Origin: a virus
Lineage: Duplodnaviria > Caudoviricetes
Reading direction: 5' to 3' (one strand)
Length of the DNA: 60,839 bases
Virus record (IMG/VR): IMGVR_UViG_3300032233_001802
Location: 1 to 60,839 of that record
This document shows positions 1-60,839 of this stretch, piece after piece. The notes under the pieces are model-generated. The model did no database searches. It was not told the origin of the DNA and saw only the letters and a program-made list of their open reading frames with translations. Made by a program: the position numbers and the translations under genes. Each line of letters starts with the position of its first letter. Positions within the stretch are counted from its first letter, which is position 1.

Positions 1-44
1 AGCCTCCCCGCTCTAAAGCCTTTAGAGGCGGTTCTAGAGGTGCT

Positions 45-136
45 CGTAAGTGCTTGATTCTATTAAAGTTTCTTTCCATATCCCCTAGACGTAAGTCATT
101 GATTCTATTTGGGTTTCGTAAGTTGTTGATTCTATT
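45..136. repeat. Three direct repeats CGTAAGTnnTTGATTCTATT (45-64, 90-109, 117-136), each containing an IHF-consensus box on the minus strand
   Basis: The repeats are seen directly. The reverse complement AATCAA-NNNN-TTA matches the IHF consensus WATCAANNNNTTR. Confidence 0.8.
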
Positions 137-150
137 AGGGTTTTTTCTCA

Positions 151-178
151 TTTACTTTTCCCAAGAATCAGGTATAAT
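151..178 (+). promoter_or_regulatory. sigma70-type early promoter
   Basis: TTTACT-16 bp-TATAAT just upstream of ORF 185. Confidence 0.75.
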
Positions 179-184
179 GGTTCT

Positions 185-367
185 ATGGTTAAGCAATATA
201 ACTTTATCGAAGCCCGAAACGACGTGTTCGGCAATCGTCAAGTCCTCTGGAATACGGGGAATTACATGTATGAAATCGAGGACCGCACAGCGAAAAAGAC
301 GCTGAAACTCGAATGCTCTTTCGAGGAAGCCAAGAGCATCTTCGAAGAGGTGTGCGTAAGTTATTGA
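185..367 (+). CDS. hypothetical early protein (60 aa)
   Basis: ORF begins about 6 nt after the -10 box (possibly leaderless); no recognised motif. Confidence 0.65.
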   Translation: MVKQYNFIEARNDVFGNRQVLWNTGNYMYEIEDRTAKKTLKLECSFEEAKSIFEEVCVSY

Positions 368-417
368 TTTTGCAAGCGAATTTTCCGCTTGCCTTTTGCT
401 CTTGTTTTTAGTATAAT
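357..417 (+). promoter_or_regulatory. IHF-consensus box (357-369) plus sigma70 promoter
   Basis: TAAGTTATTGATT, 19-bp gap, then TTGCCT(389)-17 bp-TATAAT(412). Confidence 0.8.
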
Positions 418-472
418 GGTTGTATGAGGTGAGGAAATGGTTCCCACCCGAAACGTGAAAGGTAGATATATT

Positions 473-856
473 ATGGGTTTTTCTCTTAACGAAATGAAGT
501 CGAGTCTGGTGCGTGAGCGTCAGGTTGTGAAGGACATGCTGGCTGATATGAAGCGCATGCGCCGAGCGATTAAGGAATCGCGTGCTCTGATGAATGTGCT
601 CCGTCAGGATATCCGTCGCGAGACGCAGATTAATCGCGTCGTGAAGGCTGATGCGCGTCGGATGGTGAAGGAGCAGCGTGCTGCGATCCGCGCCGAGAAG
701 GTTGCTGCGCGGATTGCGAAGGCTGAGGCTCGGCTCGAGGCTCTGAAGCAGCGCGAGTTTGTTCGCAATCAGAAGGCTACGAAGAAGGCTTCGAAGGCTG
801 TCGTGTGGACGCAGGAGCAGGTTGCTGCTCTGAACGCTGAGCGAGGTGTTGCCTAA
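473..856 (+). CDS. basic, helical (Arg/Lys/Ala-rich) hypothetical early protein
   Basis: ORF 437..856. The ATG at 437 lies in a hairpin (GGTGAGGAA...TTCCCACC); the ATG at 473 has AAAGGTAG upstream and is preferred. Confidence 0.7.
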   Translation: MGFSLNEMKSSLVRERQVVKDMLADMKRMRRAIKESRALMNVLRQDIRRETQINRVVKADARRMVKEQRAAIRAEKVAARIAKAEARLEALKQREFVRNQKATKKASKAVVWTQEQVAALNAERGVA

Positions 857-1011
857 TGGACAATCAAGAAAAGTCGAAGAAGGAACTGGAATGCGACCTT
901 CTTTTCATAGAAGGACTTCTGATGCTCCGTGCTCGGCAGATAGCACCGTTGGTGCTCGAGGCTCGCATGCTTCAGGCTGCTCTCGCTGTTCGCGAGGAGG
1001 TGAAGCCGTGA
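856..1011 (+). CDS. small hypothetical protein (51 aa, MDNQEKSKKELECDLL...REEVKP); not in the ORF track
   Basis: TAATG overlap with the upstream stop and GTGA overlap with the next gene. Confidence 0.65.
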   Translation: MDNQEKSKKELECDLLFIEGLLMLRARQIAPLVLEARMLQAALAVREEVKP

Positions 1012-1217
1012 CTACCACGAATCCTCTTGCGCTGGCGAGCGTCAGCGATATCAAGGCTCTGGTTTCGACAGCCACGGTGACTCACGCCGACGCAATCGCT
1101 CGGGTGGATGCAGTGCTGGCTCGTAAGGTGCTGACTGATAGCAAGAAGGCACGATGGACTCGTCTCCGCGAGTGGCTCGTGCGAGAACAAGCCCAGACTG
1201 AAATGGTGGTTGCGTAA
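1008..1217 (+). CDS. hypothetical protein (69 aa, MTTTNPLALA...)
   Basis: GTG start at 1008 with GAGGAGG at 994-1000; 3' part of track ORF 846..1217. Confidence 0.7.
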   Translation: MTTTNPLALASVSDIKALVSTATVTHADAIARVDAVLARKVLTDSKKARWTRLREWLVREQAQTEMVVA

Positions 1218-1472
1218 ATGAAATTGTATTTCTATTCTGATCCTGGTCATGGTTGGCTTTCGGTGAGTCGCAAGACTTTATCGAAGTATGTTGATCTGAA
1301 AGAAGTTTCGACATATTCTTATCAGCGAAACGATCGTGTCTTTCTTGAAGAAGATCGCGACGCGCAGTTGCTGATCAAGGCACTCAAGGATGCTGGAAAG
1401 AAGATTGAGATTGTAGACTATTGTGCTCGTCGCTCCAGTAAGATTCGCAGTTATGAGTATTTTCGTGCGTAA
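1218..1472 (+). CDS. hypothetical phage protein (DPGHGWL...YSY...FLEEDRD type)
   Basis: Abuts the upstream stop; motif pattern recalled from small phage proteins. Confidence 0.75.
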   Translation: MKLYFYSDPGHGWLSVSRKTLSKYVDLKEVSTYSYQRNDRVFLEEDRDAQLLIKALKDAGKKIEIVDYCARRSSKIRSYEYFRA

Positions 1473-1473
1473 T

Positions 1474-1611
1474 ATGAAAGACGATCAAGAAGATTATTAT
1501 GCACGCAAGATGCGTAAGGCAGAAGAGACCAGTTTTCTTTTTATAAAAATGGCTGGTATTGTTCTTGGTGTGTCGTTAGTTGTCGCATTTTTTCGATTGC
1601 TAACTGGTTGA
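1474..1611 (+). CDS. small membrane protein (45 aa)
   Basis: ATG 1474 directly after the previous stop; hydrophobic C-terminal helix MAGIVLGVSLVVAFF. Confidence 0.55.
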   Translation: MKDDQEDYYARKMRKAEETSFLFIKMAGIVLGVSLVVAFFRLLTG

Positions 1612-1661
1612 TTGGTAAGGCAAATTTTGCGCTTTACTTTTGTTGATTGTTGTAGTATAAT
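1601..1661 (+). promoter_or_regulatory. IHF-consensus box (1601-1613) plus sigma70 promoter
   Basis: TAACTGGTTGATT, 19-bp gap, then TTTACT(1633)-17 bp-TATAAT(1656). Confidence 0.8.
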
Positions 1662-1702
1662 GTTCTTGTCTGTTGTTAATTTTTGTAATGGAGTAATTGA
1701 AA

Positions 1703-2125
1703 ATGGCTAATCCCACTCGAAAGATGATTGAAGTTTATGAGATGATGAAGGACGGCAAGCCGATGAAGTTTGACAATCTTGTCAAGCGTCTGGGTTGCAA
1801 GCCTGTGACCGCGATGGTTCTCGTCTGCGCTCTGCGTCGCGACTGTAACGCTGAGATTGAGACGATCCGCGATGGTCGTAAGGTTGAGTCCTATCAGTTG
1901 ACGAATGCGGCTGATATTGCGACGAAGATGGTTTCGACGAAGGCTACCAAGACCAAGGCAGTTAAGACGCCGAAGGTTAAGGCAACCAAGACGAAGACTG
2001 TCGTGAGCCGCAAGGCTGTGAAGGAAGATGAGTTCGACGTTCCGACTCTCGATGCTGACCTCTCGATTTCCGAAGTCAGTGATGCTGAACTTGCCGATCT
2101 GCGCAATCAGCTGGGTCTTGCTTGA
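1703..2125 (+). CDS. putative winged-helix DNA-binding protein with Lys/Thr-rich linker and acidic tail
   Basis: GGAG RBS; own promoter and terminator; helix-turn-helix plus beta-hairpin-like N-terminal pattern (inference). Confidence 0.55.
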   Translation: MANPTRKMIEVYEMMKDGKPMKFDNLVKRLGCKPVTAMVLVCALRRDCNAEIETIRDGRKVESYQLTNAADIATKMVSTKATKTKAVKTPKVKATKTKTVVSRKAVKEDEFDVPTLDADLSISEVSDAELADLRNQLGLA

Positions 2126-2131
2126 CCCTTT

Positions 2132-2161
2132 GGGGGCAGGGTAACACCTGCCCCCTTTTTT
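2132..2161 (+). terminator. Rho-independent terminator
   Basis: GGGGGCAGG-GTAACA-CCTGCCCCC followed by T6. Confidence 0.9.
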
Positions 2162-2175
2162 ATTTGGGGATATAA

Positions 2176-2424
2176 ATGGAAGAAGAAATAGAGTCTTTGA
2201 ACAACATGTATGAAGAATTACATGTCAAAGTAGCAAAATGGATTTCTGCAGATGAAGCATCCCCGCTGGCTGTTGCCGCAATAATGATGACGACAGCATT
2301 GCGTCTGTATCGTACAACATTGAACGATTCTGACTTTGATCAGATGATGAACTATATCTCAGATGCTCGAAACACCATTGAGAAGTTTCCGACTCCTGAT
2401 GAATATAAGAACAAGTTGAATTAA
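2176..2424 (+). CDS. hypothetical protein
   Basis: 82-aa ORF, GGGGA RBS, TAATG overlap with the next gene. Confidence 0.7.
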   Translation: MEEEIESLNNMYEELHVKVAKWISADEASPLAVAAIMMTTALRLYRTTLNDSDFDQMMNYISDARNTIEKFPTPDEYKNKLN

Positions 2425-2972
2425 TGAACATTTTCTTTCTAGATCGCGATGTGCGATTGGCAGCACAGTATCATTGTGATAAACACGTTGTTAAGATGAT
2501 ACTGGAGTCTGCTCAATTGCTGTCATCTGCACATCGCGTTCTAGACGGAAAAATGGTCATTGAGACGAGTCCTTCTAATCGAAAAAAGAAGAATTGGATC
2601 AAATATTGGAAACTAAATGATTCACGCGAAACTTCTTTGTACAAAGTTTCTCATCTCAATCACCCAAGTGCTGTGTGGGCTAGATCTAACATCGATCATT
2701 ATCGCTGGCTGTATGATCTATTCTATCAGTTGATCGGCGAATACAAATATCGCTACGACGGAAAATACCACAAGTGCGAAACGATGCTGATGCCTCTTCT
2801 AGACGCGCCAGCCAATATCGACATCGAAGCACCATGGGTTGATCCTCCGCAGTGTATGCCCGATGAGTGTAAGACTACGGATACCGTAGAAGCCTATCAC
2901 AATTATTATCGCATGCATAAGCGAAATATGGCTAATTGGAAGATTCGAGGGACTCCAAACTGGTATAAATAA
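2424..2972 (+). CDS. pyrimidine-dimer DNA glycosylase (DenV-related) family protein
   Basis: MNIFFLD...HCDKHVVKMILESAQLLS...NHPSAVW...PQCMPD motifs. Confidence 0.75.
   Translation: MNIFFLDRDVRLAAQYHCDKHVVKMILESAQLLSSAHRVLDGKMVIETSPSNRKKKNWIKYWKLNDSRETSLYKVSHLNHPSAVWARSNIDHYRWLYDLFYQLIGEYKYRYDGKYHKCETMLMPLLDAPANIDIEAPWVDPPQCMPDECKTTDTVEAYHNYYRMHKRNMANWKIRGTPNWYK
2964..2971 (+). promoter_or_regulatory. T4-type late (gp55) promoter
   Basis: Exact TATAAATA 5 nt upstream of ATG 2977. Confidence 0.8.
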
Positions 2973-2976
2973 GGTT

Positions 2977-3597
2977 ATGAAAACCTTTTCCGAATACCTG
3001 TTAGAAGCCGCCAAAGAAGGGCATGGACTCCATGTCTTCGATGTCGACGATACTCTCTTCTATACCACTGCAAAAGTAAAAGTGATGCATGGTAAGAAAG
3101 AAGTCGCCGCTCTGAGCAATTCAGAGTACAACACTCATACGTTGCCGAAGGATCATCACTATGACTACAGTGAGTTCCGCGACGCTGAGAAGTTCGATAA
3201 AGAATCCAAGCCAATGAGCCGCATGCTTGGAAAGATGAAAGCAATTCACAATAACGCAAAGAAAACGGGCAGCAAGGTTATCATTGCCACTGCTCGCGCT
3301 GACTTCGACGATAAAGATAAGTTCCTTCATGCCTTCCGTAAGCATGGCGTGGACATTGATAATATTCATGTACATCGTGCTGGTAATGACAAGAGTGAAG
3401 GCACCGTCGGTGAAAAGAAGGCTCGCATCATTAGCAATCAACTAAAGTCTGGCAATTTCAAACGCGCCACGCTGTATGATGATAGCAAGGAGAATCTCAA
3501 GCACTTCCTTGCTCTAAAGAAAGATCACCCAGATGTGCACTTTAAAGCATATCATGTTCACCCAACTGGCGGTATTGTGAGACATACAGAGGATTAA
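2977..3597 (+). CDS. HAD-superfamily phosphatase-like protein with a putative capsid-targeting N-terminus
   Basis: FDVDDTL, TAR, K and YDD HAD motifs; N-terminus MKTFSEYLLEA. Confidence 0.8.
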   Translation: MKTFSEYLLEAAKEGHGLHVFDVDDTLFYTTAKVKVMHGKKEVAALSNSEYNTHTLPKDHHYDYSEFRDAEKFDKESKPMSRMLGKMKAIHNNAKKTGSKVIIATARADFDDKDKFLHAFRKHGVDIDNIHVHRAGNDKSEGTVGEKKARIISNQLKSGNFKRATLYDDSKENLKHFLALKKDHPDVHFKAYHVHPTGGIVRHTED

Positions 3598-3600
3598 TTT

Positions 3601-3924
3601 GTGCCAACATATGAATTCTTGAATAAGAAAACCAAGAAGATTGAAGAACATGCGATGTCGATTACTGCTTATGATGAATTTAAAAAGCAAAATCCACATC
3701 TAGAAAGATATTACGAAACAGCCCCACAATTCAATTACAGTGGTGCTGGTGATCTGTCTGGTAAGAAAACAGATAACACTTGGAAGGAGGTAATGCACAA
3801 GATTGCAGAACAAAATCCGAGAAGTCCACTTGCAGAAAAAGTCTTGCGCAAAGATACGAAGCGCATTAAGACTGATCAAGTCCTAGAAAAACACAAGAAG
3901 AAGGTGGCTGCTGCACGCCGCTAA
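3601..3924 (+). CDS. conserved T4-like phage protein (FmdB-like MPTYEF start)
   Basis: MPTYEF...NPHLE...WKEVMHKI; typical position before phoH. Confidence 0.7.
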   Translation: MPTYEFLNKKTKKIEEHAMSITAYDEFKKQNPHLERYYETAPQFNYSGAGDLSGKKTDNTWKEVMHKIAEQNPRSPLAEKVLRKDTKRIKTDQVLEKHKKKVAAARR

Positions 3925-3936
3925 ATGAGGTAGCGC

Positions 3937-4695
3937 ATGTCGAATAAAAGAAAGAATGCATCTAATACGATAATTGAATTGGAACACGAGCACCCAAAAC
4001 TGAATACACCACATAGAGTGAAACCTTCTGAACTTCGAACATTCGAACCACTAACAGATAACCAAAAGACATTCTTCGATGCTTACGCTCGTGGTGATTA
4101 CTTTATTATGCTCACTGGTTCTGCAGGAACTGGTAAATCATTTATTGCCTGTTATAAAGCAATCCAAGAAGTTTACGACAAAACTTCTTCTTTCAAGCGA
4201 GTTGTTATTGTTCGTTCTGCTGTGCAGTCTCGCGATGTCGGTTTTACTCCAGGCTCTCTAGAAGAAAAGATGAGTCTGTACGAACAGCCGTACATGCAAA
4301 TCTATCATACGCTGTTCAATCGTCGTGATGCTTACGAAAATCTAAAGGAAGCAGGGAAGATTGAATTCATCTCAACTTCTTTCATTCGTGGTATGTCCTT
4401 CGACGATTCTATTATTATCGTAGACGAATGCCAGAATATGAACTGGGAAGAATTGTCAACCATCATGACTCGCGTTGGCTATCGTTCTAAGATCATCTTC
4501 TGCGGAGACTATCGCCAGACTGACCTGTATCGTAAGCAAGGCGACAAGTCTGGGCTCTGGAAATTCCACCAAATCGCCAAGACTATGCCGTCCTTTACCA
4601 GCGTAGAGTTTACAACGAACGATATCGTTCGTTCCTCTCTTGTAAAAGACTTCTTGATTGCAGTTGACAAATTTGAGCATCAAGAAAATACTTGA
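3937..4695 (+). CDS. phoH: PhoH-family ATPase
   Basis: GSAGTGKS, GFTPGSLEEK, FIRG, IIVDECQN, GDYRQTD and DIVRS motifs. Confidence 0.95.
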   Translation: MSNKRKNASNTIIELEHEHPKLNTPHRVKPSELRTFEPLTDNQKTFFDAYARGDYFIMLTGSAGTGKSFIACYKAIQEVYDKTSSFKRVVIVRSAVQSRDVGFTPGSLEEKMSLYEQPYMQIYHTLFNRRDAYENLKEAGKIEFISTSFIRGMSFDDSIIIVDECQNMNWEELSTIMTRVGYRSKIIFCGDYRQTDLYRKQGDKSGLWKFHQIAKTMPSFTSVEFTTNDIVRSSLVKDFLIAVDKFEHQENT

Positions 4696-4720
4696 CTTTT
4701 GCTTGACTTTGGTATATAAT
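4692..4720 (+). promoter_or_regulatory. sigma70-type promoter
   Basis: TTGACT-17 bp-TATAAT. Confidence 0.8.
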
Positions 4721-4754
4721 AGAATGTCGGCTTTGATAAGGATTACTTTATATT

Positions 4755-5423
4755 ATGTTTAACCATGTTCCCCATAACTTCCCGCAGCTCATACAAGAGA
4801 ATGTCGACGGGGTTCGGCGTTACGTCACTCCCACTGGCGAGAAGTATGCGTCGGTGACTACTGTTCTTGCTGACTATGGCAAGGAAGGGATCATGGAATG
4901 GCGCAAGAGAGTTGGTGAAGAAAAAGCCAACAAGATCTCTCGTGCAGCCACCACTCGCGGAACATCAGTGCACTCCGTGATTGAGAAGTATCTCAAGAAT
5001 GAAGATGTCTCTGATATTGAGATGATGCCGAATGTCAAGTCTTTGTTCGTTCGCATGAAAGAAGAACTCAAGAAGATCGATAACATTCATTGCCTCGAGG
5101 ATCGGCTGTATTCACATACGCTAAAACTTGCTGGCACTGTTGACTGTATTGCTGAGCATAATGGAGTACTCTCTGTTATCGACTTTAAGACTTCTGTGCG
5201 TCTCAAGAAGAAAGAAAACATCGGCAATTATTTCATGCAGTGTGCTGCATATGCACAGATGTTCACTGAGATGACTTCACTGCCGATCACGCAAGTTATC
5301 GTCCTGATCGGCGTAGATACCGCTAATTTTTGCCAAACTCTTAAAATTAGTGGTGAAGAACTAAATAACTACAAGAATATGCTACAGACTTATATCGACG
5401 CATACTACGCAAAGGTTGCTTGA
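4755..5423 (+). CDS. PD-(D/E)XK exonuclease
   Basis: SVTTVL, RGTSVH, AGTVD, IDFKTS and QCAAY motifs; conserved next to phoH in T4-like phages. Confidence 0.9.
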   Translation: MFNHVPHNFPQLIQENVDGVRRYVTPTGEKYASVTTVLADYGKEGIMEWRKRVGEEKANKISRAATTRGTSVHSVIEKYLKNEDVSDIEMMPNVKSLFVRMKEELKKIDNIHCLEDRLYSHTLKLAGTVDCIAEHNGVLSVIDFKTSVRLKKKENIGNYFMQCAAYAQMFTEMTSLPITQVIVLIGVDTANFCQTLKISGEELNNYKNMLQTYIDAYYAKVA

Positions 5424-5448
5424 TTGCAAATTCTTGTTGTAGTATAAT
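5420..5448 (+). promoter_or_regulatory. sigma70-type promoter
   Basis: TTGATT-17 bp-TATAAT, followed by AAGGAG RBS. Confidence 0.8.
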
Positions 5449-5467
5449 ATAAGCAAGGAGACGAAAC

Positions 5468-5851
5468 ATGAAATCAATTATTGCAATTGCTGCTGCTTTG
5501 ATCACTGCTGCACCTACTGTTGCTTCTGCTGATGGTGGATGCTGCTGGGAAGGCAATCACTGGCGCGGACCTGCTCGCTATGCTGACCACTATGATCGTG
5601 GTAGCAGAATCAACCCATGGCCATTCATTGCTGGCGCAGTAGTGGGTGGAATCATTGTACACTCTGCTGAGGCAAGTCAGCCTCGTGTTGTGTCCTCTCC
5701 TGCCACCGAAGCACCTGTTCTTGTTAATGGTGTTTGGATGCAGCGCACATATCGCTGCACTCAGGAAATTGTTATTGATACTCGCGGCGATGAGCGTTTG
5801 ATGCAGCGCTGCAATTATGTTTATGTTCCTGTTACCGTTTCTGAAAAATAA
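5468..5851 (+). CDS. exported protein with signal peptide
   Basis: MKSIIAIAAALITAAPTVASA signal peptide; glycine-zipper-like AGAVVGGII. Confidence 0.75.
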   Translation: MKSIIAIAAALITAAPTVASADGGCCWEGNHWRGPARYADHYDRGSRINPWPFIAGAVVGGIIVHSAEASQPRVVSSPATEAPVLVNGVWMQRTYRCTQEIVIDTRGDERLMQRCNYVYVPVTVSEK

Positions 5852-5866
5852 TTGGAGATTGACTAT

Positions 5867-6442
5867 ATGAAGACTGTTGGTGATAAACTTGAAAAGTTCC
5901 TGGTCACTGGTATTAATCCAGGCGCACTCAGCGACGATGATAGATTTATAGGTATCAATGAAGACTCATTCAAGGGTCAGTGGAAGATCATTGTCTTTTA
6001 TCCGAAGGACTTTACTTTCGTTTGCCCAACTGAGATCATTGCGTATGATAAGTTGAACAAAGAATTTGCTGATCGTGATGCTCGCCTTCTCATTGGTTCA
6101 ACAGACAATGAATTCTGCAAGGTGGCTTGGAAGAATTCGCATGAAGGTTTGAAGGCAACCACTTGTTGGATGTTTGCCGACACTCATCGCAACAATGCCT
6201 TTGATTATGATAATAATGACCTGAGCCTTTCGCAACAACTTGGTGTGTTCTCCAATCCTGCTGGTGCTGCTCTGCGTGCCACGTTCATTGTTGATCCAGA
6301 AAACGTCATTCAGCACGTGACTGTGAACAATCTGAATGTTGGACGCAATCCTGATGAGACTCTGCGTGTTCTCGATGCTCTTCAGACTGAAGAACTTTGC
6401 GCTTGCAATCGCCAGATTGGCGAAGAAACACTGACGGTATAA
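5867..6442 (+). CDS. ahpC: 2-Cys peroxiredoxin (AhpC/TSA family)
   Basis: FYPKDFTFVCPTE, GRNPDETLRVLDALQ and LCAC motifs; GGAG RBS favours ATG 5867. Confidence 0.95.
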   Translation: MKTVGDKLEKFLVTGINPGALSDDDRFIGINEDSFKGQWKIIVFYPKDFTFVCPTEIIAYDKLNKEFADRDARLLIGSTDNEFCKVAWKNSHEGLKATTCWMFADTHRNNAFDYDNNDLSLSQQLGVFSNPAGAALRATFIVDPENVIQHVTVNNLNVGRNPDETLRVLDALQTEELCACNRQIGEETLTV

Positions 6443-6585
6443 TGATGGAAGGTCATGTCTGTGGCGTTTGTGGGTACGTCTACGAAGAAGACCAACATGG
6501 TCCATTCGAAGATCAGCACGAAGATTGGGCGTGCCCGCATTGCGGTTCAGAAATTGACATGTTTGAAAAGAAACAAATTGAATAA
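6442..6585 (+). CDS. rubredoxin-like protein
   Basis: CGVCGYVY...WACPHCG; TAATG overlap with the ahpC stop. Confidence 0.85.
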   Translation: MMEGHVCGVCGYVYEEDQHGPFEDQHEDWACPHCGSEIDMFEKKQIE

Positions 6586-6874
6586 TGGTAGTAAACTCTT
6601 AGGTAAAGGTATCTTGGACGTGGGTTCGACTCCCACCATCTCCACCAATTAAAGTACCCCAGACGCCTCTCGTAGAAGCGCACCAGCTGGGGTCATCTAC
6701 GGGGATGACATGGCTTTCGACAGGGTAAGTAATAGACAAAGGGCTACCAGAGAGGCGACTGACTTAATCAGCGCAAACCAAGTAAACGCAAACGATGATG
6801 TTTACGACATGGCTCTCGCTGCTTAATTGCAGTATGAGATTACCAGAGTTGACCACTTGTTAACAGAACGGTCA
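6586..6874 (+). ncRNA. ssrA: circularly permuted (two-piece) tmRNA: acceptor piece ~6586-6647, intervening segment 6648-6700, coding piece from 6701; tag (A)ANDDVYDMALAA at 6788-6826
   Basis: The T-arm GTGGG-TTCGACT-CCCAC and CATCTCC-A-CCA 3' end come before the GGGGATG 5' end (7-bp acceptor stem with G3.U70). TGGTAG/CTACCA and TATCTTG/CAGGGTA pair as P2. The tag ends in ALAA-stop. Confidence 0.92.
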
Positions 6875-6909
6875 GGGGTGGTGGTGTAAAAGCCACCACC
6901 CCTTTCTTT
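6875..6909 (+). terminator. Rho-independent terminator ending the tmRNA unit
   Basis: GGGGTGGTGGT-GTAAAA-GCCACCACCCC-TTTCTTT. Confidence 0.85.
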
Positions 6910-6934
6910 CCGCTGCATAAATGGAGGTAACAAC

Positions 6935-7561
6935 ATGGAAGCAGTACAAAAATATATCGATGATCGTCATGATGCAATCATTAAATTTGGAGGACTATTT
7001 GTATTATTTTTCCTGATTTTGTATGTTCCGATGAGAATAGAATACAGTATGAGAGAACAGTTAGACGCTCATATTGCCAATGAAATAGAAATGCAAGCCC
7101 AAATCGATCATCTGAATAGCCAGATGTCAGTCTATAAGGCTGTATATGCAAAGCAGCAATCAGTGCAAAGAGAAGTTCAGTGTTTGGCTCGAAACATCTA
7201 TTTCGAAGCCGCATCTGAGCCTCGTGCTGGTAAAATTGCTGTTGCTGAAGTTACCATGAATCGCGTCAAGCAAGGATTCGCAAAGACTGTTTGCGGAGTT
7301 GTTAGCCAAAAAAGTAATGGTGTTTGTCAATTTAGTTGGGTCTGTGAACCCAAGAAAAAGATTACCATGAATTCTGAGTGGAAAGAAGCGAGAGAAATTG
7401 CTGAGAATATATTGATTTCTCAGAAGAAGTATAGTACAATAGATGGAGCAATGTTCTTCCACGCTGACTATGTAAAACCTTCGTGGGCAAGAACTAAAGA
7501 CTTTGTGAAGAAAATTGGTAGACATATGTTCTATCGTGAGGAAATGTATGCGAATAATTGA
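6935..7561 (+). CDS. SleB-family cell wall hydrolase with N-terminal membrane anchor
   Basis: [36 protein letters not shown] and IGRHMFY motifs. Confidence 0.92.
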
Positions 7562-8585
7562 GGATGTGAAGTTAGATTATAAAGATGTTCTCATAACTCC
7601 GAAGCGATCAACCATTGAGTCTAGGAGTAAAGTTACTCTTCGTAGACACTACAAGTTTCGAAATGGCGGCGAATGGTTTGGTGTTCCAATCATTGCTGCA
7701 AATATGGATGGTGTTGGAACATTTGAAATGGATATTGCTTTAGGCAGGCATAATTGCATGACTGCTCTCACAAAGCATTATAGTGATATTGATCTGATTT
7801 CACACTTTGAGAAAAAGCTGTATAGCAGCATTTATTCTTTGGGTATAAGTGATAATGATCTCGCTAAATTTGATAATGTTTATAGCATAGTTAGCAACAA
7901 ACAGATTAAGGTTTGTATTGATGTTGCGAATGGTTATACGCAGCAGTTCGTTGATTTCATTCAACGATTCCGCGAGCGTTATCGTCATGCGATTTTGATG
8001 GCAGGTAATGTTGTCACGCCAGAGATGACAGAAGAACTGATTCTCTCTGGTGTCGACGTCGTGAAAGTTGGTATTGGTCCTGGTTCAGTTTGCACTACTC
8101 GCAAAATGACAGGAATCGGCTACCCGCAGTTGAGTGCAGTTATAGAGTGTGCTGATGCTGCTCATGGTCTCAGGGGTCATATCATAGCGGATGGGGGATG
8201 CACCGTTCCTGGAGACGTTGTGAAAGCATTCGCTGCGGGTGCCGATTTCGTGATGCTTGGTGGTATGTTGGCTGGTCATGATGAAGGTGGCGGCGAGATT
8301 ATCATGAAGGGTGATAAGTCTTATCGTAAATTCTATGGCATGAGTTCAAGCACTGCTATGAATAAACATAATGGTGGCGTGGCTAATTACAGAGCATCTG
8401 AAGGCAAGACCGTAGAAATTCCTTATAAGGGTCCAGTCGACGATACAATTAAAGAAATCTTTGGTGGTTTGCGCTCTGCTTGCACTTATGTTGGCGCAAG
8501 CGAACTAAAGGAATTGAGTAAGCGTACATCATTTATTCGTGTAACTCAACAAATCAACAACTCACTGAACGCATATGAAGTCTAA
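7548..8585 (+). CDS. guaC: GMP reductase
   Basis: [45 protein letters not shown] and [12 protein letters not shown] motifs. Confidence 0.95.
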
Positions 8586-8586
8586 T

Positions 8587-8808
8587 ATGGCAACAAGAGA
8601 AGAGAAGAATCGTTTTTCCATGATGATTATGGAACGCGCAATTAGTCACAAGACTGATCACATGGACGCAATTACTAGTTATTGTGCAAAGAACAATCTA
8701 GAAATTGAAGTGGCTGCAACTTTGATCAATGAATCTCTAAAGAGCATCATCGAAGGCGAGGCGATGGAACTCAGGTTTATCCCAAAGGGAAGCCGATTGC
8801 CCATATGA
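8587..8808 (+). CDS. gp33: late promoter transcription co-activator
   Basis: MDAITSYC...EIEVAATLINESLKSIIEGEAMELRFIPK...LPI; synteny with gp59 and gp32. Confidence 0.88.
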   Translation: MATREEKNRFSMMIMERAISHKTDHMDAITSYCAKNNLEIEVAATLINESLKSIIEGEAMELRFIPKGSRLPI

Positions 8809-9008
8809 AAAATGTTCTGACTGAGTTTCCCTTTTGTTTAATTGGAATGACAGAGCAGCAAGCAAGAAAGCATTGCGTTGATAATGATCTGTTGTTTCGA
8901 TGCGTTGAACGAAACGGAAGCAAAGTCTCTCATGGACGTGATGCGCGCATTGATAGAATCAGTGCTGCTATTGATAATGATATAATTGCAAGAGCGTGGT
9001 TCGGATGA
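8805..9008 (+). CDS. hypothetical protein inserted between gp33 and gp59
   Basis: ATGA overlaps on both sides. Confidence 0.65.
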   Translation: MKNVLTEFPFCLIGMTEQQARKHCVDNDLLFRCVERNGSKVSHGRDARIDRISAAIDNDIIARAWFG

Positions 9009-9613
9009 GAGGATATGATCTCTATTGTTTGTATCAAGCCATCAAGTTACATTTCGGTTCAGAGAACTACAACTTCTTTCAATATGATGGCAAGACGCGA
9101 GTTTCTATCGAGGCATTCGAGAAACGTCGTGACAAGTTCTTGTTTCACAGACTAGCACGGAAGTATCGTGATGATGAAATGGTTAGTTTTCTTGTTGCTA
9201 ATTTTGTCCATAGTGATGGTAATTGGACTAAATCACTCCTTGAAGAAGAAGCTGAAACAACTTTCAGAGAGTGGAAACGAATAACAGAATCAATGAGCAA
9301 ATTTTATCTAGATGACCTAGCAAAGATTTGCCCCGAGCCAAAAGAATTTAATAAACTATTTGAAGTCAAAGATGGACAGTTTCCAACACTGTTAGTGTCA
9401 TTTATGCAAAAGGAAGTGACACTTGAGACGATGGTAATCCTCAATAACATTTTTGACTTCATTCGAATCTGGGACAAGAAGATAGAAGATGATATCATCT
9501 ATCCCAAGATTTCAAGAAAGGTTCGCAAATACGGATCATTCTTGAACGTGGATGTCAGTAAGTATAAATTGCTAACAAAAAAGGCTTTACTTGGTGACGA
9601 AAATACTATATAA
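9005..9613 (+). CDS. gp59: helicase loader
   Basis: YQAIKLHF...YNFFQYDGK...FEKRRDKFLF; synteny. Confidence 0.92.
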   Translation: MRGYDLYCLYQAIKLHFGSENYNFFQYDGKTRVSIEAFEKRRDKFLFHRLARKYRDDEMVSFLVANFVHSDGNWTKSLLEEEAETTFREWKRITESMSKFYLDDLAKICPEPKEFNKLFEVKDGQFPTLLVSFMQKEVTLETMVILNNIFDFIRIWDKKIEDDIIYPKISRKVRKYGSFLNVDVSKYKLLTKKALLGDENTI

Positions 9614-9614
9614 T
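9586..9614 (+). promoter_or_regulatory. sigma70-type promoter for gp32
   Basis: TTTACT-17 bp-TATAAT. Confidence 0.75.
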
Positions 9615-9681
9615 AATATGGTAATGCAAAAAGTGGATAAGACGTTCATACAATTCATACAAACATACGGAGTATACAAAG

Positions 9682-10584
9682 ATGAGTCTATCAAATCTTA
9701 AGAAGGGTTCTTCCCTTGATAAGTTGAAGAAAGCAGTTGAAGCCTCTTCAAATGGCGGTGGTGGCGGTGCCAAGAACGTTGATGATCGTTTCTGGCAACC
9801 AGAAGTTGATTCTGCTGGTAACGGTTACGCTGTCATTCGTTTCCTCGACACTCCTGCTGTCGATGGTGAGGATGGTCTGCCGTGGGTTCAAATCTGGAAT
9901 CACGGTTTCCAAGGTCCTGGTGGTTGGTACATTGAGAATTCTCTCACAACTCTTGGCAAGACTGATCCTGTTTCTGAGTACAATACAGTTCTGTGGAATA
10001 GTGGTATTGAAGCCAACAAGGAAATCGCTCGCAAGCAGAAGCGCAAGCTGACGTACATTGCGAATGTGCTTGTTGTTTCTGACGCAAAGCGTCCTCAAAA
10101 TGAAGGTAAGGTTTTCCTCTACAAGTTCGGCAAGAAGATCTTTGATAAGATCAAGGAACAACTTGAGCCGCAGTTTGAAGATGAAAAGCCGATGAATCCT
10201 TTTGACTTCTGGAAGGGTGCAAACTTCAAGATCAAGATTCGTAATGTTGAAGGTTATCGCAACTACGACAAGTCGGAGTTTGAGGCTCCTGCTCCGTTGT
10301 TTGATGGCGATGATGCGAAGATTGAAAAGATCTGGAAGTCTTCATATTCTCTCAAGGAAATTGTTGATCCTAAGAACTTCAAGTCTTACGATGAACTGAA
10401 GGCGAAGTTGGACAAGGTTCTTGGTGCTGGTGGCGTAACTGCTGCTTCTGCTAAGAAGATTGACGATGAGGAAGCACCTGCTCCTGTCGTTCGTTCGGCT
10501 CCTGCCAAGAAGCCTACTGCTGAATCAGTCAGTTTGTCTGACGATGAAGATATGGCATTTTTCGAGAAGTTGGCTGCAGAATAA
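9682..10584 (+). CDS. gp32: single-stranded DNA-binding protein
   Basis: DDRFW, GNGYAVIRFL, HGFQGPGGWYIENSLTT and GKVFLYKFGKKIFDK motifs; acidic tail ending FFEKLAAE. Confidence 0.97.
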   Translation: MSLSNLKKGSSLDKLKKAVEASSNGGGGGAKNVDDRFWQPEVDSAGNGYAVIRFLDTPAVDGEDGLPWVQIWNHGFQGPGGWYIENSLTTLGKTDPVSEYNTVLWNSGIEANKEIARKQKRKLTYIANVLVVSDAKRPQNEGKVFLYKFGKKIFDKIKEQLEPQFEDEKPMNPFDFWKGANFKIKIRNVEGYRNYDKSEFEAPAPLFDGDDAKIEKIWKSSYSLKEIVDPKNFKSYDELKAKLDKVLGAGGVTAASAKKIDDEEAPAPVVRSAPAKKPTAESVSLSDDEDMAFFEKLAAE

Positions 10585-10625
10585 AACTTCTTCAATAAGC
10601 ACAGAGTGCGTTTAAGTTGAAGTTT

Positions 10626-10653
10626 GGGGGGACTAGAAATAGTCCCCCTTTTT
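10626..10653 (+). terminator. terminator between convergent gp32 and hub genes
   Basis: GGGGGACTA-GAAA-TAGTCCCCC-TTTTT. Confidence 0.88.
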
Positions 10654-10654
10654 A

Positions 10655-13540
10655 TTACACCATTGATACTGTAGTGAATGCGCTTGGGTGAGCAAAGTCT
10701 TTTGCTAGTGCGCGCATGAATGAACTTTCTGATGTACGAGTACCAGCTATTGGTAATTTGTTCTGCTGCGGTGGTGATTGTGCCTTTGATCCTCCACCAG
10801 AAACATTTACTGAATTATCAGATGCTGGTGCAGTTGCTGCAGCAGTCATTTGAGCTGCAGCCAATTGATTTGATTGTTCTGACATCTGCCCACCAAGACC
10901 ATTTTGCTGAGGCTGTAGATTTTGAAGAATCTGTGTGGTGTCTGCTTTAATAGCATTAAGAATATCCATTGGTCCACCAGCACCACCAGTTTGTGCTGAT
11001 GCATTCATTAATCCAGGACCTTGTCCTGCTGCAGCTGGCGCAGCCTCTCCACCACCTGGAGCAGCCTCTCCACCCATGCCGCCTCCACCACTTGGAGCAG
11101 CACCTCCTCCACCACTTGGAGCAGCACCTCCACCACCACTTGGTGCTGCAGCAAGTTGCGGTCCACCGCCTCCCCCTCCACCGCCTCCCCCTCCACCGCC
11201 AGCTGGAGCGGCGACGTCGACAGCGCCACCACCTAATTCTTGAGAATACTTGTCAACCTTTGCAAGTATCTCAGCGCCATATCCTTTAGATAGATCTAGG
11301 TTGCCACCGATTGCTTTCGTGACTGCCATGTTGGCTGATTTTTGATCTGCGAAATCTTGCTTGCCTTTCAGCGCAGTCATTACATATGCTGAAGCAATTT
11401 TAGCTGCTACTGTTGGATCATTAGCCAAATCTGGATTACTTACGAGGTCTGCTCCAACTTTCTTTCCATAGAATGCATAATTATTTTTACCAGTTAACTG
11501 AATAAACCCGCGACCACGATACTTGAATCCATCACCTTCTTCGGTGTTACCCATTGATTGGCCAATTTTTGTATCTTTTCCATACATCAATTCGCCCATT
11601 TTGTATGGGTCTTTCTTGATTACATCCAGTTCAGCATCAGAATATTTTGCTGCGCGTTTTGTGAAGATCTTACGAATACGATCATTGGATGTTCCACCAT
11701 AACTTAGATTTTCACTCTTAGGTTGGAAATTAGATTCTTTTTTGATATTTGCAAGTAATGCAACCTGTGCATACTTGTTAGTTATGCCAGCTTCAGACAT
11801 GGCTGCGGCAATTGCTCCAGCAACTCCACCTGTCGGAGGAGCAGCCGCTTTACCGCCAGAAGGTGCAGCTGGAGTTTCTGGTTTAGGTGCAGCACCACCC
11901 CAACTTCCAGATGCACCACCGCCACCAAATTGTCCACCACCACCAGAGAATTTAGGTCCTGATGCTTTAGTCGCTGGTGCTGTCGCTGGTGCTGTCGCTG
12001 GTGCCTTACCAGCCGCTGCAGGTGGTGGTGCTGTTTGTGAGGTTCCAGCTGTGGCTGCAGCAGCTGCAGAACTTTGTGCTGGTTGAGCTGCGCCTGGGGC
12101 TGGACCCTTTTCGCTCTTTTTATCTTCTTTCTTAGCCTCCATGCCAAGTTTATTTTTCACCCAACCAGAACCAATCTCCATCGCCATATTCATATTGTCT
12201 TTGAATCTTGGATCTTTTTCTGGAGGCAATCCAAAAATATCTTCATAACCATCGCGAATAACACTTGCAAGAGAAGCAGCAATGGCTGCTGGTGCACCAA
12301 CAGCAGCACCAACTCCAGTTAATTGAGCAGTTGAGCCAGCAATTGCGGTAGCATCCAAGCCCATGCCAACCCAGTCGCCCTTTGCTGCGTGCTTGACCAT
12401 ATCCCAGCCGCCAAAAAGAATTCCAGCACCAGCAATAGACTTTCCGAGAATTTTCCCTGATTTTTCTCCGAGTAACTTAATTACTTTTCCAGCAACATCA
12501 CCAGCTTCTGCAACTTTTGCACCACCTGTTGCAAGTTTTTTTGCAGTTTTGCCGTAACCGAGAGCGCCAGCAGCTCTGGATGCTAAATTGGCTGCGCCTT
12601 TACCCAGTTTACCAGCAGTTTGTGTAACTTTCCCTGCTGCCTTTGATACTAATTTAAGACCCTTTGCTGTGGCTCTGCTTAGAATTCCAAGTCCGTCAGA
12701 TTCACCGCCACCAGCCTGAATTGAATTGAGTTTTTCCTGAACGGATTTTGTATCATACTCACCCAGTGACTTTAGAATTGCTTCTAGAGTCTCAACGATT
12801 TTTATCTGTGGATCTTCATCTGCACTAATTTTCTTTGTAAGTGCATCAGTGGCAGCAGATTGAGTGGTGTTTTTGTTTTGTTTATCTTGTTTGTTATTGA
12901 AATTAGCAAAGGTGGCTTCTTTTGATTTTGCAAATTGACCTTGTTTATTTCTGTATAGAATCTTCCCCGTCTTAGGATCGATCTCAGAAGTGAATCCTCT
13001 ATTGACAAGAGTGAACTTTGCTAGTGATTGAACTATGTTTCTAATGCCGATGATTTCTTTCATCAGCTGGTTGGAATTAATCGTAGATTTGGAAGATCCG
13101 CCACCACCCTTTGGCTTTGGTTCTTTCTCTTTTTTATCCAATCCTAGACTTTCTTTGGCTTTCTTTATTTCTTCTTCTGAAGCCAGTTTATCATATTTTT
13201 TTCTAAACTCTTTTCCGACTTTAAGACCAAATGCCTCGAAAATTCTAGAGCGGCTCGCCTTTGTACCCATCGTGGCGATTTGATATTCTTCTTGAGCCTT
13301 CTTTTCGGCTTTTTTACCCGCACTACGTTGACCGAAAAACCCTTTACCTTCTGATTCTGCAGCTCTTCTTGCCTTATCATAGGTTTTCTGCATAACATCA
13401 TCAACTTCAGGCTCAGCCTTATCTTTTTTAGGCTTGATGCCAGCTTCGCGCATGACATTTCCCAGGACCTTACGACCCTGTTTAGTCTTAGCCAACTCTT
13501 TGATAGATTCGGTTAATTCTTTTTCGGATATATTTGCCAT
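10655..13540 (-). CDS. baseplate hub / tape-measure-like protein with GH19 (chitinase/lysozyme-like) muralytic domain
   Basis: ESNFQPKSENL...DGFKYRGRGFIQLTGKNNY...NPDL GH19 motifs; Gly/Ala/Pro-rich linkers; position downstream of gp26/gp51. Confidence 0.8.
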   Translation of the reverse strand: MANISEKELTESIKELAKTKQGRKVLGNVMREAGIKPKKDKAEPEVDDVMQKTYDKARRAAESEGKGFFGQRSAGKKAEKKAQEEYQIATMGTKASRSRIFEAFGLKVGKEFRKKYDKLASEEEIKKAKESLGLDKKEKEPKPKGGGGSSKSTINSNQLMKEIIGIRNIVQSLAKFTLVNRGFTSEIDPKTGKILYRNKQGQFAKSKEATFANFNNKQDKQNKNTTQSAATDALTKKISADEDPQIKIVETLEAILKSLGEYDTKSVQEKLNSIQAGGGESDGLGILSRATAKGLKLVSKAAGKVTQTAGKLGKGAANLASRAAGALGYGKTAKKLATGGAKVAEAGDVAGKVIKLLGEKSGKILGKSIAGAGILFGGWDMVKHAAKGDWVGMGLDATAIAGSTAQLTGVGAAVGAPAAIAASLASVIRDGYEDIFGLPPEKDPRFKDNMNMAMEIGSGWVKNKLGMEAKKEDKKSEKGPAPGAAQPAQSSAAAAATAGTSQTAPPPAAAGKAPATAPATAPATKASGPKFSGGGGQFGGGGASGSWGGAAPKPETPAAPSGGKAAAPPTGGVAGAIAAAMSEAGITNKYAQVALLANIKKESNFQPKSENLSYGGTSNDRIRKIFTKRAAKYSDAELDVIKKDPYKMGELMYGKDTKIGQSMGNTEEGDGFKYRGRGFIQLTGKNNYAFYGKKVGADLVSNPDLANDPTVAAKIASAYVMTALKGKQDFADQKSANMAVTKAIGGNLDLSKGYGAEILAKVDKYSQELGGGAVDVAAPAGGGGGGGGGGGGGPQLAAAPSGGGGAAPSGGGGAAPSGGGGMGGEAAPGGGEAAPAAAGQGPGLMNASAQTGGAGGPMDILNAIKADTTQILQNLQPQQNGLGGQMSEQSNQLAAAQMTAAATAPASDNSVNVSGGGSKAQSPPQQNKLPIAGTRTSESSFMRALAKDFAHPSAFTTVSMV

Positions 13541-13740
13541 TATCGCCTAATTTTCTTTTGCTGTTCCAGTAACTTTAGTCTTTCATTTTGCTCTTTGATA
13601 AGATCAACGAGCATCTGCACATAAATTTGCCTTTCCCATGGTATCATATTTTCCAATTCAGTCAAAGAATACTTATGATGATGCATCAAATTGAAGTTAG
13701 TTTTGTAATAATTTACTAACGTCTCATAGCCAAATGTCAG
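13540..13740 (-). CDS. gp51: gp51-like baseplate hub assembly protein (66-codon frame, probably entered by -1 frameshift from gp26; first ATG at 13686); not in the ORF track
   Basis: Manual translation: LTFGYETLVNYYKTNFNLMHHHKYSLTELENMIPWERQIYVQML...; TAATG overlap with the next gene. Confidence 0.85.
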   Translation of the reverse strand: MTFGYETLVNYYKTNFNLMHHHKYSLTELENMIPWERQIYVQMLVDLIKEQNERLKLLEQQKKIRR

Positions 13741-14471
13741 TCGAAAAAATTTAGTAGACCCTCCACATTAAGATGGTGCAAATATCCACACTTTGGACAT
13801 TTAACATCTTGTTCCATAACAACCTTCGGGCTTGTGGTGAAGAAATTTCTAATAGCCTTCATTTGATCCATAGTTAAGTTATCGAAAAACTCTTGCAATT
13901 CTTCTTCGGAAATATCAGACTTCTTATGAATTTCTTCTGAGTCATAGATGTAATCGAGATATTCTGAGACGAACTTATATCCGCTATCCGCAAATTCATC
14001 GTCTAGCGAACTGCTAGAAAAAGATAGAGTCGGATAGTTAAATTTCATTCCAGCAGTTTCGCTGAGTTTAACAATATTACTATGCCCAGCGTCTTCAACA
14101 TACTTTACATTTCTTAGATCCAAGTTGAAATCGATTTTGGCACCGCAATCTTTGGATTCTTCGTTTTCAGGATTAACGATATTATTACACGTGTACACCA
14201 TTGCTGATGTTTCGCTTACCGATTGTATACGAAGATTAACGAAAAACATTTCAATATCAAATGTTGGCAAGGCGTCGACATCGATATCTTCAAGTAAACA
14301 GTTTGAAATAATCTGTTTAATCGCCTTTGTCACATCTTCAAGATTATCTGACTCTTTCGCCATTAAAAGAATCTTTTCTTCCTTCACAAGGAAAGGGCGA
14401 AATTTTACAGATCTGTTCAACGACTTGAGATAAACCTCAAAAATCGGATGATTAATTTTTGGCAACGGCAT
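13737..14471 (-). CDS. gp26: baseplate hub assembly protein
   Basis: MPLPKI...FRPFLVKEEKILLMA...CPKCG...GLLNFFD. Confidence 0.92.
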   Translation of the reverse strand: MPLPKINHPIFEVYLKSLNRSVKFRPFLVKEEKILLMAKESDNLEDVTKAIKQIISNCLLEDIDVDALPTFDIEMFFVNLRIQSVSETSAMVYTCNNIVNPENEESKDCGAKIDFNLDLRNVKYVEDAGHSNIVKLSETAGMKFNYPTLSFSSSSLDDEFADSGYKFVSEYLDYIYDSEEIHKKSDISEEELQEFFDNLTMDQMKAIRNFFTTSPKVVMEQDVKCPKCGYLHHLNVEGLLNFFD

Positions 14472-14502
14472 AATTTACTCCACTTATTAAATTTAAAACA
14501 CG

Positions 14503-15165
14503 TTAAGTTTCTATACCTCTACCAATAGGTGGTAGAGAACCATTAGGCTCATAATTGTTATTCACAGTAGCTGGTTTAAACGGATCAAATGTACCAGGTG
14601 ACCAGTAATCGTATTTAAAGGTCACTGCTAGTCTATGAAAGTTGTCGTCAGACCAATTTAGACTGAGGGGCGCAATTGATATCGGAAATGCATTGAAAAG
14701 GACAGCTGAATAAATTTTTTGTTCACTAGCTGTAATTTCTGCATTAGCAGGTATCTCTTGATCATCCTCTGTATAGTAGATATCTGTGTATTGATTGATT
14801 TCTATTTTAGGGCTAGTATAGTCATCACGATATCTTGGATTGTAATTATTAATCGGGACGATAGCATTCATCCATCGATCAAACATTTTCTTTTCCCACA
14901 TATCTCCTGAGCATATGAAGGTTAGAGTGATATCTGCAAAACTAGCTGCAGTTGATGCAACTGGAGTAGAAACTCCATAGATTCTATTTTCAACTGCATT
15001 AATATTATATCCTGGAAGTTCTGTGGTCTCGCATTGGAATCGCAAATCGTATGAATTTAGATCTGGGATTCCATTTGGTGGAGAGATTCGAACTTCAAAC
15101 TTTGATGTTTTAGCAAAGTCGTTGTGTCTGCCAAAGTGGTTTAGGAAATCGGATACTTTAAACAT
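14503..15165 (-). CDS. gp54: baseplate tail-tube initiator-like protein (gp54/gp19 fold)
   Basis: CETTELPG, ITLTF, FDRWM, AFPISIAPLSLNW and VTFKY motifs; synteny. Confidence 0.75.
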   Translation of the reverse strand: MFKVSDFLNHFGRHNDFAKTSKFEVRISPPNGIPDLNSYDLRFQCETTELPGYNINAVENRIYGVSTPVASTAASFADITLTFICSGDMWEKKMFDRWMNAIVPINNYNPRYRDDYTSPKIEINQYTDIYYTEDDQEIPANAEITASEQKIYSAVLFNAFPISIAPLSLNWSDDNFHRLAVTFKYDYWSPGTFDPFKPATVNNNYEPNGSLPPIGRGIET

Positions 15166-15713
15166 TAGGTTCGGTACACCATTTTCTCGAATGGAAGGAA
15201 GATAGCCGTTTCCCAGTTATCTGGTTCTATGTAAACCATAGAAGAAACAATATGTGAAAACAGATATCGTTTAATGCATGGCTCGATCATTTTGTAGCGA
15301 CGAGATTTCGAAAGTAATTGGTATGACAATTGAAATTTGGTCGTATCGTCATATTTATCGTTGTTTACGAAATCGTGCAAACGATCTAAAAGAGCCAAAC
15401 GACTATATGGGTCGAGGTAATGCAGATTCAACCCAAGGAATCCGTCTTGATAGAGGTCCATCGGAATGACTAGAGGAAACTTGTCCCATACAGGAAGAAC
15501 GTCCTGGAGTTTGGCGTCGTAGTGATAAAGGTACATCTTTCCGATGAAGGCTCGAGAAGAGATGCGCTTCGGATCGTTAATCAGATTAGAGCGATTAGTC
15601 GGAATTCTGAGTTTAGCAATATTAGCACCGAGCCATGCTCGAGCCTCCGAACTGCGAGGCTTGATTCCAGCCGCAGTTAGCTGCTTGCTTACTTTATCAA
15701 ATAGTGATGGCAT
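15165..15713 (-). CDS. gp2: DNA end protector protein
   Basis: GKMYLYHYDAK...WDKFPLV...GFLGLNLHYL...CIKRYL motifs. Confidence 0.93.
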   Translation of the reverse strand: MPSLFDKVSKQLTAAGIKPRSSEARAWLGANIAKLRIPTNRSNLINDPKRISSRAFIGKMYLYHYDAKLQDVLPVWDKFPLVIPMDLYQDGFLGLNLHYLDPYSRLALLDRLHDFVNNDKYDDTTKFQLSYQLLSKSRRYKMIEPCIKRYLFSHIVSSMVYIEPDNWETAIFLPFEKMVYRT

Positions 15714-15741
15714 TAGAACCTGTTTAAAATTGCTATTTTTA

Positions 15742-15804
15742 TATAAATAAAAGTGTCGGTCACGATATTACGAGTATCCACCGACTCTAGAAACTGTAAA
15801 GGAG
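15742..15804 (+). promoter_or_regulatory. late promoter, hairpin and RBS leader
   Basis: TATAAATA 15742-15749; stem GTCGGT/ACCGAC (15755-15785) with inner GATATT/AGTATC; AAGGAG 15799-15804. Confidence 0.75.
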
Positions 15805-15813
15805 TATTCCAGC

Positions 15814-15882
15814 ATGTCTATTTATTGCGCCATATGCAATTCGCCCCAGCCTTCTCTTAGGTCGTTATCAAAACATTTATGA
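15814..15882 (+). pseudogene. 22-codon C2H2 zinc-finger fragment MSIYCAICNSPQPSLRSLSKHL*, probable endonuclease remnant
   Basis: Strong RBS; C-x2-C-x12-H spacing; stop overlaps the ATG of the gp4 homolog. Confidence 0.6.
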
Positions 15883-16313
15883 ATGGTAAATTTAAGCCAA
15901 GTTTCCCTGAAAAATATGCTGGGGATCCAGATAATATAATCTACAGAAGCAGTTGGGAATTGAGGTTTATGAGCCACCTCGACAAAAATCCTGGGGTGAT
16001 TAAATGGGCTTCTGAGGAATTTTCTATCCCATATCTAGACCCACCAACCAATAGAGTCAGAAGGTATTTTCCCGACTTTATAGTAACAGTTAAGGATAAA
16101 AATGGTGAAGTTAGAGTTACAGTTTTCGAGATAAAACCTAAAGCCCAGACCGTTCCTCCGAATACATCCAAAATTAAGAATAAAAAGAGGCTATTTAAGG
16201 AAGCTGCAACTTGGGGGACTAATCAAGCAAAATGGGAAGCCGCTAAAAGGTATTGCGAAGAAAGAAACTGGGGCTTCCAAATCCTAACCGAGCAAGAACT
16301 GTTCGGAAAATAA
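15879..16313 (+). CDS. gp4: head completion protein / TnsA-like nuclease, in inverted orientation
   Basis: GKFKPSFPEKYAGDP...YRSSWE...WASEE...RYFPDF...EIKP...NQAKWEAA. Confidence 0.9.
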   Translation: MNGKFKPSFPEKYAGDPDNIIYRSSWELRFMSHLDKNPGVIKWASEEFSIPYLDPPTNRVRRYFPDFIVTVKDKNGEVRVTVFEIKPKAQTVPPNTSKIKNKKRLFKEAATWGTNQAKWEAAKRYCEERNWGFQILTEQELFGK

Positions 16314-16363
16314 CCTAAATATTTATTGGTATTTTTAGGACTAAATTTGCCTGAGTATGCCAT
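16313..16363 (-). pseudogene. 5' remnant (17 codons, MAYSGKFSPKNTNKYLG) of the original gp4
   Basis: Manual minus-strand translation matches the gp4 N-terminal pattern; homology ends exactly at the stop codon of the inverted copy. Confidence 0.8.
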
Positions 16364-16370
16364 AATAGAC

Positions 16371-16378
16371 TATTTATA
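16371..16378 (-). promoter_or_regulatory. T4-type late promoter, minus strand
   Basis: tatttata = TATAAATA on the minus strand, 7 nt upstream of the remnant ATG. Confidence 0.8.
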
Positions 16379-16388
16379 GGAACATTCG

Positions 16389-17552
16389 ATGCCAGATTTA
16401 ACTCAACAACGCCAAGCTGAAGGTGTTATTACCAAAACTCAACCGACTGGTCCAAATACAGATCTTCTTGGTAATCCATTTAAATATGAAATTCATAGAT
16501 TCCCACCTAATGTTGGAATGAACAATCGACTACTTCACTGGATTAAATTTACTCCTTGCATACAACAAAAGTCCGACTATCAGGTAACAACAACAGGATT
16601 GTCTAGTGCTGACATCAATAGATCTGGAACTGCAGGAATCCAAGGAGCAAATGGCGGATTTACTGCTGCGCAAATTGCTGAAGCTGTTGGTGGTCTTGCG
16701 CTTTTAAGCACCGCTGGAGGCGCAGCAGATTATCTGGCTGCAGACACTCCTGGAGAAAAGGCAGAAGCAAAGGGTGATATTAAGAAAGGTCTTTTTGGTG
16801 CAGCTGCTTCTGGTCTTATAGTTTCTGCAATTAAACTTGGTCGTAAAACAAGAAGATCAGCCGCTTCTATTTGCTTGTATATGCCAGATACAATCAATCA
16901 ACAATTAGTTAGCGATTATGACCAAGTTAGTCTAACTCAAGCACTCGGAAAGGCTGGACTAACAGGTCAAGCTGGCGGGGCAATTGCCTCTGGGGTAGGA
17001 GAAGCATTAAAAAACGGTGATCTGAAATCTTTCGGTCTTGGTGGTGGAGGAACAGCTGCTGGTGGTTTGGCTGAAGTTGGCGGAATGATTGCGGAAAAAA
17101 CAGGAAACTTCGGTGCTGGAATCGCTGACGTCCTTATGTTTAGTGCTGGCATTGCACAAAACCCTCAAGTTGAATTGCTATTCAAGAGCATTCAAAACAG
17201 AGAATTTTTGTTTGACTATAAATTTGTACCTAGAAATAAGAAAGAAGCGAAAAGCATCATATCAATTATTCAAGAATTTAGATTCCATGCTGCTCCAGAA
17301 ATTCCAGAAGGAAGTTCTGGCAGATATTTTGTTCCTCCATCAGAATTTGATATTGAATTCATGCTTGGTGGAAGTAGAAATCCGAAATTACCAAAAATCT
17401 CGACCTGCGTTTTACAAGGTATTGATGTAAATTATGGAAGTGCAGGACAATGGACCGCATTCGAAGATGGTATGCCAGTAGAAATTAGTTTGCAGCTTCG
17501 ATTTAAGGAAGTTGAAATTATGCACAAGAAACTCATCAAGGATGGCTACTGA
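16389..17552 (+). CDS. gp48: baseplate tail-tube cap
   Basis: ICLYMPD, NPQVELLFK...REFLFDYKFVPRN, CVLQGIDVNY and DGMPV...FKE motifs. Confidence 0.9.
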   Translation: MPDLTQQRQAEGVITKTQPTGPNTDLLGNPFKYEIHRFPPNVGMNNRLLHWIKFTPCIQQKSDYQVTTTGLSSADINRSGTAGIQGANGGFTAAQIAEAVGGLALLSTAGGAADYLAADTPGEKAEAKGDIKKGLFGAAASGLIVSAIKLGRKTRRSAASICLYMPDTINQQLVSDYDQVSLTQALGKAGLTGQAGGAIASGVGEALKNGDLKSFGLGGGGTAAGGLAEVGGMIAEKTGNFGAGIADVLMFSAGIAQNPQVELLFKSIQNREFLFDYKFVPRNKKEAKSIISIIQEFRFHAAPEIPEGSSGRYFVPPSEFDIEFMLGGSRNPKLPKISTCVLQGIDVNYGSAGQWTAFEDGMPVEISLQLRFKEVEIMHKKLIKDGY

Positions 17553-18229
17553 TGAAATACTTCGAAAGTTTCCCTGCATTGCCTTATACTTTTGACAGTA
17601 GCAATAAAGTCAATGTTCAGTCAGTAACTAACATTTTTGCAAGATCTACCTTTCTTAAAGATATCCTTGACAATATTAATGTTTCATATGAATATGAAGT
17701 GGGAGAAGGTGATACTCCAGAAATCATAGCATTTAAAGCATATGGTGATCCTTATCGTAGCTGGATTATCTTGCTGTTTAATAATATAATCAATCCTTAC
17801 TATGATTGGCCAATGAAAAATGTTGTATTGGAAAATTATATTTTAAACAAGTATGGTCAAGATGTAGATGCAGCTCGTTCAACAATCCATCACTACGAGC
17901 AAAAAATTGATAAGGTGTCTTCATATCAGGGAACTATACTAAATTCCTCGACTGAAACATCTCATATCTCAGAATATGAATTGAACTTCTCAACAGGCGC
18001 ATTAACTCCTAGAACATTACCAGGAGTTGCAGATACATCACTCGTTGTTAGCACTGATATTACTGATTATGGTTCATATGTATTAACTGTAACAACGACA
18101 AACAAAGCAGTTTCGAATTATACATATGAGTTCGAAGAAAACGAAAAGCGCAGAAAAATTAGAATACTTGATAAGAAGTATATCCAGCGCGTTGAATCTG
18201 AATTTAGAGAGATTATGAGTAATGGCTGA
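17552..18229 (+). CDS. gp53: baseplate wedge subunit
   Basis: YFESFP...GDTPEIIA...YGD...WIILLFNNIINPYYDWP...YEFEENEKRRKI. Confidence 0.92.
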   Translation: MKYFESFPALPYTFDSSNKVNVQSVTNIFARSTFLKDILDNINVSYEYEVGEGDTPEIIAFKAYGDPYRSWIILLFNNIINPYYDWPMKNVVLENYILNKYGQDVDAARSTIHHYEQKIDKVSSYQGTILNSSTETSHISEYELNFSTGALTPRTLPGVADTSLVVSTDITDYGSYVLTVTTTNKAVSNYTYEFEENEKRRKIRILDKKYIQRVESEFREIMSNG

Positions 18230-19517
18230 TACTACTGGTATGTTTGGATCAAAAGATTATGATATACAATCTCTTGATCTAATTAATTCTGGCGGACAAA
18301 CACTCGACCTTAGAAAAATCTTCGTCGAAATGCAAATCTATCAGGATTTGTATTCTAGTGTTATGAATGGAACTATTCTTATCAATGATGGTAACGATGT
18401 TTTCGGAAACTTCTACCTTTGCGGCAATGAGTATCTAAAGGTTAAGATTGACAAGCCAGGATTGGGTCGCCCACTAGAAAGAATGTTTAGAATATACAAG
18501 GCGAGCGATAGAAATCCATCTACAGATTCTGGTCAATCCTATCTCTTGCATTTTTGCTCCGATGAGATGATATCCTCGCAGCAAATTCTTGTAAGTAAAT
18601 CATATAAGTCTACTAAAATTAAAGATGTCGTGAGTGATATCCTTGTGAACGAATTAAAGGTTGATGCAAAAAGAATTGCGTCCCTAGAAAACACTTCAGG
18701 TTCTTTTGATTTTATCATTCCCAACTATCGCCCATTTGAAGCGATTCAATGGTCTGCTGCTCGCGGTTATGATCAGAACAAATTTTGCTATTTCTTTTTT
18801 GAGAATAAGAATGGATTTAATCTAACCTCACTTCAAACACTTATTAGGCAAAAACCATATAAGACTCTAAAATACGAAATCAAGAATTCAGATAGAGATC
18901 CAGCGAACAATAAAGATTCTATCGATAATCTTACAATCCTCAATGACTTTGATATGCTTAACTCGATCACTAATGGCTCATTTTCATCTCGCCTGTTAAG
19001 TATCGATCTATTCAATCAGTCGTTTCTTTATCATAATTATGCAATAACTACTGCAGAAGGTGCGGGAAATCTTATTAACAAATTTAAACCAGTTAATAGT
19101 TTTAAAAACTCTAAAGATAAAACGTTGTTTGAATCACCAGACTCATTTTTCAGAACTAATCTAGCAATCAACGATACTGCATCAGAAAAGAGCAATGATA
19201 TCAAACACTGGTTATTGCCTCGTGCAATGCACATGAGTATAATCAATAATTTTAGAATTCAAGTTATAATCCCTGGTGACATTGAATTAAAGGCTGGAGA
19301 TATCGTAAATTATGAATTCCCAATGTTTGAGAGCGCAAATCAAGCTGGTAAAAAACTCGATAAAAAACGCACTGGGAAATATCTAGTCACATCTGTGAAT
19401 CATAAATTTTCTGAAGACGTCTTTGAAAGTATTGTCGAATTAGCGTCTGATTCATTCGCCGAGGCAATTCCAGGTGCCAAGGAAGGATTGAATCGTTTAT
19501 CTGCGAAGGGTAAGTAA
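18222..19517 (+). CDS. baseplate hub protein (gp27-like)
   Basis: Position between gp53 and gp5; FIIPNYRPF, FFFEN and GKYLVTSVNH motifs. Confidence 0.75.
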   Translation: MADTTGMFGSKDYDIQSLDLINSGGQTLDLRKIFVEMQIYQDLYSSVMNGTILINDGNDVFGNFYLCGNEYLKVKIDKPGLGRPLERMFRIYKASDRNPSTDSGQSYLLHFCSDEMISSQQILVSKSYKSTKIKDVVSDILVNELKVDAKRIASLENTSGSFDFIIPNYRPFEAIQWSAARGYDQNKFCYFFFENKNGFNLTSLQTLIRQKPYKTLKYEIKNSDRDPANNKDSIDNLTILNDFDMLNSITNGSFSSRLLSIDLFNQSFLYHNYAITTAEGAGNLINKFKPVNSFKNSKDKTLFESPDSFFRTNLAINDTASEKSNDIKHWLLPRAMHMSIINNFRIQVIIPGDIELKAGDIVNYEFPMFESANQAGKKLDKKRTGKYLVTSVNHKFSEDVFESIVELASDSFAEAIPGAKEGLNRLSAKGK

Positions 19518-21100
19518 TGCCAGGAGCAAAGAAAAATTTTATTGGACTCGAGGGGTTCATCTGGTGGGTTGGAGTCGTCGAAGACCGCAACGATCCAGAG
19601 CAGCTTGGTCGTGTGCGAGTTCGTTGCTTTGGTTGGCATACCGAAGATAAAGTGAAAATTCCAACAGATTCACTTCCTTGGGCACATCCAGTTATTCCGA
19701 TTAATAACCCAAATATGTACACACCTAAAGAGGGTGACATGGTTTTCGGATTCTTTATCGATGGTGATAACGCTCAGAATCCAGCAATCATGGGTGTGTT
19801 TCCTGGAAAGCCAGAAAAGAAACCAAACTATCAAAATGGATTCTCTGATCCAGCAAAAAATCTTTCTGGTCGACCAAAGAAACCAGATGATGCTTCTGAG
19901 GCATACCCAAAAGGTAAGTATCTAAAAGAATCAACGACAAACAGATTATCTCGCGGCAAGTCCGATGGGACTGTCATTGCAACTAGAACGAAGAATTTAA
20001 AGAAAAGCATCACCTCAGCTGGTGGTGTTACTTGGTCTGAGCCAAGCCCTGCATTCAAACCGACTTATCCATACAATAATGCTCTTGAGACTGAATCTGG
20101 ACATGCACTAGAATTCGATGATTCTCCTGGTCAAGAGCGTGTGCATCTCGCACACCGAAAAGGTTCATTCATTGAGATTGATAAAGACGGTAATCGTGTT
20201 GAGAAGGTTGTGAAAGATAATTACGAACTTGTAATGGGTTCGGATTATGTTTACATCAGCGGTAAGTGCTCAGTTACAGTCGGCGGTGATTGCAATCTCA
20301 AGGTCGGCGGGAATATGAATATCGAAGTCGCTGGCGGAATTAATATGGCTGCAGGCGGCGATATTCGTATGAAGGGTAAGAAAGTCATGATCGAGTCTTC
20401 ATCAGACTTTGACGCAAAGATCGGTGGTGCTGGTAAGATTACCTCGAAGAATAAACTCAATCTCAAAGGTGCAACTGCTGCTCTTCAGGGTGCAACAATT
20501 GATCTACCAGCGGCTCAGATTAATATGCAATCTGGTTCTTCGGAGTCTGCCTCTGGTACAGGATTAACTGGCGGAGGGTCTGCACCTTCTGCTGATGAGG
20601 CGAATACTGCTGCCACGGAAACTGCTAACACGGCTGCTAATACAGATAAAACAGCTGCAACAACTAGCGCAAATGTAGTAACGCCAAGCGCAGTAACAAC
20701 TGGATCATCACTAGGTAAGGCTGTTGCTGGTGGGACTTCTACAGTTAGTAACGTGTTCTCTAGATTATCTGCGGCTGCTGACGGTGTTATACAAAACCTA
20801 TTAAGCAACCTTCCAATCGGTGAGTTGACCAACAAGGTTCAAAACTTTGAGAGTGATGTGAATAGTAATAGAGGATCTATTTTGAGCCTCAAGACGGATC
20901 TTAAGAATACTCTATTCGCTAAAATAGACGCTGTGGCTCTGGGTGCATCTGCTAAGAATATTCCGTTCACCGTTGACTCGGAGATTCAAAGCGCCATCAC
21001 TAAAGTGGTAAACCCAGTTGCCCAGTATACGACTCAACTTGGTAAACACATTTATGCTAAAACAGAATCTGTGTTAATTCCATCTGCAAACTCGGCGTAA
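19517..21100 (+). CDS. gp5: baseplate central spike (OB fold plus beta-helix, no lysozyme domain)
   Basis: WWVGVVEDRNDPEQLGRVRVRCFGWH, LPWA, VFGFFIDG and YPYN...TESGH motifs. Confidence 0.92.
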   Translation: MPGAKKNFIGLEGFIWWVGVVEDRNDPEQLGRVRVRCFGWHTEDKVKIPTDSLPWAHPVIPINNPNMYTPKEGDMVFGFFIDGDNAQNPAIMGVFPGKPEKKPNYQNGFSDPAKNLSGRPKKPDDASEAYPKGKYLKESTTNRLSRGKSDGTVIATRTKNLKKSITSAGGVTWSEPSPAFKPTYPYNNALETESGHALEFDDSPGQERVHLAHRKGSFIEIDKDGNRVEKVVKDNYELVMGSDYVYISGKCSVTVGGDCNLKVGGNMNIEVAGGINMAAGGDIRMKGKKVMIESSSDFDAKIGGAGKITSKNKLNLKGATAALQGATIDLPAAQINMQSGSSESASGTGLTGGGSAPSADEANTAATETANTAANTDKTAATTSANVVTPSAVTTGSSLGKAVAGGTSTVSNVFSRLSAAADGVIQNLLSNLPIGELTNKVQNFESDVNSNRGSILSLKTDLKNTLFAKIDAVALGASAKNIPFTVDSEIQSAITKVVNPVAQYTTQLGKHIYAKTESVLIPSANSA

Positions 21101-21103
21101 TCC

Positions 21104-22267
21104 ATGACCACTTTTGCAATTCCATGTAATGCATCTTTAATGCCTACAAAGGCAGAGTTAGTCACCATCTTCAAACAGCTGGCTAATATCCCTTCTTTGC
21201 TTACAGTTGAGGTAGAAAAATTAAGAAGAGAGGCTGAGTTCGCTATTTCAGAGGAAATCCGTAGACAGATACTTGCTAAAATTGCTCCACTTGAGGCTCA
21301 GATTGAAAAAGTTCTAGGAATAATAGAGCAAATTAAGGGAATTCTTGGCGGATTTCCAATTTTCCCTAGCCTGAGCATCCCAGATATTGAGTGGGAAAAA
21401 CGAATCACGGAACTGATCCAAAACTTCCATGGCTATGTTATGGCGAAGATTATTGATCTAATTAACGCCATTCTGCCAATCAATTTTGTTATTAATATTC
21501 TTGGGCTGAGTATCGATATCGTGAGAGTTTTTACAGACCCAGACTATAGATCGCAGCTAGTGGCGCAGGTTGTTTCTGAGATTTCTTCATTATTTGCGCT
21601 TCTGCCAGACATCTATCAGGTTTATGAAGGTATTAAGTATGGAGTCTACTCTCTAGAGATGCAGGCTCGTGCAGTCTGGTCTTATATTATGGGACAGCTT
21701 CAAAACGGTGCGGTGACTCTAATTTACAATGCACTCGCTGGATTAATTAAAAAATTCAAGACAATCTGGGATGCCTTACATCTACCAGCATTGATTGATT
21801 TACTCACCCTAGATGTTCCAGGAATTATCCAGGGTTTAATCGGCGATCTCATTGAAAAGATTAAAAATGCTCCAGAAGCCCTCAAGAACGCGATCCGTAG
21901 AGAGATAATTGACAAACTAAAATCGATCAGCCTCGCTGGGTTTAATCTATTACAGATTATCGGGGGAGAAATTTCTAGTTTTGTTGATAGCATCGAGACT
22001 CAGATAGAAAGGTTCATGGAGGCTCTTCGAGATTTTGGTGAGCAGTGGCCAATGTATCTAATCAAACTGTGGATGAATAAAATTACTGCCTTCTTAAATG
22101 CTATTGGTCTTGGAGCACTGCTAGAATGGATTACTTTCGACTTCTGCAAATTTCTGAAGCTGATCGGAATGCCAACTTCTATTTCTGTAGATGTCGATAT
22201 TGCTCTTGATTTTAGTACACCAATTCCCTCAGTCGGTGTAGAAACTTACTACGCAGAAGAAACCTAA
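21104..22267 (+). CDS. hydrophobic alpha-helical protein of unknown function
   Basis: 387-aa Ile/Leu-rich ORF between gp5 and gp25. Confidence 0.75.
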   Translation: MTTFAIPCNASLMPTKAELVTIFKQLANIPSLLTVEVEKLRREAEFAISEEIRRQILAKIAPLEAQIEKVLGIIEQIKGILGGFPIFPSLSIPDIEWEKRITELIQNFHGYVMAKIIDLINAILPINFVINILGLSIDIVRVFTDPDYRSQLVAQVVSEISSLFALLPDIYQVYEGIKYGVYSLEMQARAVWSYIMGQLQNGAVTLIYNALAGLIKKFKTIWDALHLPALIDLLTLDVPGIIQGLIGDLIEKIKNAPEALKNAIRREIIDKLKSISLAGFNLLQIIGGEISSFVDSIETQIERFMEALRDFGEQWPMYLIKLWMNKITAFLNAIGLGALLEWITFDFCKFLKLIGMPTSISVDVDIALDFSTPIPSVGVETYYAEET

Positions 22268-22293
22268 ATATTTCTAAAACCACGGTACGATAA

Positions 22294-22686
22294 ATGAGCC
22301 TGATCGCAACAAAATTTTCAGATTTTAACCTCGATTTCACAGCTCACCCTGTGACTAAAGACGTTACAAAGAAGCTGAACGAGAACGCGATCGCCCAATC
22401 TATTCGTAACCTTCTTCTAACGAATTTCTACGAGAGACCATTTAAACCTCAGCTGGGTTCTAATCTAAAGAAATTTCTTTTCGAGCCAATTGATAACGTC
22501 ACAACGTCATTGATCCAAGACGCTATTTTCGAAACATTAAGAAATTATGAGCCTAGAGTAACAGTGCAAGAGGTTGTGGCAGCACCTAATTATGACGAAC
22601 AAAGATATGACGTAAGTGTCACATTTTTTGTTAAAAATTCTGCGGAATCACTAACAATTAACTTCTTCTTAGAACGAGTAAGATAA
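22294..22686 (+). CDS. gp25: baseplate wedge subunit
   Basis: AIAQSIRNLLLTNFYERPFKP...LFE...NYEPRV...LERVR. Confidence 0.95.
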   Translation: MSLIATKFSDFNLDFTAHPVTKDVTKKLNENAIAQSIRNLLLTNFYERPFKPQLGSNLKKFLFEPIDNVTTSLIQDAIFETLRNYEPRVTVQEVVAAPNYDEQRYDVSVTFFVKNSAESLTINFFLERVR

Positions 22687-22687
22687 C

Positions 22688-24754
22688 ATGGCCAATGTTG
22701 ACGCAAAACTAAAGGTTGCTGAATTAGACTTTGATGCGATTAAGGAAAACCTGAAGGCATTCCTAAAGTCTCAGTCTGAATTCAACGACTATAATTTCGA
22801 GGGATCTGGTATGTCAGTTCTTCTCGATCTTCTTGCATATAATACTCATTACATGGGGTATTACCTGAACATGGTGTCGAATGAAATGTTCATCGATACA
22901 GCAATTACTCGTGGTTCAGTTGTTTCTCATGCCAAACTTTTAGGATATACTCCAAACTCTCGCGTCGCTCCACAAGCGCGCATCAACATGGTGTTAACTC
23001 CAGTTGCTAATGATTCTAACAGTTCTATAGCAATCCCTCGTTTTACGAGATTTACATCAGAAACAAAAGACGGAGTTAATTATATTTTTGTAAATCCGTC
23101 AACTTATGTTTCAACAAAAAATGCTTCCTCTGGTTTATTTGAAGTAAATAATCTTGCGATTAAAGAAGGTCGTGCAGTTTCTATCAGCTTCACATATGAT
23201 GAGCAGACAAACACTAAACAGGTATTTGAATTACCAGATTTTGGAATTGATACTTCTACTATTCAAGTTTATGCTCAAACCTCTGCGCAAAACGCTAACA
23301 GAGAAACATTCACGCTATCTCAAGACGCGACTAATGTAGACAGTCAAGCGACGGTCTATTATCTTGAAGAAAACAAGAACGGAAAGTATCACATTTACTT
23401 TGGCGATGGTGTCATCGGTAAGAAACTCACCAACGGAAATATTGTAATTGTTTCTTATGTTGTAACTAATGGAACGGCGGCAAACGGACTGACAACATTC
23501 AAATTGTTGGATAATGTTCTTCCTGGTGCCAACGTTGCTGTCACTCTCGTCAGCGAATCAACTTCTGGTGCGATGGAAGAAACAATCGATCAGATTCGTT
23601 TCACTGCTCCGAAGGCATATATCGCTCAAAACCGCGCTGTGACAAAGAATGATTACATTGCCCTAATCAATCGCGACTACCCATACTTTGAGGCAGTAAA
23701 TGTCTGGGGTGGAGAAGAAAACGATCCTCCTGTCTATGGAAAGGTATTCTTTACAGTCAAGCCACTCAGCGGCAGTGAAATTACAGTCTCAGAAATCGAG
23801 TATGTTAAAAATACCATTATTAGACCATTCAGTGTACTGACAGTCGAACCAGAATATGTGGAAGCCGACTACAATTATCTAATCGTTAAGGCGATTGTAA
23901 ACTTTGATCCAACCAAGACTAATAAGACAGCTTCTGAAATAAATGCCACTGTTCTTTCAACTATTGGTTCTTTTGCTTCTGCTTATTTGAATACATTTAA
24001 TAATACGTTTAAAGTCTCAAGACTATCTCGTGCAATCGATGACTCTGATCCATCAATTACTAATACTGATGTTGATGTTTCGATTGAAAAGCGTTTTACT
24101 GTTGACATTACTAAATCGCAGAACTATACGCTAAACTTTGACACTGCATTGAAGCAAGGTACAACGACGCAGAGAATCTATTCTTCGCCTTCGTTTGGCT
24201 ATTATGATGCATCTGGAACTGTTCGTAATTGCTTCATTGAAGAAGTTCTACAGTCATTCACAGGCTTAGAAACAATAGACGTTAAAACCCCAGGATATGG
24301 ATATACAACTACTCCGAAGGTTACTATCGATGGTGACGGAACTGGTGCGACAGCAAGAGCACTAATCGTAAACGGTTCTATTGCTAAAATTGAAGTTACA
24401 TCTACTGGAAGTGGATACACTTCTGCAGTAGCCACAATCAGTGGTGGCGGTGGAACTGGAGCAACTTTGACAGTTAATCTGCAGGGTAGAAGTGGTGCAA
24501 TAAGAATTTACTATTTTGACGAAAACAGCATCAAGAAAACAATTACTGATACAGCTGGAACTGTTGACTATGAGAATGGTATTGTGACTTTAACTAACTT
24601 TAGCCCAGTTTCTATCGCTGATCCGTTTGGAACTATGACCATCAGAGCAATTCCGTTAAATAAGGTATTCAGTTCCCAAAGAAATAGAATTCTAACACTA
24701 GACACAACGGATCCAGGCGCAATCTCAACAGTAATTAATGCTGTAATCGAATAA
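22688..24754 (+). CDS. gp6: baseplate wedge subunit
   Basis: ELDFDAIKENL...DYNFEGS...LAYNTHY; QNRAVTKNDY; WGGEENDPPVYGKV. Confidence 0.95.
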   Translation: MANVDAKLKVAELDFDAIKENLKAFLKSQSEFNDYNFEGSGMSVLLDLLAYNTHYMGYYLNMVSNEMFIDTAITRGSVVSHAKLLGYTPNSRVAPQARINMVLTPVANDSNSSIAIPRFTRFTSETKDGVNYIFVNPSTYVSTKNASSGLFEVNNLAIKEGRAVSISFTYDEQTNTKQVFELPDFGIDTSTIQVYAQTSAQNANRETFTLSQDATNVDSQATVYYLEENKNGKYHIYFGDGVIGKKLTNGNIVIVSYVVTNGTAANGLTTFKLLDNVLPGANVAVTLVSESTSGAMEETIDQIRFTAPKAYIAQNRAVTKNDYIALINRDYPYFEAVNVWGGEENDPPVYGKVFFTVKPLSGSEITVSEIEYVKNTIIRPFSVLTVEPEYVEADYNYLIVKAIVNFDPTKTNKTASEINATVLSTIGSFASAYLNTFNNTFKVSRLSRAIDDSDPSITNTDVDVSIEKRFTVDITKSQNYTLNFDTALKQGTTTQRIYSSPSFGYYDASGTVRNCFIEEVLQSFTGLETIDVKTPGYGYTTTPKVTIDGDGTGATARALIVNGSIAKIEVTSTGSGYTSAVATISGGGGTGATLTVNLQGRSGAIRIYYFDENSIKKTITDTAGTVDYENGIVTLTNFSPVSIADPFGTMTIRAIPLNKVFSSQRNRILTLDTTDPGAISTVINAVIE

Positions 24755-24755
24755 T

Positions 24756-27700
24756 ATGGCTGCAACAGAAAAAACAATATCGGGGTTGATCTCGTCGGAA
24801 TTACCCGACTTTATTAATGCAGATCACCCACAATTCAAGCGATTTGTTGAATTATATTACAAGTGGCTAGAACAAAATAGTCCAAGTGGTATTTCAAACA
24901 CGGCTGGTAATACTGTTTATCAAGCGATGAACATTGGTGATTATCGAGACATCGATCAAAGCCCAGATGAATTTATCACCTATTTTAAGCAAGAACTTCT
25001 TCCATACTTCCCAGAAAAAACTGCACTTGATCTGCGCAAGATTCTAAAGAGTGCGCGAGAGTTTTATTCTAAGAAAGGTAGTGAAGAATCTCTGAAGTGG
25101 TTATTCAAGGTTTTATTTAATGAAAACATTGAAATCAATTATCCAAAAGATCAGATTTTAAAAACCTCTGATGGTAAGTGGAAAAAACCAAAAGCATTCA
25201 GAATTACTGTCGGTGAAACAAATAAACATGTGGACGTAAATCTATTAGAGAAAAAATTGGTTGTTGGTACTGAGTCTGGTGCCACTTGTGTTATTGAGTC
25301 GGCTAATAGAACTCTTGACACTGATACTGGTAAAGAGATTATTGAAATCTATATCTCGAATATTAAGAGATATTTCAATAATGGTGAATATATTCAGGTT
25401 AATTATACTGACGCTGATGGAGTTGACAGAGTATTCTCTGAAAAGATCGTCGGTACTATTTCTAACATCTATATTGATTCAAATATTAAAACAGATCCAC
25501 AGCAAAAGAAACGCGGGTTGTTATACAATGTCGGAGATCCAGTAGTTATTACTGGCGGCTTGGATACAACAGCTGAAGCACAACCAGGTGTAGCAATTGT
25601 CGGTAACGTGACAACGGGTTCTATTGAAGCTGTTACAACAATTTTTTATGGTTATGGATATAACATATTTCCTAATACAGAAGTTGTTGTTCTTCGTTCT
25701 TCTGGCGATGATCCAAATGCGAATGCAAACACAGACCTTCGCGTTCTTTCGATTAATATCGCCTCAAATCCATCTAATAGTCAAGCCAATTTTCTTGAAC
25801 AAATAACAGTCGATAAAAGCGTTATTGATTATCTCGGTGATACAGTAATCGGTAATGCCAATTTATCTGCATTCACAACAAGCAATTATAATGCTGTGTT
25901 GAATGTGACAGAAATTGATAAGAGTGATAAGTATAATAACTATGAGCAAGTTTGGGCGAATGGTACAAACTATTTTGATGCGCTTTTCACAGCCAAAATA
26001 GCAACTCCAAACAATACGATCTTCGGATTAAATGGTCCAAGCAATAACACTGGATCATTATTACTTTACGATATTGCCAATACTGGACCATTAACGACTA
26101 TTCTTGCTGGTGTTACTGGAAGAATTAAGACGAAAAATACTGCCAAGTCTTTCGGATTTAATTCGGTTACAACCTATCCAGTTCCTGCAAACGCCAATTC
26201 AATGATCGCGCAGTGTTTGAAATTTGCTACATTGAATACTGGTGGCATTCAATTAATTAGCGTATATGACGGCGGCGCAGGATTTAGATCTTCACCTCAA
26301 CTATTGACTAAATCACAATATAATACCATTCTTTCTGAGAATTATAGTTATGGAACCAATAATAGAACGGATACTATTCAGACGTTTAAAGACCTTGGAC
26401 TAATTGCTCACGTCTATATTAACAATGGCGGAACTGGTTATGCGAACGGGGATACTATTACTTTCTCTGGTCGTGGATATGGCGGCAATGCAAACGTTGT
26501 TGTTGGTGCTGGCGGTACAATTAAGTCTATCAATATTATTGATCGCGGCGAAGGATATCTAACTCGTCCATCATATACAATTAACACTTCTGGCGGAACT
26601 GGTGCAGCCCTGACACCTTATCTGTTTGGCGATGGATTCGAATACGCAGTGCAGACTAGCGCAATTGGCAGAATCAAAGATATTAAACTTGTTTATCGTG
26701 GATATGACTATGTTGCAACACCGAATGTTTCTCTGAAGGTTGTTGATACTGTAATTAATCCTATCGCTGAAGTTGACAAATTCTTCGAAGAGGAATATGT
26801 GTATCAGGGCGCGAGCCTCTCAACTTCGACGTTTAGAGCAAATGTGGGTTCATACGACAGAACAACAAATCTACTCCGACTTTACAATTACTCTGGAACA
26901 TTAGATACTACAGTAGATCTAATTTCTGCAAATGGATTATATTGCAATGTGAACACTTCTGTCAACGTTGCTGCTCCAACCCAATACCCAGGATATGCAA
27001 TTGCTTCTGGATTACCTAATCCAATGTTTTATGGTGATGGCAGAGCAAAGGCATATGCAACATTTGCTAATGGTCTAATTGAATTCAACGGGTTCTATCT
27101 GAATAGTGACGGATTTGTCAGCGCAGATAAGGTTCTTCAAGACGGTCACATCTATCATAACTTCTCATATGTTATCCAGTCAAATAAAGATCTGGCTGAT
27201 TACAAGTCTTCATTGAAGAATATTGCACACCCGTCGGGTCTAATTCCGATCTCTAAGAGAATTATCAGCACAGAGTTTAATACAGGAACGATAGACATTC
27301 CATATGTCCACCTAATTAAACCGCCAAATCCAGCATCGAATGTTCAAATCGCTAACTCATATTCTAATGTCGTGACTGGAAATGGAACAGCTTTCTTGGT
27401 TGCCTCACACAAAGTTAATGTGGGAGATCTATTCATTATCTCAGATTCTGGTAATTCATTGAGATCAATATCAAAAATCATTTCGAATGTTGATTCGAAT
27501 ACACAGTTGAAAGTCTATGGTGACTTCCTCTATGTTGGTCAAGGTAAAGCTGCAACCAATTCTGGTAATAACTGGCTTGCGATCTCTGGTTCCACAAATG
27601 CACTTTCTGACTTTATCCAAAACGGCGATCAGATTCGAATGAACCTTGTTTCTGTAACTGTAACAGGAACTGTGAACGTTTCTGGAACCGTTGTGACTGG

Positions 27701-28025
27701 TAATACAACAGGCGCGAATACAACTTACTTCGTAGGAAACGTCGTTGTGGGAAGTAAAATTACAATCAATAATGAAACTCGCCTTGTAACAACAGTAACA
27801 AATAGTACAAGTTTAGTTGTTAATTCCGCATTTGCTCAGAGCGCAACTAATAAATACCTCGTAGCGAATAGCGTATTGGTTAAGACGATTTCATCTGTTT
27901 CTGGAAATAACCTGATTATGAATTCGGCTTATTTTGCAACTAAAACTAACCTAGTCTATCAAGTTGTGCCAAATTATAGCAGCACAAATTACGATTATAA
28001 GATCGTGACGCTGACTGCGGATTGA
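24756..28025 (+). CDS. gp7: baseplate wedge initiator-like protein
   Basis: LPDFI...YYKWLE; FYSKKGSEES...LF; LQDGHIYHNFSYVI...HPSG; synteny. Confidence 0.85.
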   Translation: MAATEKTISGLISSELPDFINADHPQFKRFVELYYKWLEQNSPSGISNTAGNTVYQAMNIGDYRDIDQSPDEFITYFKQELLPYFPEKTALDLRKILKSAREFYSKKGSEESLKWLFKVLFNENIEINYPKDQILKTSDGKWKKPKAFRITVGETNKHVDVNLLEKKLVVGTESGATCVIESANRTLDTDTGKEIIEIYISNIKRYFNNGEYIQVNYTDADGVDRVFSEKIVGTISNIYIDSNIKTDPQQKKRGLLYNVGDPVVITGGLDTTAEAQPGVAIVGNVTTGSIEAVTTIFYGYGYNIFPNTEVVVLRSSGDDPNANANTDLRVLSINIASNPSNSQANFLEQITVDKSVIDYLGDTVIGNANLSAFTTSNYNAVLNVTEIDKSDKYNNYEQVWANGTNYFDALFTAKIATPNNTIFGLNGPSNNTGSLLLYDIANTGPLTTILAGVTGRIKTKNTAKSFGFNSVTTYPVPANANSMIAQCLKFATLNTGGIQLISVYDGGAGFRSSPQLLTKSQYNTILSENYSYGTNNRTDTIQTFKDLGLIAHVYINNGGTGYANGDTITFSGRGYGGNANVVVGAGGTIKSINIIDRGEGYLTRPSYTINTSGGTGAALTPYLFGDGFEYAVQTSAIGRIKDIKLVYRGYDYVATPNVSLKVVDTVINPIAEVDKFFEEEYVYQGASLSTSTFRANVGSYDRTTNLLRLYNYSGTLDTTVDLISANGLYCNVNTSVNVAAPTQYPGYAIASGLPNPMFYGDGRAKAYATFANGLIEFNGFYLNSDGFVSADKVLQDGHIYHNFSYVIQSNKDLADYKSSLKNIAHPSGLIPISKRIISTEFNTGTIDIPYVHLIKPPNPASNVQIANSYSNVVTGNGTAFLVASHKVNVGDLFIISDSGNSLRSISKIISNVDSNTQLKVYGDFLYVGQGKAATNSGNNWLAISGSTNALSDFIQNGDQIRMNLVSVTVTGTVNVSGTVVTGNTTGANTTYFVGNVVVGSKITINNETRLVTTVTNSTSLVVNSAFAQSATNKYLVANSVLVKTISSVSGNNLIMNSAYFATKTNLVYQVVPNYSSTNYDYKIVTLTAD

Positions 28026-28032
28026 GGAATAA

Positions 28033-30042
28033 ATGGACAAGAAATCTTTACTTACTGAAACATTCAGCAATTTATTGGCCACAGACGTTAAGAGTCTGTT
28101 GTCTTCATCTTCAAATACCTTTCTGGCAATTGGTCGTTCTACTAATTTTGGTTCCGACGAAATTAACGTCGAAAATGCCATCTATACGACAGTCTACAGA
28201 AACCAACTTTATAAGAACTTCGTAGCACTTAAAAAGATCAGCCCATCGGATATCCAGAAAGTCATTCCTAGAGTCGACTGGACTTCTGGAAATCTTTATG
28301 ACGCATATGATGATATGATCGAGATCTATAACTATGAAGATTTCAAGAATCTGGGAACTGCAAATGCTAACGCGAATACTACCCTCACTGGTACTGTTAA
28401 TATCGCAGCGGGTAATACCGTCGTTGGTACAGGGACTTCATTTACCAGCTATATCTTTGCTGGTGACCAGATCTCAGTTAACTCTGCAGTAAAGACCGTT
28501 CTTTATGTTGCAAATAACAATTATCTGGTTGTTAATAGCAACTTTGCAAATACTAACACTGGCGGTTCGATAACGCTAGTCGGAAACAGCACTATTATTG
28601 TAGCAAATACCGCACACTTTGTCGGTAATGTTCAAGCAGGAAATGTGATCGTTATTGGCGAAGAAGCGAAAGAAATCGTAGCACTAAGAAGCAACAAAGT
28701 AATCGCAGTAAATACGGCTCTAACATATTCAAATTCAAACGTAACAATCAGTAGAGAAGATAACACCTTCGCTCTCTTCGCCAATACCTTTTATGTTCGT
28801 AATACTCGCGATCAGGTCTTTAAGTGCCTGTACAATAACGGTCAGGCGAATTCCACGATCGAGCCAACAATCGATATCGACGGTCAGCTTCCAGAAAATG
28901 CGTTCATCCTTACTTCCGACGGATATAAGTGGAAGTATATGTACACGATCCCACCTGGATTGAAGCAGAAATTCTTTACACAGAATTGGATGCCAGTCGC
29001 TAATGATGCAGCCGTTACCGCTGCCGCTGTGGATGGTCGCATTGACATCATTAACGTCCTTTGGGGTGGTTCTGGATATCTTACTGGCGGAAACAGCAAC
29101 TCTGCTCCTATTCTTTCTATCACGAATACAGACGGTGCAGGCGCAAATCTTGTGGCCAAAGTAACAAATGGCGTTATAACTGCTGTCTCGATTCTAAGTG
29201 GCGGAAATAATTATACCTCTGGAACAATTACTACGAATGATCCAACCCAGCTTGGTAATACGACATTGACAGGAACAATCAATGTTGCTGGAACAGTTAT
29301 TGCAGGTAATCTATCAAATACGACATATTTTGTCGGAAACGTATTTGTTAATGACATTCTAACAATTAACGGCGAAAGTCGCAATGTAGTTTCTGTAATT
29401 AATAATACTAGCCTGACCATTAACACCGCATTCAATTATGCGGTGACTGATGGAATCGGGCTAATTCAACGCTCACCAGCACAGTTCGATATTTCATACG
29501 CTCCGCAGGGTGGCCACGGTTCTAGCCCAGAGAAGGAACTCGGAGCAAGAGATCTTATGATTTCCGTAGAATTATCCTCAGACGAGAATTCTACTCTCCC
29601 TGTTTCAGACGTTATTAACAACTATCACTTTAATCAGATTTCAGTAGTCTCCGAGCCTCTAATTGCGAATAGTGCTTGGAATGCGAATAATGATAATTAT
29701 CGCGTATCAACCCGACTAACGGTATCTGACACTGGAATTACCAATTTTATCGACGATGAGACTGTGTATATCGGATCAACGCTATCCTCTGCTACGATGG
29801 TCGCTAATGTGGTGCACTGGGATACGGACAATAATTATTTGTATATAAATAATATAACTGGTCCAATTAGTGGATCTCCGATTTTAAGGAGCGTCGATTC
29901 TGGTGTCGTAACTCCAATTTTGGAAATAAGTCCATCGGAAATTAAGTTGTATAGTGGCGATGTTCTTTATATTGAAAACAGAAAAAATGTCGTTCGCGAC
30001 AAAGACCAAATCGAACAAATTAAAATCGTTCTTACATTCTAG
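28033..30042 (+). CDS. gp8: baseplate wedge subunit with inserted beta modules
   Basis: VIPRVDWTSG, VFKCLYN, DGYKWKYMY, GGHG and SGDVLYIENR...EQIKIVLTF motifs. Confidence 0.92.
   Translation: MDKKSLLTETFSNLLATDVKSLLSSSSNTFLAIGRSTNFGSDEINVENAIYTTVYRNQLYKNFVALKKISPSDIQKVIPRVDWTSGNLYDAYDDMIEIYNYEDFKNLGTANANANTTLTGTVNIAAGNTVVGTGTSFTSYIFAGDQISVNSAVKTVLYVANNNYLVVNSNFANTNTGGSITLVGNSTIIVANTAHFVGNVQAGNVIVIGEEAKEIVALRSNKVIAVNTALTYSNSNVTISREDNTFALFANTFYVRNTRDQVFKCLYNNGQANSTIEPTIDIDGQLPENAFILTSDGYKWKYMYTIPPGLKQKFFTQNWMPVANDAAVTAAAVDGRIDIINVLWGGSGYLTGGNSNSAPILSITNTDGAGANLVAKVTNGVITAVSILSGGNNYTSGTITTNDPTQLGNTTLTGTINVAGTVIAGNLSNTTYFVGNVFVNDILTINGESRNVVSVINNTSLTINTAFNYAVTDGIGLIQRSPAQFDISYAPQGGHGSSPEKELGARDLMISVELSSDENSTLPVSDVINNYHFNQISVVSEPLIANSAWNANNDNYRVSTRLTVSDTGITNFIDDETVYIGSTLSSATMVANVVHWDTDNNYLYINNITGPISGSPILRSVDSGVVTPILEISPSEIKLYSGDVLYIENRKNVVRDKDQIEQIKIVLTF
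29844..29851 (+). promoter_or_regulatory. T4-type late promoter within the gp8 3' end
   Basis: Exact TATAAATA about 200 nt upstream of ORF 30053. Confidence 0.55.
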
Positions 30043-30052
30043 GTAGAAACTC

Positions 30053-33000
30053 ATGGCTGAATTTAATGTTGATCCGTATTATGATGATTTTAAACAAAAT
30101 GCTCTAGATAATAACTATCTTCGCATTCTGTTTAAGCCAGGATACGCTGTCCAGGCTCGCGAATTGACTCAAATTCAATCGATTCTTCAGAATCAGATCA
30201 GACAGTTTGGTGATCATATCTTCCAGAATGGCTCGCCAGTTATCGGCGGCAATATGTCTCTTGACAATAAAGTCAAGTATCTAAAACTCGAAACTACCTA
30301 TAACAACACAGACGTTAATGTTGATGATTTTGTCGGAAAGGTCATTCGTAGCACAGACGGAACAACTCAGGCAAAAGTTCTGACGACTTATTATCCAACT
30401 GGCGCGACTCCAACTCTTATCGTAAAATACATTACAGGCAATGAGTTCGGCGACGGTTCTGTCATTACAATTGCTACAACCACTACTCAGGCTCAGCTAA
30501 TCGGCTCTGGATCTTCTGGTCTTGCAACTATTTGCTCGATCAATGAAGGCGTATTCTATGTCGACGGATTCTTCATTAAAGTCCTCGATCAAACAACACC
30601 AGTTAACCCATACGGCACTTCAGCCAATGTAAAGGTCGGTCTACAAATCTCAGAAGAAATCGTAGACAGCATCGTCGATACGACACTACTTGATCCAGCG
30701 CAAGGATCGTTCAATTATCAGGCTCCAGGTGCAGATCGTTACCAGTTTAATCTAGTTCTATCAACTCGTCCACTTGATACAGTAGTTGATGAATCAAGAT
30801 TCTTTGAACTAATGCGTATTGAAAATGGTCAGATTACCAAACAGGTCAAGTATCCAGTCTACGCTGAACTAGAAAAGAGTTTGGCTCGTCGTACATACGA
30901 CCAATCTGGCGACTATACTGTTCAGCCATTCCGTGCAACAGTTATCGACGGCACTGACGCTAATAATTACACAATTGCGATTGAGCCAGGTAAGGCTTAT
31001 GTCAAGGGTTTTGAATTTGAAACTCTTGGTACACTAAAGATTGATGTACCCAAACCGCGTTCAGCCTCAGATGTTAAGTCCTATGTCGATATCGACATTG
31101 ATACATCATACGGCAATTATCTTTATGTGACTGCTCTTCGCGGAACAAGCAACGGATTTATCAATATTTCTGCTCTTGAAACTGTCGATATCCACACAGT
31201 CGATTCTTCCAAGGTGCCTGTTGGTCTTGGAACTACCGCAAATGTTCAGATCTATGCAAATACCAAGATCGGTACTGCAAGAGTTAAGACTTTCTCTCGT
31301 GATTCTGCTGATCAGTTCAGTGCAAATACTGACTCGAGCGGCGTCTATAAGATCTATCTAACTGACATTAATATTCAACCAAAAGTTGTAAAAGTCGCGG
31401 CAGTTTCTTCTAACGCGAATAGTATTCGCCTTCCAGATAAGTTCTCATCTACTGATAATGCATATCAGAATGTGCAGGTAACTATTCTACCAGTTCGCCT
31501 AGATGCAATTGCTAATGTTAATATGGCAAATGTATTCGCCTATTCATATACGCTGAATGCAAATAGTGCTGTTGCCAGCGTATTCGGTAGTGCTAATATC
31601 GCGGTTGGCGATATTATTCGTGTTGGTGATATGGTGCGTCAAGTAACAAGTGTTAATGTTGCTGCTAATACTCTAACAGTCAATTCGGCTTGGACGCAAA
31701 CTATTATTGGAACGAACAGCTCAACTAATCCTCTTGGCGTTTATAAGCAAACTTCTTATAGCCAAAACGTTGCAAATCAAATTCGCACTATCCAACGTTA
31801 TGATGGCGCAACAAAGACAGCATTCTTAGATTCGGATTTTGATAATAGTGGTGTTGTCGATGCAAATTCTGTAGTTCAACTAAACTATGGTATTGCCGAC
31901 GCAGACTCAATTATTGCTGGTGTTGCTGTAGCAGCAAATAATCTAGTTACTCCAAACGCTAATGCGTCAATGAACATTTCTTCAGTTGGAAGATTAATTG
32001 ATGGATCAACGTATCTAACTGATCCACAAAATCATAAATTAATCTTCAAACTTCCTGGAAGTTATGTTCAGCGCGGTGCAAATACGAGAAATGTAGATTA
32101 CATCTACAATAAATTTATTCCAAATCGTTCAAATACAACAACTGTGGGTCAATTCCAGCTCACAACCAGTTCTGGTCTTGAGACATTCGAATCGATTCCA
32201 TTTGCTGATACAACCAGTGCAATCAGAGATAATCTGATCGTTATTGTTAGAAATAATGGCGGCAATACTATATTTGCTAATGGTGATGTTATTCAGTTAA
32301 CTTCTGCTAATGTTACAATTAGTGGAACTGGTGACTCAATTACCATTGATACTGGTATTGCTAACATCTTAACTGTTGATATTCTTATCAATGTTAAGGA
32401 AAATAACGTTGAGAACAAGATTCGTAAAAAGAATCTTATGTCAAATACCACGCCTACTCTTTCGCCGTTTACATACCCAACATCAAACGGTGCTGCAAAT
32501 ACTCAAGTATCTCTACCAAACTTGGGACATGTTGCTTCTATCGATGTTGCTAACGGTTTTATTTGGCTAACAAATCCAACTTATAATTCTGTTAGACAGG
32601 GTGATGTAATTTCATTATTTACTCCAGATGTGGTTAAAGTTCGTAAGATTATTGCTGGTAACTCTAGCAGTTTCCCAGATGCAAATAATGCTAGAGATGT
32701 GACTCAAAATTTTGCATTTAATGCTAATGCAAACGATGATATGTACGATCACTCGAGTTTACAACTAATTTCTGGTGCAGATAGCATTAATGCGAAGTTA
32801 CTTGTTCACGTTGATTTTTACCAGCATGTATATACTTCTGGTGCAAATGTGAGTTATTTCTCTTCAGAATCATATGATGTAACGATTTATAACTCTGGGC
32901 AAATTCCAATCTATAAATCTTCGCAATCTGGTGAAACTTATTTCTTAAGAGACTGCTTGGACTTCCGTCCAACTCGCCAAATCGGTGATGTTTCTTATGC

Positions 33001-34624
33001 ATTCCAGGTTCCAAATATTCCTAGCCCAGATAGCACAACTGAACTATCATTCAATCACTATTTGCCAAGAATTGATAAACTTGTATTGAGTAAGGATAAG
33101 GAATTCCGTGTCATTCAGGGTAAATCTGCTTCTCGCCCAATTCCTCCGAATGATATTGATGACGCACTAACTCTATATCAGATTAATCTTCCAGCTTATG
33201 TGGCAGATATTCGCGAAGTTAGAACGAAGTATTTCGAAAATCGTCGCTTCACGATGAAAGATATCGCAGGAATTAATCAGCAAGTTAAACAGATTGCATT
33301 CCAAGTTTCATTGAATAATGCTGAAAATCTTGCAATGGCTGATCCAACGCAATATCAAGACGGAACAGATAAGGCGAAGTATGGTATTGTTGGTGAAAAC
33401 TTCACCAACTTTAATATTGCCGATTATAGAAGCGGAGACTTTAATGTTGCCCTTGATAATGGAATGATGGTTCCAGTAGCAAATTATCTTGTCAATGGTT
33501 TGAAAGAAGTTGCTTCTTCATCAACCGTTGAAAATATGAAGACGGTGTCGCTAAACTATACAGAAACTCCAGCCATCACTCAAGGTGTTACGGCTGATAA
33601 GTCAGTTTCTGTACAGCCGTTCTTGTTTGGTGCGTTTAATGGTACTGTTGAATTGTACCCAGATACAGATTATTGGGTATCCCAACAGTTGAAGCCAGAG
33701 GTTATTTCTCCTCCTCAGACAATTGTCACTTCACAAGTGGTTATTACTGAGATAATTAAAGAACGTGATCCACCAGTAACTCAGCCTCCACCAAGTTCCA
33801 ACGCTGCCACGGTTATTATTACAAATCCAGGCGATAATCCTCCAGCAAATGCTAATAGCACTGTTGTGGTCAGCCCACCTGTAATAACTCCTCCAATTAT
33901 TGTAGATCCGCCGCAACCACCACCAGTGGATCCACCACCACCTCCACAGACCGATCAGTGTCTAGAATGGAGCTGGATGCCAATTCCATTTGACATGACA
34001 TTGCCTCCAGACTTTGGACCATATTATTATGGATCATATTTTGGTGTATTACCAGTGGCTACATGTACAGATTATGGTACGATTGCTCCGACACCATGGT
34101 TCCCACCTCCACCAGAATTTATCCCACCTCCACCAGTCGAGCCAGTACCAGTTGCTGTCACAGGAGTAGTTTACGCTGGCGGTGGCGGCGGTGCTGGTTG
34201 CCCAGATCCATCCATGCTTCTATTGCTTGCAGATGGATCCTGGATTGCTGCTGGCGATCTCCAGATTGGAATGATGCTCCGCACTCAACACGAGCACACG
34301 TTTGAGTGGGGTGACTTCAATGTTATCGGCAAGTCAATTATGATTCAGCCTAAACGTGAAGTTGTATTTGCTGCTGAGCCAGAAAATAAGAAGGTTATCG
34401 TATCTGAATCGCATAGATTCTGGGTCGATAATAAAACAGCTTGGATTAATACCAAGGATCTAGAAATTGGCGACGTAATCAATGGATTGATTGTAAAAGA
34501 AATCAATGACGTCGGCGAAGGTCCAGTTGTCAGAATCACTGTCGACGAAGCACATACATATATTATGGAAGGATTCCTTTCACATAATATGAAGTTAGAA
34601 CAATACGATTTCGACTACGTTTAA
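30053..34624 (+). CDS. VrlC-like (DUF4815) virion structural protein, N-terminal part, with Pro-rich linker and C-terminal Hint domain
   Basis: PYYDDF...ILFKPGYAVQARELTQIQSILQNQI, APGADR, LARRTYDQSGDY, DFRP and YLPRIDK motifs; Hint at 34199-34588. Confidence 0.9.
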   Translation: MAEFNVDPYYDDFKQNALDNNYLRILFKPGYAVQARELTQIQSILQNQIRQFGDHIFQNGSPVIGGNMSLDNKVKYLKLETTYNNTDVNVDDFVGKVIRSTDGTTQAKVLTTYYPTGATPTLIVKYITGNEFGDGSVITIATTTTQAQLIGSGSSGLATICSINEGVFYVDGFFIKVLDQTTPVNPYGTSANVKVGLQISEEIVDSIVDTTLLDPAQGSFNYQAPGADRYQFNLVLSTRPLDTVVDESRFFELMRIENGQITKQVKYPVYAELEKSLARRTYDQSGDYTVQPFRATVIDGTDANNYTIAIEPGKAYVKGFEFETLGTLKIDVPKPRSASDVKSYVDIDIDTSYGNYLYVTALRGTSNGFINISALETVDIHTVDSSKVPVGLGTTANVQIYANTKIGTARVKTFSRDSADQFSANTDSSGVYKIYLTDINIQPKVVKVAAVSSNANSIRLPDKFSSTDNAYQNVQVTILPVRLDAIANVNMANVFAYSYTLNANSAVASVFGSANIAVGDIIRVGDMVRQVTSVNVAANTLTVNSAWTQTIIGTNSSTNPLGVYKQTSYSQNVANQIRTIQRYDGATKTAFLDSDFDNSGVVDANSVVQLNYGIADADSIIAGVAVAANNLVTPNANASMNISSVGRLIDGSTYLTDPQNHKLIFKLPGSYVQRGANTRNVDYIYNKFIPNRSNTTTVGQFQLTTSSGLETFESIPFADTTSAIRDNLIVIVRNNGGNTIFANGDVIQLTSANVTISGTGDSITIDTGIANILTVDILINVKENNVENKIRKKNLMSNTTPTLSPFTYPTSNGAANTQVSLPNLGHVASIDVANGFIWLTNPTYNSVRQGDVISLFTPDVVKVRKIIAGNSSSFPDANNARDVTQNFAFNANANDDMYDHSSLQLISGADSINAKLLVHVDFYQHVYTSGANVSYFSSESYDVTIYNSGQIPIYKSSQSGETYFLRDCLDFRPTRQIGDVSYAFQVPNIPSPDSTTELSFNHYLPRIDKLVLSKDKEFRVIQGKSASRPIPPNDIDDALTLYQINLPAYVADIREVRTKYFENRRFTMKDIAGINQQVKQIAFQVSLNNAENLAMADPTQYQDGTDKAKYGIVGENFTNFNIADYRSGDFNVALDNGMMVPVANYLVNGLKEVASSSTVENMKTVSLNYTETPAITQGVTADKSVSVQPFLFGAFNGTVELYPDTDYWVSQQLKPEVISPPQTIVTSQVVITEIIKERDPPVTQPPPSSNAATVIITNPGDNPPANANSTVVVSPPVITPPIIVDPPQPPPVDPPPPPQTDQCLEWSWMPIPFDMTLPPDFGPYYYGSYFGVLPVATCTDYGTIAPTPWFPPPPEFIPPPPVEPVPVAVTGVVYAGGGGGAGCPDPSMLLLLADGSWIAAGDLQIGMMLRTQHEHTFEWGDFNVIGKSIMIQPKREVVFAAEPENKKVIVSESHRFWVDNKTAWINTKDLEIGDVINGLIVKEINDVGEGPVVRITVDEAHTYIMEGFLSHNMKLEQYDFDYV
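34199..34588 (+). other. Hint (BIL/intein-like) autoprocessing domain
   Basis: Starts CPDPSMLLLLADG...DLQIG; block B SESHRF; ends VVRITVDEAHTYIMEGFLSHN. Confidence 0.85.
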
Positions 34625-34641
34625 GGTCAAGAGAAAAGAAT

Positions 34642-37600
34642 ATGCCAATACCAACAGAATACGGCTCAGTAACTGTCGACACAAGTTTAGTCCCTTATAT
34701 CAGAGAAAGAGATGTCGACTTTGTTGCAAGAAACCTAAAGCCATATAAACTTGCAACTTTGTTTTTCGACGAAGTTGCTGTAAATGGTTATTGCCAAGTT
34801 GGAAGCAAGGTTAAAGTCGACGCAAAAAAAGTCATTGTAATCAGTTCAAATAATACTGGTACGATTACCGCCAATGATATTGTTTATCAGGGAACGTCAA
34901 ATACTTCTAATACTTTCGGTGCTGTTGTTGATGCCTGGTACACTGCAAACTCAACAATTGTTCTCAAAACACTTACTGGTGATTTTGATGATGTTGCACA
35001 ACTTTATATTGAAGGCGTCTCTGGTGCTAATACTGGCATCACTTATGCTAATTGTAATGTTGGTAGTGTAACAACTTTTCAAACCTCAGACATATTTGAT
35101 ATTAACGAGGGCGTCATTGATCCAGGTGCAGGTAATGCTTTTGCCAGAGTTATTGCAACTTCTGGCGAAAATATCATGTATATTGATCATAACTACATCA
35201 ATATTAACGTAGAGGCTGTCGGTATCAACGTAATCAGTTCAATGAGTTCTGATTATAAGGTTGGTGATATTGTTTATCAGACAAGAGACGGCACTCCTGG
35301 ATTCGACGATACTAAGATTGTCTTCAAAGGATATGTTGAGTATTATAATGCAATCGGAACTCCGACAATCGCAATTGCACCAATTAATGGTAGCGTTGTG
35401 GCTAACTCAACAAGTGCAGGATCAAACGCGAATGTCCGTTTTTGGAATGCCTCAAATACCTCTGCAAAACCACTAGCCGCAAGTTCCTTCAACAAGTATC
35501 ACTTCTCTTCATACGCTGGACATAATGTTCAAAGCGCAACGGATAGCACGAAGTCGATTAAAGTTACTTCATATCGCCACTTCTCTGGCGTGTTTGCTAA
35601 CACTAATGTACCAAATAATCAGTCTGTTATTCTTAACACAACCAGTGGAACTGAGGCTGGTGTTAACGGTAATCTGATTTATTTCACGACTGGAACTGGT
35701 ATCGGTACAATTAGACGAGTTGTCGCTATTAATGGTGACATTGCTGTTCTGAACAGTTCAATTAATTTTGCGGTGACTTCAAACACGCATTATAGCGTTG
35801 GCAACTTTATTGTTGATGATCATGGCACTATTGCTGGTATTTTCCATATTCCATCTACTCAAACTGTTAAGTTTAAGACTGGCGAAAGAATCTTTACTAT
35901 AACAGATACAAATACCTATGATGATCCAAATTATGGAATGAGAGCAACTCATCGCTACTCTGCTTCTGGTGTATTGAATACCAAGCAACGTATTCAGATG
36001 ACTCCGATCATCACTCCACTACCTGAAACAGAGGCTGATTCGTTAGTATCGCCAATTAATCCCGCAGACAGAACATTTAATACAGACACATATAAGTCAC
36101 CTGTAACTGGATCATCTGCATCGAATATTCCAAGAATTCCTCTCGGCGATGGATTGTCTCAAACATTCTTTACTCCAAAGAAGGCATCAAATAACCAAGA
36201 TTATGGTATGTTCGTTTCGTCGATCGATCTATTCTTTAAGACGAAGCCAAGCGTTGCTGCTGGTAACATGCAGCTGCCAGTTACAGTAAGACTTGCCGAA
36301 GTTGTTAATGGATATCCTACTAAGAATTATCTTGCTTCTAAGACTCTTCAAGCCAAAGATGTCAAGATTTCAAATTTACCAAGCGCAAGCAATACTAGCA
36401 CTCTAACTAAATTTACATTTAATGATCCAGTTTATCTACAACCAAACCACGAATATGCGATTGTAATTGGTTCTGATTCACCAGACTATTCAGTGTATAC
36501 TGCTGTTCTGGGTGAAACTGTACTGGGTTCAGATCCACCTCGTCGTATTTCTGAACAGCCATACGCTGGTTCATTCTTCCGTTCACAGAATAGTTCGACT
36601 TGGACACCATATCAGAACGAAGATCTGATGTTTGTTATTAATAAGGCTGTATTCGTTTCTTCTGGAACTGCAACCTTTAATCTAGAAAAGGCTCCAATTG
36701 GCGTCGGATTTATCGATAAAGTATTACTTGTTTCTTCTGATCTATCATTCCCTGCTGCCAATCTTTCTTATGATATCAGCGGAATTTATGCTAACACACA
36801 CAGTTATGATAACCCAAATTCCATTGTTCCATACAAGCCACTCGAGTATGGATCGCTATTCGATAAGTCTAATAAGAACTCGACCAGTTCTTTAAACAGA
36901 AGATCTCTGCGTGCTGGTAATGCGAATAGTTTTATCGTTACAGTAAATATGAATACTGCAGACCCAGATATTTCGCCAATTTTGAATACAGAAAGATTTG
37001 CTCTACAGGCATTCTCATATGATATCAATAATGCAAATCTGGCTAATAGTTTCATCTCGTTGACTTATACTGGTTCTGGATACAATGCAACAGTAACCAG
37101 TGGTAATTCAATATTTGGTTCTTCGAATAGCACAGTCAATAACTATGCTCAATTGTTCAGAGAGAAATTCTTGGCCAACAACTGGAATGTCGGTTTCTAC
37201 AATATCACTATCACCAATAATCCAAACGATAATGGTTCTAGTGCTCAAGGGTTTGCAGTAGCAAATACTGACGGCTCGAACACAGTAAACTATATCATCC
37301 TCACAAATCCTGGTAGCGGTTATCTCGAAACACCGACAATCTCGATCACAACTGGTAATGCGACTTCAAATATTCAAGCAACTGCATTGGTTGCTGGTGA
37401 GACTGATAAGTCTGGTGGTAATATTGTATCCAAATATATTAGCCGCGAAATTATCCTTGAAGATGGATTTGACTCGAGCGATATCTCAGTGTTCATGGAC
37501 GCAATCCGCGTAACTGGAACTGATATTCAAGTTTACTATAAGGTCGTTTCGAGTGAAGATCCAGATCTTCTATCAGAAAAGAGCTGGAGAAGAATGCAAA

Positions 37601-37821
37601 AGGTCAAGGATATTTTCTCCAAGGACTACAATACAAAGATTACTCTACAGTTCAAGCCAGATTTAAATGTGAACCAAATTTCGTACACTGAGAACGGTGT
37701 TAACTACCCAATCGGTGGAACATTTAAGTCGTTCGCAATTAAGGTCTGCTTGCTAACTACTGACGGTGCTATTGTTCCTAAACTAGATAATCTAAGAATC
37801 AGTGCTCTACCTGCAGGTTAA
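34642..37821 (+). CDS. VrlC-like virion structural protein, C-terminal part
   Basis: VPYIRERDV, FKTGERIF, LSQTF, SIDLFF, GSFFRSQNSSTWTP...DLMF and FKSFAIK motifs. Confidence 0.88.
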   Translation: MPIPTEYGSVTVDTSLVPYIRERDVDFVARNLKPYKLATLFFDEVAVNGYCQVGSKVKVDAKKVIVISSNNTGTITANDIVYQGTSNTSNTFGAVVDAWYTANSTIVLKTLTGDFDDVAQLYIEGVSGANTGITYANCNVGSVTTFQTSDIFDINEGVIDPGAGNAFARVIATSGENIMYIDHNYININVEAVGINVISSMSSDYKVGDIVYQTRDGTPGFDDTKIVFKGYVEYYNAIGTPTIAIAPINGSVVANSTSAGSNANVRFWNASNTSAKPLAASSFNKYHFSSYAGHNVQSATDSTKSIKVTSYRHFSGVFANTNVPNNQSVILNTTSGTEAGVNGNLIYFTTGTGIGTIRRVVAINGDIAVLNSSINFAVTSNTHYSVGNFIVDDHGTIAGIFHIPSTQTVKFKTGERIFTITDTNTYDDPNYGMRATHRYSASGVLNTKQRIQMTPIITPLPETEADSLVSPINPADRTFNTDTYKSPVTGSSASNIPRIPLGDGLSQTFFTPKKASNNQDYGMFVSSIDLFFKTKPSVAAGNMQLPVTVRLAEVVNGYPTKNYLASKTLQAKDVKISNLPSASNTSTLTKFTFNDPVYLQPNHEYAIVIGSDSPDYSVYTAVLGETVLGSDPPRRISEQPYAGSFFRSQNSSTWTPYQNEDLMFVINKAVFVSSGTATFNLEKAPIGVGFIDKVLLVSSDLSFPAANLSYDISGIYANTHSYDNPNSIVPYKPLEYGSLFDKSNKNSTSSLNRRSLRAGNANSFIVTVNMNTADPDISPILNTERFALQAFSYDINNANLANSFISLTYTGSGYNATVTSGNSIFGSSNSTVNNYAQLFREKFLANNWNVGFYNITITNNPNDNGSSAQGFAVANTDGSNTVNYIILTNPGSGYLETPTISITTGNATSNIQATALVAGETDKSGGNIVSKYISREIILEDGFDSSDISVFMDAIRVTGTDIQVYYKVVSSEDPDLLSEKSWRRMQKVKDIFSKDYNTKITLQFKPDLNVNQISYTENGVNYPIGGTFKSFAIKVCLLTTDGAIVPKLDNLRISALPAG

Positions 37822-37823
37822 TT

Positions 37824-38045
37824 ATGCGCGCACGAGTCAAAGAAAACATGCATTATGTGAAGGACATGAATAACTTTGCTATTTTAAATACAAATAAAGC
37901 TGCAATTAAAGAGCATGAAAAAAAGATAGCAGAGTTACAAAGAATTAAGTCCACGGAAAACGAAATAAATACTTTAAAATCAGAAGTCTCGGAAATCAAA
38001 TCAATGCTTTCCCAGATTCTTAAGGCTGTAGGCGGCGAGAAATAA
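37824..38045 (+). CDS. small coiled-coil protein conserved in T4-like phages
   Basis: AILNTN...EINTLKSEVSEIKSML. Confidence 0.8.
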   Translation: MRARVKENMHYVKDMNNFAILNTNKAAIKEHEKKIAELQRIKSTENEINTLKSEVSEIKSMLSQILKAVGGEK

Positions 38046-38048
38046 AAC

Positions 38049-40172
38049 ATGGCAAATACCGTAAATGTAGGGTTAACAACAACTTCTAATACGTTTAATC
38101 AGTGGCGTATTACAGATAACCTTTTAGCAAATGATGTCAATGAAATTGCTCGCGGCAATTTTACCAAGCCTACAGGCAATGTTACCATCACTGATGGTTT
38201 TTTGACAATTTCAAAATCTTCTGGTGTAACACTTACTGTTGCTTCTGATTCTCGTCAAGCTGGTCTTGCTTCGATTCACTCCATTGAATCTGATGCCGAT
38301 GGTCACGTTTATCTGCCTTCTGGCGACATTACGATGGCTAATCGTGCTTCTGGTGCACTATATCAAGCCAATATTAATACGGTTTTCACTTCTGCAAATG
38401 TCACGATTGGTAATACTACAGTTGGCGGTACGTTCAATGTTTCTTCAAATACATTGATAACTGCTTCTAACGTAGTTATTTCGAATACTCAGGTTGGCGG
38501 CACACTAAACGTTGCTTCGAATACGACAATTACTGCACCTAATGTGACTATTTCAAATACTGGTGCTGGCGGAACTTTCAACGTTGCTTCGAATACTACG
38601 ATCTCTGCGCAAAAAGTTTCAATTTCAAATACGACTGCTGCTGCAAGATTTAATGTATCGCCTAACACATTCTTCTTTGGCGGCTCCGTCAACGTTGCTA
38701 ACACTTCTGGTAGTGCAACGTTTGAAGTTACTCCAAACACTTATCTCTATGCAAGTGCTAATGTCAGCCAAAACGTAAACGTCGGCGCGAAACTAGAAGT
38801 GACAGGCAATGCCTATGTCTACTCTAATGTGATTGTTTCGTGGAACACCTCGACAGGAAACGCTCTAGTTACACAAAATACTTCGACAGGTAATCTATCA
38901 GTTACTCAGAATACTTCATCAGGAAACTTGACAGTATCTCAAAATACAAGTTCTGGTAATTTGTCAGTTACGCAAAATACTGCGACAGGCAATCTATCTG
39001 CTACACAAAATATTTCTTCTGGTAATGTGACTGTAAGCAGAAATACTTCTACTGGTAATCTTTCTGTTACGCAAAATACTTCGACAGGTAATCTATCAGT
39101 TACTCAGAATACGACAACAGGTAATCTGGTTGTTACGACGCTGGCTAATATTGCTACTGCAAATATCACAACTCTTGAACCTATCGCGACACTGAATGTC
39201 GGAAATGCATCGTTTACTGGTACATTAAATGCTGTCACTGCAAATATTAGTTCAACTCTTTGGGTTCAGACTCTAACTGTCAATGATCCAATTGCTGCGC
39301 CAGCGCAGACTTCTTCTTCTCTTTATAGAGTTCGCGGTGGGCTATCTACTCGCGGCGATGGATCTTTCAATGTTAATCTTGGTTCTACAGCTAATGGTGA
39401 AGCGATCCTCAACTTTGATACGACAAATGGAAACGTGTGGCGTGTTACCGAAAATAGTTCAGCTGGAATCTACAAAACTCTATTAACCACTTCTAACGTA
39501 GTAGACTCTATCTCCTCAACAAGTACAGTTAATGCAGCTGCACCAAATTCAGTTAAGACTGTATATGATGCATTAACAACAACTGTCGCGACATTAAATA
39601 CAACTTTTGGCACTGTTAATACAAATTACCAGGCTGCTTATGCTCAGGCTAATACAGCTCGCAGTGACGCCAATACCACGTTTGCAACTGTTAACACCAC
39701 ATTTGGAACAACCAATACTACGTTCGCAAGTCATAATACCACATTTGCAACACTGAATACAACATTCGGTACAGTAAATACTTCGCTATCAACAATGAAT
39801 GCAACGTTTAGTGGAAACGTAACTGGTACTCTAAAGGGTTATAAAGATTATCTAACAACGACAACTTCGACTGGTGCAACGACTGTTGATCTTTCGACTT
39901 CAAACTGGTTCAAGTATACATTGTCTGGACCTTCGACATATACATTCGCTAATGCACCAGCATCTGGTAATGCATTTACTGTTACTCTATTGCTTGTTCA
40001 AGGAAGTGGCGGTAATAAAACTGTTTCTTGGGGCAATACGATTTATTGGGCTGGTGGACAAGTTCCTCCTGCTACAACAACTGCTGCGGGTAATACAGAC
40101 CTATGGACGTTTACAACACTTGATGGTGGATCAACATTCTACGGAACATTGGCAATCAAAGACGCAAGATAG
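38049..40172 (+). CDS. tail fibre-like protein (11-aa NTSTGNLSVTQ repeats, heptads, C-terminal adaptor domain)
   Basis: N-terminal TFNQWR anchor motif; repeats visible in the translation. Confidence 0.8.
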   Translation: MANTVNVGLTTTSNTFNQWRITDNLLANDVNEIARGNFTKPTGNVTITDGFLTISKSSGVTLTVASDSRQAGLASIHSIESDADGHVYLPSGDITMANRASGALYQANINTVFTSANVTIGNTTVGGTFNVSSNTLITASNVVISNTQVGGTLNVASNTTITAPNVTISNTGAGGTFNVASNTTISAQKVSISNTTAAARFNVSPNTFFFGGSVNVANTSGSATFEVTPNTYLYASANVSQNVNVGAKLEVTGNAYVYSNVIVSWNTSTGNALVTQNTSTGNLSVTQNTSSGNLTVSQNTSSGNLSVTQNTATGNLSATQNISSGNVTVSRNTSTGNLSVTQNTSTGNLSVTQNTTTGNLVVTTLANIATANITTLEPIATLNVGNASFTGTLNAVTANISSTLWVQTLTVNDPIAAPAQTSSSLYRVRGGLSTRGDGSFNVNLGSTANGEAILNFDTTNGNVWRVTENSSAGIYKTLLTTSNVVDSISSTSTVNAAAPNSVKTVYDALTTTVATLNTTFGTVNTNYQAAYAQANTARSDANTTFATVNTTFGTTNTTFASHNTTFATLNTTFGTVNTSLSTMNATFSGNVTGTLKGYKDYLTTTTSTGATTVDLSTSNWFKYTLSGPSTYTFANAPASGNAFTVTLLLVQGSGGNKTVSWGNTIYWAGGQVPPATTTAAGNTDLWTFTTLDGGSTFYGTLAIKDAR

Positions 40173-40178
40173 TAGACT

Positions 40179-41681
40179 ATGCCAAGAAATAATGAATTAG
40201 AAAAAACTTGGTTGCCTGGACCTTCGCGTGGAACACAGACGTTCAATGCTCCATCGAATCTAACCATTCCATATGGTCGTCACAAAGCAACTATCTCTGG
40301 AAGTGGTGGTCCTGGAAATTCTCCGACTGCTCAATATGTTGTTAATTACAATACGAACTATAATGTAGCATATCCGATTGCAAATCAGCCAGCGGCTGCA
40401 TATACTATTCTTTATAGTACAAATTACAACACAGTATATCCTGTCGCAACTCAACCAGAAGCATCTCGTCCTGCCACAGCATGGATTACCAATTATAATA
40501 CCAACTATAATGTAGCATATCCAGTCGGCACGCAGCCAATTGCTTCACAGCCAGCGACTGCATATTCAACAAATTACAACGTTGCTTATCCTATTGCCAC
40601 ACAACCAGAAGGCAATAGACCAGCAACTGCGTACAGTATTTTGTATAATACGAATTACAATGTTGCTTATCCTATTGACACACGACCAGAAGCATCTAGA
40701 CCAGCGAATGCATGGAATACAAATTATAACACTGTAAACTCTTACGGAAATACTAATTACAACGTAGTATATCCTACAGGAAATCAGCCATTATTAGGTG
40801 TTCCTTGGTATATGTTAATATATTTGAATGATGTATTGACAGTTTTTGGAAATTCTAATTCTGTTTTAATATATTCTCCAGGAGGAGGAGTATTCAGCCC
40901 AACATATTTCCCATATGAGGGTATGGCACCAGACGGTCTAAGCGGTCCTTCTCCATGGAATAGTGCTAATTTTGGAACAGTTGATGGTAGTAGTGGTTAT
41001 ATTGCACTATCATATTATACTGGGTTAGCAGAATATACTACTAACTACAACGTCGCATATCCAGTTGGTAATACAAACTATAATGTTGCGTATCCTGTCG
41101 GAAATCAACCAGCAACTGCGTACAATATTCTTTACAATACAAATTATAACGTTGCATATCCAGTTGGAACTCGACCAGAAGCATCGCGACCAATAACTGC
41201 GTATTCGATCAACTATAATACCAATTATAATGTTGCATATCCAGTCGCAAATCAACCTGCAACGGCTTGGGTGACGAACTACAATACAAACTATAATGTT
41301 GCGTACCCAACTGCTAATCAGCCATTGGCAACTCAACCAGCGACTGCGTATACTATTCTGTACAATACGAATTACAACGTCGCATATCCGATCGCAAATC
41401 AGCCAGAGGCATCGCGTCCAGTAACTGCGTACTCCACGAACTACAACGTCGCCTACCCAATCGCAACTCAGCCAGAGGGTAATCGTCCAATAACCTCATA
41501 TGTTCCAGGAGATGCTGGGGCTGCGACAACGGTTCTCGGTGTGTACTTCCCAGGTGGTGCAATCGGAAGCCCAGCTCCATACGTTTCTGACACTGTCGTA
41601 CAATATTGGGACTATCCAGACAATTCGAATTATCCAGTCGCTGTTCCTCCAGGTGGACAGATCGTAGTCAAAATCGAATAA
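40179..41681 (+). CDS. NYNVAYP-repeat protein A (6+6 complementary repeat units around a unique centre); putative adhesin
   Basis: Repeats seen directly; termini paralogous to 41726..43390. Confidence 0.85.
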   Translation: MPRNNELEKTWLPGPSRGTQTFNAPSNLTIPYGRHKATISGSGGPGNSPTAQYVVNYNTNYNVAYPIANQPAAAYTILYSTNYNTVYPVATQPEASRPATAWITNYNTNYNVAYPVGTQPIASQPATAYSTNYNVAYPIATQPEGNRPATAYSILYNTNYNVAYPIDTRPEASRPANAWNTNYNTVNSYGNTNYNVVYPTGNQPLLGVPWYMLIYLNDVLTVFGNSNSVLIYSPGGGVFSPTYFPYEGMAPDGLSGPSPWNSANFGTVDGSSGYIALSYYTGLAEYTTNYNVAYPVGNTNYNVAYPVGNQPATAYNILYNTNYNVAYPVGTRPEASRPITAYSINYNTNYNVAYPVANQPATAWVTNYNTNYNVAYPTANQPLATQPATAYTILYNTNYNVAYPIANQPEASRPVTAYSTNYNVAYPIATQPEGNRPITSYVPGDAGAATTVLGVYFPGGAIGSPAPYVSDTVVQYWDYPDNSNYPVAVPPGGQIVVKIE

Positions 41682-41725
41682 TAAGGATAAACTAAATAGT
41701 ATGGTTATCCTTATAGTGGACTAAA

Positions 41726-43390
41726 ATGTCAAAGAGTTCCGATTTAAATAAAAGCTGGATCGGCGCAGGTGCAAGAGGGACGCAAACTTTTAATGCGCCT
41801 AGCAACCTGTCGATTGCCTATGGGCGCTATAAAGGAACAGTTTCTGGTCGCGGTGGTTCGGGAAATGTTCCCACAGCAGCCTCATATGTGATCAATTATA
41901 ACACGAATTATAACGTCGCCTATCCTATTGCGACTCAACCGATCGCAACTCAGCCTGCAACAACTTGGTCGACCAACTATAACGTCGCATACCCAATTGC
42001 AACACAGCCTCTTGCGACTCAGCCAGCAGTAACTTGGTCGACGAATTATAACGTCGCCTATCCTATTGCGACTCAACCAGCCACTGCATACAGTATTTTG
42101 TACAATACAAATTACAATGTTGCTTATCCAGTTGCGACTCGACCCGAAGCATCGCGTCCAGTAACTGCTTATACTATTCTTTATAACACCAATTATAATG
42201 TTGCTTATCCAATCGCAACTCAGCCAGCCACTGCGTATACAATCACATACAATACCAATTATAACGTTGCATATCCGATTGCTAATCAGCCAGCGACTGC
42301 ATACAGTATTACATACAATACCAATTATAACGTTGCATATCCGATTGCTAATCAGCCAGCGACTGCATACAGTATTACATACAACACAAACTACAACGTG
42401 GCGTATCCAGTCGGGAATCAGCCAGCAACTGGAACTAATCCGCAGAATTGGTCTGGATCTTATTTTTATGTCTATGATGCATATCCAGCGTTTACCAGCT
42501 ACTCAAGTGGTCCTGGTTGTCCAGGTTATAGTCCATACAGCACATATTATTTTGATTATTCATTCGGTTATCCAGTGGGAGTATGGACGGGTGGGTATTT
42601 TAGCTGTAGTGGAGGAACTCCAAACTACACTACAAATTATAACGTCGTCTATCCTGTTGCAAATCAACCAGAATCTGGTCGCCCAGTAAATGCATACTCA
42701 ACAAATTACAACGTCGCCTATCCTATTGCAACTCAACCAGAATCTGGTCGCCCAGTAAATGCATACTCAACAAATTACAACGTTGCTTATCCAGTTGCAA
42801 CTCGACCAGAATCTGGTCGCCCAGTAACTGCATACTCAACAAACTATAATGTAGTGTATCCAGTTGCAACTCAGCCTGAAGCATCTAGACCAGCAACTGC
42901 CTATACTATTCTTTATAACACAAACTATAATGTTGCCTACCCGATTGCTACACAGCCTGAAGCATCTAGACCAATTACTGCATATTCAACCAATTATAAC
43001 GTTGCATACCCGATTGCGACTCAGCCAGCCAATGCTTGGGTGAGCAATTATAACACAAACTATAACGTAGCGTATCCGATTGCGACTCAGCCAGCGAATG
43101 CTTGGACGACCAATTATAATACCAATTATAATGTGGCGTATCCGATTGCAACTCAGCCTGAAGCCAATCGCCCAGTTACTTCTTATACTCCAGGAAATAC
43201 TGGAACCGCAACGACTGTTCTTGGTGTCTACTTCCCAGGAGGACCGATTGATCTTTCTGGATTCGCTGGTCCTGCAGGAACTGCACCATATGTAAGCGAT
43301 ACAGTAGTTGCATACTACTCATTCCCAGACAATAGCACTTATCCAGTGGCTGTGCCTTCGGGTGGACAAATTGTGGTTAAAATTGAATAA
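41726..43390 (+). CDS. NYNVAYP-repeat protein B (8+8 complementary repeat units around a unique centre); putative adhesin
   Basis: Repeats seen directly; shares GTQTFNAPSNL and GGQIVVKIE termini with protein A; late-like CTAAATA at 41692. Confidence 0.85.
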   Translation: MSKSSDLNKSWIGAGARGTQTFNAPSNLSIAYGRYKGTVSGRGGSGNVPTAASYVINYNTNYNVAYPIATQPIATQPATTWSTNYNVAYPIATQPLATQPAVTWSTNYNVAYPIATQPATAYSILYNTNYNVAYPVATRPEASRPVTAYTILYNTNYNVAYPIATQPATAYTITYNTNYNVAYPIANQPATAYSITYNTNYNVAYPIANQPATAYSITYNTNYNVAYPVGNQPATGTNPQNWSGSYFYVYDAYPAFTSYSSGPGCPGYSPYSTYYFDYSFGYPVGVWTGGYFSCSGGTPNYTTNYNVVYPVANQPESGRPVNAYSTNYNVAYPIATQPESGRPVNAYSTNYNVAYPVATRPESGRPVTAYSTNYNVVYPVATQPEASRPATAYTILYNTNYNVAYPIATQPEASRPITAYSTNYNVAYPIATQPANAWVSNYNTNYNVAYPIATQPANAWTTNYNTNYNVAYPIATQPEANRPVTSYTPGNTGTATTVLGVYFPGGPIDLSGFAGPAGTAPYVSDTVVAYYSFPDNSTYPVAVPSGGQIVVKIE

Positions 43391-43396
43391 CATGAT

Positions 43397-43425
43397 TTGA
43401 CTTTTTTCGATAAATAATTTATAAT
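43397..43425 (+). promoter_or_regulatory. sigma70-type promoter in front of the modification genes
   Basis: TTGACT-17 bp-TATAAT. Confidence 0.7.
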
Positions 43426-43452
43426 TGAAGTTGACAATTGAAGGAATTTTTT

Positions 43453-44052
43453 ATGCCATATCCTGTACAGCGTTATATCCGCCAATTAAATCGTTTCTGT
43501 GTTGCCACCAAAGCCTTTTCTGACGAAGAAGTAGAAAAGATTCTTGATCTAGAAGATCTGCAAAAGTTTCGAAAAGGTTCCGTCGGGACTGGTGTAGTGG
43601 GGCAAGTCAATAAAAAGACCCGCGACAGTGACGTCATGTGGGTCATGCATGATCAAAACTCAGACTGGCTCTTCAGTAAATTTTCTCAGTTAACATCGAT
43701 GGTCAATTACGACCATTTCATGTATGACATTGATGGATTTGAGAGTTTTCAGTACACTGTTTATAAGTCCAAGGACAAGCAGCATTATGATTGGCATGTC
43801 GATGCTGGCAATCTTTCTACTCCATATGAGAGAAAAATCAGTGCAACAATTGTTTTAACTCCACCAGAAAAATATGAGGGTGGAGAATTTGAAATTGTAA
43901 TGGATGGACAAGTTGCATCACCGCAACTATTGAAACCAGAAGCTGGTGATGTAATCTTCTTTGATTCGCGTATGCCTCATCGTGTGCGCCCAGTAACCTC
44001 TGGTGTTCGTAAGTCATTAGTCTGTTGGGTTATGGGAAAGAATGTATGGTAA
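43453..44052 (+). CDS. 2OG-Fe(II) oxygenase, prolyl-hydroxylase-like
   Basis: YDWHVD, RKIS, YEGGEF and HRVRPVTSGVRKSLVCW motifs; AAGGA RBS favours ATG 43453. Confidence 0.92.
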   Translation: MPYPVQRYIRQLNRFCVATKAFSDEEVEKILDLEDLQKFRKGSVGTGVVGQVNKKTRDSDVMWVMHDQNSDWLFSKFSQLTSMVNYDHFMYDIDGFESFQYTVYKSKDKQHYDWHVDAGNLSTPYERKISATIVLTPPEKYEGGEFEIVMDGQVASPQLLKPEAGDVIFFDSRMPHRVRPVTSGVRKSLVCWVMGKNVW

Positions 44053-44780
44053 ACTTGAGAAAACTCAAGTTCTGGGAAAAGCCAATTATTGAATTTTATT
44101 GTCATCCAGACCTTGAAGATGTAATACCTGAGCCAAGACCAGCAGTAAAATATCTGCCAGAATGGTTCAAAGATCTTTCGCCAACTCATGGTGATGAGCG
44201 AGATGCGTTTGGGAATAAGAATATGACTGCAAAGAGATGCCTCCCTTTGCTGGACGGAATGTCTTTGGGTTTTGTTATTCCACTTGCGGGTGATTTGCAT
44301 ATTCGATCGAATCATAACAATAGTCAGATCGAAATTACGAATCCCCCTGCATTAAAGGTGTGCGAGTTTCACAATTCTGATCAAGTCGGTGGTCCTAATG
44401 CAATCAAACAGAAACATGGAAATCCACTAAAATTCCTCAACTGGTGGGTTATTAAAACTGCTCCAGGCTGGTCGACATTGTTTATTCCTCCGATGAATAA
44501 TTTTGAACAGCCGTTTACCTGTTTAGCAGCAATGGTCGATACAGACAAGTATCCAAAAGAAGTTAATTTCCCTGCAACGTTGAATATCACTGATGCTGAT
44601 ATACATATTCCTGCTGGGACTCCATTAATGACGGTGATACCAATTAAACGCGATTCTTTTGATAAGAAGGCGAACGTTCGTAAGATGACTCGTCAAGAAA
44701 TGAAAGAGATTGATAAGATTTCACGCAGACAAAACACAAGAACGCATCATTACACCTATGAATTGAGAGTGAAGAAATGA
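44046..44780 (+). CDS. conserved phage protein often found beside 2OG oxygenases
   Basis: PEWFK...KRCLPLLDGMSLGFVIP...KTAPGWSTLF...VDTD...GTPL...IP. Confidence 0.75.
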   Translation: MVNLRKLKFWEKPIIEFYCHPDLEDVIPEPRPAVKYLPEWFKDLSPTHGDERDAFGNKNMTAKRCLPLLDGMSLGFVIPLAGDLHIRSNHNNSQIEITNPPALKVCEFHNSDQVGGPNAIKQKHGNPLKFLNWWVIKTAPGWSTLFIPPMNNFEQPFTCLAAMVDTDKYPKEVNFPATLNITDADIHIPAGTPLMTVIPIKRDSFDKKANVRKMTRQEMKEIDKISRRQNTRTHHYTYELRVKK

Positions 44781-45532
44781 GCATTTTTAATCTATTCAAT
44801 AATGATAAGCCAGATCTAGAGTTCGTCGATGATAGTGGTAATTTGATTTATCCTCATTATCCGCCAGTACTTGCCAAAGATATAAAACCATTAAAAGAAT
44901 ATCAAGAGAAAAAATTTAATGGTGAATGGACATTTCCGCAATGTCCTGGAATGTTCGACTATTCTAGAATGGGATATATCATTCCTGCATGGAGCAATTT
45001 CCATATAAAGGCTAATAAAGCGGGTCATGTTGCGTTTGTTGGAACTCGCGGAGATCAGCATGATAGACGACCAACTCCTATGAAACAACCAATGCCGATG
45101 GACACCAAAATTGTCGATGGTATGTATCAATTAGAAGATGGAATTTCTCCGTATATTTGGAATTTTCCTGGAGCATGGAAAGTTCATGGTAGAGGAAATG
45201 TGTCAGCATTATTACTTCCACCAGTCTATCACAATCAAAGTTTTCTAAATGACCTTCACATGTATCCAGGTGCAGTAGATTATAAAGGATTCACAACACT
45301 CAATTTTATTGTCACTCCGAAAAGAGCATGCGAAATAGAAATTAAAGCTGGTGATCCAGTTCTTCATGTCATTCCATTTGTAACAAACAAAACAATTACC
45401 GCAAGTTATGGTCCAGCAACGACAGATCAAAAAGATTATGATAAAATTCTTAAATGGTTCCATGAGTCTAATTTCTATCGTCGATATTATATGATTCGTA
45501 AAAAGTATAAGATATTCAAGAAAGTCGATTAA
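44777..45532 (+). CDS. paralog of the preceding conserved protein
   Basis: CPGMFDYSRMGYIIPAW...PGAVD...AGDPVLHVIPF; ATGA overlap. Confidence 0.75.
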   Translation: MSIFNLFNNDKPDLEFVDDSGNLIYPHYPPVLAKDIKPLKEYQEKKFNGEWTFPQCPGMFDYSRMGYIIPAWSNFHIKANKAGHVAFVGTRGDQHDRRPTPMKQPMPMDTKIVDGMYQLEDGISPYIWNFPGAWKVHGRGNVSALLLPPVYHNQSFLNDLHMYPGAVDYKGFTTLNFIVTPKRACEIEIKAGDPVLHVIPFVTNKTITASYGPATTDQKDYDKILKWFHESNFYRRYYMIRKKYKIFKKVD

Positions 45533-46497
45533 TGGCAAAGATATTCGTTAATATATGTTCATATCGTGATAAATTACTTGCTCCCACGATTTGTAGTCTA
45601 CTCGAAACAGAGTCTGGAAGGAATCAAATCACCTATGGAATCTTCGAGCAGACTAAACTCGAAGATTCATTGCAGGTAAAGTATCCAGAGATAGTTAAAA
45701 ATCCAAAAGTCAGATATAAGAGAATTGATCCAGAGTTCTCTGATGGCGTAGTTTGGGCGCGCTGCATCAATTCAATGCAGATCTATGACGAAGAATTCCA
45801 ATACCAGATCGATTCTCACATGCTCTTTGATAAAGACTGGGATCACCAGCTGATCTTAGACTATAACCATACTTCGAAACTAGCGAACACCAAGAAAGTC
45901 CTCCTCACTTCTGGAACTAAGAATTTCGATCTAGATGGTGAACGAATTACCAAGCATACTCTGACAGACGATATCACTGTCAAACTTGGGTATTTCCAGT
46001 TCGATAAAAACCTTCGACTCCATGCTCATGGTCCTTGGGTTCCTGCGACGGAAGTGGCTACTCCATCTATTCACATCTGTGCTGGAAATTTCTTTGCTCC
46101 TGTCAGCTGGATTAAAGACGTCGGATATAATACGAATATCTTCTTCGAAGGCGAGGAACAGATGTTTGTTATCACTTCGATCGTCGCTGGGTATCAGATC
46201 TTCCATCATCGCAAGATTAAGGTCTATCACTATCTGAAATCCAGCAGTCACGAAAGCAAACAGACGATCAATCCAGTCGCCAACCCCGAAAGATTGAAAA
46301 AGAACATAGAAAGGTCCGAGAAGGAACTTGTCAATTACATCTATTCATTGGACGAGGCTCAGCTGGAAAGGTATAGGAAGATCACAGGGGTCGATTATAT
46401 AAATAGAAAATTGGAGAACCGAGCTATTTCTAGAGGTATCTCCATAAACCCAGGAGTCACTAACGACTGGGAAATTCCAGATAGAGGTGATGCATGA
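45532..46497 (+). CDS. GT60-like (Gnt1/Skp1 hydroxyproline GlcNAc-transferase-type) glycosyltransferase
   Basis: IFVNICSYRD, GVVWAR, QIDSHMLFDKDWD and FFEGEE motifs. Confidence 0.85.
   Translation: MAKIFVNICSYRDKLLAPTICSLLETESGRNQITYGIFEQTKLEDSLQVKYPEIVKNPKVRYKRIDPEFSDGVVWARCINSMQIYDEEFQYQIDSHMLFDKDWDHQLILDYNHTSKLANTKKVLLTSGTKNFDLDGERITKHTLTDDITVKLGYFQFDKNLRLHAHGPWVPATEVATPSIHICAGNFFAPVSWIKDVGYNTNIFFEGEEQMFVITSIVAGYQIFHHRKIKVYHYLKSSSHESKQTINPVANPERLKKNIERSEKELVNYIYSLDEAQLERYRKITGVDYINRKLENRAISRGISINPGVTNDWEIPDRGDA
46398..46405 (+). promoter_or_regulatory. T4-type late promoter
   Basis: Exact TATAAATA about 90 nt upstream of ORF 46494. Confidence 0.6.
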
Positions 46498-47018
46498 GCG
46501 TAGAAAATTTGTCCCCTAGAATTTATATAAAAACCTCATCTGGTGGTGGTTGGTGCCCTCAGGGTTATTGTAACATTAATGTTCAAAATCAGTTTGCTAC
46601 AACTTCGAAATATCTACTTCTTAGAGGAACTATCGGAGTCCAATATAATGGCGAAGAAAGAACGCTCATTGATAGTCCATATGTAAACTCTGGTTGGGCA
46701 GAATATGTTGATGCCTGGAGATATGATACTTCTGTAGAAGTCACTAGTGGCGATCCTACTGCATTATTTGTACAAGTCAGTTTAAAAAGTCAAGATACAA
46801 CTGAGAATGTCCCATTTAATGTTCAGGTGTATAACTTGTCTAATGAAACAATAGTAAAGACCTCAAAAAGTCCATCCTGGATTATGGTTAAGGGTGAATC
46901 ATTTACTCTAGATGGAGTAGAAAAGGGTGATAGCGGGATCATTCAAATTTTACAAGAAAGAGATATTATCATTTCTTCTACGGGTTCCTGCAAGGTTCTC
47001 TATATCGAAAAAGCATAA
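46494..47018 (+). CDS. hypothetical beta-rich protein
   Basis: GAGGTG RBS; ATGA overlap. Confidence 0.7.
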   Translation: MSVENLSPRIYIKTSSGGGWCPQGYCNINVQNQFATTSKYLLLRGTIGVQYNGEERTLIDSPYVNSGWAEYVDAWRYDTSVEVTSGDPTALFVQVSLKSQDTTENVPFNVQVYNLSNETIVKTSKSPSWIMVKGESFTLDGVEKGDSGIIQILQERDIIISSTGSCKVLYIEKA

Positions 47019-47062
47019 TCCCAAGTTTAATAAATACAATAATAAGAACAGGGAACTCCTAA

Positions 47063-47398
47063 ATGGCGCAATTTGTAGAATTAGACATTGATCAGGGAAC
47101 AGATTTCAGTTTCAATCTAGATCTAACCGAAGACGATGGTAGTGCTATCAACGTCACAAATTTCACCTTTTCCTCGTCGATTAGAAAGTCATACTATTCT
47201 TCCTCAGCCACGGCTAATCTGACGGTTACAATTGTTGATGCTGCGAATGGAAATGTGGTTTTATCATTAAGTTCAGCTACGACAGCTAATATCAAAGCTG
47301 GTCGTTATTTAATTGATGTTAAACAAACAGACAGTAGTAATGTAAAAACTCGCCTTATGGAAGGCACCATTACAGTTAATCCGCAGGTTACGAAATGA
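47063..47398 (+). CDS. small virion structural/adaptor protein
   Basis: IDQGTDFS...GRYLIDV...[15 protein letters not shown]; late-like AATAAATA at 47029. Confidence 0.8.
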
Positions 47399-50300
47399 CA
47401 ACAATAACCGTATCAACGAATCGTGGCTCTAAAGGTCCTCAGGGTCCATCAGGTCCTTCAGGTCCTGCAGGCGCGTCTGGTAATACAGCCGATGCGTATA
47501 ATCAGGCAAATACTGCTCGAACAACCGCGAACGGCGCATATGCTCAGGCTAATGGTGCATATGGACAAGCCAACCTTGCATATACTGCTGCTAACACTGC
47601 TCAGACAGCGGCAAATACTGCCAATACGAATGCATTGAATGCATATGGGGCTGCAAATACTGCCAATACTAATGCGCTCAATGCATACGGTCAGGCTAAT
47701 CTATCTTACACAGCTGCTAACTCTGCTCAGACCGCAGCAAATACTTCTAACACTAATGCACTAAATGCATATGGACAAGCCAACCTTGCATACACAGCTG
47801 CTAACTCTGCTCAGACCGCAGCAAATACTTCTAACACTAATGCACTAAATGCATATACTGCTGCTAATAGTGCACAGACATCTGCTAATGGAGCCTACGC
47901 TCAAGCAAACGGCGCTTATGCTCAAGCAAACGGCGCTTATGCTCAAGCAAATCTAGCAGTTCTAAAAACTGGCGACACAATGACTGGGAATTTAAACGTC
48001 CAGCATGTTATCCCTAGTTCTAACATAACTTATGATCTCGGTTCTGCGACAAGAAGATTTAAAGATCTTTGGCTAAGCAATAGCACGATCTATATCGGTG
48101 ATACTATTCTGTCTGCTAGTGGCGACGAAATGCGCGCCAATACTTTCAATGCTGCAACATCAGTTATTGTTGGCGGTGTTAATGTTCTGGCTAAGACGAA
48201 CAATGCATACACTGCAGCTAACACTGCTCAAACATCAGCGAATACAGCCAATACGAATGCACTAAATGCATATGGACAAGCTAATCTTGCATACACTGCA
48301 TCTAATAGTGCTCAAACATCAGCGAATACAGCATACGCTCAAGCAAACCTTGCATACACTGCAGCTAACACTGCTCAAACATCAGCGAATACAGCAAATA
48401 CGAATGCATTGAATGCGTATGGTTCAGCTAACTCTTCAGCCAATACAGTAAGAGTTTCGCAAAATGGGTCATCAACTCTAAGTAGTAAGCAATTAAACTT
48501 TATTAATACTTCAACGATTACTGTTACAGTGGCTTCTGCTGGTGATGGAACGAATGCGAATATTTCCTTCACAGCAGTTGGTGGTGCTGCTTATGATCAA
48601 GCAAATCTTGCATACACAGCTGCTAACTCTGCTCAGACTGCAGCCAATACAGCGAATACCAATGCATTGAATGCATATGGAAAAGCAAATAACTCGGCTA
48701 ATACTGTTTGGGTTTATGCAAATGGTTCTTCTATCCTTTCTAACGGCAATCTGAATTTTAATAATACTGCAACCATTAATGTTTCTGCATCAGCAAATGG
48801 TTCTGGTCAATCTAATGTAGAATTTTCTGTTAATGCCAATTCATTTACCTTAATCGGGCGTCCAACTTCTGCATTAACTCTTGCATCTAATGTAACTGTT
48901 TCGCAAGATATGACGGTTACTGGGAATCTCTTTGTTCAGGGTGATAGCGTAACATTTAATGTCTCAACACTCAAAGTTGAAGACAATGAAATTATTTTAA
49001 ACTCTAGTAACACTGGAATTGCTCCTGCTGTTGATGCATTAATTACTGTAGAAAGAGGAACTTCAACTGATACATATTTAAAATGGAACGAGACAACGGA
49101 TAAATGGACTTGGAGTGACGATGGATCAACAGCTTATAACTTCAGCACCTCACTGAGTGCATATGCTCAAGCAAATTCTGCTTACGGGCAAGCAAATCTA
49201 GCATACACAGCAGCTAACACTGCTCAAACTTCTTCTAATACAGTTTATGCTCAAGCAAATCTAGCATACACAGCAGCTAACACTGCTCAAACTTCTTCTA
49301 ATACAGTTTATGCTCAAGCAAATCTAGCATATACCGCCGCAAATTCTGCTCAGACTGCAGCGAATACGGCAAATACGAATGCATTGAATGCATATGGTGC
49401 TGCAAACTCTGCTGCGAATACTGTAAGAGTTTCTTCAAATGGAGGCTCGACGCTTTCTGGCAAGCAACTAAACTTTATCAACACATCAACTATTACTGTT
49501 ACAGTGGCTTCTGCTGGTGATGGAACTAATGCAAATATTTCGTTTACTGCAGTTGGCGGTGCTGCTTATGATCAGGCAAACGCTGCTTATACAGCAGCTA
49601 ACTCTGCGCAAACATCTTCTAACACAGTTTATGCGCAAGCTAATCTAGCCTATACAGCCGCCAATTCCGCACAGACTTCTGCAAATACTGCGAATACTAA
49701 TGCACTAAATGCATACGGCGATGCTAATACAGCTAACACTAATGCACTAAATGCATATGGTCAAGCAAATAATGCTTACGCTAAAGCAAACTCTGCTGCA
49801 AATAATGTTGCAATTTTTGCTAATGGTACAGTTGTTCTATCAAATGCTAATGTAAACTTTAACAATACTGCAACTATTAACGTTGCTGCAACTGCTAATG
49901 GTACTGGGCAGGTTAACGTAGCATTTTCGATAAACACTTCTTCAATTAGTGGTGCCACTGGCGCACAAGGTCCACAAGGTCCTGCTGGTACACAAGGTCC
50001 TCAAGGACCATCGGGTCCATCTGTAACAGGTGCTCAAGGACCGCAGGGACCACAAGGTCCTGCTGGTACACAAGGTCCTCAAGGACCATCGGGTCCATCT
50101 GTAACAGGTGCTCAAGGACCGCAGGGACCATCTGGTGCATTGACTCCATGGACCGTCAAAAACACGACATACACAGCTGTTAATGGCGATCGTTTAATCG
50201 CTAATACTTCTGCTGGTGCGTTCACGATTACTCTACCAGTTACTCCAGCCAGCGGTGCTTATATCGTAATCACTGATGCAAATGATTGGAGTGCTAATAA

Positions 50301-50772
50301 TCTAACAGTTGCGCGCAATGGCTCGACGATTGAAGGATATGCTCAAGATCTTGTTTTAGATCAGAAGGGTGTGACTGTTGAACTCATATATGATGGCGGA
50401 ACATGGTCCGTTACTGCAACCACTGGTTCGCAAGGTCCATCTGGTCCTGCTGATATCCCTCAAAATAGTCAAAACAATTCATATACTCTTGCAATATCAG
50501 ATAATGGTAAACACATCTATACACAAAACACTGGAGGAACTCAAACAATTACAATCCCTGCAAATAATACTGTAGATTTTAATATTGGATCTGCAATCAG
50601 TATTATTTCAAAAGGAACGGGTAATGTAATTGTATCAAAGGCTTCTGGTGTGAACTTATACCTCGCCGCAAACTCAACTAGTGCTAGCAGAAATATTGCT
50701 GCTTATGGAATGGCAACACTTATTAAGGTCGAAGCAAATACGTGGTTTATCAACGGCACTGGAGTGACCTAA
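47395..50772 (+). CDS. fibre protein with AYxQAN heptad repeats, duplicated beta modules and short collagen segments
   Basis: Repeats visible in the translation. Confidence 0.85.
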
Positions 50773-50773
50773 T

Positions 50774-51457
50774 ATGCACGGCGCGATGATGTTGAATATG
50801 GCACAGACTTTTGTACCGCCGCCATTACTAGTTTATGATTTAGACGCTGCAAATTATTCTGCATTACCAGGTGTTGGTAATACTGTTAATGGATTTACCG
50901 TAACTACATCAAATACTGCTGGCTCACTTTCTTGGAATAGTGCGAATGGCGGGGTATTCAGAAAGAGCAGTTCTTCTGGCTTAGATTACATCTATGGTGG
51001 ACCAAGCTATGTAACTGGTCAAAGTTACTCGGTCTTTATGGCTTATAAGTTGTCAGCAACTTCCTCTGGTAGATTACTCAACACTCAAAGTGAAGGTGTT
51101 AAAGACTGGATGATGGGCGCATACAATGGATATCCGAATGCATTTTATCCAAACTTTTCTGTGAATTTACCATCATCAGGTGCAGATACTGTTTGGCATT
51201 TTGCTTGGGCGACATGGAATACTAATACAACTGTTGGGCAACTCTGGGTAGCAACAAATACAGCACCATCAAATTATTCATACACAGCGACCAATGCTGG
51301 TGGTGGCGGATTTAATCAGCTAAGATTATTCAGCCGTGCATCAGGGTCAGAAGTGCAAACAGGTGATATAGGATTTGTTAAAGTTTATAATGGAATTTTG
51401 AGCATCGGAGACATACAATCTCTCCATGCGACTTATAAAACGAGATTCGGGTATTAA
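50774..51457 (+). CDS. LamG/concanavalin-A-like lectin domain protein
   Basis: YDLDAANYS, WHFAWATW and GDIGFVKVYNGILS...KTRFG motifs. Confidence 0.75.
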   Translation: MHGAMMLNMAQTFVPPPLLVYDLDAANYSALPGVGNTVNGFTVTTSNTAGSLSWNSANGGVFRKSSSSGLDYIYGGPSYVTGQSYSVFMAYKLSATSSGRLLNTQSEGVKDWMMGAYNGYPNAFYPNFSVNLPSSGADTVWHFAWATWNTNTTVGQLWVATNTAPSNYSYTATNAGGGGFNQLRLFSRASGSEVQTGDIGFVKVYNGILSIGDIQSLHATYKTRFGY

Positions 51458-51488
51458 TAAATACAATTAACAGTTTTTGAGAATAAAA

Positions 51489-54400
51489 ATGCCAATAACT
51501 TTAAGCACCATTCTTTCTTCTAATTCCCCTTCTGGTCCATCGGGTCCATCTGGCGTCACTGGTTCTCAGGGTCCACAAGGTCCGCAGGGCGTACAAGGAC
51601 CACAGGGACCAACTGGTATTCAAGGTAGTCAGGGTTCTACTGGCGCACAAGGACCACAAGGTCCTGCTGGTGATACAGGGCAAACAGGTCCACAAGGTCC
51701 TCAGGGTCCTGCTGGCGCTCAAGGTCCACAAGGTCCACAAGGTCTCACTGGTGCACAAGGTCCGCAGGGCGTACAAGGAATACAAGGTCCGCAGGGTGTT
51801 CAAGGTGTCACTGGTGCTCAAGGACCACAGGGTCCACAAGGTGTCACTGGTGCACAGGGTCCTCAAGGACCATCGGGTCCATCTGTAACAGGTGCTCAAG
51901 GACCGCAGGGACCACAAGGTGTCGCTGGTGCACAAGGACCACAAGGTCCACAGGGTGTGAAGGGTGATACTGGATCATTCGGTGGCGCGACCTTCTCATA
52001 CTTCTATTCAACGAATACTTCAAACACTGATCCAACTGCAGGTTATGCAAAGTTTGATAATACTGCTCTTGGTAGTGTAACTACGTTTTATATTAATGCT
52101 GTTGATGATAGTGGAGCGAATGCGTACAATTATTTACAGACAATTGATGATTCAACGTCAAGTATTAAGGGAACATTTAAAGTTTCTAATACTCAAAATG
52201 TACTTGAATTTGCGTTCTTTAATATTACTGGTCTTCATGATCACAGCGGAAACTTCTTCTATGTTCCAGTTCAATGGGTGAGTGGTAATACGTCATTCTC
52301 TAATGGATCTAATAATCTTATCACGTTTGTAAGAACTGGTGATAAAGGTGATACTGGTGCGCAAGGTCCTACTGGTCCTTCTGGTCCTGCAAATGGTCCA
52401 TCTGGACCAGTAGGGGCACAAGGTCCATCTGGACCAGTAGGGGCACAAGGTCCTCAAGGTCCACAAGGTGTCACTGGTGCACAGGGTCCACAGGGTGTTA
52501 TTGGAGCGCAAGGAGCAACTGGTGCACAAGGACCGCAGGGTCCATCGGGTGCTCAAGGTATTGAGGGTCCGCAAGGTCCACAAGGTCTAAAGGGTGATAC
52601 TGGAGCACAAGGACCACAAGGTCCAGTTGGCGCTCAAGGTCCACAGGGTGTTGCTGGTCCACAGGGACCACAAGGTCCATCTGGTGCTCAAGGTATTGAG
52701 GGTCCACAAGGTCCACAAGGTCTAAAGGGTGATACTGGATTTACTGGTGCGCAAGGTCCACAAGGACCACAAGGACTACAAGGTGCTACTGGTGCACAGG
52801 GTCCACAGGGTGTCACTGGTGCACAAGGTCCACAGGGTCCATCAGGCGTTGAAGGTCCACAAGGTGTAGTTGGTTCACAAGGACCACAAGGACCACAAGG
52901 TCTAAAAGGCGACACTGGAAATACTGGTGCACAGGGTCCGCAAGGACCACAAGGTGTCACTGGTGCACAGGGACCACAAGGTCCATCGGGTGCTCAAGGT
53001 ATTGAGGGTCCACAAGGACCACAAGGTGTCGCTGGTGCACAAGGACCGCAGGGTCCATCGGGTGCTCAAGGTATTGGGGGTCCACAAGGACCACAAGGTG
53101 TCGCTGGTGCTCAAGGACCACAGGGTCCACAAGGTGTCACTGGTGCACAGGGTCCTCAAGGACCAAGTGGTCCAAATGCTAATGCTGCATATGATCAGGC
53201 TAATGCTGCTTATAGTCAGGCTAACTCAGCATATAATGCTGCGAATAATGCTCAAGTTACAGTATATGCAAACAGCGCTTCTGCAAAGACTACGCAGAAG
53301 ATTAATTTTGCAAATACTGCAACAATTCAAGTAGCAGTAAGTGCTGATGGTGCAAATGCTAATGTTGAGTTTGTCACTATTGGCGACTCTTCAGCTGGTA
53401 CTGTTCAAGCTGCATATGCTGCCGCCAATACTGCTAATACGAATGCGTTGAACGCCTATAGCGGTGCAAATACAGCTAATACGAATGCATTGAATGCATA
53501 TGGTGCCGCCAATACTGCTAATACCAATGCACTAAATGCCTATGGTCAAGCGAATGCTGCATACAGTCAAGCCAATGCTGCATATAATCAAGCCAATACA
53601 AGTTATCTACCTTCAGTAACTCGCCTTGATGTAACTAATAGCGGCGCAAGCGCATATCGATTTGATCAATATGGATCAGCAGTTGATGATCCAACACTAT
53701 ATGTCCGCGCTGGCGAGACGATTGCATTTAATTTAAACAATGCTGGACACCCATTCGCGATTCGCGTTTCTGACGGTGGTGCCAATTACGATACTGGCTT
53801 AACCCATGTCGCGACTAATGGCACAGTGAGCACTGGCTCCTCTGCACAAGGAAAGGTTGCTGGAACATTATACTGGAAGGTTCCATCTACACTAGGTGGA
53901 AACACCTATGTCTATCAGTGTACAGCCCATGCAGGAATGGTTGGTAACATTGTTATCGAACCACCAATGGTTATTGCTTATGCTCAAGCAAATACAGCAA
54001 GAGATACGGCAAATGGTGCATATTCTCAAGCCAATAATGCATATCTTGCCGCTAATAATTCTAACTTAAAATCAGGTGGTACAATTACTGGTGATCTACA
54101 AGTTACTGGTAACATCTATCTCGGTACAGGCAATGTATCTTATATCAACGTAAGCAGTATCGCTGTTAACGATTCTGTCATTCTTCTCGCGACAAATAAC
54201 TCATCGGATGCAATTGATATTGGTATTATTGGACGATATTCAAATTCACCAAATCTACACACTGGATTCCTTCGAGATTCTGTAACTAAGAAGTGGCATA
54301 TCTTTGACGGTTATGGACCAGAACCAAGCAATAACAACGTTGACTTGGCTGTTTCTAATACTGCCACACTTGTTGCTAATCTTGAGGCTAACAGCATTAC

Positions 54401-55340
54401 TCTTGTCGGTAATGTAGTGGCAACAGCAGGTAATACTGCTAATGCGTATGCTCAAGCGAACGCTGCATATGGTCAGGCAAATGCTGCATACAGTCAAGCC
54501 AATACTGCACGCAGTGATGCGAATACAACCTTTGCGACTATTAATACGACGTTTGGTACTATCAATACCAATGCAACGAATATTAATTCTAATGGGTTGA
54601 ATGCATATGGTCAGGCAAATGCTGCATACAGTCAAGCAAATACAGCTCGTTCTGACGCGAATACAACATTTGCAACTGTTAATACAACGTTTGGTACTAT
54701 CAATACCAATGCAACGAATATTAATTCCAATGGGTTGAATGCATATGCTCAGGCTAATGCTGCTTATGGTGCTGCAAATACTGCTAACACTAATGCACTA
54801 AATGCTTATGGACAGGCTAATGCAGCCTATACCCAAGCAAATACTGCTCGTAGTGATGCGAATACTAGTCTTGCTACCCATAATACGACATTCTCTACTG
54901 TCAATACAACATTCGGCACGATTAATACAACATTTGCAACTGTTAATACAACGTTTGGTACTATCAATACTACGTTCACTGGTAATGTTACTGGAACGTT
55001 GAAGGGCACTAAAGACTTCATGATCACTAGTACCAGTACAACAACTTCCAACACCATTGATCTATCTGTATCAAACTACTTCAGACATACGCTGACTGGT
55101 AATACGACATTTACGTTTGCTAATGCTCCAGCTTCTGGTAATGGTCAAATGGTTTCTGTTCTAATTATCCAGGATGCAACTGGTGGCAGAACAGTAACAT
55201 GGGCAAATACTGTATACTGGGCTGGTGGAACTTCACCTCCTGCAACAACTACAGCAAATGCAAGAGATCTATGGACGTTCTTTACTTATGATGCAGGTTC
55301 AACCTTCTGGGGCACATTGACAATGAAGGATGTTAGATGA
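51489..55340 (+). CDS. collagen-like fibre protein with cupredoxin-like module and C-terminal adaptor domain
   Basis: Long (G-P-Q)-type tracts; AYxQAN heptads; GHPF...CTAHAGM; C-terminus paralogous to 38049..40172. Confidence 0.88.
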
Positions 55341-55975
55341 TCATTTCTAATGATTTGAAGTATCTTTTTATTGCCAATCCAAAAACTGGGACTAACACGG
55401 CAAGAAATGTTTTGCGACCATATGGATATTACATTTCCGACGCTCATTCTTCTTCTCCTTCTCAACACGTAACAGTTGATGAATGCATCGAATTATTATC
55501 TCGTCAAAAACCAGAATTTAATCCTTCTCAACTAGAGAAAATATATGTGTTTTGGAGAGATCCAATTAAAAGATTTACTTCAGCATATAATTTTGTTAAA
55601 CAGTCAATTTCTGGTCCAGGATTAAACGTCCTAGTAAGAACTCGACCAAATATACTCATCAACAATAATACAGATATAAGTCCAGAAAATTTATTGCTAG
55701 ATAGAATTAATTCGCCATCCAAGAAATATGAAGATCCTATTGCTCAAATTTTAACAAAACAATCAAAATGGATTAAACCAAGCACTATTACGCAAGTTTT
55801 AAATTTTGATGATTATGAAAATAATTTAAGAATTGTTGCTGCAGCATTTGGTGCGGACATCTCAACTCTTGAGATCCCATCTTTAAATGAAAGTTCTGAT
55901 ACAGGATTAGAGATTACATCATCTCTAGAAGCAATGATCAGAGAATACTATGCGGAAGATTATGCGCTGATCTAG
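55337..55975 (+). CDS. sulfotransferase-family protein
   Basis: PKTGTNT (5'-PSB-like) and [11 protein letters not shown] (3'-PB-like) motifs; YYAEDY. Confidence 0.82.
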
Positions 55976-56016
55976 AGATCATATATAGAAGTATGTTGTT
56001 ATTGATGTGAGTCTAT

Positions 56017-57012
56017 ATGAAAATTCATGTTCTGGTGAATCCAAGAAATCCTACTGGCTTAATGAATCGCATTGATCCATTTGCGGTTCATGGCTACAAA
56101 TATATTAAACATCTGTCACCGCATTTCGAAATGGTGCACTATGGCATTCCTGGTGCACAAGTAGATTGCGAGCATGTTGATATAAACACCGACCCAAACG
56201 ATATTCGCGGCTTCAATGAAAAGGCTGGCACCGAAATACAAAAGCGCGCATCGGCTGGTGATGTTATTGTTTGCTTCTATGGAGTAGACAATAAACTTGC
56301 TTGTGATATGAATCAGAATTGTAAAATTGTAGAGCCATCTATTGGCTATCGTGCAAATGGAACTTTTGCGCCATATCGTGTGTTTACTTCTTATGCTCAA
56401 ATGCATATGTATTACGGTCACAGCGATATGTTGATGAATCCGTCATGGTTCGATGAAGTTATCCCTAATCCATTCACAATCAGTGAGTTTGAATTTGTTG
56501 ACAAAAAGGAAGATTATTTCCTCTACTTTGGTCGCGTGTGCGCAGAAAAGGGTGTCGACCTAGCAATCCAAGCCACGCAAAAGATGGGAAAGAAACTCAT
56601 TATTGCTGGTCCAGGCTCATTGAAAGACATTGGATATACTTCTATTCCGAATCACGTTGAGATGGTCGGTTACGTCGGTCCAGACAGAAGAAAAGAACTC
56701 ATGAGCAAAGCAAAAGGTTTGCTAGGCATGACGTATTATGTTGAGCCGTTTGGTAACATGGTAATTGAAGCGAATCTATGCGGCACTCCAGCAATCACTA
56801 CAGATTGGGGTGGATTCACAGAGACTGTGCTTGAAGGAAAGACTGGGTATAGAATCCGTGACTTCAAATCATTGCTAACAGCAATCGAATCCATTGATAA
56901 GATTCAACCGATCGATTGCAGAAATTGGGGATTGAATTTCTCTGACGAAGAAGTTCACGATAAGCATCGTGATTATATTAATAGAATTATTGTTTCTGAC
57001 TTCTATGCGTAA
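56017..57012 (+). CDS. GT4 (GT-B) glycosyltransferase
   Basis: FGRVCAEKG and EPFGNMVIEANLCGTPAITTDWGGFTE motifs. Confidence 0.92.
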   Translation: MKIHVLVNPRNPTGLMNRIDPFAVHGYKYIKHLSPHFEMVHYGIPGAQVDCEHVDINTDPNDIRGFNEKAGTEIQKRASAGDVIVCFYGVDNKLACDMNQNCKIVEPSIGYRANGTFAPYRVFTSYAQMHMYYGHSDMLMNPSWFDEVIPNPFTISEFEFVDKKEDYFLYFGRVCAEKGVDLAIQATQKMGKKLIIAGPGSLKDIGYTSIPNHVEMVGYVGPDRRKELMSKAKGLLGMTYYVEPFGNMVIEANLCGTPAITTDWGGFTETVLEGKTGYRIRDFKSLLTAIESIDKIQPIDCRNWGLNFSDEEVHDKHRDYINRIIVSDFYA

Positions 57013-57757
57013 ACAAATCATAGTAACATCTTCCATTCGCCCAAGAGAAGGGAAGTTCACATATAGCAATACTCGCTCTTTCTTCAGCACAGAAGAAAGA
57101 TTCAGGCAGACAGTTTACACAGTCAATTCTATATCTAATTCATTACCTGACTGTGAAATTGTAATTGTTGATACTTCGGATAACTATGATGAGTATCGTA
57201 AAACATTCAGCTATTTTCCAAACACCGTATACGTCCCTCTAAAGGAACTGTCAGAAGAAGTATTCGAGATTACAAATACTCATAAAAACAAAAGTTATTG
57301 CGAATCATTGATTCTAAACACCTACTACAAAAAATATAGAACTTATATCAAGAAGCTGGACTTTATTGGCAAAACTTCTGGTCGTTATTGTCATTTTAAT
57401 TTTAACGACTCTCTACTAACAGAAGAAAATAGAGACAAATTTTTCTTCAAGCATCCTGTTGGGTGGGAATGGCAAGACGTTTGGGGTTATCATATGGTTG
57501 ACAATAGAGCGCAACAAGGTAACAATATGTTTCACCAGTATAGCAGCGTTCTCTATATGTACGGAATTGAAAACCTAGATAGAATGATGGACATTAATGA
57601 AATGATTATGCATATAACGAATAAACAAGAGTATTCGCATTATGATGTTGAGACTCTACTGTTCTATTTGACTAGGCAATATCAAAGTCAAATTATTGAA
57701 ACAAATTGGTTAGTGTGTGGATGGGAAGGGGCTGGCGGCGGCTTCTTGTACTATTGA
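57005..57757 (+). CDS. hypothetical protein, possibly GT-A-like
   Basis: IVIVDTS, NKSYCE and KTSGRY motifs; lies between glycosyltransferases. Confidence 0.65.
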   Translation: MRKQIIVTSSIRPREGKFTYSNTRSFFSTEERFRQTVYTVNSISNSLPDCEIVIVDTSDNYDEYRKTFSYFPNTVYVPLKELSEEVFEITNTHKNKSYCESLILNTYYKKYRTYIKKLDFIGKTSGRYCHFNFNDSLLTEENRDKFFFKHPVGWEWQDVWGYHMVDNRAQQGNNMFHQYSSVLYMYGIENLDRMMDINEMIMHITNKQEYSHYDVETLLFYLTRQYQSQIIETNWLVCGWEGAGGGFLYY

Positions 57758-57764
57758 GGATATC

Positions 57765-58313
57765 ATGAAAACAAATGTAATTATCACCGACGATTTCTAT
57801 AGCAATCCAGATAATGTTCGAGCATATGCGCTTAATCAGCCGTTCGAAGTTGCGGGCAATTATCCTGGAATGAGAACAAAGCCATACCTTCCAGACGATC
57901 TAAAAGCAGCGATTCAACATATCGTTTATACTGCTGGAGGAAAGGTTACAGATTGGTTTGAGAACGCTGGATATACAGGTGCGTTTCAGATTTGCACCGC
58001 ACAAGATAGAACTTGGATTCACGCTGACAGTTATAATTCTTGGGCGGCTGTTTGTTATCTAACTCCGAATGCTCCATTATCGGCTGGAACTGCGCTCTAT
58101 CGCCACAAGGCAACAGGGGAATACTCAAAAACCAATAATAATCACGAAGGCTATGATTATACCAAGTGGGATATGGTAGACTATATCGCTAACAAATACA
58201 ATAGAATTGTTCTGTATCGCGGCAATCTATTCCACGCTTCTGTGGATTACTTCGGCGATAATTTGCAGAACGGTAGACTATTTCAGACATTCTTCTTTAA
58301 TACTGAATTCTGA
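57765..58313 (+). CDS. DUF6445-type 2OG-Fe(II) oxygenase-like protein
   Basis: DDFYSNPD, YPGMRT, WIHAD, YNRIVLY...FH...RLFQTFF; GAGG RBS before ATG 57765. Confidence 0.8.
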   Translation: MKTNVIITDDFYSNPDNVRAYALNQPFEVAGNYPGMRTKPYLPDDLKAAIQHIVYTAGGKVTDWFENAGYTGAFQICTAQDRTWIHADSYNSWAAVCYLTPNAPLSAGTALYRHKATGEYSKTNNNHEGYDYTKWDMVDYIANKYNRIVLYRGNLFHASVDYFGDNLQNGRLFQTFFFNTEF

Positions 58314-59059
58314 TGAAAATTCTTCATGTAATTTTCTCGACTAATCGTCTGAGGTATCTAACGAAAACTTTGGATTCGTTAAAATACCTTGACTACGGCG
58401 ATCACGAAGTCACAAAAATGCTCGTGGATGACTATCCACGTACCAGAAATGACATGATTTTTGAATTGTTCGGGAAGATGTACGGGTTTCAATTAGTTTT
58501 AAATGAAAAGAACTTCGGGCTTTCTGTAACTTGGTCTTGGCTATTCGAATGGCTAAAGACCCAGGATTACGATTATATTCTCCATCAAGAGGACGATGTA
58601 GTTCTTCTAGAGCCAATTAAGGTCGACGATCTGATTAAAGTATTGGAGTCAGACGAAAAAATGGCTTCAGTTGTGCTTCAGCGCCAGCCATGGTACTTCC
58701 ACGAACAGCCATCTAAAATTGAAGAGACTGATACCAAGATTAATCAGTTCTACTATAGCAAAAATATCAAGACTTTCTCTCCGATGTTCTCGCTCTATCG
58801 AAGAAATATCATCAATTATCCATTTAAAGAGTACTGGGGATTCAATATCAACGAAGGGATGGTGATGGTTTATTTGGACTTTTTCCATCAAATGTTCTCT
58901 GCAGTCCTTAAAAATTCTAGCGGAAGCCATATTATAGAGCATATCGGGGAGGAAACAGTAGGTATTAGGCTTCTTCCAGGCGAGCCAAATCAGGAAAGTT
59001 TTGCCCATATGGACCCAAATCGGATCTACACTTCTCGAGAAGGAAAACTTGTAGAGTAA
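58313..59059 (+). CDS. GT2-like (GT-A) glycosyltransferase
   Basis: LVDD, YDYILHQEDD and EHIG motifs. Confidence 0.8.
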   Translation: MKILHVIFSTNRLRYLTKTLDSLKYLDYGDHEVTKMLVDDYPRTRNDMIFELFGKMYGFQLVLNEKNFGLSVTWSWLFEWLKTQDYDYILHQEDDVVLLEPIKVDDLIKVLESDEKMASVVLQRQPWYFHEQPSKIEETDTKINQFYYSKNIKTFSPMFSLYRRNIINYPFKEYWGFNINEGMVMVYLDFFHQMFSAVLKNSSGSHIIEHIGEETVGIRLLPGEPNQESFAHMDPNRIYTSREGKLVE

Positions 59060-59089
59060 CTAAATATAGAATATCCAGAGAGGTTCTAA

Positions 59090-59848
59090 ATGGCACAACC
59101 TTACACTCGCGCAACTCTTAAAGACTACTGCCTTCGAAGACTTGGTTTCCCAGTCGTAGATATTAACGTCGATGACGATCAATTAGAAGATCGAATCGAC
59201 GATGCTCTACAGCTGTTTAACGAATTCCATTACAATGGAACCGAGAGAGTCTATCTGGCTCAAGCAGTGACAAGTACAGATATCAGCAATCAGTATGTAA
59301 ATCTTGCTGATTCTATTATTGGAATCACTCGAGTATTCCCGATGCTCGGGTCGACTATGGGTTCTACATCGTCGGCAGGTTTTAATATGTTCGATATTAA
59401 CTACCAGTTGCGCCTAAACGATTTCTATAATCTAACTTCCTCGTCATATACCTACTATGTGATTGCACGCGAACATTTAGCCATGCTAGATATGATTGTA
59501 ACTGGACTTCCACCATTTACATTTAATAAACACACTCACACGCTACACGTGCAAACTGACTGGAACAAATATATCAGCGGCTCATACTTGTGTTTTGAAG
59601 CGCATAGAATTATTGATCAGGATACTTACGAAGGCGTGTTTAATGAAACTTGGGTAAAGAACTATACCTCGCAACTATTCAAGAGACAGTGGGGCGAGAA
59701 TCTTAAGAAGTATGGCAATTATGTTCTTCCTGGTGGTCTGGTCATCAATGGACAAACTATCTGGGATGAGGCGTCTGCCGAAATCGAAAAACTAGAAACT
59801 CATCTTCGCGATACTTACGAAGAACCAACTGCATTCATTGTAGGTTAA
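59090..59848 (+). CDS. gp13: neck protein
   Basis: YCLRRLGFPVVDINVDDDQLEDRIDDALQ; KRQWGENLKKY...LPGG. Confidence 0.95.
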   Translation: MAQPYTRATLKDYCLRRLGFPVVDINVDDDQLEDRIDDALQLFNEFHYNGTERVYLAQAVTSTDISNQYVNLADSIIGITRVFPMLGSTMGSTSSAGFNMFDINYQLRLNDFYNLTSSSYTYYVIAREHLAMLDMIVTGLPPFTFNKHTHTLHVQTDWNKYISGSYLCFEAHRIIDQDTYEGVFNETWVKNYTSQLFKRQWGENLKKYGNYVLPGGLVINGQTIWDEASAEIEKLETHLRDTYEEPTAFIVG

Positions 59849-59849
59849 A

Positions 59850-60737
59850 ATGGGAACTAGCGTCTATTTTAATAACCAAAGAGCAACCCATGAGCAGTTG
59901 CTCCTTGAAGATTTAATCATTGAATCTATCAAGAATCACGGCATTGATGTTTATTATATGCCGCGCGAATCTCAATCTTCTACCGATGAACTGTTCGGTG
60001 ATGATCCAGTTAAGACTTATAAAACTGCAATTAAACTCGAGATGTATCTTGAGACTTTCCAAGATTATGAAGGTAATAAAGAATTCTTCAGCAAATTTGG
60101 ATTGGAAACTCAAGAAACTGCTCGCCTGTGTATTGCTCGTAGAACTTTTGAAAAACTGGTAATGAGTAGATTCCCAAGTACTCACCATACTCCAAAAGAA
60201 GGCGATTTAATTTATCTTCCAATTCAATATAAACTTATGGAAATTAAGTTTGTTGAAGATGAAAAGAACTTCTTTCAGTTGGGTCGTGACTCTAAGAACC
60301 CATACATGTATGGGATATCGATGGAAGCCTTCAAGTATAATGGCGAACTATTACAAACTGGCGTCGACGAAATTGATCGTATTGGTAATATCCAAGCATA
60401 CGCAACAGACCTCACACTAACAGCTGGCGGAACTGGAACATATAAGATGTATGAAACAGTCTATCAAGGTGCATCGCTTGCTGCCGCAACTGCTAAAGCA
60501 GTTGTTGCTGGTTGGAATAAACCAAATAAAACATTAAAAATTCGTAACGTATTTGGAGCATTTGCTGCTAATACTAATATTATCGGCAGCAAGAGTGGTG
60601 CTGCATGGACACTCGTTTCTACGCCAGATCTATTGAGAAATGTCAATTATGAAAATATTGAAGATAATTCGCGTATCGAAACTGAAGCTGGTAACGTCAT
60701 AGACTTCAGTGAAGTTAACCCATTCGGTACTCCATAA
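59850..60737 (+). CDS. gp14: neck protein
   Basis: ESIKNHGIDVYYMPR, SKFG, PKEGDLIY, FFQLG and DFSEVNPFG motifs. Confidence 0.95.
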   Translation: MGTSVYFNNQRATHEQLLLEDLIIESIKNHGIDVYYMPRESQSSTDELFGDDPVKTYKTAIKLEMYLETFQDYEGNKEFFSKFGLETQETARLCIARRTFEKLVMSRFPSTHHTPKEGDLIYLPIQYKLMEIKFVEDEKNFFQLGRDSKNPYMYGISMEAFKYNGELLQTGVDEIDRIGNIQAYATDLTLTAGGTGTYKMYETVYQGASLAAATAKAVVAGWNKPNKTLKIRNVFGAFAANTNIIGSKSGAAWTLVSTPDLLRNVNYENIEDNSRIETEAGNVIDFSEVNPFGTP

Positions 60738-60839
60738 TGTTTAGTCAGCAGCATTTCTATCATAGAATTATCAGAAAGATGGTTGTGTCATTTGGCACAA
60801 TGTTCAATCAGATAACTCTTGTGCGCTATAATAAAGCAG
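60737..60839 (+). CDS. gp15: tail sheath stabiliser/terminator, 5' part (truncated by window edge)
   Basis: MFSQQHFYHRIIRKMVVSFGTMFNQI; TAATG overlap with gp14. Confidence 0.85.
   Translation, partial: MFSQQHFYHRIIRKMVVSFGTMFNQITLVRYNKA

Follow-up and report, generated by a model that had tools for sequence, protein, structure and literature searches.

The window, i.e., the whole stretch of DNA analysed (60,839 nt), stems from an uncultured T4-like water phage (IMGVR_UViG_3300032233_001802), and the record is estimated at about 35% of the complete genome. The minus strand carries gp26, a gp54-like gene and gp2. On the plus strand lie a 22-codon zinc-finger stub, a complete homologue of gp4, here called gp4', gp48 and gp53. 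Between gp4' and gp48, the minus strand keeps a TATAAATA box and 17 codons, MAYSGKFSPKNTNKYLG. On re-reading the sequence, all elements named in the original prediction were found again at the same positions. The features of the locus are as follows.

15165..15713, minus strand: gp2, the DNA end protector (phrog_429, E 1.4e-45).
15714..15740, no strand assigned: spacer between the gp2 ATG and the leader of the cassette, no source found.
15743-15736, minus strand: TATAAAAA box, formed by the spacer and 15741-15743, 22 nt before the gp2 ATG.
15741..15813, plus strand: leader of the homing-endonuclease type (covariance model 75.7 bits, the sole significant match in the window).
15742-15749, plus strand: TATAAATA of the leader.
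15752-15788, plus strand: conserved hairpin, with covariation.
15785-15791, plus strand: CTCTAGA, part of the leader.
15798-15804, plus strand: AAAGGAG, 9 nt ahead of the ATG at 15814.
Immediately before the ATG at 15814, plus strand: TCCAGC, part of the leader.
15814..15882, plus strand: C2H2 zinc-finger stub of 22 codons, MSIYCAICNSPQPSLRSLSKHL, aligned with zinc finger-gp4 fusions.
15873..15878, plus strand: deletion junction with ACATTT microhomology (6 nt), where other samples have 448 or 316 nt extra.
15879..16313, plus strand: gp4', a complete foreign nuclease of the gp4 family (TnsA-like fold), inverted relative to gp2, 144 aa.
16313..16363, minus strand: remnant of native gp4, codons 1-17 (ATG...GGT, 16363-16313), with 17 of 17 residues as in the gp4 N-terminus of relatives.
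16314..16324, plus strand: CCTAAATATTT, candidate late promoter for gp48-gp53, the complement of AAATATTTAGG, containing CTAAATA.
16371..16378, minus strand (16378-16371): TATAAATA box, the former promoter of native gp4, at the position equivalent to that upstream of native gp4 in relatives.
16389..17552, plus strand: gp48, the baseplate tail-tube cap (phrog_230, E 8e-56).

According to PMC7824862, which cites Benler et al. 2020, gp4 is a TnsA-like nuclease needed for packaging. When viral contigs were collected via gp2, gp4 proved to be the immediate upstream neighbour of gp2, with the same orientation, in 80 of 80, the identity of the gp2 proteins to that of the window being 69-86%; an intact gp4 co-oriented with gp2 is just what had been expected in close relatives. 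The stop of native gp4 overlaps the start of gp2 in these relatives (TAATG), which links the two genes translationally. In the window, gp4' diverges from gp2 and points toward gp48, the first gene of the divergent operon. It thus lacks the same-strand placement upstream of gp2, which is a matter of arrangement, not of family membership. A blastn search of the locus against cultured phages gave one short match, and the best gp4 matches in cultured phages reach only 50-54%.

The 17 codons on the minus strand are a true remnant of native gp4, as had been proposed. Native gp4 of the relatives begins MAYSGKFSPKNTNKYLGDP..., and every codon in the 51 nt of the remnant agrees with native gp4, the promoter box being at its usual position. 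The GGT of the remnant ends on the base that pairs with the last A of the plus-strand TAA of gp4'. By itself, the TATAAATA box shows no enrichment in the window (5 matches vs 4.2 expected), and several relatives have CTAAATA in its place upstream of gp4. Codons 14-17 of gp4 (AAATATTTAGG) are invariant, third codon positions included, in all 35 distinct native gp4 5' ends, and the breakpoint of the cassette adjoins this 11-nt motif. Read on the opposite strand as CCTAAATATTT, it may, to judge from its sequence, be the late promoter of gp48-gp53.

The orientation of gp4 is not fixed across T4-like phages, because L210, a member of another phage group, has divergent gp2 and gp4 without cassette features. 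In the cyanophages S-CAM9 and DSL-LC02, gp4, gp2, gp48 and gp53 all share one orientation, with gp4 directed toward gp48. Such cases could be taken to mean that the plus-strand gp4 is ancestral and that the 17 minus-strand codons are chance or regulatory sequence. This is hardly credible. It is contradicted by the co-orientation in all 80 relatives, by the codon-for-codon remnant behind its promoter box and by L096, which has the identical 17-codon remnant ahead of an uninverted cassette, and the ancestral plus-strand orientation was rejected.

An assembly artefact that joined two strains at 15880 or 16313 had been named as a danger in the original prediction. Strains with native gp4 that share 30-mers of the flanks do co-occur (records 5 and 13), and one co-occurring relative has 379 different bases between 15717 and 16313, which corresponds to a native-size gp4. 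The runs containing the stretch are all DNA; X1-X4 belong to one study, X5 to another. However, in X1 the whole stretch lies in a contig of 28,987 bp, and record 4 of X2, an independent contig from a second sample (656 bp, depth 140), is unbroken across 15688-16348 and bridges both junctions. Record 12 of X5, from the other study, covers 15693-16342 with an in-frame insert and ends only 29 nt beyond the right junction. A chimera is thus extremely improbable.

The protein gp4' is a full-length match to the gp4 family. It hits phrog_218 ('head closure') with E 5.8e-56 over residues 2-142 of 144 and Pfam TnsA-like_N (PF08722) with E 1.2e-23 and 83.9 bits (cut-off 26.5). The catalytic residues of the restriction fold (E, PD, ExK) are present in WASEEF, YFPDF and FEIKP; SEE, PDF and EIK fall into columns that are invariant in one alignment and nearly invariant in another. 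The original prediction had called the nuclease TnsA-like. This holds for the fold, but nothing points to transposition. gp4' does not have the make-up of a Tn7 TnsA: only the N-terminal nuclease domain matches, and its neighbours are phage structural genes. Nor is a Vsr-type catalytic domain recognisable by sequence in gp4' or the fusions described below; Pfam scans of both gave no match to DUF559 or Vsr.

The descent of gp4' is foreign. It is 46-58% identical to the native gp4s of the relatives, far from the values for gp2 given above. The 40 distinct native gp4s fall together in a single clade (SH-aLRT 99), with the window outside it. Its sister is P0012 (support 99), its nearest relative, to the nuclease part of which it is 80% identical, and the two lie within a clade of seven fusions plus the window (support 96). 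gp4' thereby groups with rare proteins of 270-350 aa, zinc-finger/NUMOD3-gp4 nucleases. In viral and metagenome contigs, no relative of gp4' above 56% identity came up. The trees and the identity to P0012 bear out the claim that the gp4 homologue on the plus strand came from outside, from a zinc-finger-fusion lineage.

Twenty-one proteins (187-351 aa) carry PF08722 behind extra N-terminal sequence, which in most of them includes a C2H2 finger, a zinc ribbon, GRPKGSKNK or NUMOD3. NUMOD3 scores above the Pfam cut-off in P0011, P0017, P0018 and P0020. A nuclease joined to modular DNA-binding domains is found in these four and in P0012 and L096; in the window just the 22-codon stub is left. Longer zinc finger-gp4 fusions had been predicted, and they exist (P0012, L096, L097 and others). 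P0012 comes from a protein collection only and is absent from the viral contigs. In its AlphaFold model (mean pLDDT 87), residues 164-309 match TnsA (1t0f_A; Z 10.0, rmsd 3.5, 119 aligned) and residues 1-37 a viral zinc finger (Z 4.3, rmsd 1.6, 36 aligned). The similarity of the nuclease domain to Vsr (1cw0_A, Z 7.1) and to I-Bth0305I (3r3p_B, Z 5.2) is a likeness at the fold level only. A sequence search of solved structures with P0019 and P0012 yielded nothing meaningful.

Fusions with known context sit at the gp4 locus. L096 and L097 have the promoter, the 17-codon remnant, the same leader and a fusion of 324 aa in native orientation, the stop of which overlaps the gp2 ATG. The original prediction had not foreseen an uninverted version with the identical remnant, as seen in L096. 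Among 120 loci with the native 5' motif, 75 have a native-size ORF, 44 ran off the available DNA and one has the cassette; its presence at one of 76 assessable loci is sporadic, at a conserved site. In the gp2 tree, both cassette-bearing genomes pair with a native-gp4 genome each (supports 93 and 94), and the starred branches of this tree are compatible with a single origin of the cassette. A second group of fusions (P0017-P0020, L235-L238) has its nuclease domain nested in the native gp4 clade of its own phage group (support 98), and a search for the hairpin leader in this group gave 0 hits. Because the nuclease of this group is native-like and without the hairpin leader, fusions may arise in place rather than spread as a single element.

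The leader of gp4' contains a conserved hairpin. Pairing is kept in 60 of 60 pair cells (five leaders), both partners vary in 7 of the 12 pairs, and the covariation score was reached in none of 500 shuffles. The folding energy of the single sequence is not significant (z -0.87), and Rfam has no family match in 15650-16450 at E up to 1. The motif, TATAAATA plus hairpin, occurs at at least 120 viral loci ahead of endonuclease ORFs (GIY-YIG, HNH, NUMOD3). Downstream of it, 100 distinct ORFs were found among the loci listed, of which 67 were scanned. Domains such as NUMOD3, HNH, HNH_3, GIY-YIG, SegE or I-TevI_DNA-bd are present in 35 of the 67, two are the L096/L097 fusions, and 30 have no Pfam match, 23 of these matching PHROGs annotated as homing or HNH endonuclease. 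Endonuclease-type ORFs thus follow the leader in 58 of the 65 non-gp4 cases scanned; structural genes do not. The leader is of the endonuclease type, as originally claimed, and the cassette of gp4' has the corresponding expression signals, a late promoter box and a 5' hairpin.

Alternatively, the fusions might be ordinary, immobile gp4 variants with an accessory DNA-binding domain, e.g., one that grips the end of the packaged DNA. The window would then result from a swap of gp4 alleles plus inversion and deletion, and the leader would be a general late-gene leader borrowed by recombination. The position of the fusions at the gp4 locus fits this explanation, and so does the second group with its native-like nuclease domain and without the hairpin leader. 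Also, no second gp4-type domain was found in the fusion-bearing records, which are 7-13% complete. The company of the leader, however, is endonuclease-type ORFs and not structural genes, and NUMOD3 is typical of homing endonucleases according to PMC2677866. Moreover, the fusions are rare and scattered, and in both groups a 5' stub of native gp4 remains as a duplicate, as expected of an insertion. Accessory-domain variants are thus an unlikely explanation.

Between gp2 and the leader, AGGxxTCTAATG is the only part of the spacer that resembles the end of native gp4; on its minus strand, the spacer has an AGG that resembles a Shine-Dalgarno site and would serve gp2. No source of the 28 nt from 15714 to 15741 emerged from a fuzzy search through all the loci retrieved. 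The TATAAAAA box is a candidate for an alternative promoter of gp2. A scan for sigma-70 promoters and terminators gave matches at chance level. By eye, no inverted repeats longer than about 6 nt (TATTTT / AAAATA) flank the cassette.

In alignment with the full-length fusions, the stub corresponds to their residues 1-21, and 19 of the 21 are identical to P0012. It keeps Cys5, Cys8 and His21 and is without the fourth zinc ligand; C-C-H-H is invariant in the full-length fusions. The proposal that the stub was made by internal deletion is corroborated by long forms in other samples. At 15873-15878, where the 6-nt microhomology marks the junction, record 8 of run X3 has 448 extra bases and record 12 of X5 has 316, as computed from record coordinates, both pieces of each record overlapping on 15873-15878. 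Both numbers are 1 mod 3, so that the frame of the stub joins that of gp4' in the long forms. In X3 and X5 the long forms occupy the same inverted position, which implies that the inversion preceded the deletion. This order of events had not been foreseen.

The TGA of the stub overlaps the ATG of gp4' at 15879 (ATGA), and translational coupling by this overlap had been suggested. The overlap is present in the window, but its exact form is not conserved: the dominant variant of X2 has a 5-nt deletion at 15840, by which, as worked out, the stub would stop some 20 nt short of the gp4' ATG. Because this variant is dominant, coupling by the ATGA overlap is not essential; reinitiation at gp4' is possible in this variant. 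Full-length, shortened, deleted and frameshifted forms of the cassette coexist across related samples.

It is probable, as far as sequences can tell, that an endonuclease-type cassette replaced gp4, was inverted, later lost its DNA-binding half and now stands in for gp4. Comparison with the relatives shows the ancestral order, which is the usual one in the clade: gp53 and gp48 occupied one strand, and gp4, gp2, gp54 and gp26 the opposite one. From codon 18 to its end, gp4 was then overwritten by a self-contained cassette. This comprised a T4-type late promoter box, the conserved 5' hairpin, a ribosome-binding site and a single ORF for a C2H2 zinc finger, a zinc ribbon, a helical linker and a gp4-type nuclease. 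Of native gp4, only the old promoter and 17 codons survived, presumably because the invariant, palindromic 11-nt motif in codons 14-17 is the promoter of the gp48 operon on the opposite strand. In the lineage of the window the cassette lies inverted, which places gp4' divergent from gp2 and co-oriented with gp48-gp53. A later out-of-frame deletion of 448 nt between two ACATTT repeats removed the DNA-binding region and left the 22-codon stub, its stop overlapping a retained internal Met of the nuclease domain.

In the present phage, gp4' would be the head-completion nuclease. It is predicted to be transcribed late from the cassette promoter. The stub alone has a good Shine-Dalgarno site, and ribosomes would terminate at its end and reinitiate at gp4'. 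The transcript of gp2-gp54-gp26 would start either at the old gp4 promoter and run antisense through gp4', or at the TATAAAAA box. One might object that gp4' is a decaying, non-functional passenger and that a working gp4 is encoded in the roughly 65% of the genome outside the window. The incomplete record, the decay of the stub in the 5-nt-deletion variant and the lack of a Shine-Dalgarno site of gp4' itself within 15 nt agree with this objection. The ORF, however, is intact and keeps all catalytic-motif residues, the canonical locus no longer has an intact native copy, and gp4 is found only next to gp2 in every relative examined. In addition, the deletion form dominates one sample with a depth of 140 vs 22 for the native-type relative. 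A mere passenger is very improbable.

Homing endonucleases pass through a life cycle of invasion, fixation, decay and loss. The coexistence of full-length, shortened, deleted and frameshifted cassettes resembles this cycle, and the replacing cassette would have reached the stage of decay. In contrast to the cycle, the decay would stop at the nuclease half, which presumably cannot be lost because it is now the only gp4. Judging from the sequences, the chances are about even that the cassette was a free-standing homing endonuclease with the gp4 nuclease fold as its cutting domain.

How does gp4' compare to known systems? Like T4 gp4, it matches the family over its full length, keeps E / PD / ExK and adjoins gp2. 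It differs from T4 gp4 in being foreign, inverted relative to gp2, descended from a fusion with DNA-binding modules and, presumably, expressed from the cassette promoter instead of the native one. With the free-standing homing endonuclease genes seg/mob of T4-like phages, which are under late-promoter and hairpin control, the cassette shares its self-contained nature, a TATAAATA box and hairpin before the ribosome-binding site, the ability to sit antisense to its neighbours, the sporadic occurrence and host promoters embedded beside it. PMC2988022 reviews how T4 homing endonucleases are regulated, covers segD, which lies in antisense orientation, and describes the hairpin of seg43(25) as not covering the ribosome-binding site. 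Unlike seg/mob products, the nuclease of the cassette is gp4/TnsA-like instead of GIY-YIG or HNH and has its DNA-binding part N-terminal; the cassette has also taken the place of an essential gene, of which it brings a homologue, and does not simply lie between genes.

Free-standing endonuclease genes of environmental phages have TATAAATA and a hairpin in the 5' UTR, and the Vsr-like ones carry NUMOD3 N-terminal to a restriction-fold nuclease, as stated in PMC2677866 (Dassa et al. 2009). The cassette resembles these putative Vsr-like (PD-(D/E)xK) homing endonucleases of 'fractured genes' from aquatic metagenomes and I-Bth0305I in the N-terminal position of NUMOD3 or DNA-binding modules. It further resembles the former in the 5' UTR hairpin with TATAAATA, according to the description in the text of PMC2677866, and in the insertion into conserved phage genes, whereby the host gene is broken. 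The differences are that the cassette nuclease belongs to the gp4 family by sequence, that inteins are absent and that the broken host gene would be functionally replaced, not rejoined. In the literature searched, which comprised journals open without subscription, no account came up of NUMOD or zinc-finger modules joined to a gp4-type nuclease, or of an endonuclease cassette that replaced gp4.

The homing endonuclease genes of T4-like phages are usually viewed as passengers that the phage can do without, whether they lie in host genes or between them. The passenger of the window, by contrast, brings along a homologue of the same essential gene that it displaced, and this homologue is predicted to work. 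Several stages are caught across samples: native gp4 still intact, the full-length fusion both in native orientation and inverted, the shortened and the deleted form and the frameshifted stub. They outline a concrete route by which a foreign copy may take over from a core structural or morphogenetic gene and be re-oriented, which is relevant to core-gene trees and gene order as used in classifying uncultured phages.

A more tentative proposal, with a modest chance of being right, is that the zinc-finger/NUMOD3-gp4 fusions are an unrecognised family of phage homing endonucleases that cut with a head-completion nuclease, the window being an end state and the leader portable. If true, the target of the fusions would be the 5' end of native gp4, which is invariant and bears the promoter; they would destroy this allele and put in their own working copy. 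The phage could then never fully discard the element, as its gp4 copy has been replaced, and the window would display a selfish element reduced to a foreign, inverted, indispensable gp4. The leader with the first codons (M-S-(S)-x-I-Y) would be an expression module that is portable among GIY-YIG, HNH and gp4-type endonuclease genes.

A new layout of endonucleases is suggested by the fusions, with DNA-binding modules N-terminal to a nuclease of gp4/TnsA fold. The widespread, conserved leader might serve as a finder of endonuclease genes in viral metagenomes. As to the N-terminal part of the fusions, a word-based protein search with residues 1-165 of P0012 returned P0012 itself and P0002 only. 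In the ESM Atlas, to be taken as a lead only, the closest neighbours of the N-terminal region of P0012 are viral clusters labelled 'endonuclease family', which have DUF7487 and in some cases DUF559 as well.

As comparison with relatives shows, the native gp4 of this phage was replaced after its codon 17 by a foreign cassette. The cassette consists of an endonuclease-type leader (promoter box, hairpin and ribosome-binding site) and an ORF that joins zinc-finger (ZnF) DNA-binding modules to a gp4 nuclease. By the same comparison, it is inverted in the window's lineage, and a later 448-nt deletion took out its DNA-binding part. When the sequence was read directly, every element named in the original prediction was found in its place:

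13737-14471, minus: gp26
14503-15165, minus: gp54-like tube protein
15165-15713, minus: gp2
15742-15749, plus: TATAAATA box of the leader
15752-15788, plus: leader hairpin
9 nt ahead of the ATG at 15814, plus: AAAGGAG
15814-15882, plus: 22-codon ORF (the stub)
15879-15882, plus: ATGA overlap of stub and gp4'
15879-16313, plus: gp4', a 144-aa gp4 homologue (PF08722, TnsA-like N, E 1.2e-23; phrog_218, 'head closure', E 5.8e-56)
16363-16313, minus: native gp4 remnant, ATG...GGT, encoding MAYSGKFSPKNTNKYLG
16378-16371, minus: TATAAATA box ahead of the remnant
16389-17552, plus: gp48
after gp48, plus: gp53

The last base of the remnant's GGT is complementary to the last base of the gp4' stop codon. 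The source record, a 60.8-kb viral fragment estimated to be 35% complete, contains one gp4-type match. Beside a small ORF that follows gp26 lies a minus-strand ORF of 961 aa (10655-13540) that is rich in Gly, Ala and Pro over long runs, among them GGGGGGGGGGGG and repeated APSGGGGA. TATAAAGAATAGTAT occurs three times in the window, on the minus strand (40402-40416, 42171-42185 and 42903-42917).

A gp2 search of viral contigs yielded 80 loci with 69-86% identity. In 80 of 80, gp4 immediately precedes gp2 and is co-oriented with it, as had been expected, and gp48 and gp53 diverge on the other side. Native gp4 of these relatives begins MAYSGKFSPKNTNKYLGDPTN and is preceded by a TATAAATA or CTAAATA box at the same distance as in the window. 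The minus-strand piece is identical at 17/17 residues and is, as proposed, a true remnant of native gp4. In the relatives, the native stop overlaps the gp2 start as TAATG, of which the window retains only an AGGxxTCTAATG-like trace. The orientation of gp4 is constant in the window's clade, yet varies among T4-like phages: in cyanophages gp4, gp2, gp48 and gp53 are co-oriented, and in L210, a metagenome contig from another T4-like phage group, gp2 and gp4 diverge without cassette features. L210 (118-1154) has gp2 on the minus and gp4 on the plus strand, then gp32 instead of gp48. Its gp4 is sister to the fusion protein P0005, yet lacks extension and leader; it may be another decayed cassette.

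The foreign origin of gp4' is borne out by its phylogeny. It shares 46-58% identity with native gp4 of the relatives found through gp2. Of the 130 gp4 domains in one tree, the 40 distinct native ones group as a single clade (SH-aLRT 99) outside of which the window falls; it sits with fusion proteins in a 5-row clade (support 95). A FastTree of 215 rows groups it with seven fusions (support 96), as sister to P0012 (support 99).

The longer ZnF-gp4 fusions that had been predicted do exist. Locus L096 and its near-twin L097 encode a 324-aa ORF composed of a C2H2 zinc finger, a second zinc-binding stretch, a helical linker and the gp4 domain; the start of gp4' aligns with an internal Met of this fusion. 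Searches of the protein collection added 21 proteins of 187-351 aa with extra N-terminal sequence ahead of PF08722, most of them with finger and ribbon. In one subgroup GRPKGSKNK precedes NUMOD3, which exceeds the Pfam cut-off in P0011, P0017, P0018 and P0020; an AP2 match in one protein is weak and under the cut-off. P0012 (311 aa) is 80% identical to gp4' and starts MSIYCAICSSEQPSLRSLSKHF, so that the stub corresponds to 19 of its first 21 residues. In its AlphaFold model (16-row input alignment, mean pLDDT 87), residues 164-309 resemble TnsA (Foldseek 1f1z_A, E 1.1e-4; VIA 1t0f_A, Z 10.0, rmsd 3.5, 119 aligned) and residues 1-37 a viral zinc finger (Z 4.3, rmsd 1.6, 36 aligned). As a lead only, the nearest ESM Atlas entries to its N-terminal 165 residues are viral 'endonuclease family' clusters that contain DUF7487 and, in some cases, DUF559 too.

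L096 presents the cassette uninverted. Behind gp48 (minus) come TATAAATA, the remnant of 17 codons and, with nothing in between, a window-type leader with the full fusion. This fusion is co-oriented with gp2, and its stop codon overlaps the ATG of that gene. Similarity to the native gene stops behind GGTGA in L096, and behind GGT in the window. The breakpoints thus coincide, and the window carries this replacement with its cassette reversed. Such loci are rare: among those listed from a survey of the native 5' motif, which covered at least 120 viral loci, 75 have a native-size ORF, 44 run beyond the available sequence and one, the L096 contig, has a cassette. The gp2 tree joins the window to L082/L093 and L096 to L102 (supports 93 and 94), all three partners having native gp4; this pairing means two state changes, of which strongly supported branches force no more than one.

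At least part of the stretch is present in 20 public runs, all of DNA. Four were compared, on contigs rather than reads; X1-X4 come from one study, X5 from a different one. X1, which may be the source sample, holds the stretch in a single 28,987-bp contig with zero differences. A 656-bp contig of X2, a second sample (record 4, depth 140), covers 15688-16348 and crosses both junctions, and record 12 of X5 ends just 29 nt beyond the right one; an assembly chimera is thereby dismissed. Relative to the window, the X2 contig has a single substitution and lacks 5 nt at 15840, inside the stub; this deletion is the dominant allele in that sample. It shifts the frame and, as worked out, the stub then ends about 20 nt ahead of the gp4' ATG. 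In X2 record 5 and X5 record 13, 15717 is joined to 16313 across 379 other bases; this is a co-occurring relative with native-size gp4.

Long forms confirm that the stub arose by internal deletion. X3 record 8 matches 15403-15878 and then 15873-15990, X5 record 12 matches 15693-15878 and 15873-16342, each with extra sequence between: 448 and 316 nt, respectively, as computed from record coordinates. Both lengths are 1 mod 3, so that the stub frame joins that of gp4' in ORFs of about 315 and 271 aa. Since 15873-15878 (ACATTT) aligns twice, the deletion has 6 nt of microhomology. The long forms adjoin gp2 inverted; the inversion was thus already present in them. Probably gp4' now does the head-completion job, because its catalytic residues are intact, it is the sole copy seen and the deleted form dominates a sample. 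It would be translated by reinitiation following the stub.

A second set of fusions (P0017-P0020, L235-L238) belongs to a different phage group. In L235-L238, ZnF-NUMOD3-gp4 fusions of 302 aa follow a 6-7-codon remnant of their own group's native gp4 (MSYKGK...) and are co-oriented with it; remnant and TATAAATA box are found some 60-150 nt ahead of the fusion ORF. No hairpin leader was matched in this set. Its nuclease domain nests within its own group's native clade (support 98). The nuclease parts of the fusions therefore do not make up a single clade, and well-supported branches force at least seven changes. Either DNA-binding modules would have been joined to gp4 repeatedly, or recombination within gp4 would have reshuffled the cassette. 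The polyphyly, the native-like nuclease and the missing hairpin leader keep alive another view, in which the fusions are non-mobile gp4 with an accessory DNA-binding domain. That the full-length fusion is, or was, a homing endonuclease targeting native gp4 is about an even bet. The TnsA-like nature of the gp4 nuclease is known (PMC7824862, citing Benler et al. 2020). In the literature searched, no report describes a gp4-type nuclease that carries DNA-binding modules of homing endonucleases, and none describes such a cassette overwriting gp4 and then decaying until a foreign gp4 stands alone.

Leaders of this kind have been described on endonuclease cassettes before. Dassa et al. 2009 (PMC2677866) report on free-standing endonuclease genes from marine metagenomes, in which 15 of 16 5' UTRs have a hairpin, 10 of them together with TATAAATA, and on Vsr-like endonucleases in which NUMOD3 lies on the N-terminal side of the nuclease. 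A T4 review (PMC2988022) reports late-promoter and hairpin control of homing-endonuclease genes, segD as an antisense gene, and a seg43(25) hairpin that leaves the ribosome-binding site uncovered, as does the window's. An exact leader-motif search found four viral loci: L096, L097, L234 (a NUMOD3 ORF behind the leader) and L232 (2571-3161), where an HNH + NUMOD3 gene lies antisense between gp46 and gp47 homologues. A covariance model trained on the leaders of all four gave a single site in the window (75.7 bits; next best 14 bits) and, in about 300 fetched loci, one more, upstream of an HNH_3 ORF in L175, a distant phage. The five leaders, L175's having been found by the structured model and aligned by MAFFT, show standard pairs in 60/60 pair cells and changes on both sides at 7/12 pairs; slid controls are 27-48% paired.

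A looser pattern (TATAAATAAARGTGT N26-30 ACTCTA) shows the leader to be very widespread, at no fewer than 120 viral contig loci (L449-L568). Just downstream of the listed sites are 100 distinct ORFs, with none of at least 25 aa at 5 sites; 67 from fully flanked loci were scanned and 33 incomplete ones excluded. Of these, 37/67 have Pfam families: NUMOD3, HNH, HNH_3, GIY-YIG, SegE_GIY-YIG or I-TevI_DNA-bd in 35, the other two being the L096/L097 fusions. Some are NUMOD3-only. The remaining 30 include 23 whose PHROG matches carry the annotation homing or HNH endonuclease, and 7 without any match. The leader is thus of the endonuclease type, as the original prediction held. Many of its ORFs start M-S-(S)-x-I-Y, like the stub, so the common module extends into the first codons. 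One conserved module thus extends from the promoter box through hairpin and ribosome-binding site to the first codons in unrelated nuclease families, a possible marker for endonuclease genes in viral metagenomes.

Why 17 native codons survive may be explained by a motif in codons 14-17. In gp4 sense, AAATATTTAGG is invariant, third positions included, in 35/35 distinct native 5' ends (from L081-L160) and is the longest invariant run within the first 90 nt. Its opposite strand (window 16314-16324) reads CCTAAATATTT and includes CTAAATA, the heptamer that stands in for TATAAATA ahead of gp4 in several relatives. Because the gp48 strand lacks a box of this kind in the gp48-gp4 intergenic region of only about 30 nt, we read the motif as a candidate late promoter, located inside gp4, for the gp48 operon. 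Its loss to the cassette would be lethal; hence the codons would be kept. The motif could equally be the endonuclease recognition site, or it could be both. It is 11 nt long and contains a palindrome.

What the first reader, a model, noticed from the sequence alone, without database searches (positions are those of the whole stretch)
40179..43390. Two paralogous proteins with a protein-level inverted repeat: N- and C-terminal repeat arrays obey a strict pairing code
Seen: each repeat unit is an N-block (short xSTNYN or long xxxxYNTNYN), then VAYP, then a P-block (single xxxQP or double xxxQP-xxxRP/QP). Reading outward from the unique centre, every long N-block faces a double P-block on the other arm and every short N-block faces a single P-block: 8/8 unit pairs in protein B and 6/6 in protein A, although the two proteins use different unit orders. 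Variant identity is also matched: ILY faces EASRP, ITY faces ESGRP, (I/V)NY faces E(G/A)NRP, and WxxNY faces (I/L)A(S/T)QP. The one irregular unit in A (extra GNTNYN) occurs on both sides of the centre. Inference: the chain folds back as a long antiparallel hairpin stalk whose register is written in a complementary code, with both termini forming a Gly-rich base domain. The arms are not DNA inverted repeats, so gains and losses of units must be selected, or generated, in coordinated pairs. I do not recognise this architecture from any described family.
Basis: partly seen in the sequence, partly recalled or inferred. Interest (0 to 1): 0.95.

Follow-up and report, generated by a model that had tools for sequence, protein, structure and literature searches.

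The report
Mirror-coded fold-back phage fibre proteins
Two neighbouring genes of an uncultured T4-like water phage encode repeat proteins whose first and second halves fit each other block by block when one is read backwards, so each chain most likely runs out, turns at an exchangeable tip and runs back in a register fixed by a sequence code.

Summary
Genes 40179-41681 (A, 500 aa) and 41726-43390 (B, 554 aa) each read: conserved N-terminal part, repeat arm, unique centre, repeat arm, conserved C-terminal part. In mirror order, a long N-block always faces a double P-block: 1 of 60 unit orders fits in A and 1 of 6720 in B.

The rule holds in relatives with 1 to 13 units per arm. 373 of 394 facing pairs agree; shuffles reach 247 at most. 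Block identities also pair (xLY-EASRP 48/52, ITY-E[S/T]GRP 25/27). Covariation is concentrated in the inserted tetrad and the opposing inserted pentad (z up to 20.6).

AlphaFold places the N- and C-terminal parts in one confident beta-sandwich, but leaves the arms unfolded. The fold-back stalk is therefore inferred from covariation, not seen in a model.

A few relatives have unmatched arms. No Pfam, PHROG, NCBIfam or PDB sequence match and no deposited phage carries the family. The closest known design is the T4 gp37 needle.

This scan has already noted the same family on two other genomes, and similar mirror-coded fibres elsewhere (AI notes).

The parts
40179..41681 (+). Gene A, 500-aa fold-back repeat protein
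   Evidence: ORF; 69 relatives; no Pfam, PHROG or NCBIfam family
40179..40352 (+). A, conserved N-terminal part (aa 1-58) of the base domain
   Evidence: AF2 pLDDT 70-94 for residues 11-60; conserved columns K9 T10 W11 F22 Y32 G33 G41 G46
40353..40790 (+). A, arm 1 (aa 59-204): 6 units, the innermost irregular (extra degenerate anchor YNTVNS plus GNTNYN)
   Evidence: Parse; spacings
40791..41039 (+). A, unique central cassette (aa 205-287), proposed distal tip
   Evidence: Longest anchor-free stretch; a different cassette from B, and it contains no Cys
41040..41489 (+). A, arm 2 (aa 288-437): mirror partner of arm 1, including the 11-residue VGNTNYNVAYP piece
41490..41678 (+). A, conserved C-terminal part (aa 438-500) of the base domain
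   Evidence: AF2 pLDDT 76-96 for residues 431-500; the VIA alignments need both terminal parts
41726..43390 (+). Gene B, 554-aa paralogue with a different unit order
   Evidence: ORF; 62% identity to A in alignment A1; 60 representatives
41726..41902 (+). B, conserved N-terminal part (aa 1-59)
   Evidence: Aligns with A and all relatives
41903..42424 (+). B, arm 1 (aa 60-233): 8 units. The three innermost ITY units are recent tandem DNA copies (42188-42357 against 42254-42423, 86% identical)
42425..42631 (+). B, central cassette (aa 234-302) with two Cys (265, 294), the common NP...CP...C type
42632..43174 (+). B, arm 2 (aa 303-483): 8 units. The three innermost ESGRP units are recent tandem DNA copies (42626-42763 against 42695-42832 at 91%, and against 42764-42901 at 79%)
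43175..43387 (+). B, conserved C-terminal part (aa 484-554)

Best explanation
A and B are structural fibre or adhesin proteins of an uncultured T4-like aquatic myovirus, built as fold-back stalks.

Proposed anatomy:
- The first ~55 and last ~70 residues of a chain co-fold into one small beta-sandwich base.
- From the base the chain runs outward through arm 1, forms an exchangeable 70-170-residue cassette at the far end, and returns through arm 2 antiparallel to arm 1.

Arm grammar:
- An arm is a string of Tyr tetrads (xxYx: ATAY-S, ILYN, TNYN, VAYP) and Pro pentads (xxx[Q/R]P).
- The constant parts face constant parts.
- An optional extra tetrad in one arm always faces an optional extra pentad in the other. 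This is why a 22-residue unit faces a 23-residue unit.
- The residues of that tetrad choose the kind of pentad: L with EASRP, T with E(S/T)GRP, N with EA(A/N/T)RP, and a polar first residue with a hydrophobic [ILV]xx[Q/R]P pentad.

Proposed role of the code:
- The order of plain and extended units is aperiodic, so only one register fits.
- The arms of paralogue A do not fit those of B. The code would therefore act as a register lock and keep the two co-expressed proteins from mispairing.

What is shown and what is inferred:
- Shown: the mirror rule, the covariation, and the predicted co-folding of the two termini.
- Inferred: physical arm-arm contact, that the pairing is within one chain, the oligomeric state (a trimer is likely by analogy with other phage fibres), the central cassette as receptor-binding tip, and docking of the base on the virion.
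For: 1. The genes lie inside a T4-like baseplate and fibre module. PHROG hits cover baseplate hub, wedge and tail fibre proteins. The gp6-like protein is about 39% identical to those of Pelagibacter, Methylophilales and Synechococcus phages.

2. Mirror rule in A and B: 8/8 and 14/14 parsed pairs agree. One of 60 and one of 6720 unit orders fit.

3. Generality:
- 69 relatives were found. One search gave 55 IMG/VR loci, which hold 32 full-length ORFs.
- Spacing ladders are complementary for 13/13 (L011_7566), 10/10 (L009_7965), 9/9 (L002_5225), 8/8 (L001_9778) and 6/7 (L001_7992) units.
- Pooled over 94 unique proteins, 57 could be parsed. 373 of 394 facing pairs agree in length, against a within-protein shuffle mean of 214 and maximum of 247 in 2000 shuffles.
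- On 40 distinct architectures, 337 of 350 pairs agree.

4. Identity code among the 230 long/double pairs:
- xLY with EASRP: 48/52.
- ITY with E(S/T)GRP: 25/27.
- INY with EAARP, EANRP, EATRP or EQARP: 89/100.
- xNY with [ILV]xx[Q/R]P: 44/44.
- Mutual information is 1.68 bits, against a null mean of 0.65 and maximum of 0.84; 0 of 2000 shuffles reach it.

5. Residue covariation is local:
- N-block position 7 with pentad position 3: 1.09 bits, z 20.6.
- N-block position 6 with pentad positions 1, 3 and 4: z 11-12.6.
- The facing first pentad reaches z 6.4 at most, and facing anchors z 5.0 at most.

6. Register specificity:
- Shift 0 gives 6/6, 7/7, 13/13, 10/10 and 8/8 in five of the six proteins tested, and 6/7 in the sixth (L001_7992).
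- Shifts of one to three units give at most half.
- A arm 1 against B arm 2 gives 1/6, and B arm 1 against A arm 2 gives 1/6.
- Mirror order beats same order: 13/13 against 5/13, and 10/10 against 2/10.

7. Base domain:
- In AF2 models of A and of the 300-aa relative P0036, both terminal parts have pLDDT above 90.
- VIA aligns 80-97 residues of these models onto single 105-150-residue beta-sandwich domains. That is more than either terminal part holds alone.
- The only strands AF2 draws inside A's arms are 183-188 (YNTVNS) and 301-306 (YNVAYP). These are the two anchors that the ladder puts opposite each other.

8. Paired growth: the innermost three units of each arm of B are the most similar DNA copies, at 86% and 91%.

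9. The centre is a swappable cassette. Several unrelated types sit between the same kind of arms.
Against: - No structure model folds the arms. pLDDT is 31-47 in A and 36-50 in P0036. Contact is therefore inferred from sequence statistics only.
- Covariation cannot tell an intra-chain hairpin from arm 1 of one chain pairing with arm 2 of another.
- Relatives with unmatched arms exist:
  - P0001, P0117 and P0118 (456, 456 and 434 aa, on 4 contigs) have 2-3 units in arm 1 and 6-7 in arm 2.
  - P0015 has 5 against 2.
  - P0022, P0027 and P0120 differ by 27-aa steps, with 3:2, 2:4 and 3:4 units.
  - All are metagenome assemblies. Repeat collapse is possible for the last group, but the P0001 design recurs with sequence differences and is probably real.
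- 21 of 394 facing pairs disagree. 16 lie in eight proteins of the subfamily with 8-residue mini-repeats, which uses another dialect and which my strict anchor pattern reads out of step. 5 lie in P0015, P0037, L003_6146 and L011_5151.
- Many of the 94 sequences are close relatives, so the z-scores are inflated. The dereplicated counts are given beside them.
- The staggered-register model I derived predicts that ATAY-type blocks face each other at unit offset -1. The test was inconclusive: four cells with z of 7.5 or more at that offset, but also one each at offsets 0 and +2.
- The best structural matches of the base are weak, with Z at most 5.6.
Confidence: 0.72

Rival explanations
1. The arms pair antiparallel, but between chains. 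Arm 1 of one subunit lies against arm 2 of another, as a head-to-tail dimer or a swapped trimer. The protein is then a symmetric rod with central knobs, or a swapped fibre, rather than a single-chain hairpin.
For: The mirror code is satisfied equally by inter-chain antiparallel pairing. AF2 monomers do not fold the arms, as expected if partners are needed.
Against: Both terminal parts co-fold confidently within one chain in two models, although a swap could mimic this. The centre is a compact cassette flanked directly by the innermost units of both arms, which suits a turn. Known phage fibres with a returning chain, such as T4 gp37, return within the chain: its D10 domain is made of residues 811-881 and 1010-1026 (PMC6957217, passages read).
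Confidence: 0.12
2. The arms do not touch each other. Both lie on a third, periodic partner, for example the shaft of the upstream fibre protein or another copy of the complex. Their unit lengths must then match the partner, not each other.
For: The family genes always follow a fibre-like gene, and no model shows arm-arm contact.
Against: A common ruler would demand equal lengths in the same or mirror order. It would not demand the 4-against-5 residue rule, nor the specific pairing of tetrad residues with pentad types. Unit order differs between A and B and among relatives, while the upstream protein's repeats are of an unrelated kind.
Confidence: 0.07
3. The repeats form a locally stacked solenoid or a disordered Pro/Tyr/Asn-rich linker. 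On this view the mirror pattern is a by-product of how tandem repeats were duplicated around the centre.
For: The sequence is of low complexity (N, A, Y, T and P make up about 70% of the arms). AF2 leaves it unstructured. Units do arise by tandem duplication.
Against: The facing blocks are not homologous: a Tyr tetrad faces a Pro pentad. There is no DNA inverted repeat, so no duplication process is known to me that would write the pattern. The pattern survives in 40 distinct architectures. Only register 0 fits. Disordered linkers would not conserve an aperiodic order.
Confidence: 0.05

Closest known systems
Receptor-binding tip ('needle', domains D10-D11) of the phage T4 long tail fibre protein gp37 (structure 2XGF recalled; description read in passages of PMC6957217)
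   Same: It is a fibre of a T4-like phage in which the chain leaves a small domain, runs to the distal tip and returns. The proximal domain is therefore made of two separated segments: D10 is residues 811-881 plus 1010-1026. The receptor-contacting part sits at the turn.
   Different: - gp37's needle is held by seven iron atoms bound by His of the three chains (PMC6957217). A and B have 0 HxH motifs and 1 and 0 His.
- There is no sequence or profile match to any PDB chain, and gp37 is not among the listed fold matches.
- The arms here are 141-176 residues, and about 305 in relatives. They are built of 1-13 modular units with a 4-against-5 residue pairing code.
- The tip is an exchangeable cassette.
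gp38-type adhesins of T2-, T6- and S16-like phages (recalled, not fetched or tested here)
   Same: These are small proteins encoded directly behind a distal fibre gene. They have a conserved attachment part and hypervariable distal segments that set host range.
   Different: As I recall, gp38 uses a polyglycine-II sandwich with glycine-rich motifs. The arms here have almost no Gly and are Tyr-, Asn- and Pro-rich. No PHROG family was hit. Docking on a fibre tip is not shown here.
Phage 'glycine-rich domain' proteins (Pfam PF21722, Gly_rich_2)
   Same: - They are the nearest ESM Atlas clusters, at 0.80, which is a lead only.
- They recur among weak BFVD hits.
- By eye, the start T-[FW]-x-A-P ... 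G-x-G-G-x-G and the end G-G-x-I-V-V resemble the domain's ends as seen.
   Different: There is no HMM match at E up to 10, in the proteins or in the window. The profile-profile probability is 0.11. If related at all, the base would be a minimal form with the whole stalk inserted in a loop.
Other 'mirror-coded fold-back fibres' noted by this scan (AI notes, not literature). Two of them are on the same family (e1-6114934 and e1-6114940)
   Same: Two halves match when one is read backwards. They are found in fibre or baseplate genes of uncultured T4-like phages, and the notes give the same reading.
   Different: Most of the others are Thr-rich or Arg/aromatic residue-by-residue codes in much longer proteins. 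This family pairs non-homologous blocks (tetrad against pentad) in discrete units.

Membership tests
T4 gp37-type fold-back needle | The proximal domain is built from two chain segments that flank the stalk | tested here: met
   By prediction only. The N- and C-terminal parts have pLDDT above 90 in two models. The VIA alignments of 80-97 residues need both parts.
T4 gp37-type fold-back needle | His-x-His motifs that bind iron along the needle | tested here: not met
   0 HxH motifs; 1 His in A and 0 in B
T4 gp37-type fold-back needle | Sequence or fold similarity to gp37 or gp12 tip domains | tested here: inconclusive
   The profile search of PDB sequences found only two chance-level rows, E 0.05 and 0.095. 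The fold searches list no gp37 chain, but the arms are unfolded in the models.
T4 gp37-type fold-back needle | Homotrimer | not testable with these tools
   The one complex job gave no verdict (see Tried and rejected)
gp38-type tip adhesin | The gene lies directly downstream of a fibre gene | tested here: met
   A starts 7 nt after the 707-aa fibre-like ORF 38049-40172. A homologue of that ORF covering at least half of it was found in 15 of 55 related loci, and mostly lies just upstream of the family gene.
gp38-type tip adhesin | Glycine-rich motifs forming a polyglycine-II sandwich (feature recalled) | tested here: not met
   The arms are rich in N, A, Y, T and P, and Gly is not among the eight commonest residues. 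No PHROG hit.
Pfam PF21722 Gly_rich_2 | A match to the family HMM at the curated cut-off | tested here: not met
   No match at E up to 10 in the terminal parts, in P0036, P0047, P0068 or P0069, or in the window. hhalign of A2 against five true domains gave probability 0.11.
Collagen-like fibre | Gly-X-Y triplet repeats | tested here: not met
   0 runs of three G-x-y triplets in A and 1 in B. The Pro period is 5, not 3.
New family defined here (mirror-coded fold-back proteins with a TNYN-VAYP core) | A conserved N-terminal part (KTW...F...YG[RQK]...G.G..G), a conserved C-terminal part ([LF]G[VI]..PG ... GG.I.V), and two arms whose unit spacings are complementary in mirror order | tested here: met
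   A and B carry all the motifs. 45 of 57 parseable members are fully concordant.

The most novel reading that the evidence does not exclude
These proteins carry a modular, readable pairing code for protein strands, analogous to base pairing in an RNA stem. Interchangeable 4-residue Tyr blocks specifically recognise 5-residue Pro blocks on the antiparallel partner strand. An aperiodic order of such rungs sets the register, the length (1 to 13 units per arm) and the self-versus-paralogue specificity of a new kind of fibre fold. If so, stalk length and tip could be re-engineered by adding matched unit pairs, and the code could be reused to design register-specific beta-type zippers.
Probability: 0.45. 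Interest if true: 0.9.

Novelty: new variant of a known kind. Interest (0 to 1): 0.8.

Why it matters
Phage fibres decide which host is infected, and their repetitive shafts are hard to solve or predict. This family offers three things.

1. Its architecture can be read from sequence alone. The base is made of both termini, the stalk length is set by the number of matched unit pairs, and an exchangeable tip cassette sits in the middle of the gene.

2. It shows position-specific covariation between blocks up to several hundred residues apart. That is direct, testable evidence for a long antiparallel assembly that structure predictors miss.

3. It suggests a principle, an aperiodic rung code that fixes the register and keeps two co-expressed paralogues apart. 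This is of interest for protein design and for understanding how repeat proteins gain and lose units without losing their fold.

The family is found only in uncultured aquatic T4-like phages: it has no match in 50,697 deposited phage records. It is therefore also a marker of an unstudied adsorption apparatus.

Tried and rejected
Family and similarity searches
- Pfam, PHROG and NCBIfam scans of A, B, their terminal parts and four relatives gave no family.
- tblastn of A, and of its non-repetitive C-terminal part, against 50,697 phage records gave no match. Megablast of the baseplate region gave no match either.
- A profile search of PDB sequences gave only chance-level rows.

Fold searches
- Foldseek against PDB gave nothing at E of 0.001 or better. 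Foldseek against BFVD gave the same result.
- VIA-align gave at best Z 5.6 and 5.2, to generic beta-sandwiches (CD109/macroglobulin domains, TNF/C1q-like domains, virus pentons). I take this only as 'one compact beta-sandwich'.
- The row for the cyanophage Pam3 fibre (7ypx_A, Z 5.0, 26% identity over 81 residues) does not stand above its neighbours. I saw only search listings and abstracts of the Pam3 papers.

Gly_rich_2 lead
- The ESM Atlas pointed to it.
- It was tested by HMM on the window, by collecting seven true domains from a related phage record, and by profile-profile comparison. Probability was 0.11, so I rejected it as membership.

Complex prediction
- I sent the N-terminal half of A (1-138) and the C-terminal half (356-500), three copies each, with my alignment.
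- The verdict was 'no answer': score 0.13 against a mark of 0.32, and the controls were not run. This is neither for nor against binding.

Other tests
- My staggered-register model was tested for covariation between facing ATAY-type blocks. The result was inconclusive.
- The long proteins P0074, P0079, P0080, P0083 and P0086 from the representatives search have none of the family motifs and are low-complexity false hits.
- A first, looser anchor pattern picked up chance motifs inside the centres and gave wrong arm lengths, so I dropped it.

Literature
- The searches (fold-back fibre wording; three motif strings) found no description of this family.
- Of PMC6957217 and PMC12143355 I read only the passages returned.

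DUF6065 side path
- Homologues in haloarchaeal viruses lie beside DNA polymerase and thymidylate synthase, not beside fibres. Its link to the fibre genes is therefore uncertain.

Full report
**What is there**

The finding's coordinates are exactly two same-strand ORFs: A at 40179-41681 (500 aa) and B at 41726-43390 (554 aa). They lie in the structural module of a T4-like myovirus.
- Upstream ORFs hit PHROG families for baseplate tail tube cap, hub/lysozyme and wedge subunits. A 1125-aa ORF downstream hits tail-fibre families.
- The gp6-like wedge protein is about 39% identical to those of Pelagibacter phage HTVC008M, Methylophilales phage Melnitz and Synechococcus phages.
- The record is a 60.8-kb virus contig with estimated completeness 35%.

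**Anatomy**

Each protein has five parts:
- a conserved N-terminal part (about 58 aa);
- arm 1 (A: aa 59-204; B: 60-233);
- a unique centre (A: 205-287; B: 234-302);
- arm 2 (A: 288-437; B: 303-483);
- a conserved C-terminal part (63-71 aa).

A simpler grammar emerges from the parse. The N-block plus core is a run of Tyr tetrads (ATAY-S, ILYN, TNYN, VAYP, with Tyr every fourth residue). The P-block is a run of Pro pentads. Unit lengths are then 18, 22 (one extra tetrad), 23 (one extra pentad) or 27 (both).

Spacings between successive ...YP anchors, read from the outer ends inward:
- A: arm 1 is 22,27,23,27,(23+11) and arm 2 is 23,27,22,27,22,11.
- B: arm 1 is 23,23,22,27,22,22,22 and arm 2 is 22,22,23,27,23,23,23.

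So 22 faces 23, 27 faces 27, and the odd 11-residue piece of A is present on both sides of the centre.

Further checks:
- All parsed facing pairs agree: 8/8 in A and 14/14 in B. The remaining outermost and irregular pairs were read by eye and also agree.
- Exact enumeration: one of 20 (length) or 60 (identity) distinct orders of the arm-2 units fits in A, and one of 840 or 6720 fits in B.
- Same-order pairing fails: 3/7 in B and 0/4 in A.
- There is no DNA inverted repeat.

**It generalises**

- A word-index search found 69 relatives.
- An exhaustive HMMER search of 1.84 billion representatives found only 60 hits. Several of the long ones are low-complexity false hits.
- A scan of IMG/VR gave 55 loci holding 32 full-length ORFs. 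11 loci carry two tandem paralogues, as here.
- Members range from 275 to 854 aa, with 1 to 13 units per arm.
- The spacing ladders stay complementary. L011_7566 reads 27,27,23,22,22,23,23,22,22,27,23,23,23 against 27,27,22,23,23,22,22,23,23,27,22,22,22, which is 13/13. L009_7965 gives 10/10, L002_5225 9/9, L001_9778 8/8 and L001_7992 6/7.

Pooled counts:
- Of 94 unique proteins, 57 could be parsed with a strict anchor pattern.
- 373 of 394 facing pairs agree: 143 short/single, 230 long/double and 21 discordant. Within-protein shuffles give a mean of 214 and a maximum of 247 in 2000.
- On 40 distinct architectures, 337 of 350 pairs agree.
- 45 of the 57 proteins have no exception.

**A code of identities**

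Among the 230 long/double pairs:
- xLY faces EASRP in 48 of 52.
- ITY faces ESGRP or ETGRP in 25 of 27.
- INY faces EAARP, EANRP, EATRP or EQARP in 89 of 100.
- xNY (TNY or SNY, after W or Y) faces a hydrophobic [ILV]xx[Q/R]P pentad in 44 of 44.
- Mutual information is 1.68 bits, against a null mean of 0.65 and maximum of 0.84 (0 of 2000 shuffles).

Position by position, the signal sits in the inserted tetrad and the inserted pentad of the opposite arm:
- N-block position 7 with pentad position 3: 1.09 bits, z 20.6.
- N-block position 6 with pentad positions 1, 3 and 4: z 11-12.6.
- The facing first pentad reaches z 6.4 at most, and the facing cores z 5.0 at most.

The z-values are inflated by related sequences. 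The contrast between positions is not.

**Register and specificity**

- Sliding one arm by one to three units leaves at most half of the spacings complementary.
- A's arm 1 fits B's arm 2 in 1 of 6 spacings, and the reverse combination also fits in 1 of 6.
- The aperiodic order therefore defines a single register and distinguishes the paralogues. I read this as the function of the code. That is an inference.

**The base**

- AF2 with my alignments gave mean pLDDT 50.8 for A and 64.1 for the 300-aa relative P0036.
- In both models the N-terminal part (about residues 11-60) and the C-terminal part (the last 70-75 residues) reach pLDDT above 90. The arms stay below 50.
- VIA-align puts 80-97 residues of these models onto single 105-150-residue beta-sandwich domains, with Z at most 5.6. 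That is more residues than either terminal part holds, so the two parts are modelled as one domain. The Z-values are too low to name a fold family.
- The only strands drawn inside A's arms are 183-188 and 301-306. These are the two anchors that the ladder places opposite each other.

**How it most likely works**

The chain leaves the base, runs out through arm 1, forms the central cassette at the far end, and returns antiparallel through arm 2.

From the covariation I derived a staggered register. The 13-residue TNYNVAYP+pentad segments of the two arms lie antiparallel to each other. The ATAY-type blocks face each other. Each optional tetrad:pentad pair is an extra rung between them. This explains the 22/23 asymmetry and why only the optional blocks covary. 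Its one further prediction gave an inconclusive result, so it remains a proposal.

If the arms were fully extended strands (about 0.33 nm per residue, textbook value), the stalks would be roughly 45-58 nm in A and B. A more compact packing is equally possible.

The oligomeric state is unknown. I expect a trimer by analogy with other phage fibres.

The central cassettes are of several unrelated types between like arms. B's type has two nearly invariant Cys, and A's has none. Together with the gene position, this suggests a receptor-binding tip.

**Evolution**

- In B, the three innermost arm-1 units (ITY type; DNA copies 86% identical) face the three innermost arm-2 units (ESGRP type; 91% and 79% identical).
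- Recent tandem duplications thus occurred at mirror positions next to the tip. This is what selection for matched arms predicts.
- Irregular units are also mirrored in a relative: the GPALPGNQP...TFNT.YP element appears in both arms of L002_3427.

**Results against the reading**

- No model folds the arms, so cross-arm contact is not seen in any structure.
- Some relatives have unmatched arms:
  - P0001, P0117 and P0118 (on 4 contigs, with sequence differences, so probably real) have 2-3 against 6-7 units. Their outer units still obey the code.
  - P0015 has 5 against 2.
  - P0022, P0027 and P0120 carry only identical 27-aa units and differ in copy number (3:2, 2:4, 3:4). This may be real variation or assembly ambiguity.
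- The subfamily with 8-residue mini-repeats (VSYNVAYP and the like) uses another dialect. My strict parser is out of step there and yields 16 of the 21 discordant pairs. For P0016 the summed unit lengths still match by my own count from the parse: 136 against 135 residues.

**Comparison with what is known**

- The nearest described design is the T4 gp37 tip. Its D10 domain is made of residues 811-881 and 1010-1026, and its needle carries seven His-bound iron atoms (passages of PMC6957217). The topology is the same. The chemistry, length, modularity and sequence are not: 0 HxH motifs and no PDB sequence match.
- The tail-fibre atlas paper lists a T4-like needle class, but the passages I saw mention nothing like this family (PMC12143355).
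- The gp38 adhesin analogy rests on gene position only.
- The Gly_rich_2 lead failed its tests.
- Searches for the motif strings and for fold-back wording found no paper.
- AI notes of this scan record the same family on two other genomes, and about twenty other mirror-coded fibre findings. I treated them as leads, not evidence.

**Verdict**

The fold-back stalk with a register code is the best explanation (confidence 0.72). It awaits a structure. I class it as a new variant of the fold-back fibre-tip design, with a pairing principle that has not been described.

Noticed in passing
window 43438-46497: Four genes lie directly behind B: a 2OG-Fe(II) oxygenase (PF13640), two DUF6065 paralogues and a PF11397 'GlcNAc' glycosyltransferase. 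The block is conserved behind the family genes. The oxygenase is present in 48 of 55 loci, DUF6065a in 47, DUF6065b in 44 and the transferase in 38. In 20 of 21 loci with full-length family ORFs the oxygenase starts 25-81 nt after the last one. From recall, PF11397 includes the Skp1 hydroxyproline GlcNAc-transferase, so the Pro pentads might be hydroxylated and glycosylated. This is untested, and one literature search found nothing on phages. DUF6065 homologues in haloarchaeal viruses lie beside DNA polymerase, which weakens the link.
   Followed up: partly
window 39450-40169 and 51477-55337: The last ~190 residues of the 707-aa fibre-like protein just upstream of A are 55% identical (E 2e-63) to the C-terminus of the 1287-aa collagen-like fibre protein. 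Two fibres thus share one end domain, and there are two fold-back proteins.
   Followed up: partly
window 6555-6917: ARAGORN calls a permuted tmRNA gene with tag peptide ANDDVYDMALAA in this phage contig.
   Followed up: no
P0022, P0027, P0120 (relatives): These are near-identical proteins built only of one 27-aa unit type. They differ by whole units (315, 342 and 369 aa) and have unequal arms. Either homogeneous arrays tolerate slippage, or short-read assemblies cannot count the copies.
   Followed up: partly
P0068, P0069, P0085 (distant relatives): They keep the N- and C-terminal parts but have quite different arms, rich in Asn, Pro and Gly with N-P-x-x-P-G-N-like motifs. In P0068 a ~65-aa stretch recurs nearly unchanged in both arms in the same orientation. 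The base-plus-two-arms plan may be older than the TNYN-VAYP repeats.
   Followed up: no
L011 5151-7487 and L009 5903-7942 (first paralogue in related loci): Other repeat dialects occur. These include a 12-residue P-block EGNVTPGAPTRP, units that start directly with EAARP, and NAAVYP anchors. By summed spacings the arms still balance in L003_6146, at 180 against 180.
   Followed up: partly
G002 (record of L029), about 73.9-90.7 kb: Seven Gly_rich_2 (PF21722) domains lie in a cluster of large ORFs in a related phage record that also carries the fold-back family's C-terminal part.
   Followed up: no

Follow-up and report, generated by a model that had tools for sequence, protein, structure and literature searches.

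Gene A and gene B, two neighbouring genes of the window (the whole stretch of DNA that was analysed, 60,839 nucleotides or about 35% of a genome), probably encode tandem paralogous hairpin-stalk adhesins of an uncultured T4-like aquatic myovirus, each with a swappable specificity centre. Both proteins follow a common plan, namely an N-terminal domain, a repeat arm, a non-repeat centre, a second arm and a C-terminal domain; among their relatives the centre is replaced as a cassette with sharp breakpoints, the two arms match in length, and the gene context is conserved. From these features we infer that the arms pair with each other into a hairpin, whose base would face the virion and whose tip would face the host. 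As far as the sequences can tell, recognition of the host cell probably falls to the exchangeable centre.

Layout of the two genes and their family

Gene A (P0001) is an open reading frame at 40179..41681 on the + strand, encoding a putative hairpin-stalk protein of 500 aa with a Cys-less centre. Its conserved N-terminal domain (aa 1-59, 40179..40355, +; AlphaFold2 pLDDT 64-87 over aa 11-60) is followed by an N arm of 145 aa with 6 NYNVAYP-type repeats (40356..40790, +; pLDDT ~30), which is composed of N 17, A 14, Y 14, T 12 and P 11%, by a centre cassette of a singleton class (aa 205-285, 40791..41033, +; blastp and contig depth), by a C arm of 155 aa with 7 repeats (41034..41498, +), and by a conserved C-terminal domain (aa 441-500, 41499..41678, +; pLDDT 70-93). 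Gene B (P0002) is an open reading frame at 41726..43390 on the + strand, encoding a putative hairpin-stalk protein of 554 aa with a two-Cys centre. It comprises a conserved N-terminal domain (aa 1-60, 41726..41905, +; pLDDT 70-94), an N arm of 175 aa with 8 repeats (41906..42430, +), a centre cassette of the two-Cys knob class (aa 236-300, with C265 and C294, 42431..42625, +; centre clustering and AlphaFold2), a C arm of 186 aa, also with 8 repeats (42626..43183, +), and a conserved C-terminal domain (aa 487-554, 43184..43387, +; pLDDT 81-96). The arms were delimited by a repeat parse, in which the repeats of both proteins are of the NYNVAYP type and 22-27 aa each, and the segmentation bore out the limits of the two centres given in the first-pass annotation. 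That annotation had also called the flanks of the two genes closely related; they are related, but within this genome this holds only moderately, because the identity between A and B is 56-68% (61% in the N domain, 56-58% in the arms and 68% in the C domain).

The family to which the two proteins belong comprises 48 homologues and 58 representative clusters. Neither P0001 nor P0002 matched any Pfam or PHROGs family at E <= 0.01. Among 50,697 cultured phage records, whole B (tblastn, E <= 1e-5), its C domain (E <= 1) and the region 36000-48000 (megablast) had no match, in searches whose low-complexity filter may mask matches of repeats. A motif search of the literature returned no paper.

Arm lengths, structure prediction and the proposed hairpin

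Across the family, the arms are built of Pro-rich repeats of 8 to 36 aa and range in length from ~21 to ~332 aa (about 15-fold), and the N and C arms of a protein match within a few residues. Motif-based N/C lengths are, for instance, 176/178, 227/226, 245/244, 313/311, 186/186 and 204/204, with 167/169 for B and 139/138 for A; automatic parsing gives 157 and 153 aa for A, and 186 and 184 aa for B. Over 70 unique full-length proteins, the two arm lengths correlate with r = 0.95 in a first automatic parse (42/70 within 10 aa and 55/70 within 20 aa) and with r = 0.80 in a second (44/70 within 10 aa), although both parses misplace some boundaries, the first cutting some two-Cys centres short and the second overlooking degenerate arms in P0016, P0019, P0028, P0029, P0042 and P0048, and r overstates the independent evidence because the proteins are related. 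Closely related members also differ by matched indels in the N and C arms, namely -22/-23 aa in L023 and P0017 relative to P0008, -18/-18 aa in L024 relative to P0034, and +8/+8 aa in P0024 and P0027 relative to P0025, P0033 and gene 1 of L009. The earlier suggestion of stalks of adjustable length is thus upheld, both by the range of lengths and by the gain or loss of a single repeat in both arms in three clades. The order of the repeat units fits a mirror arrangement better than a direct one in 25 of the 34 proteins that could be evaluated, a tendency that A and B themselves show weakly.

Some members, however, are clearly asymmetric, having N/C arms of ~119/48 (P0004), ~60/188 (P0005), 43/92 (P0015) and 70/38 aa (P0031). 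P0015 and P0031 are 100% identical in their aligned columns, yet the N arm differs by -27 aa and the C arm by +54 aa; between P0038 and P0040 there is a difference of 23 aa, confined to the C arm. All the asymmetric members lie on short metagenomic contigs and could be mis-assemblies of repeats.

With family alignments, AlphaFold2 reached a mean pLDDT of 48.7 for B and 45.3 for A, and reached confident values in the N and C domains alone (64-96 across both proteins); the arms (~30) and the A centre (~40) gave no usable model, and the B centre was predicted as three strands with a pLDDT of 57-77. When the N domain (aa 1-62) and the C domain (aa 478-554) of B were modelled as two chains, at least 89% of the contacts were common to the runs, the partner pLDDT was at least 66, and the pair obtained weak support, with an ipSAE of 0.33 against 0.00 for the best of 3 controls; the mark used for ipSAE is passed by 58/80 solved complexes and 2/110 mismatched pairs, and scores of 0.60 or lower include only 7/80 solved complexes together with both passing mismatches. 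Foldseek of the B model against the PDB returned 0 matches at E <= 0.001, and the ESM Atlas gave no usable match. One match of the B model in BFVD (A0A516KZD8, E 7.5e-5) was set aside as uninformative, being nameless and having a TM of 0.13-0.15 and an rmsd of 48.6 A.

Matched arms and joint indels point to a self-paired hairpin stalk. The earlier proposal of a hairpin gains from the equality of the arms, the tendency towards mirror order, the confidently modelled N and C domains and, weakly, the two-chain score, and the pairing itself may follow from these. Phage tail fibres, on the other hand, are mostly trimers of parallel chains whose N termini sit at the virion, and A and B might share this usual architecture as linear fibres, in which the N domain attaches to the virion, the chain runs one way, and the C domain is a distal or an assembly (chaperone-like) module; the centre would then be a knee or a lateral knob whose variation serves immune-like escape or a secondary binding. 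The very unequal arms of P0004, P0005, P0015 and P0031 would agree with such a fibre, and so would the weak score of the contact between the N and C domains of B. A one-way chain, however, leaves unexplained why the arms stay within a few residues of each other across a 15-fold range of lengths and why one-repeat indels are matched in three clades; moreover, the C domain ranks with the best-conserved parts of the proteins and differs in this from a distal tip that confers specificity, and no chaperone or peptidase family was detected in A or B with Pfam. Taken together, we regard a linear fibre as unlikely, and prefer the hairpin stalk.

Gene neighbourhood

Directly upstream of gene A, an open reading frame at 38049..40172 (+) encodes a 707-aa fibre-like protein with 11-aa NTSTGNLSVTQ-type repeats, and by tblastn this protein precedes the hairpin genes in 20/23 loci; the match is missing in L008, L018, L022 and L024, the first three of which start at or in the hairpin genes. 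Downstream lies a block (43438..46497, +) in which Pfam identifies a 2OG-Fe(II) oxygenase (PF13640), two DUF6065 proteins and a PF11397 GlcNAc glycosyltransferase, and this block is found in the same order directly 3' of the hairpin gene or genes in 23/23 loci. On a larger scale, A and B follow baseplate genes resembling T4 gp5, gp6, gp7 and gp8 and two large DUF4815/phrog_358 proteins, which we take to be VrlC, and collagen-like tail-fibre genes come after them. The best matches of the baseplate-wedge proteins are to pelagimyophages, Methylophilales phages and Synechococcus phages, at 34-39% identity.

In pelagimyophages and cyanomyophages, a host recognition cluster has been described as a variable island of the structural region, downstream of large VrlC-type genes, that contains tail fibres, glycosyltransferases and auxiliary genes (PMC7029224, available text). 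The layout of the window is the same as far as that text describes it, with a gene order conserved in 23/23 loci, and A and B sit in a conserved host-recognition gene cluster; the available text of PMC7029224 gives no account of this family or of a hairpin or cassette structure. Judging from this context, the two proteins would be part of the virion and bind a receptor. One might instead assign such variable-domain proteins to the inside or the surface of the infected cell, where they could, for instance, act in superinfection exclusion or modify the surface, since the cluster does include non-structural genes (the 2OG oxygenase and the glycosyltransferase), and genes of this kind are noted in host-recognition clusters (PMC7029224, available text). 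The fibre-like build of repeats, the location of A and B with baseplate genes on one side and tail-fibre genes on the other, all of one strand, and the swapping of cassettes, which is typical of receptor-binding proteins, nevertheless speak for a virion adhesin; no signal peptide or membrane segment was evident on reading the two sequences. A role apart from the virion is for these reasons quite improbable.

Composition and exchange of the centres

The two centres had been described as unrelated to each other and aromatic-rich, that of B as Tyr/Ser/Gly/Phe-rich with exactly two Cys, and that of A as beginning with an AT-rich stretch. The best blastp match between them has an E of 0.65, and they are 28% identical when forced into a global alignment, in agreement with the first of these points. 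The 65 residues of the B centre include Y 12, G 11, S 10, P 7, F 5 and T 5, and its two Cys, C265 and C294, are the sole Cys of the whole protein. With 29% aromatic residues it deserves the description aromatic-rich, which fits the A centre (17% aromatic, 0 Cys) less well. The start of the A centre (40791-40880) has a GC content of 20-27% in 30-nt steps, compared with 36% for the whole centre and ~40% for gene A; because this stretch codes for a Leu/Ile/Asn/Tyr/Phe-rich peptide, the bias may simply follow the codons.

Within the family, the tips are domains of 60-150 aa that belong to several unrelated classes. Clustering places the B centre with 37 others in a two-Cys class of 38 proteins, which has the framework NP..FNW / CPxP / YxC..GN ahead of the first repeat of the C arm, and to which the B centre aligns with a 3-residue gap in the FNW motif. 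The A centre falls outside this class and is a singleton, with no blastp match to 71 other family centres at E <= 1e-3. Extra copies of the tips elsewhere in the genome, which the first-pass annotation had proposed to search for, did not turn up: tblastn and blastn found no second copy of either centre in the 60.8-kb window.

That the tips are exchangeable, as the annotation had supposed, is seen in relatives whose flanks are 93-100% identical and whose centres are unrelated, with sharp breakpoints in the DNA. P0025 and P0032 have flanks that are 95-100% identical and centres that are 25% identical, and the corresponding values for P0024 and P0027 are 96-100% and 30%. Gene 1 of L011 and gene 1 of L019 agree by 100% in the N domain, 94% in the N arm and 95% in the C domain, and by 12% in the centre; their DNA is collinear at 96.4% up to 4795, unrelated over 207 vs 249 nt, and then collinear again at 93.6% over 4 kb. 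Gene 2 of L012 and its counterpart in L018 have flanks of 100/86/88/100% and a centre of 18% identity, with a break of 280 vs 247 nt, and the break between L020 and L021 measures 301 vs 310 nt. Even within one class the centres are less conserved than the flanks, with 64% vs 96-98% identity in gene 2 of L008 and L009, and 58% vs 89-100% in gene 2 of L015 and L020.

Exchange is also visible at this very locus, in contigs from three sister samples of one study (runs X2, X3 and X4), to which run X1, from which the window may derive, belongs as well. Runs X5-X20 contained small shares of the sampled sequence words. The bin 40859-41009 in the gene A centre has a depth of 0 in all three, with adjoining bins covered, and this uncovered segment counts as evidence only because contigs join across it. 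In X3, contigs connect 40775 with 41043 and 40776 with 41034, the letters in between not being known; loose ends of contigs lie at 40790 (X2 and X4) and before 41034 (X4), and their in-frame translations, VTGSNPNNGF and ICTAFGSNPN, are those of the start and the end of a two-Cys-type centre. The drop in coverage anticipated for the centres is therefore found in gene A, where the centre is replaced exactly at 40790/41034. The gene B centre shows 6-10% differences in the same runs, vs 2-5% in its flanks.

Other joints of X3 contigs fall within the arms of A and B, e.g. 41177 to 41330 and 42294 to 42616, and are probably due to repeats or to other strains.

As recombination arms, the role suggested for them earlier, the repeated flanks would serve in exchange between phages, whose flanks are long and 93-97% identical, but hardly between A and B within this genome, whose arms share only 6 exact DNA matches of at least 20 nt, the longest of 26 nt. 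A profile search of five related viral records for silent cassettes, among them a 172,991-base record rated 100% complete with a single hairpin gene, matched only the one or two genes already known, the profile being blind to an isolated cassette of an unrelated class. Because the matches between the arms of A and B are few and no silent store was found, the exchange looks like recombination between co-circulating phages through their long flanks. It is very improbable that the variation of the centres instead reflects targeted mutagenesis by a diversity-generating retroelement (DGR), of which hypervariable domains of phage tail proteins can be targets, or an artefact of assembly, to which repeat-rich genes are prone as chimeras and of which the many repeat-induced joints in X3 are a reminder, since the window (about 35% of a genome) holds 0 matches to the PF00078 reverse transcriptase and no template copy of either centre, the centres differ as whole unrelated classes without a pattern of point changes, the reading frames remain uninterrupted, and identical breakpoints are seen repeatedly in independent contigs and samples.

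Proposed mechanism and its significance

In the hairpin-stalk explanation, the conserved N and C domains (~60 aa each) would meet at the base and presumably attach the protein to the virion, the two Pro/Asn/Tyr/Thr/Ala-rich arms would run out and back alongside each other as a stalk, and the non-repeat centre would form a specificity domain at the far end. The stalk would be lengthened or shortened by the gain or loss of one repeat in each of the two arms, and specificity would change when homologous recombination with co-circulating relatives, over long, near-identical flanks, exchanges the centre cassette. A bolder reading, to which we give rather little credence, is that of a new structural class of adhesin, a self-paired Pro-rich hairpin whose reach may be set by matched repeat numbers in both arms, whose knobs come from a population-wide pool, and whose stalk is perhaps hydroxylated and O-GlcNAc-glycosylated. 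Two enzymes encoded after the hairpin genes at all loci examined are candidates for these modifications: the P4H-like 2OG oxygenase (43438-44052) may hydroxylate proline, and the Gnt1-like glycosyltransferase (45532-46497) may add O-GlcNAc. A stalk so modified would be an extensin- or collagen-like hydroxyproline glycoprotein in a bacteriophage virion.

How the abundant T4-like phages of lakes and oceans recognise their hosts is not well understood, since their fibre genes lack annotation and vary too much for comparison. The hairpin family could provide a readout from metagenomes, with the centre indicating specificity and the arms indicating reach, and as cassette exchange is visible within the samples of one study, phage-host arms races could be tracked over time without culture. 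If the protein is truly a hairpin, a two-armed, repeat-extendable stalk with a plug-in tip would be a principle of construction undescribed for phage fibres, given that the motif search of the literature, Pfam, PHROGs and the PDB gave no match. Such a stalk could also serve as a scaffold to display binding domains.

Comparison with known systems

The bovine ultralong CDR-H3 is a two-stranded stalk with a small, variable, Cys-containing knob. Its likeness to A and B, to which the first-pass annotation had appealed, is one of analogy only and lies in the stalk, the knob and the two conserved Cys of the B-class centres; its scaffold, origin and mechanism of diversification are unrelated, and the A centre has no Cys.

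In the gp38 adhesins of T2/T6-type phages, conserved elements flank specificity determinants that are easily interchanged (PMC3157838, available text), and A and B resemble them as modular adhesins with swappable specificity parts between conserved structure. However, gp38 is a small, separate protein that is bound to the tip of the fibre and whose Gly-rich core contains four short variable segments, whereas A and B each have one large central cassette between long repeat arms; no glycine-rich motifs of the gp38 type were found in their sequences, nor any Pfam or PHROG family match.

The closest known analogue is T4 gp37 at the tip of the long tail fibre, in which the collar domain D10 (residues 811-881 and 1010-1026) carries an inserted, elongated needle, D11 (882-1009), that bears the receptor-contacting tip (PMC6957217, available text), the same out-and-back topology as that proposed here for A and B. 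There is no match between them in sequence (Pfam, PHROGs) or fold (Foldseek against the PDB, E <= 0.001), and the iron-binding His ladder of gp37 is absent here, A having 1 His and B 0. Unlike in gp37, the whole of the A and B proteins would be a hairpin, with a stalk of Pro-rich repeats that varies ~15-fold in length and a separate domain as its tip.

Paired genes with unrelated centres

Genes A (40179-41681, plus strand, 500 aa) and B (41726-43390, plus strand, 554 aa) lie side by side and follow one common domain plan: a conserved N domain of about 60 aa, a first arm of 22-27-aa repeats with NYNVAYP and then xxQP/xxRP motifs (six repeats in A, eight in B), a non-repeat centre, a second arm (seven repeats in A, eight in B) and a conserved C domain of 60-68 aa. 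The centres, located on the plus strand at aa 205-285 in A (40791-41033) and aa 236-300 in B (42431-42625), are unrelated (best blastp E 0.65; forced identity 28%), whereas the flanks are 56-68% identical. B's centre is rich in Tyr, Gly, Ser, Pro and Phe (29% aromatic) and holds the only two Cys of the protein, while that of A has no Cys and has a GC content of 20-27% over its first 90 nt. The features described in the first-pass annotation, namely dissimilar centres between related flanks, a Tyr/Ser/Gly/Phe-rich B centre with exactly two Cys and an AT-rich start of A's centre, are all confirmed here at the coordinates given there.

Neither protein had a match in Pfam or PHROGs. A word-indexed search returned 48 homologues, and phmmer, run exhaustively against 1.84 billion cluster representatives, gave 58 matches at E <= 0.001, many of them fragments; A's centre lay outside the best-matching stretch of every one of these 58. 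A scan of viral contigs revealed 23 loci with hairpin genes, of which 13 encode a tandem pair as in A and B, eight encode a single gene, and two start at or inside the hairpin genes, so that one complete gene is visible. No description of the family was found in titles and the starts of abstracts, and a full-text literature search for the repeat motif returned no paper.

The centres are exchangeable cassettes

Comparison of homologues (P-numbers, family proteins; L-numbers, viral-contig loci) shows that the centres are exchangeable cassettes, as the first-pass annotation had proposed. Unrelated centres occur in near-identical flanks in P0025 and P0032 (flanks 95-100%, centre 25% identical), P0024 and P0027 (96-100%, 30%), gene 1 of L011 and L019 (100/94/95%, 12%), and L012 gene 2 and L018 (100/86/88/100%, 18%). 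The replaced segments have sharp edges at the DNA level: L011 and L019 are 96.4% identical through the last N-arm repeat, then differ over a segment (207 nt in one, 249 nt in the other) before identity returns, at 93.6%, for the next 4 kb; two further DNA pairs show similar breaks, and in L015/L016 the exchanged block comprises the arms plus the centre, about 1.4-1.5 kb. Centres of the same class also diverge faster than their flanks (64% versus 96-98%, 58% versus 89-100% and 77% versus 92-100% identity).

Single-linkage clustering placed 72 unique centres into ten groups: a two-Cys class (n=38, including B), a Cys-less class (n=12), a multi-Cys class (n=6) and several small groups, A's centre being a singleton. 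The two-Cys class has a framework of NP..FNW, CPxP and YxC..GN with variable loops, its Cys being spaced by 15 to 29 residues; B's centre was modelled by AlphaFold2 as three strands at a pLDDT of 57-77.

Cassette replacement in sister samples

Contigs (not reads) of four metagenomic runs of one study (X1-X4) were placed on 39500-44000. X1 contigs match this region throughout, and the window may stem from that run. The contigs of X2, X3 and X4 cover gene A's flanks, but depth is 0 in the bin 40859-41009, inside A's centre, a value that counts only because contigs bridge the gap. X3 contigs link 40775 with 41043 and 40776 with 41034, different letters filling the gap, and loose contig ends start at 40790 in X2 and X4 and stop at 41033 in X4, so that the edges of the replaced cassette are exactly those given in the first-pass annotation. 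In the frame of gene A the loose ends read VTGSNPNNGF and ICTAFGSNPN, sequences with which two-Cys centres typically start and end, and they differ from the ends of B's own centre; therefore, gene A carries a cassette of that other class in these samples. B's centre is retained in X2-X4, with 6-10% differences versus 2-5% in flanking contigs.

High-depth X3 contigs also jump 41177-41330 (152 nt of A's C arm, with five other letters between) and 42294-42616 (321 nt, starting in B's N arm and running to where its centre ends). These skips could be fewer-repeat alleles, another B cassette or repeat artefacts, the contigs being too short for phasing with the opposite arm.

Source of the cassettes

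The first-pass annotation had suggested that the repeated flanks could act as recombination arms, and had proposed a search of the genome for extra tip copies. No further copy of either centre is present in the window, and a related record rated 100% complete has a single hairpin gene and no extra family matches; a reverse transcriptase is likewise absent from the window. Between the arms of A and those of B there are only six exact DNA matches of at least 20 nt, the longest being 26 nt. The simplest mechanism would be homologous recombination between relatives during co-infection, their flanks being 93-97% identical over kilobases, and the exchanged unit is bounded by conserved junctions, YPxxNQP ahead of the centre and NYxTNYN behind it. 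The recombination-arm idea therefore needs correction: new centres seem to come from a population pool by way of long homologous flanks, not by way of within-genome repeats.

Stalks of adjustable length

The arms, the repeat order and the folding of the domains give good grounds to infer a hairpin stalk. Arms are nearly equal in length within a protein and widely different between proteins: by motif they measure 139/138 aa in A, 167/169 aa in B, and 176/178, 186/186, 204/204, 227/226, 245/244 and 313/311 aa in others. For 70 unique full-length proteins, a first automatic parse gave r = 0.95, with the arms at most 10 aa apart in 42 and at most 20 aa apart in 55; a second gave r = 0.80 and 44 of 70 within 10 aa, and most of its large misses are visible errors of the parse where repeats are degenerate. 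Between close relatives, the difference is one repeat per arm: -22/-23 in L023 and P0017 versus P0008, -18/-18 in L024 versus P0034, and +8/+8 in P0024 and P0027 versus P0025, P0033 and L009 gene 1. Same-genome paralogues differ in arm length, yet the arms match inside each protein. These matched arms and paired indels uphold the earlier claim of stalks of adjustable length, which are probably hairpins.

In each of 11 tandem pairs, which are related rather than independent cases, the arms of gene 2 exceed those of gene 1 in length, suggesting a fixed short-plus-long pairing. Gene 1 and gene 2 arms measure 157 versus 186 aa in the window, and 204 versus 246 and about 270-300 versus 332 aa elsewhere.

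Repeat types tend towards a mirrored order: the P0025 clade, for instance, has 23-aa units at both ends and, in both arms, 8-aa YNVAYPVS units beside the centre. Among 34 evaluable proteins, 25 fit a mirror order better than a direct one, although A and B do so only weakly. AlphaFold2 was confident for the N and C domains only. Folded as two chains, these domains passed weakly, at an ipSAE of 0.33 (best control 0.00), a mark attained by 58 of 80 solved complexes and two of 110 mismatched pairs, although scores of at most 0.60 came from only seven of the 80 complexes and from both passing mismatches; the runs showed at least 89% contact agreement and a partner pLDDT of at least 66.

Against arm pairing, the two arms clearly differ in length in P0004, P0005, P0015 and P0031. 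The last two of these are identical apart from opposite repeat-number changes, and P0038 and P0040 differ from each other in one arm only. All these proteins come from short contigs, and may be mis-assemblies of identical repeats.

Gene neighbourhood and putative stalk modification

The 60,839-base record, with a completeness rating of about 35%, carries by PHROG and Pfam scans a T4-like myovirus structural module: a baseplate tail-tube cap, a hub/lysozyme resembling T4 gp5, wedge subunits resembling gp6 and gp7, a gp8 domain, two very large phrog_358/877 proteins (one with DUF4815) and collagen-like tail-fibre proteins (47395-55340). Against cultured phages, identity of the baseplate wedge protein does not exceed 39%, the best matches being to Pelagibacter, Methylophilales and Synechococcus myophages; therefore, the phage belongs to an uncultured aquatic lineage. 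Its layout fits the host recognition cluster of pelagimyophages and cyanomyophages, described as a variable island after the VrlC gene with tail fibres, glycosyltransferases and auxiliary genes (PMC7029224).

The two tail-fibre proteins at 47395-55340 (1125 and 1287 aa) contain collagen triple-helix repeats, and the second matches dozens of PHROG tail-fibre families. An endolysin-like domain (phrog_181) occupies aa 571-767 of a 961-aa protein encoded at 10655-13540 on the minus strand, where GC is raised (about 45-49%) and GC skew is reversed.

Upstream of the hairpin genes, most loci encode a fibre-like protein (707 aa, 38049-40172), probably another fibre. It has about ten 11-aa repeats of NTSTGNLSVTQ type, a second run of NTTFxTxNTTFG type, a globular C-terminal part and a single, weak family match (phrog_5070). 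Directly downstream, the window (43438-46497) and all 23 loci (L008-L030) encode in constant order a 2OG-Fe(II) oxygenase, two DUF6065 proteins and a PF11397 GlcNAc glycosyltransferase. The DUF6065 genes (44025-45532), adjacent 251-aa phrog_7084 paralogues kept in every locus, overlap each other by 4 nt, and the last 28 nt of the oxygenase gene are shared with the first of them.

The gene adjoining B encodes a PF13640-type oxygenase, whose best relatives among solved structures are PKHD-type hydroxylases (E 8.6e-9 to 7e-6). The glycosyltransferase matches PF11397, 'Glycosyltransferase (GlcNAc)', which we take to be the Gnt1 family. In eukaryotes, the prolyl hydroxylase PhyA and then GT60 Gnt1 are described as placing GlcNAc on a hydroxyproline of Skp1 (PMC6939170). 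Pro makes up 11-12% of the arms, in which the YP and QP/RP positions are near-invariant. Because of these enzyme types, the Pro-rich arms and the downstream collagen-like fibres, the sequences suggest a putative prolyl hydroxylation and O-GlcNAc modification of virion fibres.

Comparison with known systems

From their context, A and B are putative virion receptor-binding proteins. Their nearest topological analogue is the T4 gp37 needle, whose collar D10 is described as residues 811-881 plus 1010-1026 with the elongated D11 (882-1009) inserted (PMC6957217). Membership in a gp37-type needle family finds no support, as A and B have no sequence or fold match to gp37 and lack its His ladder. The bovine CDR-H3 stalk-and-knob is an analogy only. 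In gp38 adhesins, conserved elements are described as flanking interchangeable specificity segments (PMC3157838); A and B differ from these in structure, but have the modular logic in common with them.
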